A DNA stretch of 62,327 nt, counting the filler, from Aduncisulcus paluster (Eukaryota), in NCBI GenBank assembly GCA_024181965.1. It is 6 parts of 6 records of this genome, joined end to end, with 100 filler letters (N's around TTAATTAATTAA, not from the genome) between each part and the next. Parts side by side here need not be neighbours in the genome. Positions count along the whole stretch, not along the records: positions 1 to 14,490 come from BQXS01010908.1; 5 more parts are not named here. One strand, 5' to 3'. Numbering within the stretch: the stretch's first letter is position 1; each line of letters starts with the position of its first letter. This document shows positions 1-62,327 of the stretch, one piece after another. The notes beneath the pieces are model-generated. The model was not told the DNA's origin, ran no database searches, and worked only from the letters and a program-made list of their open reading frames with translations. The position numbers and the translations under genes were made by a program.

Positions 1-440
1 AAAGCAGTTGTGGTGACGGTAAACGAGAACAAAAATTCTGTGCATGAAGAAAGTTGATGCTACTAATTCTACAAGGACTAAACCGTTATTTTGTTTTTAT
101 TTTTATTTATATTTATATTTTTCCTTGACTAGATAGCTGATTTTACAGTAATAAACGATATACAACAATGTCATTTTTTGTCTTTTCAAATTTTCTGTAA
201 TTGATATAATATACAGAAAATAAATCAATATCTCAAATGGGCAATCTCTATTTTATTTATCACGTTAATAGTTTTCTTGTTTGTGACTCGATCGCAGATT
301 CGGAAGTTTTTTTTTTGTTTTTTTTCGCATTGCCAAAGTTTTCCTCAAAAAATACGGGGTTTTCTTGGGCAATTGTCGCAAGTTCTTTGTCAATTCTGTG
401 TGTAGAGTGTCAACTTCAAGTTGATATTATTGGAGTTGAC

Positions 441-805
441 CTCCCAATTGATCTCCCCTACCTGACGTTTCGGATGGACACCCCGGTTAAAAAACGCATT
501 TTCAGGCGGGAGATTTATTGGGAGACCCTTTATAACCTAAGGTTATTAACCTTCAAATTGATCTTTACCTTGAAGTATTTTTTATACCTGGCTTTTGATG
601 ACCTGCTTGTTGGTGGTCGGGCGGTATTCTTTTTATACCTGGCTCTTGATGGCCTTGGCTCGATAGCCTACTTGTGGGTGGTCGGTCGGTTAAAGAACGC
701 ATTTTCAGGTGGAAGATTTATTGGGAGGCTCTTTATAACCTTGATCTTGACCTTGAACTAATTTTTACACCTGGCTCTTGATAGCCTACTTGTAGGTGGT
801 CGGGC
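441..805. repeat. Degenerate ~203-bp tandem repeat with internal sub-repeats and an inverted partial copy
   Basis: GGTTAAA(A/G)AACGCATTTTCAGG..G.AGATTTATTGGGAG...CTTTATAACCT at 485-538 and 688-741. TTTTTA(T/C)ACCTGGCT(T/C)TTGAT at ~579, ~630 and ~762. 441-473 is an approximate reverse complement of ~491-524. Confidence 0.75.
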
Positions 806-858
806 TATGGTGGATTTTACTATATAGTATATCTAGTAAATCATAAATGGTTGATCAT

Positions 859-1476
859 TTACATGGGCATTCCTTGGGGCATCTGTCCAGCATTTTGCAT
901 AGCCATTTGCATTTGTTCTTTGAAACCACGGGGCTTAAATCTTTCAGGAAGAGGATAGAAGGCATTGACAATCCTTTGCACAAAGAGTTTATGAATTATT
1001 TGAACGGAAATAATAATACCAACACTACCAGGAGGATTGTTTTTACCTCCAAGAATCTGTGCAAGGAATCCTTCTTTGATGAAACCTCTTGGAAGTTTGA
1101 AAACGATAGTAGAACCTCTCAAGAAGTTATAAAGACGGTTAAAACCAAAAGTAAGACCCAAATTAATGAAGGTACCCATCGTGTCCTTTGGTTTTTGATG
1201 CTTAGAATTGGCGGAAAGGAATTGCTTCTGGTGTTGGAGCTCTTCTTTCAATTTAGCAACTTCTTCCTCAGAAACAGTCTCATCTCCCTCTTTTTGTTTG
1301 TCTTCAAGTTCTTTAATCTGTTTTTCAAGGCTTTCAATCTCTTCCTTCTTTCCAGCAGTTGGGTCTGGGAGGCGGCGAAGTCTCCAATGGTTGAAAATTG
1401 TTTTAGCCAAGTCATAAACAAAAATAATCAAAATATTGATAAGATGTTTACGTTTAAAGAATAAAAAACCACTCAT
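859..1476 (-). CDS. TMCO1/EMC3-like (DUF106, Oxa1 superfamily) ER membrane protein
   Basis: 205 aa: N-terminal hydrophobic helix, cytosolic coiled coil (KKEEIESLEKQIKELEDK), second hydrophobic segment, VFKLP motif (VAKLP in TMCO1), third hydrophobic segment. Confidence 0.45.
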   Translation of the reverse strand: MSGFLFFKRKHLINILIIFVYDLAKTIFNHWRLRRLPDPTAGKKEEIESLEKQIKELEDKQKEGDETVSEEEVAKLKEELQHQKQFLSANSKHQKPKDTMGTFINLGLTFGFNRLYNFLRGSTIVFKLPRGFIKEGFLAQILGGKNNPPGSVGIIISVQIIHKLFVQRIVNAFYPLPERFKPRGFKEQMQMAMQNAGQMPQGMPM

Positions 1477-1728
1477 TACAATTTGATTCGTCAGAAAATG
1501 AAGAAAAAAAATTGATTGTCGGATCGATTTGTGTTTTCGAATAATAATACAAATTTTCGTATGTTATTGAATGACAACTAAATTTGAGATTTATTTTATC
1601 TCTAAATGAGCAAATAAAAAGAGATGATAATCCTGCCAAGAAAAAATTCATATCTGAAAAGGTTAGTCAATTGGATTAACTCCTTAAATACGAGGAAATA
1701 TAAAAGAAAAGAAAAGGGAGCAATGGAA

Positions 1729-2355
1729 TCAGCATCCACACCCTGTAGTTGAAGGGGAAACGTCAATAGGCACAGAATCATGAATATCACCCATACCAGC
1801 CCCATGAGAAGGATCTAAGCCAGGTGTTTCCGGACCATCGATAATCTTTTCAGCGAGCATATCATAAAGGGACTCAAAAGCTTTCTTTACGTTCTCTCCA
1901 TTGAGAGCAGAAGTCTCCAAAAATCCATATCCATATCTTCTGGCCATCTCTTCACCTTCATCTGTAGAAACTGCACGAATATGGGAAAGATCTGATTTGT
2001 TTCCAATAAGCACAACAGCAACGTCAAATATAGCATGTCTAGATAACTCACCAGCCCAGAATTCGACTTCTTCAAAAGATTGTCTATTTGTTATGTCATA
2101 AACAAGAAGGGCTCCACGCGCATCTCTCATATATTGTCTGGCAATTGATTTAAAAACTTCTTGACCCCCAGTATCATGAATATGGGCCACAACACTTTTC
2201 CCTTTAAGAGTCAACTTCCGAGAGAAGAACTCGACACCAATGGTTGAAGTCATTGATTTATCAAATGTGTTGAACTGGTATCTTGAAATAATTTGGGTTT
2301 TCCCACACCCACTCTGACCTAATGTGACAATTCTAAGGATAATGGAATCAGCCAT
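1729..2355 (-). CDS. RAB11: Rab-family small GTPase, Rab11-like
   Basis: G1 GQSGCGKT, STIGVEF, G3 DTGGQE, GALLVYDIT, G4 GNKSDLSHIRAV, G5 ETSAL, C-terminal CGC prenylation motif. Confidence 0.85.
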   Translation of the reverse strand: MADSIILRIVTLGQSGCGKTQIISRYQFNTFDKSMTSTIGVEFFSRKLTLKGKSVVAHIHDTGGQEVFKSIARQYMRDARGALLVYDITNRQSFEEVEFWAGELSRHAIFDVAVVLIGNKSDLSHIRAVSTDEGEEMARRYGYGFLETSALNGENVKKAFESLYDMLAEKIIDGPETPGLDPSHGAGMGDIHDSVPIDVSPSTTGCGC

Positions 2356-2766
2356 TATAAAAATGTTATTTTTGAACTACATGTCAAAAAGAGTATAAGA
2401 GGAAACATAAACAGAAGATATATGTATCGAGAGCATGGAAAAATAGGGAAATTTGTTGAGTTTAGATAATTGGATTTTTTGAATGGAATGGAGGGAACAA
2501 AATGGCTTGTAAACAATGGTTCAAGGATTTTCAGAACAAAAAATGAAATATAATAAAACATACATATCTATATTCTTTCAAAACAAGGTTCGCCGACTCC
2601 GAGAAGGATAAAATGTGAAATCGCATTGCCAACAACAAATCATAATATGTTTTTTCTCACTCACACAAATTAGAAAAAGAATAAAAAATTGAAAAAACTT
2701 TTATTTTATTCAAATACCGAAGTGGAGAATTCACCTCAAGGAAAATCCGATAAGATTTCTATAGAA

Positions 2767-3768
2767 TTAAATCTTTCTACCTCTTCCAGAAAACCATACG
2801 TCCTTGTCTTCCTCTTTTTTCTTAATAGATTCTTCCTTCTTCGCATCGCTATCACTTATGACACTTCTTACGGAAGGAGAAAGAGAAGGACTTGTGCTTC
2901 TGCTTGACACCCGACTACTGCTGGGTGGTGTAAGCAGGGGAACTTGGCTATTCTTTCCATGAATGGTTTGCCCACCAGCTCTCCTGGCACACCCTGATGA
3001 GAACCACACCTTCTTTGGAGTTGAGGGTTCAGATTCACCTTCAACCTCCTTTTTCTCATCTTCCTTTTTCCTCTTTTTCATATCTTGAATAATTTTTAAA
3101 ACTTCTTCTTTCTTCTTTTTCTGTTGCTCCATCGCAAGTTTTCTCTCCTCTTGTTTTTCTTTCCATCCAACGGGTTCATCAAATTCGAGATTTACATCCG
3201 TATCAATTAAACTGACTGCTCCGGAAGGACGAAGAGCCGTTACTTTGAAGGAATGTTCCATACCATCATGTAAAATGGGGAAAGTGGTGCCCACAGATAA
3301 ACACTGGAAACCAACTAAATGGTCTTCCAATACTTTTCTTGGATCGGACATATCTAAATATTCACAACTTTGGGCTTGTAACTTGACATAACTCGCCTTG
3401 GGGATTGTGACAGATCTTATCATTACATTTCTTTCTTGTTCAATTTTAAGTTGGTCCATCATCCATAATGGAACATAAACAAAGCCTTCATCACCAGTAA
3501 ATTGCTGAACTCCACAAAAACATGATTGGCTATTGGCTAAATTTCTCAATTCAAAAAAGTATGGAGGATCGACGCCTTGGTCAAGTAATTTGGAAAGAAT
3601 AGATTCTGACAGAACTACTTTTCCTGAATAAGCTGTTTGAGTTGCGACTAATTCATCATGAAAAATTGTAGGGCGGACTTTAAGATTACTGACAAAAGGG
3701 GAACGTTTGACATCACCTCCGGCTGGAGAAGCGCGTCTACCTGAAAATTTTCCCCGAAAAGGTCTCAT
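2767..3768 (-). CDS. UFD1: Ubiquitin fusion degradation protein UFD1
   Basis: GKVVLSESILSKL, PYFFEL, CGVQQFTGDEGFVYVPLWMM, PKASYVKLQ, DPRKVLE, VSLIDTDVNLEFDEPVG, C-terminal FSGRGRKI (SHP-box-like). First ATG is at 3768; the ORF track starts at TTG 3789. Confidence 0.9.
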   Translation of the reverse strand: MRPFRGKFSGRRASPAGGDVKRSPFVSNLKVRPTIFHDELVATQTAYSGKVVLSESILSKLLDQGVDPPYFFELRNLANSQSCFCGVQQFTGDEGFVYVPLWMMDQLKIEQERNVMIRSVTIPKASYVKLQAQSCEYLDMSDPRKVLEDHLVGFQCLSVGTTFPILHDGMEHSFKVTALRPSGAVSLIDTDVNLEFDEPVGWKEKQEERKLAMEQQKKKKEEVLKIIQDMKKRKKEDEKKEVEGESEPSTPKKVWFSSGCARRAGGQTIHGKNSQVPLLTPPSSSRVSSRSTSPSLSPSVRSVISDSDAKKEESIKKKEEDKDVWFSGRGRKI

Positions 3769-4188
3769 ATTGGGAGTTGAAGTTGTCAAAACGCGGAGTT
3801 AAGATTCTTTCTTATTCGTGAAGACATCAACGATCTGAAAGAATTTTTATTTTCGAATTTTAAAATGTTATAATAAATAGTTTTTAAATATAATCGGTTG
3901 TCAATTCAATATTTACATGACTCGATAAGTTCGATCAATCTGAGATCCGATCTCAGAGATCGTCACAATCCTGACGGTCAGGTTGACATCAATTATTGAT
4001 AATATTGGTTTTATATCGATGAGAATCATGGAGAGTTTGGGAGGCTGATGGAATTAAAGCATTAATAGTCTTGTGTCATGGATGGTGACAAGTCAATAGT
4101 ATTGAAAATCGTGGATAGACAATGTGATGAGATAATACCGATTAATGTAAATATTTATATACTGAATATATATGAAATAATTATGAAT

Positions 4189-6600
4189 CTATTTGGAATC
4201 TGGTAGTTTCTGTGGACAAAATCTTACAGACACTTTCGTAGCCGATAGAGTTGACATCAGTGCGACTGGTACAAAGAAGAATTCTCGCACTGATCCCGAA
4301 TCATCTAGAGGGCATGGCAATGGAATATCTCTGGCATCTTCAAGAATCACATCATTCTTGTATAAACTGAATGTAAGATTATCTCCATTGATAACGAATG
4401 ATACCGTATCACCTGTTTCATAGGAAGAAGATGCACCGTGTAGAACCCACGGATCCCCTGTTCCGACTCGCAACAGTCCATTTGACTGCCACAGGAATCC
4501 GTAAAGTCCTGATCCTTCGATATACTCACCTTGAAAGGACTCTTCATTTGTGTAAGGGTAGCAAATACTCCCAATAATTCCCTTCTCATCCGTGTGCTTT
4601 TCAGATGCCAACACACACTTTCCAAGGCTTGTGAGACTCGACAGACCGAAACTTACACCATTACTACTACTGTCGGCTAGCTCAATGACTTCCATGGAAA
4701 CTTGCACAACTCTCAAAGAATCTCGACTGATGACCTGTTTGGTGACAACAGGAACAACGCATGCTTCTTGTGTTAGAGTTGCCATAGACCTTGACCCATC
4801 GATTGACACAAATCTCGGCACATGGAGGGCACTGACACTCACATCCATCATCTCAATCCGATCGAGATACACGTTCTTGATCACAGAGAGGAGGAGAACT
4901 TCATCACTATCGGCAGCTGTCGGCATCCCACTACCTCCTCCAAGACTACCGCCGAGGACAGAAGTATGTTCAACTCTCTTGCGAAGCCGGGATGAATGCT
5001 CAAACATTCGAGCTAACTCTGCCAGACCCATCTTCTCACATCGGTACCTGAGGGTTTCCTTACGGTGTCTAAGCTCTCGTTCAATGAAGCCCCGTGAGAT
5101 ATGCTGGGTGTGAGCCGAATTGAGAGCGACCAAATCTCGAGTATGAGCACGAGATAGAACTTCTCTGATCGTAGCTTGACTGATAACTGAACAATTGATA
5201 AGGAATCTGCTTCGGCTGATATCGGATGTCTTGATCTCTCTCGCAATAAGACCAATACACGAAATACGAAGTTTCTCGCACCCCAGGGCTTCACAAAATG
5301 AGAGCATTCGAGGTAGTAAAGGGGGTGGAATCATTTGTTTTCGTACTGTTGTGAGTTCCTCAAGCTTGTCTGTAAGTGTCTGAGTGTCCGATTTAGTAGC
5401 TCTCTCTACTAAGTTGACCATTTCAGTTTGTTGGTCCTGATAAAACTTCTCAGTTTCTTCAATGCCATGTTCATACACTTCTTCAAGTTTTGAGAACTCA
5501 GACGAACGCTTTCTCTCATACTTGGCAACGAGTTCACGAAGTTCCATTTCAAACGAAGCATTCAAAGATTCCGATACGATTTGTTGGTGTTTGATTCTTT
5601 GCTTATCAAGTTTACGAAGACGCTCATCCTTGTTTTTCTGAACATCAGACACAAACTGCTCGGTGATTTTCTCTTTAGTCTGCGATAATGCCTCGAGTCT
5701 TGAGCATGTTTCCAGACACCCGCTCAAAATATCCGGTTCTCGGCAAAAGAACAGGTAGGATTTAACAAGGTCCGAGGGAAAGTGTCGGGCAGGATCGTGA
5801 GTACACATGGATTGCTTAATATCTTGAACAACCCCAATTTTGAATGCTGCAGCAGGTGGGGGCACTCCTTTCATCTTGAGAGATTTATCCCCTGCACGTT
5901 CACTAAAATCAACAACAAGACCAGGCCCAGGAGGTGCTCCGCCACCACGAGTACGCTCACAAAAGGCTTCTGCATTGTGCTTAGTAAGAATATGACGAAG
6001 AACACTTGATTGGGCGGTTAATAGACCAAGACGGGTCGGAATGCATTCCATATTATTGTTTTCAAGGTCATAAGCAAGAACTGTGACCCTACTAAATCCA
6101 AAACTTGAATCTTCAGTTCCTGTACGACTTTTTCGAGCAGTGGCTTCAGTGACAACTGGCGTAACACGACGAGCGGCTGTTCCACGCTTTTGAGCTTGCT
6201 CTTCTTCTTGTTTTTTTTCAATTTCAAGTCTTTCTCTCTCCATATCAGCCAACAATAGACGTTTATATTCTTTGTTACCATTTCCAATGAGATATTCTAA
6301 TCGATCAAGAATCAAATTATAATTTAGAACAGGAGGACGCTTTCTGAACTTTTTTGGTTGCTTTCTCGAATATGCCAGATACTCTTTTATGGAACGGCTC
6401 TTTGATGATATAGTGCCTGATTGGCTCAAATACAGAATAAATTTATCCTCTTCGATGGTCCATTCTGGAAATTCATCAACAAGTGGATGTGAGATTGTTG
6501 GAATTGACTGCTGTAAACCATCTAGTTGCTGTGGAAAAGTTACAAAGTCTAAAGAATCCATAAATTTTGATGATGATTGTTTTTCAATTGGAATTTTCAT
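4189..6600 (-). CDS. 803-aa protein with C-terminal SPRY-like domain, central coiled coil and possible BTB-like and Myb-like segments
   Basis: SPRY-like SNGVSFGL...YETGDTVSFVINGDNLTFSLYKND...FFVPVAL. BTB-like LLTAQSSVLRHIL and MLSFCEALGCEKLRISCIGLI. Myb-like EWTIEEDKFIL. Confidence 0.55.
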   Translation of the reverse strand: MKIPIEKQSSSKFMDSLDFVTFPQQLDGLQQSIPTISHPLVDEFPEWTIEEDKFILYLSQSGTISSKSRSIKEYLAYSRKQPKKFRKRPPVLNYNLILDRLEYLIGNGNKEYKRLLLADMERERLEIEKKQEEEQAQKRGTAARRVTPVVTEATARKSRTGTEDSSFGFSRVTVLAYDLENNNMECIPTRLGLLTAQSSVLRHILTKHNAEAFCERTRGGGAPPGPGLVVDFSERAGDKSLKMKGVPPPAAAFKIGVVQDIKQSMCTHDPARHFPSDLVKSYLFFCREPDILSGCLETCSRLEALSQTKEKITEQFVSDVQKNKDERLRKLDKQRIKHQQIVSESLNASFEMELRELVAKYERKRSSEFSKLEEVYEHGIEETEKFYQDQQTEMVNLVERATKSDTQTLTDKLEELTTVRKQMIPPPLLPRMLSFCEALGCEKLRISCIGLIAREIKTSDISRSRFLINCSVISQATIREVLSRAHTRDLVALNSAHTQHISRGFIERELRHRKETLRYRCEKMGLAELARMFEHSSRLRKRVEHTSVLGGSLGGGSGMPTAADSDEVLLLSVIKNVYLDRIEMMDVSVSALHVPRFVSIDGSRSMATLTQEACVVPVVTKQVISRDSLRVVQVSMEVIELADSSSNGVSFGLSSLTSLGKCVLASEKHTDEKGIIGSICYPYTNEESFQGEYIEGSGLYGFLWQSNGLLRVGTGDPWVLHGASSSYETGDTVSFVINGDNLTFSLYKNDVILEDARDIPLPCPLDDSGSVREFFFVPVALMSTLSATKVSVRFCPQKLPDSK

Positions 6601-6706
6601 ATTTTAATTGCCAAATATAACTATTAAGAAAGAATAAGTTAATTGAATACCAAGAAAAGATCATTTTAAAAAATCGGGAGCGAAAAGGTAGTCAAACTAC
6701 CTATTT

Positions 6707-7696
6707 TTATTCTAAATCAGTTACATCTATGAGGTTTATAGGGGTTGTTTGCTTTATAATAAGTTGAGCACAGGCTTTTGAGGCTGGAATAACAATTTGA
6801 TCTTTGGTTGGATTAGAAAACACTATGAATAAATGACTTGATGACGGATCATCCTCATAAATATTATGCATTGTTGTTAAAATTCTTAACCCTCTTTTAG
6901 CAAGCGATGATCGCTCACCAATGGCAATATATGAATTTTTAGGAGGCAGAATTTCTAGTGCAGAATCGGCCAATACAATCGATTTTGGAGGAACTATAAA
7001 CTCTTGTCCCATCCATAGATCATATCCAGCGGCTTCTTTGCTTCCTCCTCGTTTTGGGAGAATAGCGTCACTTTCTCTCATAGAAACACGGAGATATTCC
7101 GAAATTAATCTATAATCTTGTGGCTCTTTCACGAATGATGACGCAGTTTTTGCAATGGGGGTGGGAATTTTTGGGGTCGAGAATGAAAATGAAGAACCTG
7201 ACTTGATCTTATCAAGCAATGATGGCGATGGAGGCACATATATCGGTTCCACAACAGGGGTAACGCCTGGAAGATATGCAACATCTGGGTGATTATGACC
7301 TTCAACAAATTTGTATAAGACACAGATTTGACAGACTGGATTTGAGGGTATAGAAATTCCTCTCAGCTTGGCTTCCGCTTGAGAAATCATTTTAACATGG
7401 AAAGTAAGAGCATATTCACATGGAGGACGTGAAGAATGATATTCAAATAGAGAGAATCGCCGCTTTCCAAATTCATGCCCATATACACATTTAAATCGAT
7501 AAGAAAATCCATAGACACAGGTTTTTCTAAATATACATTTCATTGAAGAGTGCTTATTATTTGGAATTACATCGGGAATGAACCTAGTGCAAAGCCACTT
7601 TTCCATTTGACGAATATCGGGAATAATATCGAGATCAAAATACTTTGGAGCAGCATACAACTCGGGTTTTAATTCAAAATCCGGTTTTCGGCCCAT
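6707..7696 (-). CDS. FAR1/WRKY-like zinc finger fused to a degenerate dUTPase domain
   Basis: N-terminal YRFKC...PPCEYALTF...FVEGHNHP. C-terminal AAGYDL (motif I), ERSSLA (II), ACAQL (IV); motif III is degenerate and motif V is absent. ATG at 7696 (alternative 7729). Confidence 0.7.
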   Translation of the reverse strand: MGRKPDFELKPELYAAPKYFDLDIIPDIRQMEKWLCTRFIPDVIPNNKHSSMKCIFRKTCVYGFSYRFKCVYGHEFGKRRFSLFEYHSSRPPCEYALTFHVKMISQAEAKLRGISIPSNPVCQICVLYKFVEGHNHPDVAYLPGVTPVVEPIYVPPSPSLLDKIKSGSSFSFSTPKIPTPIAKTASSFVKEPQDYRLISEYLRVSMRESDAILPKRGGSKEAAGYDLWMGQEFIVPPKSIVLADSALEILPPKNSYIAIGERSSLAKRGLRILTTMHNIYEDDPSSSHLFIVFSNPTKDQIVIPASKACAQLIIKQTTPINLIDVTDLE

Positions 7697-7804
7697 TATA
7701 AAATTTAGGAACACAGAGAAAATGTACATTGCAGAAAAAAAAATTCTGCAATCACTTGAATAAGAATAAATAATGAAAATAAAACCGCAATTATATTCAT
7801 TTTA

Positions 7805-7824
7805 NNNNNNNNNNNNNNNNNNNN
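7805..7824. other. 20-N scaffold gap with flanking overlap duplication (~7611-7804 repeated at ~7826-8018)
   Basis: Identical sequence on both sides of the gap. Confidence 0.95.
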
Positions 7825-8060
7825 ACGAATATCGGGAATAATATCGAGATCAAAATACTTTGGAGCAGCATACAACTCGGGTTTTAATTCAAAATCCGGT
7901 TTTCGGCCCATTATAAAATTTAGGAACACAGAGAAAATGTACATTGCAGAAAAAAAATTCTGCAATCACTTGAATAAGAATAAATAATGAAAATAAAACC
8001 GCAATTATATTCATTTTAATCGGAAAAATCATAAATTTATTCTAAATATACACCACCAAC

Positions 8061-8877
8061 TTACAGAACTCCAACAGAATGCAACTTGGCTTGCAAAGCT
8101 TCGATTCTAGCGTCTTTTAACTGAACAAGCTGTTCAAGTTTCCTTACTTTAACTTCTAACAGATGATTACTCTCTTCAAGGGATCTGATTCGCCTTTCTC
8201 TCTCTTCAAGGACAGATGGAGGAACAGCAGATGACATGGGCATAGAATCACCCATTCCTTCAAATGTAGACCGACCTGGAGTGCCTCTTTGAGAAGAGAA
8301 TAGGGGTTGAGGCTGAGAATCCGATTGAGAAAGATGGCCAGAAGGGGCTTTGTGAATCTCTGGACTAAGGTCGGTAGAGTGCATCGCAATAGTTCTTTGG
8401 ATATCCAAGAGTACCTTCTCTATAGCTCCTGGAACGCATTTTATGATCATATCAATGTCCTGAAGACTAACTGGGTGGAAAGGCTTCCTTTTAAACACTT
8501 TTTCTATAATAGGAAGTGAATTAATTAAAAATATGGAGAAATATTGGAAATATTATTTACATGGACAACGATAAAATTATTTTTTGTGAGGGACAGCGAA
8601 AAATATCAAAAATATAACTTCTAAAAATGAACATACGATTAAGAGTTTGCCAATTGTATTTCTTCTGAGCTACGCTATTAGCACCCGAGTAATTGTGAAG
8701 TTCTACTCTTGAAGGGAAAAAATGATTGACAATTTGAGCCATTAAAACCCCATCAGAGAAGTCACGAGCAATGTTCTTCTTTGGCCTTGTTAAAGGAATC
8801 TCATCGACCCAAGAGTAGAGTGCCTGAAGAACGTCGTCACTAAAATGGTATGCCACGGACTTTTTGGATTGCATCAT
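8061..8877 (-). CDS. SPEF1: SPEF1/CLAMP-like flagellar CH-domain protein; two exons (8877-8637, 8503-8061)
   Basis: LYSWVDEIPLTRPKKNIARDFSDGVLMAQIV..VELHNYSGANS..KKYNWQTLN. Splicing gives WQTLNQKVFKR. C-terminal coiled coil LEVKVRKLEQLVQLKDARIEAL. Confidence 0.9.
8504..8636 (-). other. Spliceosomal intron (133 nt) in SPEF1
   Basis: GTATGT donor at 8636 and TATAG acceptor ending 8504; removal restores the frame and the conserved LNQKVF. Confidence 0.85.
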
Positions 8878-9182
8878 TACGTTTAGTTCTGTTCTTTCGA
8901 AAAAATTTCGGACATTTACGTTCCATCGTTATCTTTGCAATCATTGAGAGGATTTTTAAGGTTTCAGAAGTTAATGATGCATTTAGAAATGTGATAATAA
9001 TTTAAATAAAGTTTTTTCGTCCTAATTTGGCCAGAGAATTTTTCTATGTCAAGAAATTTGTTAAATCGGATAATAAATAAAAATTATTTATGGATGATAT
9101 ATATGTTATTCAAATTCATTATTGAAAAGGTTCAACCCTTAATGATTTCGTCCCGGTCAAGGAAACGCTCTTTTTCTTGTCA

Positions 9183-12100
9183 ATGAGTAGAGAATTACGC
9201 CATTTAGGTGTTATTGAGTATATTTTAAAAGGAAATCCGACTGTATTGGGGCCATATGATGCATCCAATGACCATCGATTAAGAAAAGTGTTATTATCAC
9301 TTCTTTCAAGGTTTTTCGATCTTTGTGAAGGGCCTCGTGCAGAAAATACAAGTGAATATTGGTCTTCAGTGGGGGTTCAATTGAAATGTGCGATTGAAAT
9401 GCTCTTCATTGAGGTGGCAGAATGTGCTGGAAGTCCACCGCATCTATCGCGAGCCTATTCATTTAGTCAATGGGCAAATGATGTTAAATATACCCAATTA
9501 GGAAAGACACGAGCATGGAATACTCTCCTTCAATTGTTTTATTCGGATAGAGCCCACCTGTGTGAATTTTTTTCTTCTCACTCAATGTATGGCTCTTCAA
9601 TCGATTCGAGGTCATTGGCTCGGTTATCTTCATTCGGTAACAGGTTTTTCTCTTTCCTCCATCATATTATTACTTCAATGTTCAACTATATAGATGTCGA
9701 AACTGGACCGAATAGTTCTCGTAGGCGAACCCTATACATCATTAGTAGTGGTCGGAGTGAGAGCCGTTCGAGCACAGGTAGTGAGTCATTCAGTCGATCT
9801 GGAACTCATAGAAGGGAAGAAATGGATGTTCCATATGGGATTGATATGGGTTCAACCGATCGCGATTCGAAACCTTTTGGTGCTTCAGCTTCAGCTTCGT
9901 CTCAGCCTCGGATGGAATACGGGTCATTCGCTTCAATGACATACAACATGTCCGTTCCATCTCATCCTGGAATGACTGGATCTGTCTTGGATCCTTCCCA
10001 TGGTCGTTCGGAGGAGCCAAGAGACCACATGTTCGATATGCCCATGTTTAAACCCAAGGGAGACTCTGGAGACGATTCTGATAAGAAAGATAAAGGGAAG
10101 AAAAGGTGTTTTGGCCAGATCTGTCTCCAAGATGTTGAGATCGTCGATAAACCCCAATACTCGTCCTCTAGCTCTGTTGAAGAAGACAAAAACGATGGAA
10201 CTGGTGCGAAGAAAGAGGAGAAGAAGAAATGGGGGTTATTTGGACTCTTGCGAAAATGTGGAACCACAGACAAAGAGATTCTTGAGCAACAATTGATAGC
10301 AAAGAAAGGAGAGTCAGAGTATTTATTGTCGGCTAAAGACGATAAAATAGACGGTCACGATGGTGATGATGACCAAGTTGATATCACAAAGCCTGTAGGA
10401 AGTGGGCCTGTTTTGCACAGTCCCGAAGTCAAGCCTGGTCCAGAGCTACCACTTCAATCTAGTAAGTCTACTGTACCTCATGGCAAACATGTGGGAGAGG
10501 TTGATTATGGGTCATTTGGTCCTCCCGTTCTGCCCTTTCCTGATATCCCTAAGGATTCCATCGAAGGACAACATTCCACTCTCACAAGCACTCCATGGGG
10601 ATCATCGGGTGCTTTCTTCCCTCCATTCAAATCCTCAATGACTCAGAGTGGAGAAGGTGGGTCTACACATAATCTTACACAGCATCCATCCTCCTCCATG
10701 CACCATTTCACTGGTGTGAGGATACCTAACCCGATGCTGGGCGATGGATTTCCTTCCAACCCTTCGACTATGATGCCAGATTACTGGGGAGATCCCAGAC
10801 AACACCCGTTGACGTCGCATGGTCATCCTTCATACGGACTAACACACCGATCCACGTATATATCTGATTCGGCTCACACTGATCCTAGTATAGCTCACTC
10901 TGATAGCACTCTCTCTTTCCTCGATGAAGACTCTTTTACTCAGCCCAGTGCCGGGGAAGGAATGCGTGCCAATCCTGATCGTTCGCATGGATATGCCGAC
11001 AAATCTCGGTTCCCTCAGCATCCGTTACAGCAACATTACTATTCTGGCTCCTCCCATATGCCCCAAGTTCCAACGGGAATGCACGGAATGGCCCATAACC
11101 CATATGGACACGCTGCTTACTCAAGACCTTGGGCCAGGGATCCCATGAACTATAGATACCCGGGACACGTTCCTTACCCACACCGAGGTATGGAACAAGA
11201 TACTGTGGCACCGATGGGAAGATATGACTCCGCATCCTCGTTGAGTGGCATGAAAGCCCCCATTCCAGGTGGTGTCAGCCTGACTTCTGATCATGGCGAC
11301 TCCCTTCATCATTCAGGAGATACTCCCCGGGGATCCGATGGACACCCTCCAAGAGGTTCTTTTCCTCAAAATGGGAGGGATTCAAAGCCTCGTCTGCTCG
11401 CCTCCCTGAGTGTTGATGTGTTCTTGAAATCTGACTTCCAGCGCCGCATCCGGAATTCATTCGCCCATGGAATTGGGGATGCGATGAATCTTCTCGTTAG
11501 AATGTGTGGCAGAAGGGTGCATGGTTCCATCAGCATGACTCTCGATGGATCCTTGAGAGCTGTCAATGATGTTAACTTGAACAACGGGATTGTCGTGTTA
11601 TGTCCTGGGAAGACAAGTGGAAGGAATGCACCGAGGCATGCTTTGTTACATTACACCTATTCCTTATCATCTCAGCTTAGAGAGAAGCTCAAATATAAAG
11701 GTGGATCCAGTGGCAGTAAGGGGAATGATGACGAGAGTTCAGAATCGAGTACCCATGTCCAAAGCCATTCCATCTCTTCGGATCATCCTTCTCACTCGAC
11801 GTCTATTGTTGATCAACACACTCATGGCAAGCGGGATGCTCTGAGCTTCGGAGATGTGTTCGTTTGTGTTATTGTCGATGGTGTGCTCGGTGAAGAGGAA
11901 ATGACACAGGCTAGGCAGGTATTAAACGTTCCAGGTAAAATCCCGATTGTGATATCGCACAGTGGAGTCGTGAAANNNNNNNNNNNNNNNNNNNNTAAAG
12001 GTGGATCCAGTGGCAGTAAGGGGAATGATGACGAGAGTTCAGAATCGAGTACCCATGTCCAAAGCCATTCCATCTCTTCGGATCATCCTTCTCACTCGAC

Positions 12101-14490
12101 GTCTATTGTTGATCAACACACTCATGGCAAGCGGGATGCTCTGAGCTTCGGAGATGTGTTCGTTTGTGTTATTGTCGATGGTGTGCTCGGTGAAGAGGAA
12201 ATGACACAGGCTAGGCAGGTATTAAACGTTCCAGGTAAAATCCCGATTGTGATATCGCACAGTGGAGTCGTGAAACATGCAGATACCGTAGCTTCTCTCC
12301 TTCCTTCTCCTGCTCTAGTGATTGACACTGAGATAATACCTAAAAATAGCCCCGTTGCGCGTAGATATGAGTGTATTGGAGAAGGGGAGTATGCCCTACT
12401 GAGCGAGGAAGTTGCTGCCAAGTTTAGAACCCGTCTTCTAAGAGGTCTCTCGTCATTTTGCGTGGTCATCTCGTATAAAGTATTGGAGGCCTTCAACAAG
12501 GGGCGACCTGGAGAGGACGAAGGCAGCGTTGGAAAGATCGTGAAAGGTACAAAATGGGAAGGAGTCATGATGAACGAAGCTCAGCTGATTTCGAGTTGTA
12601 TTTACTACTGGAGAGCCTGGGTCGTGCCTTCATTCTCTGCCGAAGTGAGGAAGAACATTGCTGATCGAGACATTGTATCACTCCTAGATATTATATCGTC
12701 TGTGCGTGGTGCACCAAGGGCTGCGGCTTCGTATTGTAAGAAACTAATTGAGAAGTCACATGCAGTTACTTGTTTGAGTGATGTATTTGGACTTTGGGCC
12801 CCAGTTGCTGCTCAACTCAACTTGAACCGTGGAATATTCATTTTCTCGACTGCTGTCGGTTGGCGCCGGGAGTTTGTCGTTCGCTGGATGAGTGGCCATT
12901 GCACTGTCGATAGTGTTGATGTGACTGGCAAAGAGTATATAAGAGATGTCGAGGAGGAAGAGCGTGTTGAGAAGAAATGTGAAGGTGAAGAGATCGGAAA
13001 GACTGTGAAATCCTTTGTCCCTCCTCATGTCTGCGTCACTCTCTTCTCTGTTAACTGCGTTTGTGTTTATTTCGTCGGACACTCACACTCACATGCACAG
13101 CGAGAGGTTTCTGTGTTCGATCCAGACATTGAGGATGAGTCCATTGTGTCTCAGGATTCTCTTCCTTCATGTTGCTGTCGAGGTGATGTGACAGACATTG
13201 GTGAAGAAATTAAGGCTTGTCTCCATCATGCCAAAAGTGTTGATTGTGTTCCGGTGCTTCTTTGTGATTCATTCTCATTGGAGGATATATATAATCTCGT
13301 GGAGGATGCTTCAATCCACCCTTGTGTTGTAATGGATACCGGATTGTGTCCTTCTTGTGAAACTTTGGCATCTAAGTCTTCATCGTTGTCCCATAGATCA
13401 TGTTCTTACACATTCTCTCCACCATCATACAGGCTTGCTCTTTGGAGGTTAACGAGTGGTCCGGGTGTATATTGTGACCTGCTTAATAGACAGATTGCTG
13501 GAGCTGTTAACAATGCCTATGCGAGGGAGAGAGATGGGATTCCGGCCGCTCTTAAGTGCAGTCGGCATGTCGAACGTGTGTCACTTCCTCTGTTCTCAAT
13601 TGGAACTATTTCTTCCATTACTCTGCCGTATATGATCACTCCTGTTCGTTGGAGAAGAGACGAAGGAGAGGAAGAGAGTACCGTAGGTTATAACATAAAA
13701 AGGGGGAGATCATCACATGCTGCCTCTTCTCATACCTCCCATTCATTTGCTGAGCTTGGGGATAGGCCTCTTATTCTCAATCAAGCCATTACGTGTATTA
13801 TTGTAAAGCAATGTGTTGTCATGCTCCAATCCCTTGTGAAGAATTGGAGTTGTGACCCTGTTCCAGCTGTCATTGGAACAGGAAGCAGAGTCATTGATTT
13901 GAGGGATAGTGTACTTGTCTTCCTTCCAGAGGGAGATTTGAGCCTCATGTTCTGTGAGAATGTGTGTGAATGTAAGATTGAGCTCACTCAGCAGTTTATT
14001 AAGGCCCATGGGCTTGAACGTCGTGTAAAGGATATTCTGGGTGGTAAAAAGGGGGAAGGAAAGATACAAATGATGACTCCACCACCGGATTCGTCATCTT
14101 ATCCCTCAACCCAATCGTCAGCCTTTGCTTCCTACTCCTCACAAGGCATTATCGTGAAGGGAAAAGATATATTTGAGTTGTTTTTGCTCTCAACAGAACC
14201 GATGAAACCTTCCTTGAATCCCTCTGTCACACATACCACAAATGTGAAGAGTGTCACCACACAAGTGGCTGAAACTGCTCGTTCTGGACGTATCCCAATT
14301 GTGATAACCGGAGATTACACAAAAGCTATGTTTAAATACCTTAGAACATACACTCATACGGCTGTAGTTATCAACAGTGGGCTCAGCTGTGTTCCAAATG
14401 AGTATATAACTGTATTTGGTAAAGATATTCATCCGTTGTGTGCTGCACCTGCTTCAAAAACAAAGGCCAGCCGTCGAAAGAGTCATGTTT
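9183..14490 (+). CDS. Large hypothetical protein (~1670 aa after removing the gap duplication), 3' truncated by the contig end
   Basis: Long open frame with an S/P/H/G-rich disordered middle and an alpha/beta C-terminal half. ATG at 9183. 11696-11975 is duplicated at 11996-12275 across a 20-N gap. Confidence 0.8.
11976..11995. other. 20-N gap with 280-nt overlap duplication
   Basis: Identical flanking copies offset by 300 nt. Confidence 0.95.
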
Positions 14491-14590
14491 NNNNNNNNNN
14501 NNNNNNNNNNNNNNNNNNNNNNNNNNNNNNNNNNTTAATTAATTAANNNNNNNNNNNNNNNNNNNNNNNNNNNNNNNNNNNNNNNNNNNN
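14491..14590. other. Artificial contig linker N44-TTAATTAATTAA-N44
   Basis: Six-frame stop spacer, identical at five sites. Confidence 0.98.
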
Positions 14591-15758
14591 GACCCTGGAC
14601 TCGTTGATTCTCGTGGTGATTTCCCCTTGAAATCTCGACGGTGATGTCGAGCACTTCCGCCACGATCGCTATCCATATCATACTCCTTCGTTGCCTTAAA
14701 AGATTGGCGTCCACTCTTGTTCCTTCTTGAACTCCTGTCCCACCCATCTACTTCCTTCATGGCATGTCTGACGACCTTCTTGATGTGGTGATTATCCATG
14801 CCTGCAGAGAGCATTTTACGATCTTCTTCAGCTCGCTCGAGTTGTTTTTTCATCAGATCAACGTCGACATGAGTCAATGGTCCAACGCCCATATACGAGA
14901 AACAAGCAAAGTCCATTTCGGGAGCGCCAGACTGAGTGTGCATCAATGGGGATGTGACACTATCGCTCCGTCGTCTGTAGGCTCCAAGAGGAGACTGGAA
15001 ATCAGAGGATGAGAGAGAGGAAGGAAGGGCAAGAGTTGATGGAGTGGGATAAGAATGGGAATCAAAGGGGTTAGAATTGGCCAGAGGAGTCAGAGAAACA
15101 CTTCCACTGGCTTCTAAGCTCGGGAGAATATCAGATGAATTCACAGACTCATCATGGAGAGGTGCAGTCAAGTTAGATGTGTCAATGATTCTGGATGTTT
15201 CCCTGGCTGAGCGACAACTGCTTTGCTTTGGAGAGGAAGGAAGAGGGAGATCAGTAGAATCGAAGGGATCTTCAAGTTCATGGATGCTTCCAGAGGAGTT
15301 GAGGATTCACCCACACCATCAAGGTGTAATCGTTTTTTGAGATTCCGCATGATGGCAGCCAACGATTCAGTATTAGACAATTTCTTAGGATATCGTCTAC
15401 TTCTACACTATTGATAGCGTTAACAATATCCAACGTATGTAGAAATCTTTCTTTTCTTTGCGAGCACATTCTTGGGCTAGGGCAATATTATCCACTCCCT
15501 GGCAGCGCCAGCCTGTTTCATCAGGCCATGCTGGCACTTCGACACCATCGAGAAAGCCTTCGGACTTATTTTCTTAAGAAAGTAAGCGAAAGCTGACGTT
15601 TTGGAATCTCGTCCACCTCTACCGGCCTTCCGAAGGTCCTGAACCCTGGAGGGATTAGCTACCTTCGGAATCATCACGAGACGCGATATATAAAGAGGAG
15701 TACCACCGTCTTCCCCATTTGCCACCTTGGTGAGCTGTTTCGCTGAATATAATTTCAT
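14591..15758 (-). pseudogene. Frameshifted histone-fold (NF-YC/NC2/CHRAC-like) gene with Ser-rich C-terminal region; truncated at the contig end
   Basis: Pieces in different frames: TPLYISRLVMIPKVANP...KISPKAFSMVSK / AQECARKEK / RFLHTLDIVNAINSVEVDDILRNCL, followed by Ser-rich ORF 15171-14591. Confidence 0.45.
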
Positions 15759-16298
15759 GGTTTTTGTAAATATTAATATCCGTTATAATGGATTATCGCA
15801 GCGATAATCGAGGCATTCATGTTTAGGCAACTTCACTAATATCCATAATGTTTGTATATAAATTACCACAATGTTATCTCAAGCACTTATAAATCAGAGA
15901 TTATAGAAACACAAAATTTGTGCGTAACACAATTACGGCAAAATTTGGGATCTGTTTCCAAATTTTGATAAAATTTATCTAGTAACTATCTAAATCCAAT
16001 TTTAGCATAACCATGTCATTATTTGGATATTGTATTTCATAAATATTATCAATAATATATTTAAAACATATTTGAGGAGTAAGGTTGAACCTTCAACTGA
16101 CGCCATTTGGACAACACTCTGAAATTTTATATCTCCAAAATCTCCATATTGTACGTTATTAATACCAATTATGCCGGGATCTATTTTCTATTTAATTTAG
16201 TTAGTCCTCATGACTAATTTTCATCACTGTCTCGTTAAAATATACCATTTCCGATAATACATGCCAAGAACATATAAATACGGATTAATACTTTACAA

Positions 16299-19200
16299 AT
16301 GGAACACGACAAAGAGGAAAAGGAAGAATTTTCGAGGTCAACTCAAAGCGATCATGACAGACGAGATGATCCTGATGATTCGGAATATACAGCATCAAGT
16401 ATCTCAATTCATGACATTCCACCGGGTAGATCTGAAAAAGAAACTGTAATTGCTCAGGGTATGGATAAAAGGAGATATTCTGAACCAGATTTTCAATCAC
16501 ACATCCATAAAATACATGACCACAGATTAGGTAGTTCGAGTTCTCGTTGGACAGATCAGTATGGTCTTCCTGGTCTTCCTTCAATCAATGCTCCTCTTCA
16601 TAATCCTTCATCTTCTGAACAACAACGATCAGGCAAATCCGATCGTGTATCCAAATCTAATGGTATAACGTTGTCATCTGCCGATTCTATCACTTCATTG
16701 TGCATCATTGACAGGGGTGGATTTGGAGAGTTGTTGCTTGTCCATGTTGGTATTAAGGGTGTTGAATCCCCATGCGTTTTGAAGAAGATGATTCATGTTG
16801 GCAGTTTAGATCTTGTTCGAAAGTGTCGAAAAGAGTTCAAAATACAACGTAAATTATACAAATGCTGTAAGAATCGTATCCCATATCCTATATTTATTCT
16901 TGATCTTCTTAATAAGGAATACAAGGGTAATTTTGGATTCGTCATGGAGTTTTGTGCTGGAGGTAATGTGAAAGAGTTTGCCAGAAGTTGGTGTCGTCTA
17001 AAAGATATATCTTCCTCAAAAGGTTTGCAGAGGAGTGGAATTGGAGAGAAAGAGGAAGAAAAAGATTCTGAAGGTTCAAGTGGCGAGTATTCTGAAGACT
17101 CAATGTCAGATCTTGATTCATTCTCTCATCATTTTGATCCCATGACTCTTGACCCTCTTAAAGTGAGTGCTCTCTGTGTTGAGATCATTGAGTGTCTGGA
17201 TGATGTATTTAAAGCTAATCCATGGTTCATTCATCGAGATATTAAACCTGAGAACTTTCTTATTAAGGTTGATTCTAAAAATAATGAGTGTTCTGTGGTT
17301 CTTTCTGATCATGGTCTCGCTCAAATCAAAAGATCCGTGATCGAATCTTCTCAATCTTCTCTTGAAAATATTTCTTCGGATTCTTCTTCCTCGAGTACAT
17401 CTCAGAAAAGTTCAAAATCATCAACAGGCCATATTTTATGCGGGACTTATGCGTATGACTCATTTGAAGCTCTTCAAGGCATGCACTCTCAAAAAAGTGA
17501 CGCATATTCCCTCGGCATTACCATTCTTGCTTTGTTCCAGTGTTGTAATCCATTCTACAACATGCGTTATTTGCTGAATGCTATTTCTTCAACTGAATTT
17601 GTTGGAAAACTCTTAGAACTGCTATCTAAGGGAATTGGTCCAAAACTCTCCAGCTCTCCTCTTTTTGCTTCAATTTTATCGATTAACAGTAAGGAGTTTG
17701 AACCTGTTTATTCATGTCTGAATGAAGTGTTCGAAGGATTGACAACTTTAGAAGTTGGCAAACGTATGAGTGTTCATGAAGCCTGTGAGAAAGTTCAATC
17801 CATCAAACCTCTTCTTCCAAAGATTGGAGAAGGGTGGGAATGTCCATCCATTGAGGATATTGTGGAGGCTCACCTTGTCAAGCATAAAGGTAATTCTGGA
17901 TGTATTGTGGAAGCAGCATCTTATGAAAGTGGATTTGATGGACAATCATCATCTCAGGGCCAAAGTGTTGCTCCTTATCAAATTCCCAAGGAACATGGAA
18001 AATTTACAAGCTCAGCAACCTTTAAATCAGAAGAAGATTTGAGGAAAAAAGACAAGAAAAAAGACGAAAACCCTCCCCAGTCACCCCAAATCATGAAACC
18101 ATATTCGATTCCTGACTTCCAAGCATTAGTTCGAGATATTCAACTCACTTCATCTCAAGCTTCTGTCAGATCACTTTTCAAGTCATCTTCTCCTCGTCTT
18201 ATGAATAATTTTGAGGATTGGAACCAAAAACAGTTCTTCTCAAACCCCATTGGAGATTCATCATCTTCTCTTGCATCTGATAGAGCTCTATTCACTCTTT
18301 GTTTCGAATGTTTATCCCTATTTGTTCAGCATGAATGTGCTAGTTCATCTTCTGGCTTTGGTGATGATGATAGTGATCGTTCTATATTGACACTTGATGA
18401 ATCCTCTCTCATGGAATTGATTGGGACATTTTTAACACCAATGATCCGAGTTGAAGCTGAATTGAGCAAGATGGATACTGCTGAAGGATCTGGTGAGAAG
18501 TGTGTCATGAGTGCAATTACAAAATCATTGGTTCGAATTGTTTCAATTGCCGAACAGAAAGTCAAATCTTTTCAAACAAAACTGAGTCCTCAAATATCTT
18601 CTGTTTGGTTAAGAATTATGAAAAGTCTAGATGCATTAGTAGATGAAATTAAGAAATGCCCTGATTCAGAATCAAAATTCAAACTCTACCATGAACATCG
18701 AGATGATATTCTTTCTGTCTTCTTTGCATTTCAATCGAAGAGAGAGATTGAAAAGCACAAGAGAGAGATTGTTCTTTGTGTTCACTGTTTAAGTTGGTTT
18801 GTTAGACATGTTATTTCTGGAAATAATATCTTTCTCCCTATTCCTGATCTGAATGATCTCATTGACACTTTCATTGGTCATCTATCAAGATGTGAGGAAG
18901 TGTTGGAAGGAGATGTTGATGAAGAGTATTGTAGGATTTGTGTGAGTTATACTTTCAAAGTTAAAGATGAAAGAGATCACTTCCTTCCAAAGATCTCTCC
19001 CACTCTCCAAAGTATTCTTGAGAGAGGAAGTAAGGAGAAGTTGGGAGAAAATATTTCTCGATATTTATTAACAACTCTCAGAAACATCTCTATCTCTCCC
19101 TCTTCTTCCATTAAATCCTCTATTATCACCCTTATCAACCCATATATCAGAGATTGGTTGAGGATATACAATGATAGTGAGTGTTATGGAAGATGGATGT

Positions 19201-20645
19201 ATATTCTATCAAAAATCACCCTTTCAAGTGATGATGAATCCCCAAACAAATCCCTCTGTTCTGAAGCTTGGCCTCTCTTCCGCCCTGTTCTTGATGTTGT
19301 CAAGAGAGAATTTGTTGGGGATAAGATTGTAGGAGATAGGTATGAATATGTTTTATTATTCTTCTCTAACTTATGTTGTGATCCATCACATGCCCTTGAA
19401 GTCTATGATAATGTTAAAGATCTGCTTGATGGGTGGTTAGTTGTTATAAAGAAGAAAGAACATAAATCAGGAATCAATTTATGGTCCAGACTAATTTCTA
19501 TGTTCTCCACGATTCCACATCTTGTTCCTAGGATATCCCCTAAATATGATCTCGATATTGACTGGTGCAAAAATAATGGGGGTCGGCGTGGAGATTATAT
19601 AAGATATCTTGAGAACTGTAATTTAATTTTCCGGTTAGATAAATTAGTCAAGGCAATCAAAAGATGCACTGATATTGAATCACTATCAAAACTCTTTGTT
19701 GAACGACGAAACGAAATTCTATCTGTTTTTCTCGCCTATCAATCAAAGAGTAAGATTAGAAGGCACAAGAGAGAGATTGTTCTTTGTGTTCACTGTTTAA
19801 GTTGGTTTGTTTGCCATGTTATTTCTGGAAATAATATCTTTCTCCCTATTCCTGATCTGAATGATCTCATTGACACTTTCATTGGTCATCTATCAAGATG
19901 TGAGGAAGTGTTGGAAGGAGATGTTGATGAAGAGTATTGTAGGATTTGTGTGAATTATACTCACAAAGTTAAAGATAAAAGGGATCACTTCCTTCCAAAG
20001 ATCTCTCCCACTCTCCAAAGTATTCTTGAGAGAGGAAGTAAGGAGAAGTTGGGAGGTAATGTTGCTATAAATTTATTAATGACTCTCAGAAACATCTCTA
20101 TCTCTCCCTCTTCTTCCATTAAATCCTCTATTATCACCCTCATCAAATCATATATCAGAGATTGGTTGAGGATATACAATGATAGTGAGTGTTATGGAAG
20201 ATGGATGTATATTCTATCAAAAATCACCCTTTCAAGTGATGATGAATCCCCAAACAAATCCCTCTGTTCTGAAGCTTGGCCTCTCTTCCGCCCTGTTCTT
20301 GATGTTGTCAAGAGAGAATTTGTTGGGGATAAGATTGTTGAGAAGGATTATTATGATGTTTTATTCTTCTTCTCAAACCTGTGTTGTGATCCCTCTCATG
20401 TTCATGAAATATATGACAACATTATAGATCTTCTCGATGGTTGGTATGAAGCTGTGAAGAAGAAGAAACATGAATGGGGAATCAGATACTGGTCTAAACT
20501 CATTTCCATGCTATCCGCTTCTCCATCTCTTGTTTCTCTCTTGTCTCCTAAATATGACACCCATATGGAGTGGTGTAAGGATAACGGAGGATGGAAGAGT
20601 GACTATTCAAAGTATTGCAATAATTGTACATCCTTTCCAAAGTGA
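16299..20645 (+). CDS. Ser/Thr protein kinase with two C-terminal 336-aa helical repeats
   Basis: IDRGGFGEL, VLKK, VMEFCAGG, HRDIKPEN, SDHGLA, CGTYAYDSFE, SDAYSLG. Tandem repeat with 1008-nt period from ~18630. Confidence 0.9.
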   Translation: MEHDKEEKEEFSRSTQSDHDRRDDPDDSEYTASSISIHDIPPGRSEKETVIAQGMDKRRYSEPDFQSHIHKIHDHRLGSSSSRWTDQYGLPGLPSINAPLHNPSSSEQQRSGKSDRVSKSNGITLSSADSITSLCIIDRGGFGELLLVHVGIKGVESPCVLKKMIHVGSLDLVRKCRKEFKIQRKLYKCCKNRIPYPIFILDLLNKEYKGNFGFVMEFCAGGNVKEFARSWCRLKDISSSKGLQRSGIGEKEEEKDSEGSSGEYSEDSMSDLDSFSHHFDPMTLDPLKVSALCVEIIECLDDVFKANPWFIHRDIKPENFLIKVDSKNNECSVVLSDHGLAQIKRSVIESSQSSLENISSDSSSSSTSQKSSKSSTGHILCGTYAYDSFEALQGMHSQKSDAYSLGITILALFQCCNPFYNMRYLLNAISSTEFVGKLLELLSKGIGPKLSSSPLFASILSINSKEFEPVYSCLNEVFEGLTTLEVGKRMSVHEACEKVQSIKPLLPKIGEGWECPSIEDIVEAHLVKHKGNSGCIVEAASYESGFDGQSSSQGQSVAPYQIPKEHGKFTSSATFKSEEDLRKKDKKKDENPPQSPQIMKPYSIPDFQALVRDIQLTSSQASVRSLFKSSSPRLMNNFEDWNQKQFFSNPIGDSSSSLASDRALFTLCFECLSLFVQHECASSSSGFGDDDSDRSILTLDESSLMELIGTFLTPMIRVEAELSKMDTAEGSGEKCVMSAITKSLVRIVSIAEQKVKSFQTKLSPQISSVWLRIMKSLDALVDEIKKCPDSESKFKLYHEHRDDILSVFFAFQSKREIEKHKREIVLCVHCLSWFVRHVISGNNIFLPIPDLNDLIDTFIGHLSRCEEVLEGDVDEEYCRICVSYTFKVKDERDHFLPKISPTLQSILERGSKEKLGENISRYLLTTLRNISISPSSSIKSSIITLINPYIRDWLRIYNDSECYGRWMYILSKITLSSDDESPNKSLCSEAWPLFRPVLDVVKREFVGDKIVGDRYEYVLLFFSNLCCDPSHALEVYDNVKDLLDGWLVVIKKKEHKSGINLWSRLISMFSTIPHLVPRISPKYDLDIDWCKNNGGRRGDYIRYLENCNLIFRLDKLVKAIKRCTDIESLSKLFVERRNEILSVFLAYQSKSKIRRHKREIVLCVHCLSWFVCHVISGNNIFLPIPDLNDLIDTFIGHLSRCEEVLEGDVDEEYCRICVNYTHKVKDKRDHFLPKISPTLQSILERGSKEKLGGNVAINLLMTLRNISISPSSSIKSSIITLIKSYIRDWLRIYNDSECYGRWMYILSKITLSSDDESPNKSLCSEAWPLFRPVLDVVKREFVGDKIVEKDYYDVLFFFSNLCCDPSHVHEIYDNIIDLLDGWYEAVKKKKHEWGIRYWSKLISMLSASPSLVSLLSPKYDTHMEWCKDNGGWKSDYSKYCNNCTSFPK
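18755..20640 (+). repeat. In-frame tandem duplication, period 1008 nt
   Basis: CACAAGAGAGAGATTGTTCTTTGTGTTCAC at 18756 and 19764; matching antisense ORFs at 18977 and 19985. Confidence 0.95.
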
Positions 20646-20999
20646 TCATCCCTGATGCTCCTTTTTGTCCAATTCCGTACTTGTCCAATTTCGGTATTTT
20701 GAAGTTTATTTTATTAAAACCGTTAAATTTGTAAATGAATACGATGTCTCACATTGTATAATCTACATTAAGAACTTTTCCACCCATCTCTTAATTCTTT
20801 CCATTGAAAATTGTCAATCTCATTACAGTTATTCAAGGTATTCTACAAACTGCTTGGAGGAATTGAAAATAGAGGATCTACAAGATTTGGATCATCACGT
20901 GGAATGGAAATAGGAATAGAATCTCTAGGTTTTGATTTATGATCTCCTTTTCTTTTCAAACTCTGGTTTCACGACTGGAGTTCCACATCATAGTCTCTC

Positions 21000-21400
21000 T
21001 TTGGATTTACGAAATGGTGTTTCATCAAAAAGTTCTTCTCTGTCAATGAAAACAATAGATTTGATATAAAAATATCTTTTCCCTTTCAGTCTTCCTTTCC
21101 CTGTAATCTCACACAGATCAACATCAGAGAGATCAACAGGAAGGAAATACCATGCAATCTATAAAATTCAGGGACGTATCTCTTGGATATCTTCTCCCCT
21201 TTTGACGATGTGAAAGTGAAGAGAAGATGCGATGGAGGTGAAGAATATCGAACAATAACGAATAATAACGAACAAGAACAAGAAAGATCCACACAGCACA
21301 ATATAGTGAGTATAATTGAACAACAATAATTAAAACATGTCTTATTATGTATTAAATGAAATAACTAACATACAGTAAATTTCGGAGTTCTTCCAAAACA
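21000..21400 (-). pseudogene. Relic of the repeat domain found in the 40174-44121 kinase gene
   Basis: YSSPPSHLLFTFTSSKGEKISKRY matches SSSPSLRFTFTDCDGKKTSKKY. EELRNLL|GTATGT at ~21373 mirrors EEQWSKA|GTATGT. Confidence 0.65.
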
Positions 21401-22312
21401 GGAAAAGCTGACCAAAACACACAAATCCGGGATTGCCAAGTTTGGAAAGTTATATTGTAGAATATATAAATAAAAATATATAAGCATTTATCTTTGAACC
21501 ATATATTGCATGCCATCCTTGTGAGTCCACTCCTGACAATGCTATACAAATTTTGTATTACAAAATCGTTTCCCAACTCCCAACATTTGCCAACACATCG
21601 AATTATAAAGTTCCTCTCCGTGATGCTAAGTTTATGTTGTAATCCGTGAATATCATCGTCTCGGGTCTTCTGTTGCTGGTTTGGTGGGTTTCATTGTTTT
21701 TGGTAATTCAATTACTTTCTTGCTTTTAGCCCATTGGAGCGACTTTTTGCTGTTGTTAAAGCTCTTTTCAATTCTCTCAAGGCCCGTATCGAGTCCCGAT
21801 GCTTTATTTCTGACATGTCCGATGTAACCTTGTTTCCAGTGCCGAATGCCATTCTTGAAATCATGCTCCATTTCATGTCTTTTTCAGTTTCAGTTTATCC
21901 TAGGGCATCATTTCAGAACTCCAAGATCTGAATCAATCAATGAAATTCATGTTTAATTCTGATAGTTCGGTCGGGGTGCTGATTAATATTTCTCGCTGGA
22001 ACTTTCCACAAGATACAACCAATTTTATTATTTGTTCCAGCGTGACATTTCGATTTGAGGGGACCCGATTTCTTTTTATTTATATTTCGAAATTACCCCC
22101 CTATTCGAAAAAACCCCTATTAAAATAATAAATAAAATTCATTTTTAATAATAATTAATACTATTAGATTATTTTATTTAATTTTCTCTGATTTTCTGAG
22201 ATTTAGCATTTCCTCAGGCTGCTCCCGCGGGACCCGCGATCATGGGAATCCCAATTTATTGTTTTCTTGCATAATCAGATATTTTTTTTTATTTGTTTTT
22301 CGTTATTACAAT

Positions 22313-22760
22313 ATGCCTTGTCCACAAGATATGGATTCATGTGAATTATTTAGCGGAAAAAATGTAAATGATCCCATTCATGGCTTTGTTTATTTAAATC
22401 CCGATGTTCTCTCCTTTATTGATACTCCTCAATTCCAAAGACTTAGAGGGTTGAGACAATTGGCTGCTTCCTATTTAGTTTATCCAGGAGCTGTTCATAC
22501 GAGGTTTGAGCATAGTCTTGGAGTTTATCATCTTGCTGACAAAATGATGGAGAGTATTTCGTATGCTCAACCATCTCTTAAGGTGGAAGATCGTCATTTC
22601 AAATATATTAGATTGGCTGGATTGCTTCATGATCTCGGCCATGGTCCTTTTAGCCACTGTTTTGATCATTTGTTTATTGGAACCATCCGTCCTGAGAGGA
22701 AATGGGCCCATGAAGAAGGATCTTGTCGAATGCTTGAGTTTTTATTAGAACAGAATCCTC
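22313..22760 (+). CDS. SAMHD1: SAMHD1-like HD-domain dNTP triphosphohydrolase (N-terminal part, truncated by the contig end)
   Basis: NDPIHG, IDTPQFQRLR.LRQL, VYPGAVHTRFEHSLGVYHLA, LAGLLHDLGHGPFSH, WAHEEGS. No SAM domain upstream. Confidence 0.9.
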
Positions 22761-22860
22761 NNNNNNNNNNNNNNNNNNNNNNNNNNNNNNNNNNNNNNNN
22801 NNNNTTAATTAATTAANNNNNNNNNNNNNNNNNNNNNNNNNNNNNNNNNNNNNNNNNNNN
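22761..22860. other. Artificial contig linker
   Basis: N44-TTAATTAATTAA-N44. Confidence 0.98.
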
Positions 22861-25800
22861 GCATGGATTTTTCTGAGGTTGACTTGTCTTCCCTCCATAA
22901 TTTGACATATCTTGATGTTTCTTCGACTTTGTTTGCTTCATTCTCAATCGTTCCATCCACTGTCACTACTCTCATTGCAGATAACTGTACTGAATTATGG
23001 GACATTCCTTCAACGGGTTTTGCTGATGTTTCCAGTCAAATCGAGGTTCTTTCCTTGGTTTCTGTGGGACTGTATGATATTTCACCCTTTTATTCTTCAT
23101 CTTCACTCACATCTCTTGATATCTCATCGAACCCTGTCTGTGCTGATCCCAATATTGCATCATTAAACTCATTATTCGATAATCCCTCTTCCATAGAGGT
23201 CATTTCCGATGCGTTGACGTGCCCTTGTGATTCTTTCCCGAGCATGGACATAACTGATAATTACGTATGTGCTCCAACATATCCTGGGTCAAACACATAC
23301 TATCCCCAATGCTCTTGTGATACGTTTTATGATGATGATAATTCATTACATATTATTTACTGGAATGTGTCAGAGTTTACTTGTATTCGTAATGACGATT
23401 CTTGTTCTGGAGGCTGTGAATATGGATATATGTGCTCAGGTGCTTCAGGTTGTCGAAGAATAGTCCCGAGTGAAAATACTCACAATTGTGTGTACGATCA
23501 CTTGCTTGAATTGGAAGATGTTCACTATGATCCCAGTGAAAACTTTAGTGTTGCTTCACTGAAGGTGCTGACTGAACTTGATTGTTCGAACAAATCTATT
23601 ACAGATGTAACTGATATTAATCATGCAATTAACGTCACTTCTATGCTTTTCTATGATAACGAAAATCTCAATGCTATCTATCCTCTTTGTAATGCTTCTG
23701 TAGAAATACTCGATGTCCACAGTACAAACGCCAACACTTATGGGTTCAATTTTGAAACAGAGCAACAATTGGAAATACTGAATTTATCGAACACAAATTA
23801 TGGAAATTTGGAGTTAAATCAGTCAGTTCCAACTTATCTTGGTGGACTGAGTAATTTTCATAAGTTAAAAGAATTATATGTCGGCGACAATCCATACTTG
23901 CTATCTGTTACCCCAATTTATGGCACCATCGAAACATTGGAGATTTTAGATATCCACAATACAGGAATTACTGATCTTTCAAGCTTTTATACAATTTCTT
24001 CCGGGGGAGCTCTTGGAAACGCTGTCTTGTCTACTCTTAATATGTCAACCACTATCATTGATATGTCAGGGCTCCAGTATTTTACTGGGATTACACATCT
24101 TGAAGCTCAAAATTCCTCCATATTGAATGAAGATTTGTATTATCTTCGGAATAATTCCCTCGAGTATCTTGATCTCGGCCCCGATGATGAGGGTAACAAC
24201 TCTAATTTCATCTATGATCCATCCCCCTTGTACATTCATCCCCTCACTGATATTAATTTAGTTGGACAACCTATATGTGGGGATTCTGTCTCTGATGATC
24301 TCTTAACAATGTTAAACGTGGATATAACTGCCAGTCACTCCATTTACTTTAGTCTTCCAGCTGGATTCACATGCCCTTGTTCCTCGTCTGAGACTCTGTC
24401 GTATGATCTTCTTTCAAATAGGATATGCACTCCATCAACACTGACCTCTGGATCTTGGAATGTCGTTTGTGCAAGTAATAGCTTCTCTGTGTATTCATAC
24501 TCAGACGATTATGAGTGTGTATATCTCGATGAGAGCGATGACTCCAATATTGGGTGTCCTGGAGGATGTTTGTACGGCGAAGAGTGTCGACTTAACTCTG
24601 ATGGAATTGCCCAATGTATGACGGTGCTTAGTGATCCAGAATTTCATGGCTGTATTGCTTCACAACTTGATTCTGCTGACAAGGATGGAGATTCTTTCAG
24701 TGTATCCTCGCTAAAAACTATTTCTGGTTCAGAACTTCGGTGTGAAGATATGTCAATTGCCAATATCGATGGCATTGAACACTTTACGAGTGTGACATCA
24801 ATATATATGGAAAATAATTCAATTACTGATGTTTCACCTATCAAAACCATGGATAACCTGACATTTGTTGATTTTACATTGAATTCTATTACTGTTACTC
24901 CTCAGCTCGGGGATATGTCCAACCTAGAAACTCTTATTTTTATTGATAATCCTTCTCTTTCATTCAGTAATTCGTTCGATCCTGATGCACTTTTCCCTTC
25001 CTCCCTTAAGAGTCTCAAGATAGAAGGGACACTTATTGATAATGACGGTTTCAACCAACATATTGCATCTCGATTGAGTTCTCTCTTAGAGATTAATATA
25101 GCAAATTCAAATGTAACTGATATTTCTGGATTAAGTGAGACGCAAATATCAACTATCACCAAAGTCAATGCTGGTGACAATACTCTTGATTCTGGATTTA
25201 TTGCCACCCTTTCATCGATGACTAATCTCGAATATTTGTCCGTTTCAAACTGTAATTTGACTGAACTATTTGATCTATCAAACAGTGCATCAACTCTATC
25301 TGAATTGTATATATGCGATAACGATATTTATTTCCTTGATTGTATCAGTGAAATGAGTGCATTGACCAAAATAGATGCCTCTGGTTGTTCTCTGTCAGAT
25401 ATTTCCCCACTATATTCATTGCCCAATCTCTCGANNNNNNNNNNNNNNNNNNNNGTGACAATACTCTTGATTCTGGATTTATTGCCACCCTTTCATCGAT
25501 GACTAATCTCGAATATTTGTCCGTTTCAAACTGTAATTTGACTGAACTATTTTATCTATCAAACAGTGCATCAACTCTATCTGAATTGTATATATGCGAT
25601 AACGATATTTATTTCCTTGATTGTATCAGTGAAATGAGTGCATTGACCAAAATAGATGCCTCTGGTTGTTCTCTGTCAGATATTTCCCCACTATATTCAT
25701 TGCCCAATCTCTCGAGACTCTTACTCGATGGCAATAACATATGTTTGGGCAGTGAAACATCTTCTGCGTTTGATAGCAAGTTCACTGGAAATGTTGATAT

Positions 25801-28800
25801 TTCCCTTGAATCTCTTGAATGTAACTGTGATATGACTTCCATTGCAGCCATTACCGATAACAAGATCTGTGTTGAACCTAAGCCTGGAGCTGGAAGCTGG
25901 ACAATCGTGTGTGCCAGTAATAGTTACACATATTACAACTCGAGTCCAGATTTTGTATGTTATGATACGAATGTGAACCAGAGCAATGCTTTATCGTGTC
26001 CCAAAGGATGTCAATATGGCGAAGAGTGTCGCTTGGATGCTAATAGTGGAGTTACAAGCTGTTATCCTGTTATTGTTGATCCCGATCTGCGATTATACAT
26101 TGCCACAGACCTTGTTAGAAGCGAATTTGTCGGAGGAACAAGCTCATCTCCGATCATTACTGTGGCTGCTCTTCATTCCGTGGGTAGTTCTGAGGTTGTC
26201 GATGGGGTGTTCCCCACTCTTTCTGACATTAGTGGAATTGAGCATCTTATTAACGTTACTGAGTTAAACATTTGTGGATCAAGCGTGTTATCCGATGTGT
26301 CTGGTCTTTCTTCCATGAAACAACTTGTGACATTAAATTTATCTGAAAATAACATCAGTAACGTTTCAGCAATTGCTTCGTTCAACTTTACTGATCTTCA
26401 ATCGCTTAATCTATCGAATTGTCCTCTCGATTCGAGTGTTTCTCAGCTTTATCAGCTTTCAACCCTCCAAACTCTTGATATTAGCGGAGAACACACTGGT
26501 TCCATCAATATTGAACTTTATGGCACTGGTCTCACTCAAATTGAATCATTGAATCTCTCTGGTTGGGAGCAATTGATCCAACTTCCCTCGTTTTCCTCTT
26601 CAAATATCTTGAAATATCTGAATGTATCGGACACCGGACTTGAAAATTTGGACACACTTTCCAATCAAAGCTCATCTCTGGTCACTATTATTATGGATGG
26701 CTGTGATCTCAGTGCTGGGTCATGTTTATTTTNNNNNNNNNNNNNNNNNNNNCACTGGTTCCATCAATATTGAACTTTATGGCACTGGTCTCACTCAACT
26801 TGAATCATTGAATCTCTCTGGTTGGGAGCAATTGATCCAACTTCCCTCGTTTTCCTCTTCAAATATCTTGAAATATCTGAATGTATCGGACACCGGACTT
26901 GAAAATTTGGACACACTTTCCAATCAAAGCTCATCTCTGGTCACTATTATTATGGATGGCTGTGATCTCAGTGCTGGGTCATGTTTATTTTCTTCATTTT
27001 CCAACCTTTCGAGCCTCAGTATAAATTCTACCAATTATCCAATCTCATCCCTTTCTTGTTTCTCTTCCAATTCCCTCTTGACCAGTTTCTCTGGGGATAG
27101 TAACGGATGGTATCATTTGTATGGATTTAGTAATCAACTTGCGCAACTCACAGATCTTTCATTGAAATCCAATTATATCGGTGATCCATCCCCTCTGTAT
27201 CTCCTCAATTCTTTGACCAGTCTTGACCTCTCATATAATACTATATGTGGTACCGATACCGATATCATCAGTAAGTTTACTAGCCTCTCCTCATTGGTAT
27301 TAACCCAAGAAGAGGGATGGGAGTGTCCATGCGATGAGAGTGAAGTTTCAATTCTTGACAACAAGGTGTGTGTTGAGACATACCCTTCCTCGGGCACTTT
27401 CTTTGTTGAGTGTACAAGCGGTTCGTATTATTCTTACGATGCAAATCAAGGATTTACGTGTACTGACGATAGCGTTTATTGTCCTGGGGGATGTGCTTTC
27501 GGAGAAGAATGTTATCGTGCAACATACGTTCCATGTGATCAATATAGTCTATGTCAATCTGTTGTCCCTGATGCCAATCTCAAGGCATATTTACTTAGTC
27601 AAATACCTTCTATCCATGTTTCTCCAAGTGGCGATTTTAGACCGAGTGTCCTGCGTCTTATTGAGGAAATTCACTGTTCCTCGTGTGATATTGATAGTAT
27701 CGTCGGGTTGAAACACGCAATTTCTTCCCTTGTTATTGATGTTTCGTCCAACAACCTCATATATGCAAGAGATTTTGGATTTCTAACCCAACTTATCAAG
27801 TTAGATTTAAGTAACAACTCCTCTATTATTGACGCTGGTTGGAACTTGGCGAATCAAGAGTATGATTTTGAAGAATTGAACTTCTCAAATGTCGGTTTTG
27901 GAACGGCTAGTACTATTACAGATATTATTCCATCTTACTCAGCCTCTTATCCACATTTGAAGCGTTTTGATCTCTCAAATAATACTGGATTAAGTGCTTG
28001 TTCGGGATGTGGGGAGTTTTTTGACCTCCTTGAGTGGCTTGATATTAGCAATACATCCATTACTGATTTATCATATATTGTTATTAATCCCACAACAGAA
28101 GAGGTCGAAAACAATACAGCGTTGAAATATCTTAATATCACCAACCTATCTCTGACAGACTATAGTTTCTTAGAAAATCTCTACCAACTTGAGGAATTTG
28201 TTGCACAGAATTCACATCTAACAAGCTATCATCTCCCACTCTTGAGGAATTCTTCGTTATCTTCACTTGATCTTGGTCTGAATTCTGAAAGTGTTAATAA
28301 CAATCGGATCTCCGATCCCTCCCCACTTTACATGCATCCTCTGACTTCTGTTGTCCTCGATGGTAACATGATTTGTGAGGATGATTCTGTCATTGTTTCG
28401 AATATCATATCCAAGATCAACAACAATTCTTCGTCTGTCACAGTTTCTGCAAGTACTCAGAATTGTCAGTGCTCAGATCTGTCCTCTTCGGGTGGGTGGA
28501 TCTTATCTGATGTTGTATGCATGGAGACAATACCGTATTCGGATGAATGGAATACGGTATGTTCAAGCCATTCAATCACGGAATATTCAAGTGCTGAAGT
28601 GTATGAGTGTGTTACTATTGGCGGTGTATCTGGCGATTCCATGTCATGTGATGGTGGATGTGTATTTGGTAATGAATGCCGTTACGATTCTACTCTTGGA
28701 TCTAGTCAATGTGAGGCTGTCATCTATGATGAAAATCTGCGTGATTTTATTGCTTCCTACATGCTTACCTCTGCACATAAATATAATAATCCAACAATTT

Positions 28801-31800
28801 TTAGTGTATCATCCTTACGTACGGTTAATGATACAGAGCTGGTATATAATGGAAATACACAAGCCGAAATGATCTCTTCCATTGTTGGAATTGAACATCT
28901 TGTTTCTCTTGAAACCGTTTATGTTCTAAATAATACCCATTTGGAGTCAGCTGTTTCACTCGCTCATTTGACCAATTTGACGCTAGTTAATGTTGAATCA
29001 ACTGCGATCTCTGATATTTCGTTCATTTGTACACTTCCAAATCTCATCAATCTCAGTTTTTCTTCGTTGGAAGTTGATAACCTTCCATCATGCTCAAGCC
29101 CAACTGCATACTCAAATCTTATAGGGTTGGATATTTCTCAAACTGGAATTATTGATTTATCTCCTCTTCTTATCCATGAAGCTGGTACTAAAAACAATCT
29201 CATTCAACAGCTCTTTTTGGATACAAATAATCAATCCATTGATGGAGAGGTTGTGTATTTCGACCCATCTCAATTGATTAATTTTCCAAACATTTCAATG
29301 CTTTCTGTGTCCTCCATGCATATCAATGAAAGTCTTTTTGGATATATTATGGATTTAGGGCTTATATATTTAGACATTAGTGATAATTATTTGTATGATA
29401 TTTCCCCCCTTGTGAATTTCATAGATCTATCGAACATTCTTGCTCACACCAATTATATTTGTGATCCTACGTCCATTTTGAATACGAGTTATTTTAGTGC
29501 TTTGACTAACGTAACCTATGGTAATCAGGATACTTCCCATTGTTTAATATGTAACTCAACAACTCCCATGACATATTTAGGGAACCCCATTGTTCATTTT
29601 GATGGATCTGGAACTGCTTCGTACAGTAACAATACTGTGTGTCGAAAAGTTTGGGACTGGGAAGTCGAAGAAACTGATAACACAATCACTCAGCATGAAC
29701 AATGGAGTGTGCAGTGTAATTTATACAGCTTTAAATCTTCAAGTGGTACATGTGAATCCTACTTTGCATCTTCTCCGGTTGATCCAATTCCCCCTTGTTT
29801 TGATGATGCTACAGCAAATGTTCATATGGAATGCTCAACAGTGACATCTGACACGGCTTGTCTTGATGGGTGGTATGGAGATTCATGTGATTCTGAATGC
29901 TTACTTGATGATAATGATGTCGTTTGTGGTGATCCATCAAGATGTAACCTTGCCACCCATGAATGCGCCTGTGGAAGTGATCTTTTTGGAGACGTCTGTG
30001 AATATGTAAATTTTGACGATGATTCTCTGAAACTATTCGTTTGTTCATTAAATGAAGTAACTTGTACAGTTGATAATGATGTTCCTGTCAGTGAAATGGC
30101 TAATATTGAGGAATTAGATATTAGTGATATTTCTTCTTCAACACTGAGCAGTTTAGGTGGACTGAAATTTGCTTCAAATTTGACATCTTTTACTGCGAAA
30201 AATATTTCTTTTACTGAAACTTCCACTCCCTTGAACGAATTTTCTGACCTGGAATTGCTTGAATCTATTGTTATTGAAGGGATAGCAGTGACTTCCTATT
30301 CACAATTGCCGTCTTCATTGTTGCAACTTGATATTTCTGACGATGAATCTTTTGATTCAGCAGTGCTTGAGACGATTCCATCTGATTTGACCCTTGATTC
30401 TCTTACCTTAATGAATCTCTCTGTCAATGATATTTCATATCTTTCCAATTTCTCTGATTCGTTGAAGTCGTTGAAGCTTCGCTCTTTGAAATTAAAATAT
30501 ATTTCCGTGATTGAAGAAAGCCTATTTTCTTTGACTTCTCTTGATTTAACAAGCATCAATCTCTTTGATGATCCTTCCGATACGTCTTCAACTCCATCTT
30601 CCCATTATCTGAATCAAGACGATTGTGCTGCCTTGGACTGGACTGTGCTATCAGATCTTAAGATTTTATCTATAAATGGTAATAATATTTCATCGCTCAC
30701 ATGGCTGGGCAACCCATCTACTGGTTTGTATGATCAATTGACCTCTCTAGATGTTAGCGATAACATCTTCTTGTCTGATGTATCACCCTTATTCCAGTTC
30801 TCGAAATTATCACTTCTCGATATCAGTGGAAACTCAGTTCATCTTGGAATTCCCCAGTCTTCTTCCACTACACTTGAAGACTTCAAATCATTATTCCCAA
30901 GTGATTCTTTAATACAAAATTCCACGTCTATTGTTTTGACTCCACAAATTGAAAGATGTTCTGATCTAACTTCGATTACCGCTTTAGTTCAAAATAAGGT
31001 CTGTTCCGAGACGAAGCGTGGTTCCAACACATGGCACACGACCTGTGCGAGTGATTCATACACGACATACTCTTCCGCCTCCGAGTTCACATGCACTCGT
31101 CCCGATGCCTTGTCCACCAACTGTTCCGGTGGGTGTGAGTACGGGTATGAGTGTCGTTCCATCTCTGCTGAGCCTGCTCAGGGTTCGTGTGTTCGAGTGA
31201 TCGAGGATAGCACATTGCATTCCTGTATTGCCTCGCTCTTCACGGATACGACACATAGGACTGATGATAATGACTTCAGTGTGTCCTCTCTGAAACTTCT
31301 TGGGACGGATTCGTTCGCTTCGACGGTGACGTGTGTTGGGGATGGGACCAATCAAGTGTCAGACCTGGCTGGGGTTGAACACGTTGTAATGGTGACTAGT
31401 CTTGATCTGCAATCCAATTCCATTGCAGACGCAGCTTTGCTCGAAACACTCTCTTCCCTACAAACCATTGACTTGTCCAATAATTCTGCTCTTGAAGAAA
31501 TGCCTGAGCTTGGTGGATTAGTTTCCCTGTCGACACTCGATTTGGATTCCACAGGGATCTCGCTTCCTACGGGCACCAATACAGACGTTTTGCTCCCTGT
31601 GTCCAGTCTGTCCAACCTTAATCTCCATGGGACCAACATTACCCAAACCGAATTTGATGCTCATGTTGCAGCCAATCTCCATGTTCTCACCTCCCTCGAT
31701 GTGGGCTATACGAATGTCACCGATCTGTCACAACTCAACTCGGATCTCCTCGAGTCACTCGAAGAACTTAAGTTGGAGGGTAACTCTCTCTCTGCCGACT

Positions 31801-34800
31801 CATACCCAGTTCTTGCAAACATGTCACAGCTTGAGTCACTTTCTCTTATCAACTGTGACTTGACCAAGATTCCCAATCTTTATAACAGTCGAACCACTCT
31901 GACAAAGCTTGTCCTCTCGAACAATGCAAACATTAACGTGCTTGAATCCATTTTGACATATGAGTTATCATCCTTGCAATTCCTTGATCTCAGTCATTGT
32001 TCAGTTTCGGACGTATCCCCTCTTTATCCCCTTTCTGCACTGACCGATCTTGATGTGTCGTATAACAAGATCTGCACTGGTAGTGGCACTGCTAGTACCC
32101 TTGCATCTCATTTTGACAGCGACTCGTCTCTGTCTATTAACCTCTCGGATCAATCATGTCCTCTGGGATGTAGCACGCTGCCGACGGATACTGATCTCTT
32201 TGAATCCAACAAGGTGTGTATTGAAACTGTCCCTGGCTCCTCGAAATGGTTCCCTGTATGTACCAGTGATTCGTACACGACATATTCTTCCGCCTCCGAG
32301 TTCACATGCACTCGTCCCAGTGATCCTTCCAGTTGCTCCGGTGGGTGTGAGTATGGGTATGAATGTNNNNNNNNNNNNNNNNNNNNTCATACACGACATA
32401 CTCTTCCGCCTCCGAGTTCACATGCACTCGTCCCGATGCCTTGTCCACCAACTGTTCCGGTGGGTGTGAGTATGGTGAAGAGTGTCGTTCCATCTCTGCT
32501 GAGCCTGCTCAGGGTTCGTGTGTTCGAGTGATCGAGGATAGCACATTGCATTCCTGTATTGCCTCGCTCTTCACGGATACGACACATAGGACTGATGATA
32601 ATGACTTCAGTGTGTCCTCTCTGAAGCTTCTTGGGACGGATTCGTTCGCTTCGACGGTGACGTGTGTTGGGGATGGGACCAATCAAGTGTCAGACCTGGC
32701 TGGGATTGAACACGTTGTAATGGTGACTAGTCTTGATCTGCAATCCAATTCCATTACAGACGCAGCTTTACTCGAAACACTCTCTTCCCTACAAACCATT
32801 GACTTGTCCAATAATTCTGCTCTTGAGGAAATGCCTGAGCTTGGTGGATTAGTTTCCCTGGCGACACTCGATTTGGGTTCCACAGGGATCTCGCTTCCTA
32901 CGGGCACCAATACAGACGTTTTGCTCCCTGTGTCCAGTCTGTCCAACCTTAATCTCCATGGGACCAAAATTACTCAAACCGAATTTGATGCTCATGTTGC
33001 AGCCAATCTCCATGTTCTCACCTCCCTAGATGTGGGCTATACGAATGTCACCGATCTGTCACAACTTAACTCGGATCTCCTCGAGTCACTCGAAGAACTT
33101 AAGTTGGAGGGTAACTCTCTCTCTGCCGACTCATACCCAGTTCTTGCAAACATGACACAGCTTGAGTCACTTTCTCTTATCGACTGTGACTTGACCAAGA
33201 TTCCCAATCTTTATAACAGTCGAACCACTCTGACAAAGCTTGTCCTCTCGAACAATGCAAACATTAACGTGCTTGAATCCATTTTGACATATGAGTTATC
33301 ATCCTTGCAATTCCTTGATCTCAGCCATTGTTCAGTTTCGGACGTATCCCCTCTTTATCCCCTTTCTGCACTGACCGATCTTGATGTGTCGTATAACAAG
33401 ATCTGCACTGGTAGTGGCACTGCTAGTACCCTTGCATCTCATTTTGCCAGCGACTCGTCTCTGTCTATTAACCTCTCGGATCAATCATGTCCTCTGGGAT
33501 GTAGCACGCTGCCGACGGATACTGATCTCTTTGAAGCCAACAAGGTGTGTATTGAAACTGTCCCTGGCTCCTCGAAATGGTTCCCTGTATGTACCAGTGA
33601 TTCATACACGACATATTCTTCCGCCTCCGAGTTCACATGCACTCGTCCCAGTGATCCTTCCAGTTGCTCCGGTGGGTGTGAGTATGGGTATGAATGTCGT
33701 CTGGGGGTTTCTTCTTATGAATGTCTCCCTGTTATTGCCGACGATGTTCTTCACGCATGTGTGATAGATAAGCTCGATGCTACAGACCAAACTGATGGTG
33801 AGTTTGGAATTGCTTCTATGAAGGCTCTTTCCGTGCTTGAGTGTGCTGGAGTGACTCCAGTTCCATCTCTGATTGTAAGGGTATTGAGCATGCTGTGAAT
33901 GCTGAATCATCATTTGTCAAACAATTCCGACTTGTGAGTTTCATCTTTAGGTACACTCACAAAAACCTCAAAGAATTGGATTTGCATGGTTGTACATCAC
34001 CAACTGGACTGCGAATTAGTTATGCATTGAGGTTGTCAATATTTCCGATACAGGGCTTGGATCATCGTACGGAAAGCCTTCCATTACTCGATTAAGTTCT
34101 ACATTTGTATGCAAATGGACCGAGTTGCAAAGTTTGGACATTTCTTATAATCCTGGTTTGCTTAGTCTTGGTGACATCTCGTGTATCACCGATGTGTTAA
34201 AGACCCTGAATCTCGATAGTTCCGGTATTTCCGACTTGAGTCCGCTCTATCACGATGATGTCTCTGGGGAAGACTCAACCAATGCAGTACTTTCAAGTCT
34301 GACCATCTCCAACTTGACTCTCTCAGACAGCTCTCAACTCGGCAATTTGACTGGACTGTCAACCTTTGTTGCACAGAATGCCTCCATCGACTCGTTTGAC
34401 CTCCACATGCTCAGTGGTCTGTCTGCCCTTGAATACATCGACTTTGGTCCCAACACCTCCTCGGACAACAACAACAAGATCTCTGACCCGTCGCCTCTGT
34501 ACAAGCTTGAGCATGTGTCTTACATTGACCTTCGTCTCAATCCCATTTGTGGCAGTACTGAAGATGTTGTTACTACCATCGCGTCGGGACTTGGAAATGC
34601 TCCCACGGTAAAGTTTGATTTATCATCTTCCTGGGTGTGTTCTTGTACGTATGGAGGTTTGGAGCCTCAACTTTCCGATGATCGAGTCTGTTCCGAGACG
34701 AAGCGTGGTTCCAACACATGGCACACGACCTGTGCGAGTGATTCATACACGACATACTCTTCCGCCTCCGAGTTCACATGCACTCGTCCCGATGCCTTGT

Positions 34801-37800
34801 CCACCAACTGTTCCGGTGGGTGTGAGTACGGGTATGAGTGTCGTTCCATCTCTGCTGAGCCTGCTCAGGGTTCGTGTGCTCGAGTGATCGAGGATAACAC
34901 ATTGCATTCCTGTATTGCATCGCTCTTCACGGATACGACACATAGGACTGATGATAATGACTTCAGTGTGTCCGCTCTATCACGATGATGTCTCTGGGGA
35001 AGACACAACCAATGCAGTACTTTCAAGTCTGACCATCTCCAACTTGACTCTCTCAGACAGCTCTCAACTCGGCAATTTGACTGGACTGTCGATCTTTATC
35101 GCACAGAACGCCTCCATCGACTCGTTTGACCTCCACATGCTCAGTGGTCTGTCTGCCCTTGAACACATCGACTTTGGTCCCAACACCTCCTCGGATAACA
35201 ACAACAAGATCTCTGACCCGTCGCCTCTGTACAAGCTTGAGCATGTGTCTTACATTGACCTTCGTCTCAATCCCATTTGTGGCAGTACTGAAGATGTTGT
35301 TACTACCATCGCGTCGGGACTTGGAAATGCTCCCACGGTAAAGTTTGATTTATCATCTTCCTGGGTGTGTTCTTGTACGTATGGAGGTTTGGAGCCTCAA
35401 CTTTCCGATGATCGAGTCTGTTCCGAGACGAAGCGTGGTTCCAACACATGGCACACGACCTGTGCGAGTGATTCATACACGACATACTCTTCCGCCTCCG
35501 AGTTCACATGCACTCGTCCCGATGCCTTGTCCACCAACTGTTCCGGTGGGTGTGAGTACGGGTATGAGTGTCGTTCCATCTCTGCTGAGCCTGCTCAGGG
35601 TTCGTGTGCTCGAGTGATCGAGGATAACACATTGCATTCCTGTATTGCATCGCTCTTCACGGATACGACACATAGGACTGATGATAATGACTTCAGTGTG
35701 TCCTCTCTGAAAGAACTAGGAGTTGAAAATCTTGAGTGTGATGGAGTGGATATATCTTCCTTTGTTGGTCTTGAATCGCTCACTTCTCTTTCTTCCGTCA
35801 ATTTTGCATGTTCATCGTCCGTCGATGTGTCTTTCACTCTCTCATATTTGTCAAGCATCTCATGGTTACGATCCATTGACGTGAGTAATTGTACCTCACT
35901 GTCTCTTTCCTCATACCTTGGCGAGTTTTCTGAGTTGATTGAACTGAGAGTAAGTAATTGTAATTTGACAACAATGCCCAATCTTTCTTCATCCCTTGAG
36001 ATTCTTGATATTTCAAATAACTCACTCGAATCATTAGATTTTATTCTATCTTCTTCGTTGTCTTCCTTGGTCCAATTCATTGCAAATAATAACTTAATTT
36101 GGAATCCATTTCCACTATATGAAGCGAAGGATTCTTTATGTTATGCGAATTTGAGTGAAAACTATATTTGTGATTTCACTGAGGATAATATTAATGCTTT
36201 TGCCCAAAACTTCTACCCCTCTGAATGTTCTGATAGTATCCCCCAAGGATTTGACTTTACTTCTCAAGCTTCATGTGACTGTTCAGGTTCAAACGTTTCA
36301 GAGAACAAAGTATGTGGAAAAGATGCAGATGAAAATGGCGATGAAACCTATGATATTGTCTGTCCAGCTGGAACATATCGTAAAGCTGATTCTTCTTCGT
36401 TGTCTTCCTTGGTCCAATTCATTGCAAATAATAACTTAATTTGGAATCCATTTCCACTATATGAAGCGAAGGATTCTTTATGTTATGCGAATTTGAGTGA
36501 AAACTATATTTGTGATTTCACTGAGGATAATATTAATGCTTTTGCCCAAAACTTCTACCCCTCTGAATGTTCTGATAGTATCCCCCAAGGATTTGACTTT
36601 ACTTCTCAAGCTTCATGTGACTGTTCAGGTTCAAACGTTTCAGAGAACAAAGTATGTGGAAAAGATGCAGATGAAAATGGCGATGAAACCTATGATATTG
36701 TCTGTCCAGCTGGAACATATCGTAAAGCTGATTCTTCTTCGTCTGATGGTTATATATGTGTCTTTATTGACTCAAGTGATGACGATTTGGTTGATTTTTG
36801 TCTTGAATGTAACTCAAATATCTTTACTCAATGTTCATACTCCGTCATTACGGATGATATCGAGTGTGCTTGCCGTGATGGATGGTTCGGAGAATATTGT
36901 GATTCATATTGTCCTGTGTTCATCGAGGATGGCCAAGAATATGCCTGTGGAAATGGATCATCATCTTTCCATGGAACATGCAATGCTACTGCCCATCAAT
37001 GCGAGTGTGAACTTGGATGGTCTGGTGATAATTGTGGAATTGATAGTTGCTATGCTGATACTGTTGAATGTTCTGGGAATGGAAGTTGTTCTCAACTTTC
37101 TGATACTTCATCTGCGTGTTCATGCAATATTGGATATGGAGGTGAGCTGTGTTCTGAACTTTTATGCTCACAGAATGAAGATGGTGAGTTATGCTCTGGC
37201 AATGGTAATTGCGAGAAAGATCAATTCGGTGAGTATTATTGTTCTTGTTATAACGGATACATTGCCAACTTGGACAACTCAGATTGCCTTTCAATGTGTT
37301 CTGAAGGATATTGCATCAATGGTGAATGTATTGGTGATGAGTGTCTATGTGATAGTGGTTTTAGTGGATCTCGATGTGAGGAGTATTCGTGTAGTGATTC
37401 AGCATCTGACGAAGAAGTGTGTAACAATCATGGAGAATGCGTTCGCTTTGACCTATCATCTCATCAATGTGTTTGTGAACTTGGATGGAATGGTTCGACT
37501 TGCAAGGATGAAGGTTGTCCTTATGATGGTAATTCTGTGCAATGTGGAGAACACGGAACATGTGTCTCTGATTCTGATGTCAGTGAGTGTCTTTGTGATG
37601 ATGGATGGACATTTTCCGAGCTGGGAGTTTGTGAAGAAAAGGTTGGAACATGTGCTGATGACTCTGATTGTTCATCGAATGGGACATGTGTATTCAATTC
37701 CGATGAATCACATTGGGAATGTTCGTGTTATGACGGTTGGAGTGGTGAAACGTGCATCAATGATGTATGCTCCCCTGCATGTGATGCCTCGTCCCATTCA

Positions 37801-39365
37801 TATGAGATTGCCTTTCAATGTGTTCTGAAGGATATTGCATCAATGGTGAATGTATTGGTGATGAGTGTCTATGTGATAGTGGTTTTAGTGGATCTCGATG
37901 TGAGGAGTATTCGTGTAGTGATTCAGCATCTGACGAAGAAGTGTGTAACAATCATGGAGAATGCGTTCGCTTTGACCTATCATCTCATCAATGTGTTTGT
38001 GAACTTGGATGGAATGGTTCGACTTGCAAGGATGAAGGTTGTCCTTATGATGGTAATTCTGTGCAATGTGGAGAACACGGAACATGTGTCTCTGATTCTG
38101 ATGTCAGTGAGTGTCTTTGTGATGATGGATGGACATTTTCCGAGCTGGGAGTTTGTGAAGAAAAGGTTGGAACATGTGCTGATGACTCTGATTGTTCATC
38201 GAATGGGACATGTGTATTCAATTCCGATGAATCACATTGGGAATGTTCGTGTTATGACGGTTGGAGTGGTGAAACGTGCATCAATGATGTATGCTCCCCT
38301 GCATGTGATGCCTCGTCCCATTCATATGGATGTTCTGATCTGAATGGTGATGGATCTTTGGTTTGCGAGTGTAAACAGGGCTGGTCAGGCTCTGATTGCT
38401 CTGAAATGAGCTGCAATTGTAATGGAAAAGGAGAGTGTGTGGAAGAATCTGACGGTTCTGTCATTTGTGAATGCATCGATGGATGGTATGGTGAATCTTG
38501 CAATGAAATAGATTCTTTGAATTCTGAAACCATTGATGATGAAATAATTGTTCCATATACCGATTGGAGTGATTCTCTCCTATTTAAGTCATCTCCATTG
38601 TTTGCTTTGCATCGAAACCAAAATATTACAATTCATGACGTGTCGATTTTTGAATCTTTCCCGTTGCCATACCAAAAATTGTCCGAATTGGCCGTAGAAT
38701 TCATGTTCGTTCCTTTTGTTATTGTGGATTTTGAAATTCAAGATTCAAGTGGAATTCCTCAAGAATTTATTTCTGATGGGTCTATTTTTAGATTATTCCA
38801 AGATGAATCGGATTCATGTGTGTTTGTATTTTGTTATGATTCCGTTTACCAAGATTCCACACTTGAATCTCTGGATTCTATACAATGTTCCAAATATTCA
38901 CTCCCATATTGTAATGGTTCTCTGTCTCCTTACAATAGGAATGAAATGACAAGTTTCTACTCGCGTCATCTTGGAACCATTCGTCCTTCCATCAAACTTA
39001 TCCATAATTCTATCAGCAAGCATGTAGGTGTTCTTCAAAATTCTTTTCCGGTCCACTCTCGCATACATGCATCTTCCGCTCGATTACTAGCTTCGTACTC
39101 CATTCCGCATTGTTCATTGGATATAAATGGGGCAATCACACGTGTATTTGGGAATTTGCTGGTACAATGTGTGTGTTCCGAGGAGAATTCTTGTTCATGG
39201 AGAAAGTCTATTTATCATGATAGTGTTTCTGTGATCCTGACAACCACAGAAACAGAAGATAGTATTGAGTATGACTCGAATGGAATCTATGTTTCCTCAG
39301 ATGAAGATGGATCTATTGTGACAACACCATCCTCAGTGACATACTCAATTGCTATATATGTCTAA
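22861..39365 (+). CDS. Giant modular LRR / Cys-rich / EGF-repeat protein, probably one gene of several thousand aa, 5' truncated, broken by gaps, frameshifts and duplications
   Basis: Consecutive + ORFs 22863, 25385, 26622, 32363, 34125, 34915 and 37818 with LxxLxxLDLSxNxI repeats, recurring CxC...VC..T.PGS..W...C.S.SY...F.C...CxGGCxYGxEC caps, and EGF-like CxCxxGWxGxxC repeats from ~36860. Confidence 0.85.
25435..25454. other. 20-N gap with overlap duplication
   Basis: ~25174-25434 repeated after the gap. Confidence 0.95.
26733..26752. other. 20-N gap with overlap duplication
   Basis: ~26494-26732 repeated after the gap. Confidence 0.95.
30999..35712 (+). repeat. Near-identical Cys-rich linker cassette copies and duplicated LRR units
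   Basis: GTCTGTTCCGAGACGAAGCGTGGTTCC...GACTTCAGTGTGTCC at 30999, 34686 and 35416, partial at 32387 after a 20-N gap (32367-32386). ~1.3-kb unit duplicated (31056/32387) and 730-nt unit duplicated (~34245/34975). Confidence 0.9.
36050..38327 (+). repeat. Exact tandem duplications of 342 nt (36050/36392) and 524 nt (~37282/37806)
   Basis: Identical ORF pairs offset by 342 (36155/36497) and 524 (37361/37885). The 524-nt copy shifts the frame. Confidence 0.9.
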
Positions 39366-39510
39366 GAAAATTATTCGCACCAATTTCGTTAACTATCATA
39401 GTCTATGATCATAGATGTCAACTTTAGGTTTTAAATTCAAATTAGGGATCGGTATACCGACGGTATATTAATCCACAATAAATTGGTTTTTCACATTTCA
39501 AATGACAATA

Positions 39511-39590
39511 CTATTGTGTGAGATTGAAGGGAAAGGAATGTGGTGGGATGAGAAGAATAGTCGACGTTTTAGAATCCTCTCCCTTGTTTT
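39511..39590 (+). pseudogene. Short relic of the kinase-associated repeat domain
   Basis: TATTGTGTGAGATTGAAGGGAAAGGAATGTGG...AATAGTCGA matches ~41407-41457 (LCEIEGKGMW). Confidence 0.7.
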
Positions 39591-40073
39591 TACAATGCCA
39601 TAGGGCCTATGAGCTGGAAACGGAAGTCGAATGCAATGCATTCAATGTATTGTCCCGGAAAGAGATTCACAAACTGGTTTTGAGAACTTTGATTTCTGAG
39701 CAAGAGAAAATATATCTAAAAACCAATAAAATCAATTCGTTTGTTCTTTTCAGACGTTATTTCTTGATTCCTAATAATTCAACATCAAATATGAGAGTGG
39801 AATCAGGTGGAATAGAATCGCCAGCTCCACGGGCACCATAACCATAATCAGGATCGATTTGATTACAATCGTGGCTCTTTCACCAACTTAATGTAAGAAA
39901 GGCTTCATCCCAAACACTGATAACCATACCCATTCCAACTGCAAATTCAAAAACCTTCGATATCACTTTCCATGATTGTCACATTGTCAATCTAGGGTGA
40001 AATAGCACAAAGCTCGGTATTAAATGTATCGGATGATCAGGATCTGACATTGGAGTTGGAGTTGGAGTTGGAG

Positions 40074-40173
40074 NNNNNNNNNNNNNNNNNNNNNNNNNNN
40101 NNNNNNNNNNNNNNNNNTTAATTAATTAANNNNNNNNNNNNNNNNNNNNNNNNNNNNNNNNNNNNNNNNNNNN
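40074..40173. other. Artificial contig linker
   Basis: N44-TTAATTAATTAA-N44. Confidence 0.98.
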
Positions 40174-43100
40174 CTTCGAGAATCCATTGAGGAACAATGG
40201 TCTAAAGCTGTATGTTCATTATATTTTATTAGTTTAATATTTTCATATTTCTTTGTTTTATTATTTGATATGATTCACGCTAATCTTGTTTTACAATATT
40301 ATCTCTCGATTTGTTTCTAATACCATTATATATCTCTTTTTCAAAAATGATATGTAGCCCACCATTAAATCAGAGTTTGTGAATTCTGGCGATGCATCTG
40401 CCATCCCCATTCCACGTGATAATGCAGCCGTTAATAATCCTTCTTTTGAGATGGTCAAGGGAAAGCATGATTTGTATTGTCAGGAATCTAAGGAGTATGA
40501 CCAAAGTGAAGAAGCTCAAAAAATGTTAAAATGTGAAGGTAGGGTGGAATTATCCCATCTTTCCATCCCTTTTCCATCACCTAGTCCAATGAAAGGTGCT
40601 TATATCTGTGTGGAGAAGGATTCCAGTTCACCCTCTCTTCGCTTCACTTTCACTGATTGTGATGGTAAGAAGACATCCAAGAAGTATGAATTCATAAGAC
40701 CTAAACATAGATTTGAATGGCACTTCCTTCCTATTGATTTGGATAATGTTGTATTGTGTGAGATTGAAGGGAAAGGAATGTGGAAACGGAAGGATAGTCG
40801 ATACTTTAACATCCATTCTCTCGTATTCCTTCGAGAATCCATTGAGGAACAATGGTCTAAAGCTGTATGTTCATTATATTTTATTAGTTTAATATTTTCA
40901 TATTTCTTTGTTTTATTATTTGATATGATTCACGCTAATCTTGTTTTACAATATTATCTCTCGATTTGTTTCTAATACCATTATATATCTCTTTTTCAAA
41001 AATGATATGTAGCCCACCATTAAATCAGAGTTTGTGAATTCTGGCGATGCATCTGCCATCCCCATTCCACGTGATAATGCAGCCGTTAATAATCCTTCTT
41101 TTGAGATGGTCAAGGGAAAGCATGATTTGTATTGTCAGGAATCTAAGGAGTATGACCAAAGTGAAGAAGCTCAAAAAATGTTAAAATGTGAAGGTAGGGT
41201 GGAATTATCCCATCTTTCCATCCCTTTTCCATCACCTAGTCCAATGAAAGGTGCTTATATCTGTGTGGAGAAGGATTCCAGTTCACCCTCTCTTCGCTTC
41301 ACTTTCACTGATTGTGATGGTAAGAAGACATCCAAGAAGTATGAATTCATAAAACCTAAACATTTATATGAATGGCACTTCCTTCCTATTGATTTGGATA
41401 ATGTTGTATTGTGTGAGATTGAAGGGAAAGGAATGTGGGAAGAGGAGAATAGTCGATGTTTTGAAATATTTTCCTTAGTTTTCCTCCAACAACGTATTTT
41501 ATCGGGAAAAGCTGAATATATCTATAATGGAGACTATTCATGCATTCCAATCCCTCGAGATGATCCAACATTTATCAGTCCAGTTTTTATTGAAATTAAT
41601 GCAAGAAAGAAACAAAACTATGGATATGTTGATACGAGCGAGTTTGTACAAGCGATGATGAAAGGATTGGATATTTTTCATAATTCTGAGTTTTCTAATA
41701 TTTCCATTCCTTTCAAACCATCATCAACATCTATAAAATGTGCATATGTCTGTTTACCATCTCGTAAGTCTTCATCTCTTACATTCACATTCACTTCTTC
41801 AAATGGAAGCAAAATATCATATTTATATGAATTTGATGCTGAATCCGAAGATCGTTGGTTTAAGCTTTCAATTGGTCTCTCTGATATTATTTCATGTGAT
41901 ATCAAAGGAGACGAAGAAGAAATGGAGAATTTTGGAATTATTTCCCTTGCTTTTTATCGAGAAGATACTCCAGATGAATATATTGCTCGAAAAAAACAAA
42001 GAATATATCTTGAAGAACTCTGGTTGAAATCCCCACCTGTGATAGCAATGTCTGTAACCAAAGAAATTGTAGATTCTATTGATGATACCTCAATCATAAA
42101 TTCTTCATTCTCAGATGTTACGTGTAAGAATGATGTATATTGTAAGGAATCTGGGCGGTATGATCGGAGTTTAGAAGCACAAAAAATGTTAAAGGGGGAA
42201 GGTATTGTATACTCCTTATCGCATCTGTCCATCCCTTTTCCATCACTTAATTCAATTAAAGGTGCATATATTGCTGTTTCTAAATATTATCTCCCTGGTC
42301 TTCTCTTCACTTTCACTCTTTCGAATGGAAAAAAGATATCTAAGAGGTATGAATTCACAGATCTACAAAAATCTGAATATTACTTCTTTCTTCCTATTGA
42401 GCTTTCAAAGGTTGATTTATGTGAGATCCAGGGAAAAGGAACATGGGAACATGACAAGGGTCGTCGAACTTTTCAAATAACTTCCCTTATTTTTATTAAA
42501 GGTGAAGACATTCCTCCCCTTCCTTCAGATTCCACAAAGCTTATCAAACATGACTCTTTCACTCTCACTTCCTCTGCAACCATCATTCATCAGTGCATCA
42601 TTGGTCGTGGTGGATTTGGTGAAGTGGTTCTTGTTAAAGTTGATGGTATTCCCTTTCCTTGTGTTCTGAAGAAAATGCTTCGTGAAGCTGATGAAAGGGT
42701 TGTTAAAGATTGTCGAAAGGAGTTCAAGATGCAACTCAAATTGTTTACGAATGGCAAATGTTTCAATCGTATATCACGTCCTTTGTATATTCTTGACCTG
42801 CTTGATGCAGATATGAAAGGTGAATATGGATTTATCATGGAATATTGTGCTGGAGGCAGTGTGAGTGCATTTGCTAGAAGTTGGTGTGATGATGGCAAGT
42901 ATGTGAGTGATATTGGTGATGCTGATGATAGTGAAGATTCTGATTCATCTTGTATTTCTGATTCTGACTCCAAGTATGATATTGACACAACTCATTTTGA
43001 TCCCATGAGACTGAACCCTGTGAAAGTGAGTGCTCTCTGTGTTGGAATGATTGAGTGTCTTGATGATGTGTTTAGAGCAAAGAAGAGTCTTGTTCATCGA

Positions 43101-44121
43101 GATGTTAAACCAGATAACTTTCTTGTTCGTGTTGATCCTGATTCAAAGAAATGTACAATTGTTCTCTCTGATCTTGGAATGGTCCAAGTCTTAGATTCTA
43201 TCACATCATCTGTAACTTCCAAGAGTTATATTCCCTTCTTCTTCCACCAAACAAGAAAAACGACTTTCACAACCTAAACCCTCTGCGTGTGGAACTCTTG
43301 TGTATAATTCGTATGAAACTCTTTGTGAGGGGAGACAGACTCAAAAGAGTGATGGATATTCTCTTGGAATGTCGATTCTTTCGTTATTCTTATGTGAGCA
43401 ACCTTTCACTTCATTGCCCATCTTCAGAGAAGTTTATAGGAAAGTTCGCATGGGAGAAGCAAGTTATTTTGACATTATGATAGAACTTAAACATTTAATG
43501 GAAAATGATATGTGTCAGCGTCTCTCTCGATCTTCTTTGTTTAAGTCCTTGTTAATCATTGACGATGGGAAATATAAACTTGTTCATAAGGTTTTGAATG
43601 AAATATTCACAGGTCTCACCCAACTCGATGAAGATGAACGTATGAGTGTTCATAAAGCTCGAAAGAAAGTTCAATCCATCAAACATTTACTGCCCCAGAT
43701 TGGAGAAGGATTTGAATGTCCATCCATTGAGGATATTGTAAAACGTCAGCTTGCAGAGTATGACGGGAATGCTGGAATCATTGAAGAGGTAAAGAAAGAT
43801 GAGAGTGAAAAACAGAAACAAGATAGTGAATCATCACCAAGACATGCTACACCCACTTTAACAACAACAAGTCTATCTGAAATGGAGAAGAAAGGATCTG
43901 GAATTCCTTCTTTTCCTTCACAATTATCAAGTTCAATAATCTCTCGTGATCCACTGATAGAAGAAGAAAGAGAACATGACACTTCTATTCTTGCTTCCTC
44001 AAAAGACACTTCCTCGCTTAGTGCTATGAGTTCAATTCATAGTACACAGTTCCAGTCATCAGAACATGATAAAGAGCACGATAAGGATCATGATAAGCAA
44101 CATGATACTCCCCATGAGTAA
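40174..44121 (+). CDS. Ser/Thr kinase with at least 4 N-terminal ~165-aa repeats; exons 40174-40209, 40358-40864, 41013-44121 with a frameshift near 43232; 5' truncated
   Basis: Repeat consensus IPIPRD..SHLSIPF..MKGAYI..FTFT..GKK.SK.YEF..WHFLPI.L..CEI.GKG.W. Kinase motifs IIGRGGFGEV, VLKK, HRDVKPDN, SDLG, then in another frame CGTLVYNSYE, SDGYSLG. Paralog of the 16299 kinase. Confidence 0.85.
40210..40357 (+). other. Phase-0 spliceosomal intron (148 nt)
   Basis: GTATGT...CTAAT...TGTAG; joins EEQWSKA|PTIKSEF in frame. Confidence 0.85.
40865..41012 (+). other. Phase-0 spliceosomal intron (148 nt), identical copy of 40210-40357
   Basis: Same sequence offset by 655 nt; the enclosed exon is 507 nt (169 codons). 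Confidence 0.85.
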
Positions 44122-44582
44122 CTGGATTCAATCAAATCACTGTCTATCTCAATGGCTGCTTTAAAGATGTTTTTTCTAATCCATTACATTTCTGTAATAT
44201 CCACTGGATTCCTTTGAGACATTTCATCACTTTCTCCTCGACTCCTCCAGTTGATGAGATTCTCAGAGCTGGAACAAACCTCTCGCTCTTATTTGAGAGC
44301 TCCTAGAATTTATAAAACGGGGAAAATGTTTATTCCAACATTATATTCATGGCTATCGTATCATATCTTATGAGCACGTTGAGGAAGAATATTCAATATT
44401 GAATCACGCTTTACTTTTCTCTTAGCAGAGTTTGGAAGATAGTTGGACACATAAGTGTAGGCGACGTAATAAAGAGGCTCATGATCTCGGAGAACGGTAT
44501 GGGAAGAGCATGAGCAGCTGATCTATAGATATTATAGATGAAGTCGGAGATCACCAAATAAAACCTTAAATCTGCCCACTAT

Positions 44583-46149
44583 CTATACCAAACCACGCCT
44601 ACGAGATACACACGAACGGCGAGTAAAAGGAAATAGGAGACGATGGTTGTAGATAGTTTCTGGAGTGGCATGGCCACTGCAGCGGAGCTCATAAGATTGA
44701 CGATTCAAAGCATTGCCAAAGGCAAGGGAGCGAGCAAGCACTACCTTGAGTTCCTCTATGCAGCGAGATGAATGATGACGTTGAACCAAGGCAAGGAATT
44801 CTTGGAAAGATTCACCAATAACACCTGTTGAAGAAAATATCATGGGATAAAAGTCGAACGAGTAGCGAGGGTCAATCTCACTACCAGGAGGAGGACGGGG
44901 CGCGTAGCTACTACGCTTTTTTGTCTCCCTTTTCGTAAGACACCCATGAATAATTCCCCTTCCGAGCTCAACAATAGCAGTCGCAGAGTTTCCAGTTGCA
45001 ACGATTCTCCGTGTGAAGTCAAGGATGATATCCGTCGAAATAGCCTCAGTGATTTGAGCATCAAATACAAGATTCCGAGACCAGTCACTTGTACCAAATG
45101 CATGAGCAACAATGTCTGCTCTCAGAGTTCGAGTGTTTAGATGCCGGAGGAAGTGAGTGTCTTCTTGAGTAATAGGAAGACCCAAGACTTCCTCTAACCA
45201 GACAGCAGATGCGAGCGACCTTAAGTCGTCATGTCTGCCTATAATGTTCGGGCGAATACTACGGCATACCCTAGAGTGATTGGAGGAAGAAACGAAGTCA
45301 AGTTGGGAACCACAATGTGGGCACTTCTCGGTTACACTGATGCCAGGACACAAGTATCCATAGCGATCAGCAAGCAGCATCCTAAAGGATGGAGCATTCA
45401 AGAGGCGTCCAACGACAGTTTTGAGGAGAGAGGAAAATATGTTGGAGGGGTCGGAAGCAGCAATAAGAGAAAGAAGTTGAAGAGATGCTCTAGTACCTTG
45501 AGCACGAGTTCTAAGAAGATCATCTGTGTCCTGATCAATGTGTTCAGGGTCAATAAGGATGTCAGCATCGTGAGCCTCAACTATCGTGTTCCTCAAAGAT
45601 AGAACAAGAGAGTTGAAAGAAGCTTCATGGAGCTGATGTTTGTATTTTTTGACACCAGGTTTAGTAAATACAGAACTCAGAGGATTTTCAAAGGTCGGGC
45701 AAGGGGTATAACCAGTTGTGTCATCAGCCTCTTGTTCCTCAGCCCACTCGAGAAAATCAAGAATTTCTTCTTCAGCAGGAGATAAGTGAGTGGCAGAGTC
45801 CACGGGTCCAGGAGAGGTTTGATTGACCTGGGGTGCGGAAGACTGAGGGGGAGGTTGAGAGGAGACAGGTATACCTGGATCATCCACTGGGGAGTCACCA
45901 AGAGGAGAGGGAGCATCAGGGGCAATGGGGGTAGACGGGGGGTTGATCTCAAACTGAGAAGTCAGACATGTATCCGCCCAATTATGAAGCTGGAATTTAA
46001 TCCAACTTTTATGTTCGGGAGATGAGACTATGAATCCGCTACCAGATGAAACAAGAGTGTCACCAGCTTGGAGAGGGGTATTATCAGCGACCTTAAAAAG
46101 GGCGATACAAGCATCGTGAATTTCTTGAAGAAGAGGGATGATGGCGGGA
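44583..46149 (-). mobile_element. 3' part of an RLE-type (CRE/R2/NeSL-like) non-LTR retrotransposon ORF: CCHC knuckle plus restriction-like endonuclease
   Basis: CPHC...HSRVC, RHD, E, RADIV, VFDAQIT, RETKKRSSY, YPMIFSSTG. The frame stays open upstream to the contig end (46148); the RT domain is not in view. Confidence 0.8.
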
Positions 46150-46249
46150 NNNNNNNNNNNNNNNNNNNNNNNNNNNNNNNNNNNNNNNNNNNNTTAATTA
46201 ATTAANNNNNNNNNNNNNNNNNNNNNNNNNNNNNNNNNNNNNNNNNNNN
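46150..46249. other. Artificial contig linker
   Basis: N44-TTAATTAATTAA-N44. Confidence 0.98.
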
Positions 46250-47949
46250 CTCTTGCAGGCTCAACAGTGGGTGCAACAGAACGATGGCCGATTCCTATAG
46301 CTCCGTCTGAGAGTCCAGATATAAACGAGCGGTATGGTTTGTTAATAGATGATGGAATACTTTGAGAGTGAGGGGAGTGTTGAGCAATAGGGGATTTTGA
46401 TCTCTTGTATTGTAATACTGGAGATCTTGACATGAGTCTCTCTTTCTCTTCTTCAATCTCAGCTTCATGACGTCTAATGTTATCTTCAAGCTCTCGTTTA
46501 CGTTCTTCTTCCTTATTTCTCTGGGAATCCTCCATATGTTTTCTTCTAACCCATTGTTCTTGCATTCTTTTCTCCTCTTCCTCCTTTCTCTTCTCTTCAA
46601 TTTGGAGTTTTTTCCGAAATTCAAAATGCTCTTGGGCCAAACGTTCTTCTTCTCTTTCATATTCCTCTTTTCTTCTACGTTCTTCAAGTTCCACTTCTCT
46701 TGCACGAACACGTTCCTCCTCTTCAATCTTTTTAAGCTCTTCAAGACGTTTCCACGCTTGAAAGCGTTCCAGTTCAGCTTGTCTCTCTTCCTCTTCTCGC
46801 TTCCTTATTCTTTCTTGTTCTTCCTTCTTTCTCATTTCATTCTCTTCCTCTTCTCTTCTCTTTCTTTCCTCCTCCTCTCTCCTCTTCTTTTCTTCCTCCT
46901 CTCTTCTCCTTTTTTCTTCTTCCCTTCTCCTCTCTTCTTCCTCTTTTCGTCTTTTTTCCTCCTCTTCTTCCCTTCTTCTCCTCTCTTCTTGCTCTTTCCT
47001 TCTCCTCTCTTCCTCTTCCTCTTCTTTCTTCTTTCTTCTTCTTTCCTCCTCCTCCTCTTCTCTCCTCTTCCTTTCTGCATCTTCCCTCCATCTCCTTTCT
47101 TCCTCTTCTTTCTTCCATCTTCTTTCCTCTTCTTCACGAAGTCTTCTAAGTTCTTGCTCTTTCCAAATTATCTCCTCTTCTTCTCTTCTTCTTCTCCTTG
47201 CTTCTTCTTCTTTTCTTCTCCTTTCTTCTTCTTCTCTTCTTCTCCTATTTTCTTCCTCTTCTCTCCTCTTCTTTTCTTCCTCTTCTCGTCTCCTTTTTTC
47301 TTCTTCTCTTCTTTCCTCTTCGATTAGTCTGGCTCTCTTCCTCTCTTCTTCTTCTCTTTCAATTTCCATCCGAATTTGGGCAGCAATAGCTTGACGCTCT
47401 TCCTCCATTTTTCTTTCCTCTTCTTTTCTTCTTTCTTCTCTTCTCCTTTCCTCTTCCCGCTGCCTCTCTTCTCTCTGTCTCTCTTCCTCTTCTCTCCTTC
47501 TTTCGTCTTCTCTCTGTCTCTCTTCCTCTTCTCTCCATCTTTTTTCCTCCAAAATCCTCCTCTCTTCCTCCAAAGCTCGTCTTTCTTCCAATAATTTCTG
47601 CTCAGCCAATCTTCGTTCTTCTGCACGCCTTTTATCTTCAGCAATCCGTAATTCCTCCTCTCTTCTTAAATCCTCTTGTCTTTGTCGCTCTTCTTCTCTC
47701 CTTCTCTCTTCTTCTTGTCTCCTTTGCTCTTCTTTTATACGTTTTTCACGTTCGGCCTGTTCTCTTAATATTTCTTGAATTCTTCTCTCTTCAGCCTCTC
47801 TTTTACGTTCTTGTTCTTGTTTCTCAAGATCATCTAACTTAACTTGAATCAGATCAGAATCGATAGGGAGTGGGATACATGAAATAGTTCTTAGACGTTC
47901 GCAAGAAAACGAAGACGGAAATGATTCCGTGGTTTCGTCTAGATCGTTC
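46250..47949 (-). CDS. E/R/K-rich low-complexity protein (single-alpha-helix/coiled-coil-like); start exon unresolved, 3' truncated
   Basis: Hundreds of residues of EEEERRRR-type alternation. The frame extends upstream of 47609 to a candidate TAG acceptor at 47950. Confidence 0.75.
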
Positions 47950-48364
47950 CTATTTTATCGAAGATAAGTGTTAATTAAGCAAAAAATATAAGAATTTCAT
48001 TAATAAATACCACGTTCGAAATACCAGGGGAAAACTTTAACAAAAGCACAAAATTTGCATCTATTTGAATATATATTGAACATACGTTGAAAATACTAAA
48101 CTAGAATATATGGTGGGCTTTTTGGGTTACGTTCAAGACGACCTTTTTTCCCTATCGAACCTCTTCTTTTTACCCAACACATATAATATTTGCAACAGGC
48201 AAAATACATACATGAAAAGATAAAATTATTTATTCAAATAACATGATTACGACTAACGGGGGAGATATTACAAATTCATAAAATATCTTCCAAGTCACCG
48301 TAATAATCTCATTTATTGGATTGTAGAACAAATATTTAGAAACTAGATGGATGAATATGCCGAA

Positions 48365-49145
48365 TTATTCAGAACCCCAATCATTGTTATCATCAGTTGC
48401 AGCAACAGTGGGCTCCGCACCCCAAGCTCCAGAAACCACAGGAGCTTCCTCTTTCTCATCCTCACGATAAGGAGTCAGATCGAAAGCCCCAGAAGCGGGA
48501 GGAGGTTGATCGTCACCGGCCTGACGAGATGGTTCAACATCAAACACATTATCACCTACCTTTAAATTTGTTTCGATATACACCAATACACGGAGGGATC
48601 CTCTCTCTTCTCCATCATATTTTTCAACAAAGGCCTCAGCTTGTTCACGATTATCAAACATAATGAAGGCACGGGGTCCCTTACAATAGGCACGAACAAT
48701 GGGAAGATCAGGGAACAAAGCAAAGGTCATTCCTTTGAGCATTTTCCTCTTTGGAAAAGTATATCCCTCAACACGGACGACAATATCCTCTTCTTTAACA
48801 ATGGGTAAAATATGTTCGGAATGCTGATCCCTTGCATATTGAACCATACAATCTGCTGTATCCCAACGGACAGGTTGAGCGGCAATTGCAGCTTCAGCAG
48901 CACTACCATCACGGAAAGTCTAACCGTCACAAATTAGAAGAGACAAAATAAATCACACCGAAAAAATCGATTGAAATAAATCGTTGAAATTAAAATAATT
49001 CACATACAATAAAAGCGAACCTCGATTGTTGCTCGACAACTTCAATTGGTCCAAAAGTAGCAAACACCTCAGCTAACTCCCTACTTTTATCTCCATATAC
49101 TGAAGGGTATTGAATATGGATTCTTTTCTTTTCAACCGTGGACAT
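48365..49145 (-). CDS. Two-RRM RNA-binding protein; exons 49145-49008 and 48919-48365
   Basis: MSTVEKKRIHI...LAEVFATFGPI...RFAFI|TFRDGSAAEAAI (RNP1 restored by splicing). Second RRM RAFIMFDNREQAEAFV. Confidence 0.85.
48920..49007 (-). other. Phase-0 spliceosomal intron (88 nt)
   Basis: GTATGT donor, CTAAT branch-like motif, TTAG acceptor; frame preserved. Confidence 0.85.
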
Positions 49146-49416
49146 AACGACAGATAGCAATCAAGATCCCAATTCTATGTCACCTCCTACAATATTGCAT
49201 AAAATAGAAAATAATAATAGTTTTTGAATTATATTTTAAGTCATAAATATTAATTCAAATTTATTTTTTAGATTTAAAAAGGTTGACGCTGCAATCCATC
49301 ATGGATTATCGCTGTGATGAATATCCTTGCATGAAAGAGTATTCATACCTACAAAGGCAATTTTATGTAAAAATATGAATAGTATTGCAATATATATTAA
49401 AAATATTGGAAGAAAA

Positions 49417-52400
49417 TTATTTATGGATGATATCTAGGATTTTCCTTGCCTCAGATGCAAATGGACCCTTGTCAATAGCATGTTCAAGCATTTCTATAAC
49501 CATTTTCTTTCCTTCTCCTCCATTCTTCGCAACGAGAGGTGCTAAATTATACAGAATCACTGGGGAATATATTGGAACGGAAGGGGATTTGGAAGGAGCG
49601 AGAAGAGTCTCAAGCTCAGATATAACTTCCTGTCTCTTCTGTGATTCTGATTTTTCAATATCATCATTATTATCGCTCTGGATTTGAATACCAGATTCCT
49701 TAGGACCTTCTTCCGGCAAACTTTGAGAAATAGAGAGATGTGTTCCGTGAAATAGTAAGTTTTGTTTTGAGAGAATATTCATGATAGAGATTTTATAACC
49801 TTCAAAAGCTGTTGGAAGGGGAAGAGAGAGAAGAATTGAAAACAATATAGAGACAAATGGAACATTCCGACGATCCACGCCATCTTCTTCAATTCTTTGA
49901 ATTAATAAAGGAACTAGTGAAGGTAAAAGTCTCATTTGTTTAACAATCGAATCAATAACGTTCTGATATTCAATTTTAGAGATTTGAGAAGGAGTTGAAT
50001 GAATTTGAGAAATAGAAGTATCCAATTCAGTCGTGATTACACGCTCATCATTGAACTTTTGCAATACAGTCCACATCGTTTCAAGACGCTTGAAGATAAT
50101 ATCTCGACCCGAGTGAGCAATTTTCATTTGTTCCTTGGAATCTTTCTCCTCTTGCCCACATGCGACAAGAACAATACTGGCCCCAAATACCAATTCCGGC
50201 ATACTCATTGAAACAGCCATACACTCAAACATCACAAGCGCCTCACCAACCTTTCCATCGTCTTTCAAAGCTCCTCCAAGAGATACTCCTTGCTTTGTAC
50301 AAGCATGAATGCATGTTAACGGCGACAAACTTTTATGGTATTCATCAAGCTTCTCTTCAGAGAATGCCGATACATCTCCGACGAGTGCAACCTCCGAGAG
50401 AAGAGCATCATAACTCAATAAACTCTGTGGGAAGTGAGTATCCCCGTCCTTTGGGGAAGCAGAGTAGAGAGTAGGAACGGTTGAAAGGAGGATGGATAGA
50501 AGAGTATGCGGGAATAGGATGGAAGAGGAAGAATTGAGAACATGTAACACATGATAGAATAAGAGTTGAAGATGTGAAGGAACTAAAAGTGAAAGAGAAC
50601 TCTTTTCTTTTGAAATGGGTAGATAATACTCCTCAGATTCATGTTGCAGAGATTCCACATGTTTCTTGTCTGCAGGTTTCGATATGATTTGTTTTTGGAC
50701 TGATCCCTCGGTGGTATACAACAATGTAAAGGACTGGTTCATTCGAGACAAAACGTCTGAATTCCATTGACCGACACAGAGAGCAGCAATGGAGTGCAAT
50801 TCTCTCATCCACACTCTATCGGACTGGGACGAACACAAGGAGTAGAGAGAAAGGAGAGGGAGAATGAAAGGGGAGACAGATGGAGGAAAATCAATACTAT
50901 GACACTCTAAATCTTTAGTTAGAGAGAATCTCAACCAGGATACGATTGGTTTGATTCCTATAGCTTTTCCAATAGATTCCGTCAACAAAGTTATAGGTTC
51001 AAGCCACGACAATCCCATAATAATCTCCAAAAGGTGCAAATATGCCCTGGTCTGACTGATTTTCCCCATCATATCATCCAGGCTGACAGATACTCGTGAA
51101 CATCCACAGACACAGAAAGGAGGAGAGAAAGGGGATTGTGCGACAGAGATCATCCCTGAACAAGAAGAAAGGAGTGTCTCCATACTCACTCCACAGCGAG
51201 AGAGAGACGATTCGAGTGAAGGAATAGTCGAGAGTTCCTTGGTTGCAGCCATAGGACAACTGTGGAGATCAATAAGAGCCTCTCCAATCAAAAGAACAAG
51301 AGAAGGGGACTTTAAGAAGGAATTATAATGAGGAGAGTACGAAACACAACGCCTTATAACATCAAATATAGATGCAAGAGATCTTTCCTTTCGACTGAGG
51401 ATCTTAGCATCATCGATAGCCTCATGGCTGTCTCCCATATCCCACATATGTGATATCATCTTCCTTCCCATTCTTAATAAATTCACCATACACATAAAGG
51501 GATGAGTGAAAGATAGAAGGTCATTAGACGAAATATATTCAGCGTCTAACTTTCTCTTCTTCATCTTCTTCATATTAGTTTGGCCTCTTCTCTCACATTT
51601 CACTTGTTTTTCTCTTTGTTCGTTAACAAATTCAATCAATTCACTCTGGCAATACTGCAAGGCCTCAACCTTCCGAGCTCTTACTTCTTCTTCTTTCTCT
51701 TTGGCCTCTCTCTCTCGTTTTTGTTTCTCACGAGTATCTTTCTTATCTAAAAATAGACAAATATCATCACAAAACCGGTGACAAGTCGCATAAATCAGAG
51801 AAGGTCCACAACCCACCAGGATCATCTCGTCCATACAGAAACATTGAAGCAATAAACGATTGGGTTTGGTGGAATCCTTAACAATATGCTCTGTCTCTGC
51901 ATGATCCTCATCATATTCCCACCCAAGGGATGTGAGTAAGATGGAGAGGAGTGAAAGGACAGGAGAGAGGAGTGGAGAGAGGACTAAGGGACAACAGTAC
52001 AGAGCCATAAGACATGAGGCAAACAACCGAGAGAATGAAGGGACAATTCCTTGAGTAAGAGGATTTTTGAATGTATCTCCCAAGTCTCCCTTTAACCAAG
52101 ATGTTCCATAAGGATTGGAGAGAGCAGTCACACAGAACCGTAAACAAGGGATGACAGCATTGACCTGGGAGGCAAGAGAGTCAATGAGAGATGGAGATAA
52201 TGTTGACCGTACTCGGAGTCCAACAATTTCATCAGAGATGGCATTATATCCATGCTTCATCTCCTCAACAACTCCCCTTGCTGCCTTGGATCGTTTACCA
52301 GCAGCTTGAGGCCATAAGGGTTCCCCAAATCCAAATATAGTTTTCAAGGAAGATATGAGAATGTTGATAGAAACCCTTGAAATCTGGGCAGAAAACTCAC

Positions 52401-53058
52401 AACAAAGTGGGGATTGCTTGATATTAAACATTCGATGAGCGAAAACATAATCACCATACTCATCGATATTTCTACCAAAACATCGTCTTGAAGCAAGTCT
52501 AGAGAGAATATTCAGACAACTTTGGATCCTTGGTGAGAAAGATAGTGAGTTTGTAGATTTGCTGATTTGAATTTCATGCTTAATGATAGCTCCACACGTT
52601 TCTATGATACCCATTCGCTCAACCAAAGCAAAATGCCAGTCTCGTTGGCTTAACTCTCCCTCGCTCATGACGGATTTTTCATGTGTACTATCAATGCCAA
52701 AAGAAGAGTGGTAACCTGGATCAAATATCCCATGAAACATTTTGTCATCAAAAATATGCAATGAAAGTATGTTTTCAAGGGAATTTCCCATTAAACATTC
52801 CATCAGATGAAGTGCAGCGGCAGAAACTCCCATATTAGGTGAAGGAATGGCCATCGCCGCAGCGATAACAATATGACCATTATTAAATAAAACATCAAGG
52901 ATTCTTTCGGAATCAAAACGAGAAAACACGCCATTTTCGATACGTTTAACAATATCAGCCAAATGAGAGAGTGCTAGAACACGCTGACTATTCATTACAG
53001 ATCTACTAATTTGTAAATAATAATTTAAAGTTTTTTCAGATGTGTCATTGCGATCCAT
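49417..53058 (-). CDS. RPAP1/Rba50-like RNA polymerase II-associated protein (helical)
   Basis: N-terminal LQISRSVMNSQRVLALSHLADIV resembles the RPAP1 LxRSxVxxQRxxALxxLxxI motif, followed by VSAAALHLMECL; 1213-aa helical ORF. Confidence 0.55.
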   Translation of the reverse strand: MDRNDTSEKTLNYYLQISRSVMNSQRVLALSHLADIVKRIENGVFSRFDSERILDVLFNNGHIVIAAAMAIPSPNMGVSAAALHLMECLMGNSLENILSLHIFDDKMFHGIFDPGYHSSFGIDSTHEKSVMSEGELSQRDWHFALVERMGIIETCGAIIKHEIQISKSTNSLSFSPRIQSCLNILSRLASRRCFGRNIDEYGDYVFAHRMFNIKQSPLCCEFSAQISRVSINILISSLKTIFGFGEPLWPQAAGKRSKAARGVVEEMKHGYNAISDEIVGLRVRSTLSPSLIDSLASQVNAVIPCLRFCVTALSNPYGTSWLKGDLGDTFKNPLTQGIVPSFSRLFASCLMALYCCPLVLSPLLSPVLSLLSILLTSLGWEYDEDHAETEHIVKDSTKPNRLLLQCFCMDEMILVGCGPSLIYATCHRFCDDICLFLDKKDTREKQKREREAKEKEEEVRARKVEALQYCQSELIEFVNEQREKQVKCERRGQTNMKKMKKRKLDAEYISSNDLLSFTHPFMCMVNLLRMGRKMISHMWDMGDSHEAIDDAKILSRKERSLASIFDVIRRCVSYSPHYNSFLKSPSLVLLIGEALIDLHSCPMAATKELSTIPSLESSLSRCGVSMETLLSSCSGMISVAQSPFSPPFCVCGCSRVSVSLDDMMGKISQTRAYLHLLEIIMGLSWLEPITLLTESIGKAIGIKPIVSWLRFSLTKDLECHSIDFPPSVSPFILPLLSLYSLCSSQSDRVWMRELHSIAALCVGQWNSDVLSRMNQSFTLLYTTEGSVQKQIISKPADKKHVESLQHESEEYYLPISKEKSSLSLLVPSHLQLLFYHVLHVLNSSSSILFPHTLLSILLSTVPTLYSASPKDGDTHFPQSLLSYDALLSEVALVGDVSAFSEEKLDEYHKSLSPLTCIHACTKQGVSLGGALKDDGKVGEALVMFECMAVSMSMPELVFGASIVLVACGQEEKDSKEQMKIAHSGRDIIFKRLETMWTVLQKFNDERVITTELDTSISQIHSTPSQISKIEYQNVIDSIVKQMRLLPSLVPLLIQRIEEDGVDRRNVPFVSILFSILLSLPLPTAFEGYKISIMNILSKQNLLFHGTHLSISQSLPEEGPKESGIQIQSDNNDDIEKSESQKRQEVISELETLLAPSKSPSVPIYSPVILYNLAPLVAKNGGEGKKMVIEMLEHAIDKGPFASEARKILDIIHK

Positions 53059-53438
53059 TGGTTACAAAACCTGGATTTTTTTATTCGAATTGCAATCATC
53101 AAAGAATATAGTTGAAAAAAATGTCTTTTTAATTAATGAAATGTATCTTTCTGTTGAGATGAACCTCATTTGAATTGAAAAAGAGTTTGATTCCTACGAA
53201 ATTTTTCAAAAGCTTCCATACCCTTTTCGTGACCTTCAAAGATTTAAATATGGCTTTGAAATATTATTTTAGTGTTTCAATACCACTATCATGATTTGAA
53301 ATCCTTTCACCTGGGTGTAACAACCTCCGAAGTTGTGACATTCGTAGCAATATATGTTACGAAATGAAGAATATCGCCAATTGTTCCATACTCTTTTCTT
53401 TGAATAAGTTTTCGAAATTCTATTTTGTTTGGTATAAT

Positions 53439-54137
53439 ATGGTTCGTTCTCTAAATCGAACTATCAAAGGTGTTAGCACCGCTATATATGGAATGGTTTT
53501 GAAGTCACAAGCCCTTTCCCATCAGTCAAACCCCTCACCTTTTAACATATTTGATTCTGATGGATTACATAGTTCACTTTATCATCGCCACAAGCGAACT
53601 GCCAAAGATGGATCTATCAAACCTCCCACCCTTCTTGAAGTATATTCATTCATCTATGCATTATTCCGAAAGGCTCAAGTGGAGCCTGAAGCCGTTGTTT
53701 CTAGTCTTCCCTATCTTGAGAAGTTTATGAGGAAAGCCAAAGTTCGGATCACTCCATTGAACTGGGAGCGATTGGTATTTGTGTCCATTATGATTGCTTC
53801 AAAGCAATGGGACGATATATCATGCTCTTCCCGTTCATTTGCTTTGTGTACAAATGGCGCCTTTTCACTCAAGACTCTCAACAAAATGGAGCGCCTCGTA
53901 CTCTTCCACTTAGATTACAAGCTTTACCTTACGTCCAATGATTACAGAATTATCTATTATCGACTTAAACGGTTATGGCAAGCAGCTGAGATTGATGCAG
54001 ATGGATCAATTGCCCCAATTCTTCCAGATACATACAAATCACTGAAGGTTCCTTCTGCCTGGGGTGCAGATATGATCTTTGGATATGAACCTATTGAAGA
54101 AAAGGTCGATTATATGACCATCGAACAAGAAGCCTAA
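53439..54137 (+). CDS. Cyclin Y-like cyclin
   Basis: FIYALFRKAQVEPEA..LPYLEKF..ITPLNWERLVFVSIMIASKQWDD..LNKMERLVLFHLDY..Y..IYYRL. ATG at 53439 (alternative 53364). Confidence 0.85.
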   Translation: MVRSLNRTIKGVSTAIYGMVLKSQALSHQSNPSPFNIFDSDGLHSSLYHRHKRTAKDGSIKPPTLLEVYSFIYALFRKAQVEPEAVVSSLPYLEKFMRKAKVRITPLNWERLVFVSIMIASKQWDDISCSSRSFALCTNGAFSLKTLNKMERLVLFHLDYKLYLTSNDYRIIYYRLKRLWQAAEIDADGSIAPILPDTYKSLKVPSAWGADMIFGYEPIEEKVDYMTIEQEA

Positions 54138-54794
54138 TCTTCTATCTCCATTTTTAATACAAAAGGATAACCTCACGTTTGTTTCTTCGATATCTTTCAA
54201 TTTTTATGCTATTATCTTATTTTTGAGTGATCTTTTTCAGTCTTCTTTTCATTATTTTTTGAATTTCTCCCATCTTAATTCTGATTTGAGTTTATAATTC
54301 TTTTTAATTTCAACCCCACAACCGGTTTGTTTTTTATTTTTTTATGGTAACCGGATTTTGCTTTTCTCGGAACTTTCTCGGGAAGTGAATGCACTTCTAT
54401 ATACATATTGATCCTGAATAAATGACATTTATTTGATTTTTTGCTTGTTTTTGGTGTCGAATGTCTGGAGGCTCCAAAAACAAATAAAACTCCAAGTAAA
54501 AATTTTATTTCAAATTAAATATGTATTTTAAAGCATCTCTTCATATTAAATGTTGATATTTTGCAGTATCTCACGCCTTAAAGAATTTGAATTTTTTGTT
54601 TCATTTTTTTCGATTTTTTGAAAACTTGAGCAGTTTTTTATTTTGTGAATTTTCAATGTGGAATTCATTTGGCAACAATACATAGATTTTATTTGTGGAT
54701 TCTTCCAGAGACATTTTGGAAAACTCATTGAACTTCATAAATTCGATCGTATTTTTCTTTATTTTACGTTATTCCGTATCAAAAGTTAGAATTC

Positions 54795-56208
54795 ATGTTA
54801 ATTATTGCCAAAGAAACAAAATATTCCATTATATTTGTGATATTTTCCTTCATGCTCCTGTCTGTGGCTTGTGAGTCTTTTATTGATGTACTTTCCTCTC
54901 TTTCATTTATTTCAGATTCCATATTTCGTATCACTGCAAGTAATACAATTCTATCCGATGAATTATCGATTGCTACTCCTTATTATAAGACAGTTACAAA
55001 AAGAGTTGTCGTTTCTGATAATTCAGCTTCTGAAACAGAATCATATGCCACCAATACCGAAGATGAGGTTTTATGTCTTGCAAATCTTGGTGATCTTCAG
55101 TTTCCTACAGCAACTGAGTTGGGTTTTATGTGTTATGATGTTGGTGATATTGTGCAATTTGAAAGATTAAAATTGGAATCAACTTCATCAGATTCTTTCT
55201 CGTATAACCCTTCAGAAACATCTCTTTATGTCGATAAAATACCGATTCTTATGTGGGATGATGAAGAAGATGCCTTCATTTCGGGTTCAATTGATTCTAG
55301 CAACAAAGTTGCCTTTCCAAAATCTATTGACTTTGTCAAAGCTGACACCAATTACCTATATCCTTCGGTCGGAACAATTGAAGAATGTGGAGTTGAAAGG
55401 AATACCATATCAGAGTCCTCCTCTGATTTCCAAACTTGCATTGCGTTCGTTAAGGATTTCAAAAATACGCTAATGGGGGGTATTTCTGCCTCATTTTCCA
55501 ATGTTTTTGAATGCTACCAATCCAATTCAGAGAAAAATAGACTTTCTGCAATTCAAAGTGATTCTTCACTCGGGACAACTTATGAGAACAGTGTTATCGA
55601 TCAAGCTCTATCAGTTGCTTCATCGATTCAAACACAACAGTGGAAAACATGCAGAGAAAAAACAAAGGCATCAACCCAAGTCCTGAAAAATAATCTTGTC
55701 GCCATACAAGAACTTATTGAAACAGTTGAATCATCTGTCTCTGGCTCATTGACCTCCCAAAACGACATATCAGATTACTCCTCAGCCAATTTTGTTTCCC
55801 CCGTCGTTGCCTTTCTTGATGTGTTTGAAGATGAACTTGATAATATGTTGAATGGACTCATCGAAGGGCAAACTTTGTCCGATCGATTGATCTACAAGTT
55901 CGCCAAGAACGATGGAGAAACAGATTTCTCGGCATTTTTTTTGACCTCAGCTATCCCCAATGCACCCAATGATCATTACAAGAATACGTATACTTTATTC
56001 GATGTTTTTGAGAACTTTATCGAACTCCTTGACTTCTCCGTGAATCCAATAGCAGATGTCCATCATAATTACGAAGCGAAGCAGGCAGAACTTATCCTTT
56101 TGATCAATTCCGTCTTCTCATTTTCCCTCCAATATGTTGCAAACACCACTGCATCATATTTGTGTGAGAAATCATACCTTGATTATGAATCAATCAATTC
56201 AATTGTTG
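54795..56208 (+). CDS. Hypothetical secreted/membrane protein, 3' truncated
   Basis: N-terminal hydrophobic stretch (SIIFVIFSFMLLSVAC); acidic Ser-rich ORF open to the contig end. Confidence 0.7.
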
Positions 56209-56308
56209 NNNNNNNNNNNNNNNNNNNNNNNNNNNNNNNNNNNNNNNNNNNNTTAATTAATTAANNNNNNNNNNNNNNNNNNNNNNNNNNNNNNNNNNNN
56301 NNNNNNNN
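56209..56308. other. Artificial contig linker
   Basis: N44-TTAATTAATTAA-N44. Confidence 0.98.
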
Positions 56309-58504
56309 GAAGTCAAGTCTGTTGCTGAATTGATGAGTATCATTGCAAAGCTTAAGAAGGAACTTAATGGTCTGAAGCTCTATGTTGGAGAACTTGAAAA
56401 GGCTATTGAATGGTACAAAAGTGAAGACTATGAAAAGGGAAAAGATTGTCCGATTGATTTGAGTGGAGGTCTCCAAGGTATGATCAAGAAAAAACAAGAC
56501 AAGAAGGATGCAGAGGTCGCTGAGGAAGAGGAGAAGTTTAAGAAACAGAGAGAAGATGAGGAAGAGGAAGAGGAAGAGGGAGAGGAAGAGGAAGAGGAAG
56601 AAAAGGAAGAAGACGACGATGAGGGAGAGAAAGGAGAGAAGTCTTCTGGTTCTGGTGTTTCAAAAGGAGGAAAGAAGAAGAAATCTGTAACTGTGTCTGC
56701 TTCCCACGTGTCTGATGATTTGGATGATGATACTGTCGTAGAAGTTGCAGCTGCTAATGCCCATATAGAACGTTTACTCCAAGAAAAACAGATGTTGAAG
56801 GACAACATGCAGGCCGACATTGATTCCCTTGAGAAGGAAGTCAAAGAGAGGGACGAGCGTATTGAAGAGCTAGAGGAAGAGAGTAAGAAAGTAGCTGCTG
56901 ATCTATTGAAGGCTTCAGCTGTTGAAGAAAGGATTAAAGAAGAGAAAGAGAATTACATTTTCAAGGAATCACAGCTGAGGAAGAATATTGAGTTAATCAC
57001 TGCAAAAGTTGAGAAACAAACTGAGGATCTTTTAACCGCCAAGGAGACAGAGGATGAGTTAATCTCAATCCAAACCCAACTCGAACAGAACCTAGTGGAT
57101 ATGGGAGTAGAATGCAGTAAGAAAGACGAGGAGCTAGAGAGTGTTCAACAAAAAATGAAGGAAGTTGAGGAAAAAAGATTGGAATTGACTGATACTGTCC
57201 AAGTGATGGAGACTGAGTTGCAGCGACTCACTGAATCTGAATCTATGGAACGTGAAGAGAGAGAACGTTTGGAGACTGAAATGAAACAATTAAAGGAAGA
57301 GAAACAGAAACTCTTGACTACCATTGAAGAGGATAAGATTAAGTTCGCTGAGCTTAAGAAAGATGAGCAGGAAACTGCTGCCACATTCATGGAGTTGGAT
57401 GCTATGATTGAACAGCTGACGGAAGAGAACGAGGGCCTTAAGCTCGACAAAGACCAGCTTGAGTCTGCTTTGAAGGAACAGGGAACTGCAGATGCTATCA
57501 CTCAGGTGTCTCTACAAAGAATGGAGGCTGATGTTGAAAGATATAAGAAGCAAATTGAGATTGCCAAGCATCGACAACTTGAGGCTCAACGTTCAGCCGA
57601 TGAAACCACAGAGAAGAACGTTAGACTTCAAGCAGAGCTGTCAACAATGTCTCTCAGAGTTGATACCATGACTGGCCAACATAGCAGACTTGAAAGCCGT
57701 ATCAAGCGTGTTGAACAGCAAAGGATTCAAGCAGAGAAACGTGCTGATGGTATAATATCTCGTGGCCACTCCTTTGAAGCCGAGCTTGAGAAACTTCGTA
57801 AGGAATTACTGGATTCCAAACAGGTTGCTCTCACAGCTCACGTCAATGCCAAGCAAGAGAGCAAGCTTAATGCTACTGTTGAGGCCTTGAAGAAGAAGTT
57901 TGATGAAGAGAAAACGGAATTACGTAAGAAGATCCACTCTTTCACACGTGATAACGCTTCTTTGTCTATGAAGGCCAAGAACTCCGAATCTTTGCTTCTC
58001 AGTGCCAATTCAAAGATGGAAGAATTGATGGAAGCTTTGCAACACAAACGTGAGGAAGTTACTCGAATCAGAACCAGAAATATCGAACTTGAGAAAGAAC
58101 TGACTGCTGCTGATGCTACAATGAGAGAAAGATTGAGGACACAGGCCATTAAACTCAATGAAGTTGTAACCAGAAGGAAAGGAGCAAGAGTTCCATTGGC
58201 TTTGAGACATAGGAAGAAATCCGCCGCCGAGCGCTTTCTCGAAGAAAAAATACCTTTCAGTGAGCTGTTTGGCAAGTTGAAGAAGACGACTCAGCGTCAA
58301 TTTATTGACTCGTTGGAAATTCATGTTGGATCCGAGATAAGACCGGGAAAAGAATCCGAAAGGTTGAAAGCAGAATGTAGAAAGATTGAGAGGTTGGAGA
58401 AGATGGTGAAGACTCAGGGTACACAAGTTAAAACAACTGAACGTGAACCTCTTGATGCTCTTGATGCATTAATTTCAACTTTTAAGTCCAAAACTTTGGA
58501 GTAA
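56309..58504 (+). CDS. Long coiled-coil protein with acidic tract, 5' truncated
   Basis: More than 720 aa, E/K/L heptad-rich, poly-E/D tract, stop at 58504. Confidence 0.8.
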   Translation, partial: EVKSVAELMSIIAKLKKELNGLKLYVGELEKAIEWYKSEDYEKGKDCPIDLSGGLQGMIKKKQDKKDAEVAEEEEKFKKQREDEEEEEEEGEEEEEEEKEEDDDEGEKGEKSSGSGVSKGGKKKKSVTVSASHVSDDLDDDTVVEVAAANAHIERLLQEKQMLKDNMQADIDSLEKEVKERDERIEELEEESKKVAADLLKASAVEERIKEEKENYIFKESQLRKNIELITAKVEKQTEDLLTAKETEDELISIQTQLEQNLVDMGVECSKKDEELESVQQKMKEVEEKRLELTDTVQVMETELQRLTESESMEREERERLETEMKQLKEEKQKLLTTIEEDKIKFAELKKDEQETAATFMELDAMIEQLTEENEGLKLDKDQLESALKEQGTADAITQVSLQRMEADVERYKKQIEIAKHRQLEAQRSADETTEKNVRLQAELSTMSLRVDTMTGQHSRLESRIKRVEQQRIQAEKRADGIISRGHSFEAELEKLRKELLDSKQVALTAHVNAKQESKLNATVEALKKKFDEEKTELRKKIHSFTRDNASLSMKAKNSESLLLSANSKMEELMEALQHKREEVTRIRTRNIELEKELTAADATMRERLRTQAIKLNEVVTRRKGARVPLALRHRKKSAAERFLEEKIPFSELFGKLKKTTQRQFIDSLEIHVGSEIRPGKESERLKAECRKIERLEKMVKTQGTQVKTTEREPLDALDALISTFKSKTLE

Positions 58505-59274
58505 GTTTTTAGATGTGGTTTTTATTTGTGAAAGAGACCACTTGGATAAATAAAATGATTCATGTTATATAAAACTCTAATTTTGGCGATTTAAGATCCG
58601 AAATTCAGGCTCGCTCAAAAAAAAGAATATTTAGGTAATAAAATTATTATTGAGACCAAATTAATTCCCTTTTAATTCACATTATCTTGATATCTGTATG
58701 ATTTATGTTTTACGCAAGCTTTTGGATTAAGATTGCTTGTTTTGCCTCGTTTTCTGGTTTCACAGGGGTGTTAATACTGACATAATTATTATTATCATTA
58801 ATGTTTATGTTCTGATCTATTCTATGTTATAGCATGAACGTCTTTGACTCTTGGATGAGGCTCACTACTAGTAGTACTAGAAGTAGCCAGGAAGGGTGTC
58901 AACTCACTCAGATATTTAGATATCTTGAATATTGTTTATTGCAAGCGCCCAAAAGTTAAGAGAAAAAAACGAAAAATCATCGAGCTGCCAAATAAATATA
59001 CTGTACAACTGTATTTCATTAAAAAAAAACCAGCAATACATCAAAAAATACATGAAATAATAAAATAACAAGTTAATAATAGAAAAGTGAGAATCAATCC
59101 AAAAATATATTGTACAAAATGACAGTACAAGTATATATATAATGATAATGAGGCTCCAAAAATAGAATAGATGCCTGTCACGAACATTAGCTTTAGAATT
59201 TCAAGGTTCATTCAAGAGATAATGAATTCTAAAGATATAAGAAGCTGGATGTACAGTACAGCATAGTAGAAAGA

Positions 59275-60240
59275 TCACATGGGATTCTCCTGCCCTGGAA
59301 GCCATTGAGGAGCTGAATGAACACCTACAAATGGAGCGGTTGGAGTAACTTTGTAATAGACATGTTCAGTCGTGTTTTCTTCATAATTAGGAACTACTGT
59401 ATGATAGAAATGTGTTCCTTCGAAGAAATAGAAGAGTTCTTCTATCCATTCCAGGAGAGATTTGTCCAAAAAGTCACCAAACAACTTGTAGTACTCGACC
59501 ATCTCAGCTTTGGTAATGGGATTGTTGGGATTAACTTTTTCAAGTGATCCTGGCTCAATATACATCATAATATATGTTCTGTCGGTGATGGCATCCATGT
59601 CGAACTCCACATCCCAGTTCTCAGCAAGATAGTCAAAGATATCGAAGCAGGCATCGTTACAGGTGTTGGAGTCCATAATAAGATCATTTTGGAAGTAGTC
59701 AGAGGCCATGAAGGCTTGGTAATAGGTGTGGGTAGCGTTCCAAGTTGGCCAGTAGTTCTCACCAATGTCATTGAGAGCAGCGCCACTTACATTATCGGAA
59801 ATCTTGATAAAATCAACCCAACGATCACTGGACTTGGTAGGATCATAGTCGATGAAGTCAGAAAGAAGCAAATCGGCTTCAGGGTCCCAAACGATCTCGT
59901 CGTCAATGATTTGAGGGAAAATGACATCAAGAACACTATAATCGTCATCAAAACTACAGTATTGAAGGGTGAATTGAATACTGGGATCGTTTTTGCTCCT
60001 GAAACTGGTTTGAGTGTGAACGGCACCAATCATCTTCATAAAGGCAGGGGCGACATTTTCAATGATGGGGATACCATCATATTTTTCTTGGAAAACGGGG
60101 TGGCAGACGTAAAACATTTCAAATTCATCGTCATCATCAACACCAGGCCAAGACCACAGATAATCATCGTATTGGGCAAAAGCTCCAACAACACACAGTA
60201 ATACGAGAGATACGCAAAATAAACGAGTAAAGTTCATCAT
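59275..60240 (-). CDS. CLN5: CLN5-like lysosomal protein (permuted NlpC/P60 fold)
   Basis: Signal peptide. DDDEFEMFYVCHPVFQEKY, VHTQTSFRS, FTLQY, IFPQI, VSGAALN, NATHTYYQ, DSNTC, TYIMMY, YYKVTPTAPFV..WLP are colinear with recalled CLN5 motifs (APIWEFKY, MHDAVGFRS, TFPHL, ISGNTFN, NETGIYYE, ESYDC, PPFV). Confidence 0.8.
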   Translation of the reverse strand: MMNFTRLFCVSLVLLCVVGAFAQYDDYLWSWPGVDDDDEFEMFYVCHPVFQEKYDGIPIIENVAPAFMKMIGAVHTQTSFRSKNDPSIQFTLQYCSFDDDYSVLDVIFPQIIDDEIVWDPEADLLLSDFIDYDPTKSSDRWVDFIKISDNVSGAALNDIGENYWPTWNATHTYYQAFMASDYFQNDLIMDSNTCNDACFDIFDYLAENWDVEFDMDAITDRTYIMMYIEPGSLEKVNPNNPITKAEMVEYYKLFGDFLDKSLLEWIEELFYFFEGTHFYHTVVPNYEENTTEHVYYKVTPTAPFVGVHSAPQWLPGQENPM

Positions 60241-60629
60241 AGATTTGTTTGATATGGGATTAGAAACAGAGTAAGGCAAAGGAATTATTCTTAAAGTTAA
60301 TAAAAGTCAAGATTGCAAAATAGATATAAAATATAAATATTTTAGAGGCTATTTTGGAATATGATTTGATTGGAATCAAATAGGTGCTCCAAAGATGGCG
60401 GTCAAGAAAAACAAATCTACTTCGGTAAATCCCGGTTTAGCAGTTGGAAAATCGAGAGTATCAATCAAATGATTTTATGGATTTATTACTGGTTAAATAT
60501 ATTTTAATTTAAATTATGTAAAATCTATTCAAATCATTGGGAACACTTTCCAATTTTCTATTTGGGGAAAAAGCATACTGATCGAAGATATTTTGAGAAA
60601 TTATAAATAAATATGATTAATTATTTCCA

Positions 60630-61330
60630 ATGGCCATTTTCTTTAGCCTTGAAACCTCCTATTGTTGCCGAATTGTTCTTTCCGGTTTTCTTCTCTGGCT
60701 GCCTTAGAAAATTTTCAACTCTAATTTCTGACATATTTTTCTATGTTTATGATATTTAATACATTTTCAGGTCGGAAAATCAACAATTTTCAGTCAGATA
60801 CATCGTCACACCATTCCATCTATTCTTCCGACTGCTTGTGATGAATTTATGAGTTACAACATTGTCACGCGTTCAAAGTGGGTATTTTGTGCACGTGTAT
60901 TTGATTTATATTCTTCTGTGAGTGACAGAGAGATGGGATCTTTCACATCATTCATTTCGATATCCCACAGCATTTGCCGATGTGTGTTTATTTATATTGA
61001 AGTTTTGATGAGGCTGAATCCCTTGAAAAGCTTGAAAAATATATTGAATTTGTTATAATAACTTGTGAAAAATTGAAATCCGGATTTTAGCACAAAGCAG
61101 AGTTTGCCGTCATATAAATAAAAAGAGATTTTAAATTTCTCCAACAAGATATGAAATTATTATTTTCTTTTTACCGTGCTTGAGAAAGAGATATACTATT
61201 TGTTTGAGAATAATATGATTTAAGATCAGTGATCAACTCACTCTTGGTCAACAACTTCAAGTTGAAGCAACTTTTGAAGTTGTCAACACCGCATGTATTA
61301 GGTCGTTGAGCGCTTATCTCTACTTAAATT
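60630..61330 (+). pseudogene. Possible highly divergent or frameshifted Ras-superfamily GTPase
   Basis: CRIVLSG (ATG 60630), acceptor TTTCAG at 60770, then VGKSTIF..PTACDEF..ARVFD..CVFIY, and frameshifted ESLEKLEKYIEFV. Confidence 0.3.
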
Positions 61331-61557
61331 TGTACATTAAAATGATCAGTAATAACAAAATCGGAAAGTAAAATGAATTTAGAAAATCTAAATACGCAAA
61401 ATTGAGCAAAAATCGATTTTTTGCCAGAAATAGTATGTAAACTTCAAGTATTTTTGATGATATTTTATATTTCCATAGTGAATAACCTTTTTTTAATATT
61501 ATATAGCTTAGTACTTGATTATATTTAGTGTTTGAATGAAAATCCCATCCTAGATTT

Positions 61558-62327
61558 ATGGAACCCGATGTATTATTAAATTATTCCCCTATAAAGGTAC
61601 CCACTGTGGTAAAAAGAAAAGTTATTTCATATTTTTCGTCAACTGATCTAAAAAAGCGCCCTGCATCAGCTGACATCAGATATTCATCAAATATTGTAAA
61701 ACGCCCCGATTTACAGGGTCAAAATGTTGTTATTCCTCCGACTCGTCGATATGGTACCGGTGAAGGAAGTGAATCGTCTTCTCCAAGTGGTGACGACAGC
61801 GATAGTTTTATTACCTTGCCTGGAAAAACGTTAGATAAAGGCGAAATCAAACCAATATCCAAAAGATTCTTTAGAACTAGACCTCTTTCGGCCTCTCATT
61901 TCCCTCTTGTTGATGTAAAAATTGATGGTCTGATTCGTCGCAAAGAAGAGAAGAAACTTGCCAAAAAGCTTAAGGCTCACCCATCACAATACGATTTATT
62001 ATCACATAAATTCTCGAAAGCTGATTCTGAGATGAAATCCCACCATAACAAAGTGAGACGCTTTCCCCCATCCTCCCATGAAATGGCTCAAGAGACTCCC
62101 TTATCTCCTGATGCTGCTGTTCAAACACGCAGACAGATTGTGGCACAATTAAAGAGAGAAGAAGAGGAGAAAATGAGAAAATCGACACGGAAAAAGGAAA
62201 AACGGCGGAAGAAAAAGATGTTAAAAGAGAAAGAAGCGCAACAAAAAGAATTGGCAAAAGAATTATTCCCATCATATCACCACATTGAAGAATCGCCTGG
62301 TGAAGAATCTCATACGACTATTCAACG
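61558..62327 (+). CDS. Hypothetical basic/low-complexity protein running off the window end
   Basis: ATG at 61558 (MEPDVLLNYSPIK...) open without a stop to 62327; absent from the ORF track, presumably because it has no stop. Confidence 0.75.
   Translation, partial: MEPDVLLNYSPIKVPTVVKRKVISYFSSTDLKKRPASADIRYSSNIVKRPDLQGQNVVIPPTRRYGTGEGSESSSPSGDDSDSFITLPGKTLDKGEIKPISKRFFRTRPLSASHFPLVDVKIDGLIRRKEEKKLAKKLKAHPSQYDLLSHKFSKADSEMKSHHNKVRRFPPSSHEMAQETPLSPDAAVQTRRQIVAQLKREEEEKMRKSTRKKEKRRKKKMLKEKEAQQKELAKELFPSYHHIEESPGEESHTTIQ

What the first reader, a model, noticed from the sequence alone, without database searches (positions are those of the whole stretch)
6707..7696. FAR1/WRKY-type zinc finger fused to a pseudo-dUTPase
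Seen: C81, C104, H145, H147 (ORF-track numbering) in a YRFKC...C...HNH pattern, a Pro/Ser linker, then a dUTPase fold keeping motifs I, II and IV. Motif III (GVIDxDY, catalytic Asp) reads HNIYEDD, and the protein stops before the motif V P-loop arm. Established: FAR1/WRKY-GCM1 fingers are DNA-binding domains related to Mutator transposases, and trimeric dUTPases need motifs III and V; dUTPase folds have been reused for signalling (phage Dut-Stl, herpesviral dUTPase-related proteins). Inference: a trimerising or nucleotide-sensing transcription factor. I do not recognise this fusion.
Basis: partly seen in the sequence, partly recalled or inferred. Interest (0 to 1): 0.7.

Follow-up and report, generated by a model that had tools for sequence, protein, structure and literature searches.

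The report
dUTPase split between two complementary genes
This protist gene is probably not a dead enzyme but one half of a two-gene dUTPase: it keeps the active-site parts that a second, related gene has lost and lacks the parts that gene keeps, so only a mixed complex could be active, and both halves carry a zinc-finger-like domain.

Summary
The 329-aa protein (P0001) has a C-x22-C-x40-HxH N-domain, a linker and a dUTPase fold with motifs I, II and IV. Motif III is broken, V is absent, and an unspliced transcript contig spans the stop. This matches how a trimeric dUTPase site is shared among subunits (III from one, I/II/IV from the next, V from the third). Neither homotrimer has a full site; a 1:2 P0001:P0002 trimer has one. 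These are the only two trimeric-dUTPase genes found in the assembly, which also holds a dCTP deaminase and a uracil-DNA glycosylase. Ten of 46 fused triple dUTPases show the same coordinated losses. A complex model scores 0.86 (best control 0.15), probably by likeness to solved trimers. Best reading (0.7): an obligate heteromeric dUTPase, herpesvirus-like in logic but on two genes. The FAR1/WRKY-GCM1 call fits by pattern only. Activity, partner expression and DNA binding are untested; one species only.

The parts
6707..7696 (-). Intronless CDS, 329 aa (P0001): the I/II/IV-donor subunit of a proposed heteromeric dUTPase. Its partner P0002 (291 aa, motifs III and V) lies outside the window at G000:C12635:12130-13005 (L003:991-1866, +).
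7280..7696 (-). N-terminal domain (residues 1-139), shared only with the paralog; WRKY-GCM1-like (FAR1/AFT insert type) by pattern
   Evidence: BLASTP E 1e-7 to P0002; score 86 against a maximum of 57 in 2000 shuffles; Atlas features and AF2 topology of the paralog's domain; no Pfam hit
7418..7489 (-). C70 and C93 with a 22-residue insert holding KRR (paralog: C75-x6-C82)
   Evidence: family features from PMC1702500
7289..7297 (-). H134-x-H136 (paralog: H111-x-D113)
7103..7279 (-). Pro/Ser/Thr-rich linker, residues 140-198
6710..7102 (-). Trimeric-type dUTPase domain, residues 199-329; it ends after the arm's swapped strand and before motif V
7016..7030 (-). Motif I, A223-L227, intact (D226)
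6899..6913 (-). Motif II, R262-A266 (R262 and S263 kept; G to S, as in 6 of 63 references)
6845..6868 (-). Degenerate motif III, H277-P284 (catalytic Asp reads Glu, Tyr reads Pro)
6761..6781 (-). Motif IV, S306-L312 (Q311 kept, Arg lost)
6680..7706 (-). Unspliced contig of run X1 covering start and stop

Best explanation
P0001 is one of two non-identical subunits of an obligate heteromeric dUTPase. A dUTPase gene gained a WRKY-GCM1-like N-domain, was duplicated, and the copies divided the active site. P0001 supplies motifs I, II and IV (D226, R262, S263, Q311: Mg and phosphates). P0002 supplies motif III (D229, Y232: uracil/deoxyribose hairpin and catalytic Asp) and the motif V arm. A trimer of one P0001 and two P0002 has one complete site (III from one P0002, V from the other); with a folded-back arm a single P0002-P0001 interface would do. 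SHOWN: the motifs, their complementarity, the shared N-domain, an unspliced P0001 transcript contig, and only two such genes found in the assembly. FROM THE LITERATURE: which subunit gives which motif. INFERRED: co-assembly, 1:2 stoichiometry, catalysis, and any role of the fingers (DNA tethering, nuclear targeting or assembly).
For: (1) PF00692 and two protein queries find only these two genes in G000. (2) P0001 keeps 10/14 of I/II/IV and 2/19 of III/V positions; P0002 keeps 3/14 and 17/19 (Fisher p 6e-4 and 2e-4); 0 of 63 references fall that low on either set. (3) The split matches the site geometry in PMC12524310 and PMC6819664; 1 of 100 random 2-plus-3 loss patterns allows a full site. 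(4) Asp-to-Asn abolishes turnover without changing binding, and loss of motif V cuts kcat about 720-fold but Kd about 3-fold (PMC4827122); P0002 keeps both. (5) 10 of 46 fused triple dUTPases lose III, the I/II face and V once each, one per domain; their I/II-less domains read xxxLA at motif II like P0002. (6) Complex model, two P0002 domains plus one P0001 domain: score 0.86, best of 3 controls 0.15; the mark was reached by 116 of 157 solved and 2 of 215 mismatched pairs (eukaryotes 39 of 65 and 2 of 126); runs agree in at least 82% of contacts, partner pLDDT at least 87. The interface holds P0002 224-231 of one copy and P0001 R262, S263, Q311. The pass may come from likeness to solved homotrimers. 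(7) Need: longer contigs with eukaryote-type neighbours encode a dCTP deaminase lacking the motif III Asp and a family-1 UNG; the dimeric dUTPase fragment tested is 100% identical to an Arcobacter gene.
Against: No activity, binding or co-expression data; P0002 expression was not examined. The complex job used alignments of canonical dUTPases and had no homotrimer or 2:1 control, and it does not place the motif V arm. P0001's kept face is worn: motif IV has lost G and R, whereas the motif-III-less domains of the fused triples keep the Arg; 17 of 63 references also lack it. The reference set was found by words shared with P0002, which favours its motif III score, and positions are not independent. 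The assembly is in 23,235 contigs, so an intact third gene could be missing. Thymidylate synthase appears only on 330- and 446-bp contigs of untested origin and ThyX was not found, so the metabolic need is not fully shown. No ortholog pair was found elsewhere.
Confidence: 0.7

Rival explanations
1. One reading: catalytically dead DNA-binding regulators. The dUTPase folds oligomerise the fingers or bind dUTP/dUMP at one composite site as a sensor.
For: Both genes keep a WRKY-GCM1-like domain. A sensing site would keep the same complementary residues. Motif IV Arg is lost in P0001. dUTPase domains are fused to unrelated proteins elsewhere (coronin, PMC3203266).
Against: P0002 keeps the catalytic Asp and the P-loop arm, which serve turnover more than binding. 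No other dUTPase of the protist was found although a dCTP deaminase and UNG are present. P0002's last metal ligand is Asp, not His, and DNA binding is untested.
Confidence: 0.15
2. The two proteins work apart or are decaying; the real dUTPase is missing from the fragmented assembly, and the complementarity is coincidence or a relic of a former heteromer.
For: 23,235 contigs, and the genome search scores only first-look candidates. The two dUTPase domains are only 17% identical. The genes are unlinked.
Against: Both ORFs are intact, and P0001 is covered by a transcript contig. 1 of 100 random loss patterns is rescuing. Kept motifs are near-perfect while the rest is 33-36% identical to the closest references, which argues for current selection.
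Confidence: 0.1
3. P0001 homotrimers are themselves a slow or altered nucleotide hydrolase, with E281 or D283 standing in for the catalytic Asp and no arm, as in dCTP deaminase-type members.
For: Acidic residues remain at motif III. Motif II reads RSSLA as in dCTP deaminases. Weak DCD scores.
Against: The hairpin Gly, Tyr and RGE are lost. Acid-rich remnants also mark the motif-III-less domains of fused triples. It leaves P0002's mirror-image losses unexplained.
Confidence: 0.05

Closest known systems
Herpesviral monomeric dUTPases (EBV 2BSY, pseudorabies virus 8ZWQ; as described in PMC12524310)
   Same: Duplication followed by complementary motif loss leaves one site: III from one domain, I/II/IV from the other.
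   Different: There both domains lie in one chain and motif V follows the I/II/IV domain. Here they are two unlinked genes of a cellular eukaryote, V goes with III, and each has an N-terminal finger-like domain.
Homotrimeric all-beta dUTPases (PF00692; human 2HQU and other PDB matches)
   Same: Fold, motifs, swapped strand and predicted trimer contacts.
   Different: Neither chain has all five motifs; a homotrimer would have no site.
Fused triple dUTPases (Drosophila virilis in PMC12524310; Caenorhabditis, Bursaphelenchus, Halicephalobus and Durusdinium records)
   Same: In 10 of 46 records one site's motifs are lost, one per domain; these domain types mirror P0002 and P0001.
   Different: Covalent order fixes their geometry and two sites remain. 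Here assembly is non-covalent, P0001 combines two losses and one site remains.
WRKY-GCM1 fingers, insert-containing family (FAR1, Aft1/2, Rbf1, MULE transposases; PMC1702500)
   Same: N-terminal helix, four predicted strands, C...C...HxH order, basic 22-residue insert in P0001.
   Different: No Pfam hit, no Trp in strand 4, HxD in the paralog, no transposase domain nearby; fused to a dUTPase.
Heteromeric enzymes made of an enzyme and a dead paralog, such as trypanosomatid deoxyhypusine synthase or AdoMetDC-prozyme (recalled, from no call)
   Same: Paralogs inactive alone and active together.
   Different: Other families; here both chains are predicted to give catalytic residues.

Membership tests
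Homotrimeric dUTPase | PF00692 fold | tested here: met
   E 1e-11 and 2.7e-12 for the paralog; PDB matches
Homotrimeric dUTPase | All five motifs in one chain | tested here: not met
   P0001 lacks III and V; P0002 lacks I, II and IV
Homotrimeric dUTPase | Five motifs available to one site across subunits | tested here: met
   Only jointly: 28 of 33 motif positions kept by one or the other; one full site in a 1:2 trimer
Homotrimeric dUTPase | Mg-dependent dUTP hydrolysis | not testable with these tools
   Needs an assay
Herpesviral monomeric dUTPase | Two fused domains, motif order III-I-II-IV-V in one chain | tested here: not met
   One domain per gene on different contigs; no second domain in the transcript contig
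dCTP deaminase | DCD profile above cut-off | tested here: not met
   PF22769 E 0.038, 14.5 bits against a cut-off of 27; a separate DCD gene exists
WRKY-GCM1 superfamily | Cys at end of strand 2, Cys at start of strand 3, HxH/HxC after strand 4 | tested here: inconclusive
   P0001 has C70, C93, H134, H136; the paralog model (pLDDT 64.6) puts C75, C82 and H111 at those strand ends but has D113. P0001's own model failed (pLDDT 30.8).
WRKY-GCM1 superfamily | Four-stranded core with a preceding helix (insert and HxC families) | tested here: inconclusive
FAR1 / AFT / MuDR DBD Pfam families | Profile match | tested here: not met
   No hit at E<=10 for six N-domain cuts; PF03101 and PF03108 find nothing in G000. 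Atlas features list FAR1 0.87, ZSWIM3_N, AFT, DBD_Tnp_Mut and ALS2CR8 for P0002, all under 0.9, and nothing for P0001.
FAR1 / AFT insert family | 20-70 residue basic insert between the cysteines; Trp in strand 4 | tested here: inconclusive
   Insert met in P0001 (22 aa, KRR) but not in P0002 (6 aa); Trp absent in both
WRKY-GCM1 superfamily | Zinc binding and DNA binding | not testable with these tools
   Needs metal analysis and EMSA or SELEX

The most novel reading that the evidence does not exclude
An active two-gene heterotrimeric dUTPase with a single composite site whose subunits all carry DNA-binding fingers of transposase origin: a sanitising enzyme tethered to chromatin, or a transcription factor switched by its own dUTP hydrolysis.
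Probability: 0.35. Interest if true: 0.82.

Novelty: new variant of a known kind. Interest (0 to 1): 0.68.

Why it matters
A 2025 review (PMC12524310, passages and section 2.1 read) lists homotrimeric, homodimeric and monomeric dUTPases plus fused pseudo-trimers; a natural two-gene heteromer is not in what I read. If real, it adds a quaternary type and gives an unfused counterpart to the herpesviral one-site enzymes. It is also a natural test of whether one site per trimer suffices and of where motif V comes from. It warns annotators that two 'dead' paralogs may be one live enzyme. The fused triples that lost one site suggest that this reduction recurs in eukaryotes.

Tried and rejected
Motif V exon or frameshift: none in six frames; transcript contig unspliced. 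A second genomic copy at 7826-8018 is an assembly overlap beside an N gap; 5 of 15 gaps in the window have such flanking duplicates. Dimeric dUTPase PF08761 hits on 483- and 310-bp contigs: the first is 100% identical to an Arcobacter gene, the second matches the same epsilonproteobacterial model. Orthologs: P0001 finds only itself among 1186 candidates; the N-domain profile finds the two proteins and one repeat protein among 1.84 billion representatives; metagenome scans gave nothing or a chance match inside a bacterial gene (L013); viral contigs gave nothing. Single-sequence AF2 of P0001 failed. Fold searches of the paralog's N-domain were inconclusive; a PDB sequence search gave 2 weak unrelated hits. 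No run is on record as RNA; X1 is read as RNA because two neighbours are spliced, and it may be the source sample. Ten literature searches (listings seen) showed no two-gene heteromeric dUTPase and no finger-dUTPase fusion; the library lacks most subscription journals, so this is weak. Three of four look-ups of earlier findings returned nothing. The own genome could be searched only with single proteins and families, which leaves a very divergent third subunit less well excluded.

Full report
1. What is in the window. The region is a compact, intron-poor eukaryotic gene run: a Rab-type GTPase, UFD1 and a CH_2-domain gene flank the finding. The ORF at 6707-7696 on the minus strand gives 329 aa (P0001). 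Residues 199-329 match PF00692 (E 1e-11) and solved dUTPases. Against 63 canonical domains (63 of 66 hits that gave a full domain) it keeps motif I 4/4, II 4/5, III 2/10, IV 2/5 and V 0/9. Run X1 is not on record as RNA, but its contigs skip two introns of neighbouring genes with GT-AG ends on the minus strand, and one contig covers 6680-7706 without gap or difference (8 of 43 pieces shown). So the stop is in the transcript and no motif V exon is added.

2. The missing half. A search of the own genome with PF00692 gave 2 matches of 2 candidates. The second is a 291-aa ORF on another contig (P0002), next to a PSD13-type proteasome gene; a source names it as a protein of Aduncisulcus paluster. 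It starts in register with P0001 and shares the N-domain (E 1e-7; score 86 against a shuffle maximum of 57 in 2000). No other credible relative of this domain was found among 1.84 billion representatives (3 hits: the two proteins and a repeat protein), so the fusion predates the duplication and looks lineage-restricted. Its dUTPase domain is the mirror image: I 0/4, II 2/5 (Arg and Ser gone), III 10/10, IV 1/5 (Gln gone), V 7/9. Searches with P0002 and with a triple dUTPase found the same two loci and no third.

3. Why the split matters. [quoted passage not shown] The product-binding residues are the motif II Ser, motif III Asp and motif IV Gln (PMC6819664, one passage): P0001 has S263 and Q311, P0002 has D229. 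Counting sites, both homotrimers have none; one P0001 with two P0002 has one; two P0001 with one P0002 has one only if the arm folds back. Given two losses in one gene and three in the other, 1 of 100 patterns allows a full site. The 1:2 form is also economical (inference): once P0002 lost its I/II/IV face, both motif III and motif V of P0001 served dead sites. P0001 ends just after the swapped strand of the arm, which the model places in the interface (residues 313-329), so it kept the structural part and lost the catalytic part.

4. Catalysis or sensing. In human dUTPase the motif III Asp-to-Asn change abolishes turnover without changing binding, loss of motif V lowers kcat about 720-fold but Kd about 3-fold, and sites work independently in engineered asymmetric trimers (PMC4827122, passages). 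P0002 keeps both elements, which favours an enzyme over a sensor. The cell also seems to need one. A dCTP deaminase with the catalytic Glu but Ala at the motif III Asp lies on a longer contig with eukaryote-type neighbours; this type is reported in metamonads (PMC10733785, passages). A family-1 UNG lies on another. The dimeric dUTPase fragment tested is an Arcobacter contaminant. Against this, thymidylate synthase was seen only on two tiny contigs of untested origin and ThyX not at all.

5. Natural precedent. The best foreign hit of P0002 was a fused triple dUTPase (P0003). Among its 71 best relatives, 46 have three domains: 25 are intact; 10 have lost motif III in one domain, the I/II face in another and motif V in the third (6 cleanly, 4 with a truncated or doubtful end); 11 are truncated or irregular. 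Named records among the 10 are Bursaphelenchus, Halicephalobus and Durusdinium. The set is biased because the query has this pattern. The I/II-less domains read xxxLA at motif II, like P0002; the motif-III-less domains keep acid-rich remnants, like P0001. Herpesviral monomeric dUTPases use the same III versus I/II/IV division within one chain.

6. Complex model. Two P0002 domains plus one P0001 domain scored 0.86 against a best control of 0.15 in 3 controls; the mark was reached by 116 of 157 solved and 2 of 215 mismatched pairs (eukaryotes: 39 of 65 and 2 of 126); runs agree in at least 82% of contacts and the partner's pLDDT is at least 87. The named interface includes P0002 224-231 of one copy and P0001 219-225, 260-263 and 311. 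I supplied alignments of canonical dUTPases, solved homotrimers exist, there was no homotrimer control and the arm was not placed. The pass shows compatibility, not preference.

8. Weak points. Nothing is measured. P0002 expression was not examined. P0001 has lost the motif IV Arg, which the motif-III-less domains of fused triples keep, although 17 of 63 references also lack it. The reference set favours P0002's motif III. The assembly has 23,235 contigs. Only one species is known. Ten literature searches showed no two-gene heteromeric dUTPase, but key subscription papers are not in the library. An earlier scan note on a split Dcd pair in a bacterium is a conceptual parallel only and was not checked.

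9. Verdict. Observation confirmed; interpretation partly supported. Most likely (0.7) an obligate heteromeric dUTPase with one composite site, encoded by two unlinked paralogs that share a finger-like domain. It works like the herpesviral one-site enzyme but is not a member of that group, nor a standard homotrimer. New variant of a known kind; interest 0.68.

Noticed in passing
P0003, P0071, P0083, P0093, P0097, P0106, P0109, P0110, P0117, P0121: Fused triple dUTPases that appear to have lost exactly one active site, in two different domain orders (nematode records versus dinoflagellate and unnamed records), suggesting independent origins. Not seen in the papers I read.
   Followed up: partly
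L019:1444-1995 (G000:C5120): dCTP deaminase with the catalytic Glu but Ala at the motif III Asp, in a eukaryote-looking context; it would make dUTP.
   Followed up: partly
L014, L015 (G000:C3776, C7926): Thymidylate synthase is found only as two overlapping fragments on 330- and 446-bp contigs and ThyX is not found; whether the protist has its own is unresolved.
   Followed up: partly
L006, L007 (G000:C3831, C7433): The assembly contains Arcobacter DNA (160 of 160 residues identical), so small contigs cannot be taken as host genes.
   Followed up: yes
window 7611-7804 and 7826-8018; also gaps at 11976, 25435, 26733, 32367: Sequence is repeated on both sides of five 20-base N gaps, an assembly artefact that creates false partial copies and false internal repeats in long ORFs.
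   Followed up: yes
window 8503-8637 and 2376-2564: Two GT-AG introns on the minus strand (133 and 187 bases) shown by run X1; the first joins the two CH_2-domain ORFs into one gene.
   Followed up: partly
window 16299-20645: 1448-aa ORF with a weak protein kinase domain (E 2e-12) and a long unannotated C-terminal part.
   Followed up: no
window 46000-48000: Extreme GC and AT skew (down to -0.59), probably low-complexity coding sequence.
   Followed up: no
P0130, P0132: Willow records with a RING finger before tandem dUTPase domains; may be annotation joins.
   Followed up: no

Follow-up and report, generated by a model that had tools for sequence, protein, structure and literature searches.

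The window, a stretch of 62,327 nucleotides, consists of six contigs of the Aduncisulcus paluster draft with artificial spacers between them. The two linkers of main interest, A and B, both lie within the contig at positions 22861-40073, that is, in a single giant gene, in which LRR cassettes and Cys-rich linkers are followed by EGF repeats. LRR_4 profile scores in this gene are 91, 70 and 79 bits, against a curated cut-off of 27. The public model of the contig, P0028, has 5239 aa, a length inflated by false duplicates; the N-terminus of the protein is absent from the contig. The draft was assembled with MaSuRCA from 150-bp Illumina reads only, with inserts of ~500 bp, and has an N50 of 4.6 kb and a BUSCO score of 40%. 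As read evidence we used contigs assembled from the reads of two runs independently of the draft (k = 31) and aligned to the window, and copy number was inferred from the depth of these contigs. Beyond the start of the draft contig, the read-built contigs reach a further 1.5-4 kb upstream. The gene, its EGF region and its disturbed stretches are as follows.

22861..40073, plus strand: contig and giant gene, bounded on both sides by artificial [44N]TTAATTAATTAA[44N] spacers; LRR_4/LRR_8 and teneurin-type EGF matches
25174..25715, plus strand: false 261-nt duplicate around a 20-N gap; joint 25272>25554
26494..26991, plus strand: false 239-nt duplicate around a 20-N gap; joint 26540>26800
33850..34040, plus strand: zone in which two frame breaks separate the collapsed frames of 3072 aa and 1249 aa; partly read by eye
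36049..36742, plus strand: false 342-nt duplication, 100% identical; joint 36048>36391 in both runs
36967..38500 (limits approximate), plus strand: teneurin-type EGF repeat region, including the false 524-nt duplicate
37281..38331, plus strand: false 524-nt duplication, frame-breaking; joint 37280>37805 in both runs

The read-built contigs show that four of the duplications are artefacts of assembly: in both runs they pass over duplicates of 281, 259, 342 and 524 nt. Without any of the six duplicated stretches, the gene opens into frames of 3072 and 1249 codons; with five removed and the 1331-nt one kept, the stop-free frames are 2988, 503 and 1249 codons long. In the zone with the frame breaks, read-derived contigs show 1-2-nt insertions. 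The P0028 model thus holds at least four false duplications joined by spurious splices, and repeat-based claims from this draft require read support.

The linkers, the cassette between them and the related copies are arranged as follows.

30999..31295, plus strand: linker A, Cys-rich knob and helical N-cap, 99 codons, leading from cassette X to cassette Y1
31050..31103, plus strand: 54-nt shared core, with further sites at 32265, 33596, 34737 and 35467
31296..32213, plus strand: LRR cassette Y1, with a twin, Y2, at 32627-33544
32367..32386, no strand: 20-N scaffold gap separating the two copies of a 1311-nt segment
32387..32626, plus strand: partial A-type linker A2 (GEEC variant), beginning in the shared core behind the 20-N gap and leading to cassette Y2
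33545..33832, plus strand: cap type C behind Y2, with a partial twin at 32214-32366
34686..34978, plus strand: extra linker copy within a frame-breaking 730-nt tandem duplicate (34237-34966 = 34967-35696)
35416..35712, plus strand: linker B, identical to linker A at 294 of 297 bases, leading from cassette Z to cassette W

Linkers A and B are 98.99% identical over 297 nt. The three differences (A/B: 31192 T/C, 31210 G/A and 31232 C/A) comprise two replacements (CVRVIEDST versus CARVIEDNT) and one silent change in 99 codons, and the initial 193 nt are free of any difference. At both edges the identity ends abruptly, and the flanks (...ITALVQNK and LLGTDSF... for A, ...EPQLSDDR and ELGVENL... for B) are only distantly related. 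The caps nearer the 5′ end of the gene, at 24432, 27363 and 28524, share only 43-54% of bases with A and B. These observations bear out the earlier note, which had described near-identical copies that differ at a few bases, with different flanks on either side and with diverged caps further 5′. Protein conservation does not explain the identity of A and B, because only 3 of 297 bases differ, silent sites included, against 43-54% identity for the other linkers.

Both edges of the linker are present in the reads. A 9186-nt read-derived contig that comes from cassette X enters linker A for 30 nt and stops at 31028; a 150-nt contig from cassette Z (34566-34715) likewise stops 30 nt into the linker tract, at 34715; and a 2993-nt contig that runs into cassette W has its start at 35683 and so includes the last 30 nt of linker B. 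The 30-nt offsets match those expected for a repeat that starts at 30999 (34686 behind Z) and ends at 35712. Because the read-derived contigs stop at the linker edges, the shared tract is real, and their depths in the flanks are near single-copy (1256, 1206 and 1328). Two different flanks upstream and one or more distinct flanks downstream enter the same tract, which must therefore occur two or more times in the DNA, however the flanks are paired. The pairing itself, X-A-Y and Z-B-W across a 297-nt repeat, rests on the MaSuRCA assembly of 150-bp pairs, and no single 150-bp read can link X or Z to A- or B-type letters, because 193 identical nt come first. None of the read-derived contigs conflicts with the letters of A or B, an agreement that falls short of proof.

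Linker-like sequence recurs between A and B. The copy at 34686-34978, together with its 730-nt duplicate, is probably either a misplaced variant or a product of faulty assembly: the read contig at 34566-34715 has a single-copy depth of 1206 though its sequence is identical in both 730-nt copies. Only two real full copies of the A/B type are left in the contig, and A, A2 and B are mutually 95-99% identical. A search of the window for the 54-nt core with at most two mismatches returned five matches, compared with none in 100 shuffles. The core sites at 32265 and 33596 belong to another cap type, C, so that the earlier claim of a core of about 48 nt in a second type of cap holds with a slightly longer core. 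Cap C is otherwise 63% identical to A, and the parts that it has in common with A and B are limited to the core (33596-33649) and the CSGGCEYGYEC codons; it shares exact runs of 20 and 33 nt with them, versus ~55% identity elsewhere. Among 18 candidate short proteins bridging the C-type cap, none matched at E ≤ 1e-10.

Both core sites in cap C fall in the two copies of one 1311-nt segment (31056-32366 and 32387-33697), which are 98.4% identical, with 21 differences and one cluster of four. A read contig at 31527-31850 has a depth of 2732, versus about 1256-1328 in the flanks, and judging from this depth cassette Y is probably present in two true copies. The core-to-core distance from linker A to cap C is 1215 nt, or 405 codons, and this spacing, with Y apparently present twice, makes an in-frame duplication of Y by crossing-over in the core plausible. 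That the 1311-nt repeat is an unmerged overlap like those at the other four 20-N gaps is weakened by the size and divergence of the repeat and by its read contigs at about double the depth of the flanks: the overlaps at those gaps are 195-280 nt long and 99.5-100% identical, versus 1311 nt with 21 differences. Between the two copies of Y in the assembly and the read contigs the match is inexact, with additional variants in the read contigs at 31430, 31434, 31694, 31714-31727, 32097-32163 and 32675-32761, and the whole of 31028-35683 is broken into short read contigs with variants absent from the assembly. Among the read-contig joints reported, none skips the 730-nt or the 1331-nt duplicate. 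The earlier note had allowed that extra copies might be mis-assembly, which probably applies to the copy at 34686-34978 but not to the copy at 32387, which by read depth probably belongs to a real second copy of Y. That note had not mentioned these two linker copies (34686-34978 and 32387-32626), the twins of the 1311-nt segment or the false duplications in the contig.

The linker is found in at least three cassette contexts. Two, X-L-Y and Z-L-W, lie in the window, and one, Z′-L-Y(start)-W′, lies on another contig, in the paralogue P0005. P0005 is 44% identical overall to the Z-B-W-EGF part of the gene, yet the first two blocks of 100 alignment columns (the end of Z and the linker) hold 82 identities each, and 110 of 113 residues match A2 and the start of Y2. 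In the window the high-identity tract stops with the linker, whereas in P0005 it continues for another 29 codons. A loose read-contig end at 34594 reads as the P0005 sequence IDDADV. The P0005 mosaic is seen at the protein level and in the same fragmentary assembly, where chimeric contigs could imitate recombinants. Identity switches across the family also pile up at the linkers: over 657 alignments of family proteins (row W2 omitted), 357 of 483 switch points fall within -45 to +65 residues of CxGGC. We rejected this clustering as evidence of recombination because no other domain of the family is as conserved as the knob, where breaks in assembly chimeras would fall as well.

We read the linker as a module of the protein and not as a signal in the DNA. 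In a structure model with a pLDDT of 78, helices at 135-142 and 159-162, where pLDDT is above 90, form a helical N-cap packed on the first repeats, and the top solved matches in Foldseek are the N-cap and LRR of Listeria internalins (1h6u, E 4e-5, 112 columns). The 3′ half of the linker and the first repeats superpose on the internalins (InlH 1h6u, InlC2 4fho, InlB and InlA) with an rmsd of 1.9-2.0, and the giant gene has Pfam LRR_4 matches, as internalins do. In contrast to internalins, with which sequence identity is 17-22%, the A. paluster protein is eukaryotic, has many cassettes and carries before each cap a Cys-rich knob with no separate structural match; neither an inter-repeat (IR) region nor an anchoring domain was seen in it. 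A model of the knob alone, from seven window sequences, reached a pLDDT of 56.8, too poor for a structure search, and the knob is therefore left without a fold assignment. The linker combines a putative small disulfide-rich beta knob, which closes one LRR cassette, with an internalin-type helical cap, which opens the next, and this module recurs within the giant protein and across its family.

The giant LRR/EGF protein is probably secreted or at the surface, which would place it outside the cell. It shares with the VSPs of Giardia and the cysteine-rich membrane proteins (CRMPs) of diplomonads the Fornicate lineage, an expanded Cys-containing family of extracellular type and EGF-like repeats. 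According to an excerpt of PMC11437800, the VSP and CRMP classes of diplomonads are defined by more than 10% Cys, many CXXC motifs and a transmembrane helix with a short tail; by these definitions the A. paluster protein, which is dominated by LRRs and has 5.0% Cys, falls outside them. P0028, P0005 and P0030 showed no transmembrane window; the sole hydrophobic window lies in the frame-break zone, and the contig is without the N-terminus.

Gene conversion and unequal crossing-over operate in tandem families of extracellular LRR proteins in plants, such as the Cf-4/Cf-9 and Xa21 clusters. Comparable modular families of extracellular LRR genes, as far as excerpts of the sources describe them, are Leishmania PSA (PMC2584048) and Anopheles APL1 (PMC9222773). 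The A. paluster gene resembles families shaped by conversion and crossing-over in its patchy near-identity, sharp ends, mosaic paralogues and in-frame gain of modules. It differs from them in that the homogenised piece is a Cys-rich linker between cassettes of one giant gene in a free-living metamonad, a case known from one draft assembly. The VLR system of lampreys has an incomplete germline gene with flanking silent cassettes, cytidine deaminases and somatic diversity. Its LRR cassettes are a point of likeness, as are cassette ends with a short sequence in common, by which joining in frame could be guided (PMC4731796, in excerpt); in A. paluster, by contrast, the cassettes are already joined in continuous frames, with no sign of donors or of somatic variants.

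Homogenisation of the linker extends to the level of bases, silent sites included, which points to recent transfer of sequence and not to conservation of the protein. Gene conversion is expected to leave near-identity with abrupt ends, found here as 99.0% over 297 nt against diverged flanks, and silent sites as identical as replacement sites, which is also the case. We infer that conversion and crossing-over caused the identity, and consider that it is explained, with a probability of about 0.68, by recent gene conversion or unequal crossing-over between non-allelic copies within a modular LRR family restricted to this lineage. In the 3′ half of the gene, recombination between non-allelic copies would recently have homogenised the linker, conversion tracts would stop where homology stops, and at least one unequal crossing-over in the 54-nt core would probably have duplicated cassette Y in frame. 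It is rather unlikely that the pattern is instead a product of assembly, with chimeric joins through a family-wide conserved repeat or with consensus blending of paralogues or alleles, and a true locus that has another order or fewer copies. In favour of this reading, the same contig has four proven false duplications and a likely fifth, the draft is fragmentary and built from short reads and inserts, 31028-35683 is shattered with read-contig variants missing from the assembly, and the 193 nt shared by A and B keep single 150-bp reads from assigning X or Z. Against this reading, two upstream flanks and at least one downstream flank enter the tract at about single-copy depth, and the read contigs leave the A and B letters uncontradicted, though not thereby proven. 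A single recent segmental insertion or duplication without conversion, in which a block split one linker and A and B are its young ends, seems improbable. It would fit the 95-99% identity among A, A2 and B as well as the Z′-L-Y(start) junction of P0005, a circular permutation expected for repeat units of the form L-Y...Z, but it leaves unexplained the isolated 54-nt core in the 63%-identical cap C and the differing tract ends in the window and in P0005 (+29 codons).

The earlier note went further and proposed that homogenised linkers allow shuffling of cassettes, akin in logic to VLRs or antigenic variation. Homogenisation at the base level and the at least three contexts of the linker uphold part of that proposal, but a programmed, somatic or antigenic-variation-like mechanism finds no support, the cassettes standing in continuous frames. 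Programmed or somatic shuffling, with linkers as joints for frequent in-frame recombination within a clone, would accommodate the one linker in three contexts, the in-frame 1215-nt core spacing, the Y variants, of which the read contigs show more than the assembly does, and a large, fast-evolving, lineage-restricted family. We nevertheless regard it as very improbable: once duplicates are removed, the cassettes form continuous frames (3072 and 1249 codons) and are not silent donors, homogenisation is confined to the 3′ half of the gene, with 43-54% identity for the other linkers, depth in the flanks is single-copy and their graph ends are clean, no enzyme or signal sequence was identified, and paralogues explain the extra Y variants equally well. 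Equally improbable in our view is the upkeep of the linker and of its 54-nt core as joints for high-frequency mitotic in-frame swapping or duplication of cassettes; in that case the recognition repertoire of a free-living protist would be combinatorial, in the same logic as the VLRs of lampreys. It is plausible that the linker has recombined in the course of evolution; the reading by gene conversion and unequal crossing-over implies exchange of cassettes on that time scale, not a programmed mechanism.

The linker/LRR family appears, from sequence searches, to be restricted to A. paluster. A family search matched 22 of 34 candidates, every one named A. paluster, and 48 representatives of 50%-identity clusters among 1.84 billion matched at E ≤ 1e-3; of ten representatives looked up, seven have an organism name, in each case A. 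paluster, and the other three are the weakest matches. A search of the full-text literature found no paper on this A. paluster LRR family beyond a generic LRR count in the excerpt of PMC11437800, and a multi-cassette, internalin-like LRR family with a Cys-rich knob linker in A. paluster is apparently undescribed. In this bacterivorous flagellate, the family proteins may act in the recognition of prey or of surfaces. Should the mosaic be borne out by long reads, the family would offer a clean case of evolution at the level of modules, with conserved linkers serving as islands of homology for in-frame gain and exchange of cassettes.

Linkers A and B are Cys-rich linkers between LRR cassettes of one giant gene, which lies in contig 22861–40073 and has, as assembled, the cassette order X-A-Y and Z-B-W followed by EGF repeats.

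30999–31295, linker A
31050–31103, 54-nt core within linker A
32387–32626, partial A-type linker (A2)
33545–33832, cap C, a second cap type, with a partial twin at 32214–32366
35416–35712, linker B

The two linkers align without gaps over 297 nt at 98.99% identity, and the identity stops at both edges, where the flanking residues are ...ITALVQNK and LLGTDSF... for A and ...EPQLSDDR and ELGVENL... for B. Three sites differ (31192, T/C; 31210, G/A; 31232, C/A), giving two replacements and one silent change in frame (CVRVIEDST vs CARVIEDNT). The core has five matches in the window at ≤2 mismatches and none in 100 shuffles; two of these (32265 and 33596) fall in cap C, whose identity to A is otherwise only 63%, with longest common exact runs of 33 and 20 nt. 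The more 5′ linkers of the gene (24432, 27363 and 28524) have 43–54% base identity to A and B. The earlier note had described near-identical linkers with different flanks, a core recurring in another cap type and diverged 5′ caps, and these observations are confirmed. At the end of cassette X (30807–30998), the usual 'N.IC ... C.C' cap motif found ahead of the linker in other family rows is missing, and the stretch models poorly (pLDDT 49–62); linker A may have been joined onto a foreign cassette end.

The linker is coding sequence. In the contig, the pattern C.GGC.[YFW]G..C matches ten times on the plus strand and never on the minus strand. A structure model of 30807–31529, built from an alignment with 17 family sequences (pLDDT 78), predicts a β-hairpin Cys-rich knob (residues 64–130), followed by helices and LRR strands at pLDDT >90. 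Among solved structures the best matches, which span the cap and first repeats, are to Listeria internalins (1h6u, E = 4e-5, 112 columns). A model of the knob alone was too poor for use (pLDDT 57). Pfam assigns LRR_4 and LRR_8 to the cassettes and teneurin-type EGF repeats to the 3′ end. Cys content is 5%, and no transmembrane window was found in the protein as read, whose N-terminus lies beyond the contig. Judging from its disulfide-rich and EGF domains, the protein would be located outside the cell.

The Aduncisulcus paluster draft is a MaSuRCA assembly of 150-bp Illumina pairs with ~500-bp inserts and without long reads, comprising 25,863 contigs with an N50 of 4.6 kb and a BUSCO score of 40% (PMC9933649). 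The window is not one continuous DNA: five spacers (TTAATTAATTAA between two runs of 44 Ns) join six contigs, and no feature should be traced across them. Self-comparison reveals that the sequence before every 20-N gap is copied again after the gap, along with three more tandem duplicates that are gapless. We aligned Logan contigs (words of 31 letters) from the two runs containing the stretch (X1 and X2, same sample). The spacers, the gaps and the duplicates skipped by those contigs are as follows.

14491–14590, 22761–22860, 40074–40173, 46150–46249 and 56209–56308, artificial spacers
7805–7824, 11976–11995, 25435–25454 and 26733–26752, 20-N gaps with a 99.5–100% copy (195–280 nt) behind
25272>25554, 281-nt duplicate, skipped by one contig in each of both runs
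26540>26800, 259-nt duplicate, skipped by one contig in each of both runs
36048>36391, 342-nt duplicate, skipped by one contig in each of both runs
37280>37805, 524-nt duplicate, skipped by one contig in each of both runs

The duplicates at these four 20-N gaps are unmerged contig overlaps, and those at 25435–25454 and 26733–26752 are skipped by read contigs. Given the skipping contigs in both runs, four of the six duplications of the contig have no counterpart in read-derived contigs. Once all six are taken out by script, one frame of 3072 codons stays open as far as 33898 and another of 1249 codons spans 34020–39365; keeping the 1331-nt duplicate and removing the others leaves 2988, 503 and 1249 stop-free codons. 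The public gene model of the contig, P0028 (5239 aa), includes the duplicates, bridged by short spliced or out-of-frame stretches. Both the draft and the public gene model thus contain false duplications, a practical warning to users. The giant gene also has two frame breaks at 33850–34040, where higher-depth read contigs have 1–2-nt insertions, which suggests assembly error or a paralogue blend. A 655-nt tandem duplicate (98.6%) directly behind a spacer, at 40174–41457, looks like the false duplicates elsewhere. P0007, a family protein from another contig, has an exact tandem repeat (SFVPQINFSSQPINDLAGIEHL twice), which suggests that other annotated family members hold the same kind of false duplication.

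Elsewhere in the window, the contig closes at 39507–40073 with an element in very high copy (contig depths sum to ~3.5e5 vs ~1.3e3), a 43-nt piece of which (TATTGTGTGAGATTGAAGGGAAAGG...) occurs three times in the next contig (40752, 41407 and 42415). A long low-complexity CT-rich tract with 24-nt periodicity and a GC skew of −0.43 occupies 46765–47369. Two protein-kinase-domain ORFs on other contigs (16278–20645 and 41013–43277) have common 82–86% identical patches (17129/42992 and 17761/43637), and the former has an internal 924-nt repeat (87%, 18628/19636).

The 730-nt duplicate 34237–34966 = 34967–35696 contains an extra linker copy (34686–34978), and no contig skipping it was reported among the read-derived contigs of the two runs. 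It is probably false or a misplaced variant, since it disrupts the frame, which is restored on its removal; a 150-nt contig that is the same in both copies (34566–34715) has a depth of 1206, vs 1256 and 1328 for the single-copy flanks; first-copy-specific letters at 34361–34370 are in no contig of either run; and an X2 contig joins unique 34122–34236 to second-copy letters at five sites.

On contig evidence, the shared tract itself is real. The X1 contig out of cassette X (9186 nt) ends at 31028, the read-derived contig from Z ends at 34715, and the contig into W (2993 nt) begins at 35683. For a word length of 31, all words at these positions fall wholly within a repeat, implying repeat limits of 30999 (34686 for the copy that follows Z) and 35712. 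Because contig ends match repeat limits, two upstream contexts and one distinct downstream context enter a single tract of the DNA. The contigs establish the two upstream contexts but not their pairing with downstream cassettes, as A and B do not differ over the linker's initial 193 nt, a length that exceeds one read.

The 1311-nt repeat 31056–32366 = 32387–33697 straddles a 20-N gap but is another kind of duplicate than the 195–280-nt overlaps at the other four, which it far exceeds in length. Between its copies there are 21 differences, four of which are clustered and turn GYEC into GEEC. Contig 31527–31850 has a depth of 2732, ~2× its flanks, and variant-specific contigs in the repeat have depths of 1207–1437. 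We read cassette Y as present in two real copies, depth being no sure copy number; read contigs over Y also carry further variants found in neither assembled copy. At the gap, the first contig ends 48 nt past the core, in cap C, and the second begins 7 nt into the core. The distance from the core in A to that in C is 1215 nt, or 405 codons. Unequal crossing-over within the core would generate an in-frame tandem copy of Y together with a hybrid C/A cap.

Linker-matching proteins make up 22 of 34 candidates, all named A. paluster. At E ≤ 1e-3, a linker profile search among 1.84 billion returned 48 cluster representatives, 41 of which also pass 1e-10. Ten matches were looked up: seven carry a name, A. 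paluster in every case, and the remaining three, the weakest, have none. P0005, which belongs to the family and sits on another contig, runs collinear with Z-B-W-EGF at 44% identity overall. Specifically, its blocks 1 and 2 (100 columns each, Z end and linker) are 82/100 identical apiece, the following W cassette is 25–37% identical, and the 3′ part of its linker, taken with the 29 residues behind it, matches A2 and the beginning of Y2 (110/113). This mosaic provides a third context for the same linker, Z′-L-Y(start)-W′. A read-contig loose end at 34594 encodes IDDADV, the P0005 sequence, so read words are common to P0005 and the window as far as this position. Family members are also connected by numerous further patches with at least 90% identity, in cassettes and linkers alike. 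Such mosaics might instead be chimeric contigs, given that all the family proteins stem from short contigs of the one draft. Identity switch points (357/483 near the linker) were discarded as evidence, being confounded by domain conservation.

Recent non-allelic gene conversion fits the 3′ half of this modular gene, where unequal crossing-over has probably acted too. The earlier inference of cassette shuffling, likened to antigenic variation or VLRs, is partly supported: the linkers are homogenised, and on an evolutionary time scale cassettes would be gained or exchanged in frame. The remainder is not supported, with no silent donor cassettes seen and no homogenisation in the gene's other linkers. 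Comparable LRR-family recombination occurs in plant Cf and Xa21 clusters. It is also known from Leishmania PSA (PMC2584048) and Anopheles APL1 (PMC9222773). Full-text literature searches, together with passages of PMC11437800, yielded no account of the linker family or of recombination within it; that paper only gives numbers of LRR and Cys-rich proteins in fornicates. The process would be of a known kind, seen here in an apparently undescribed family that seems confined to one lineage. As the best-conserved stretch, the linker is a homology island, and as such it would guide recombination between repeated parts of the gene.
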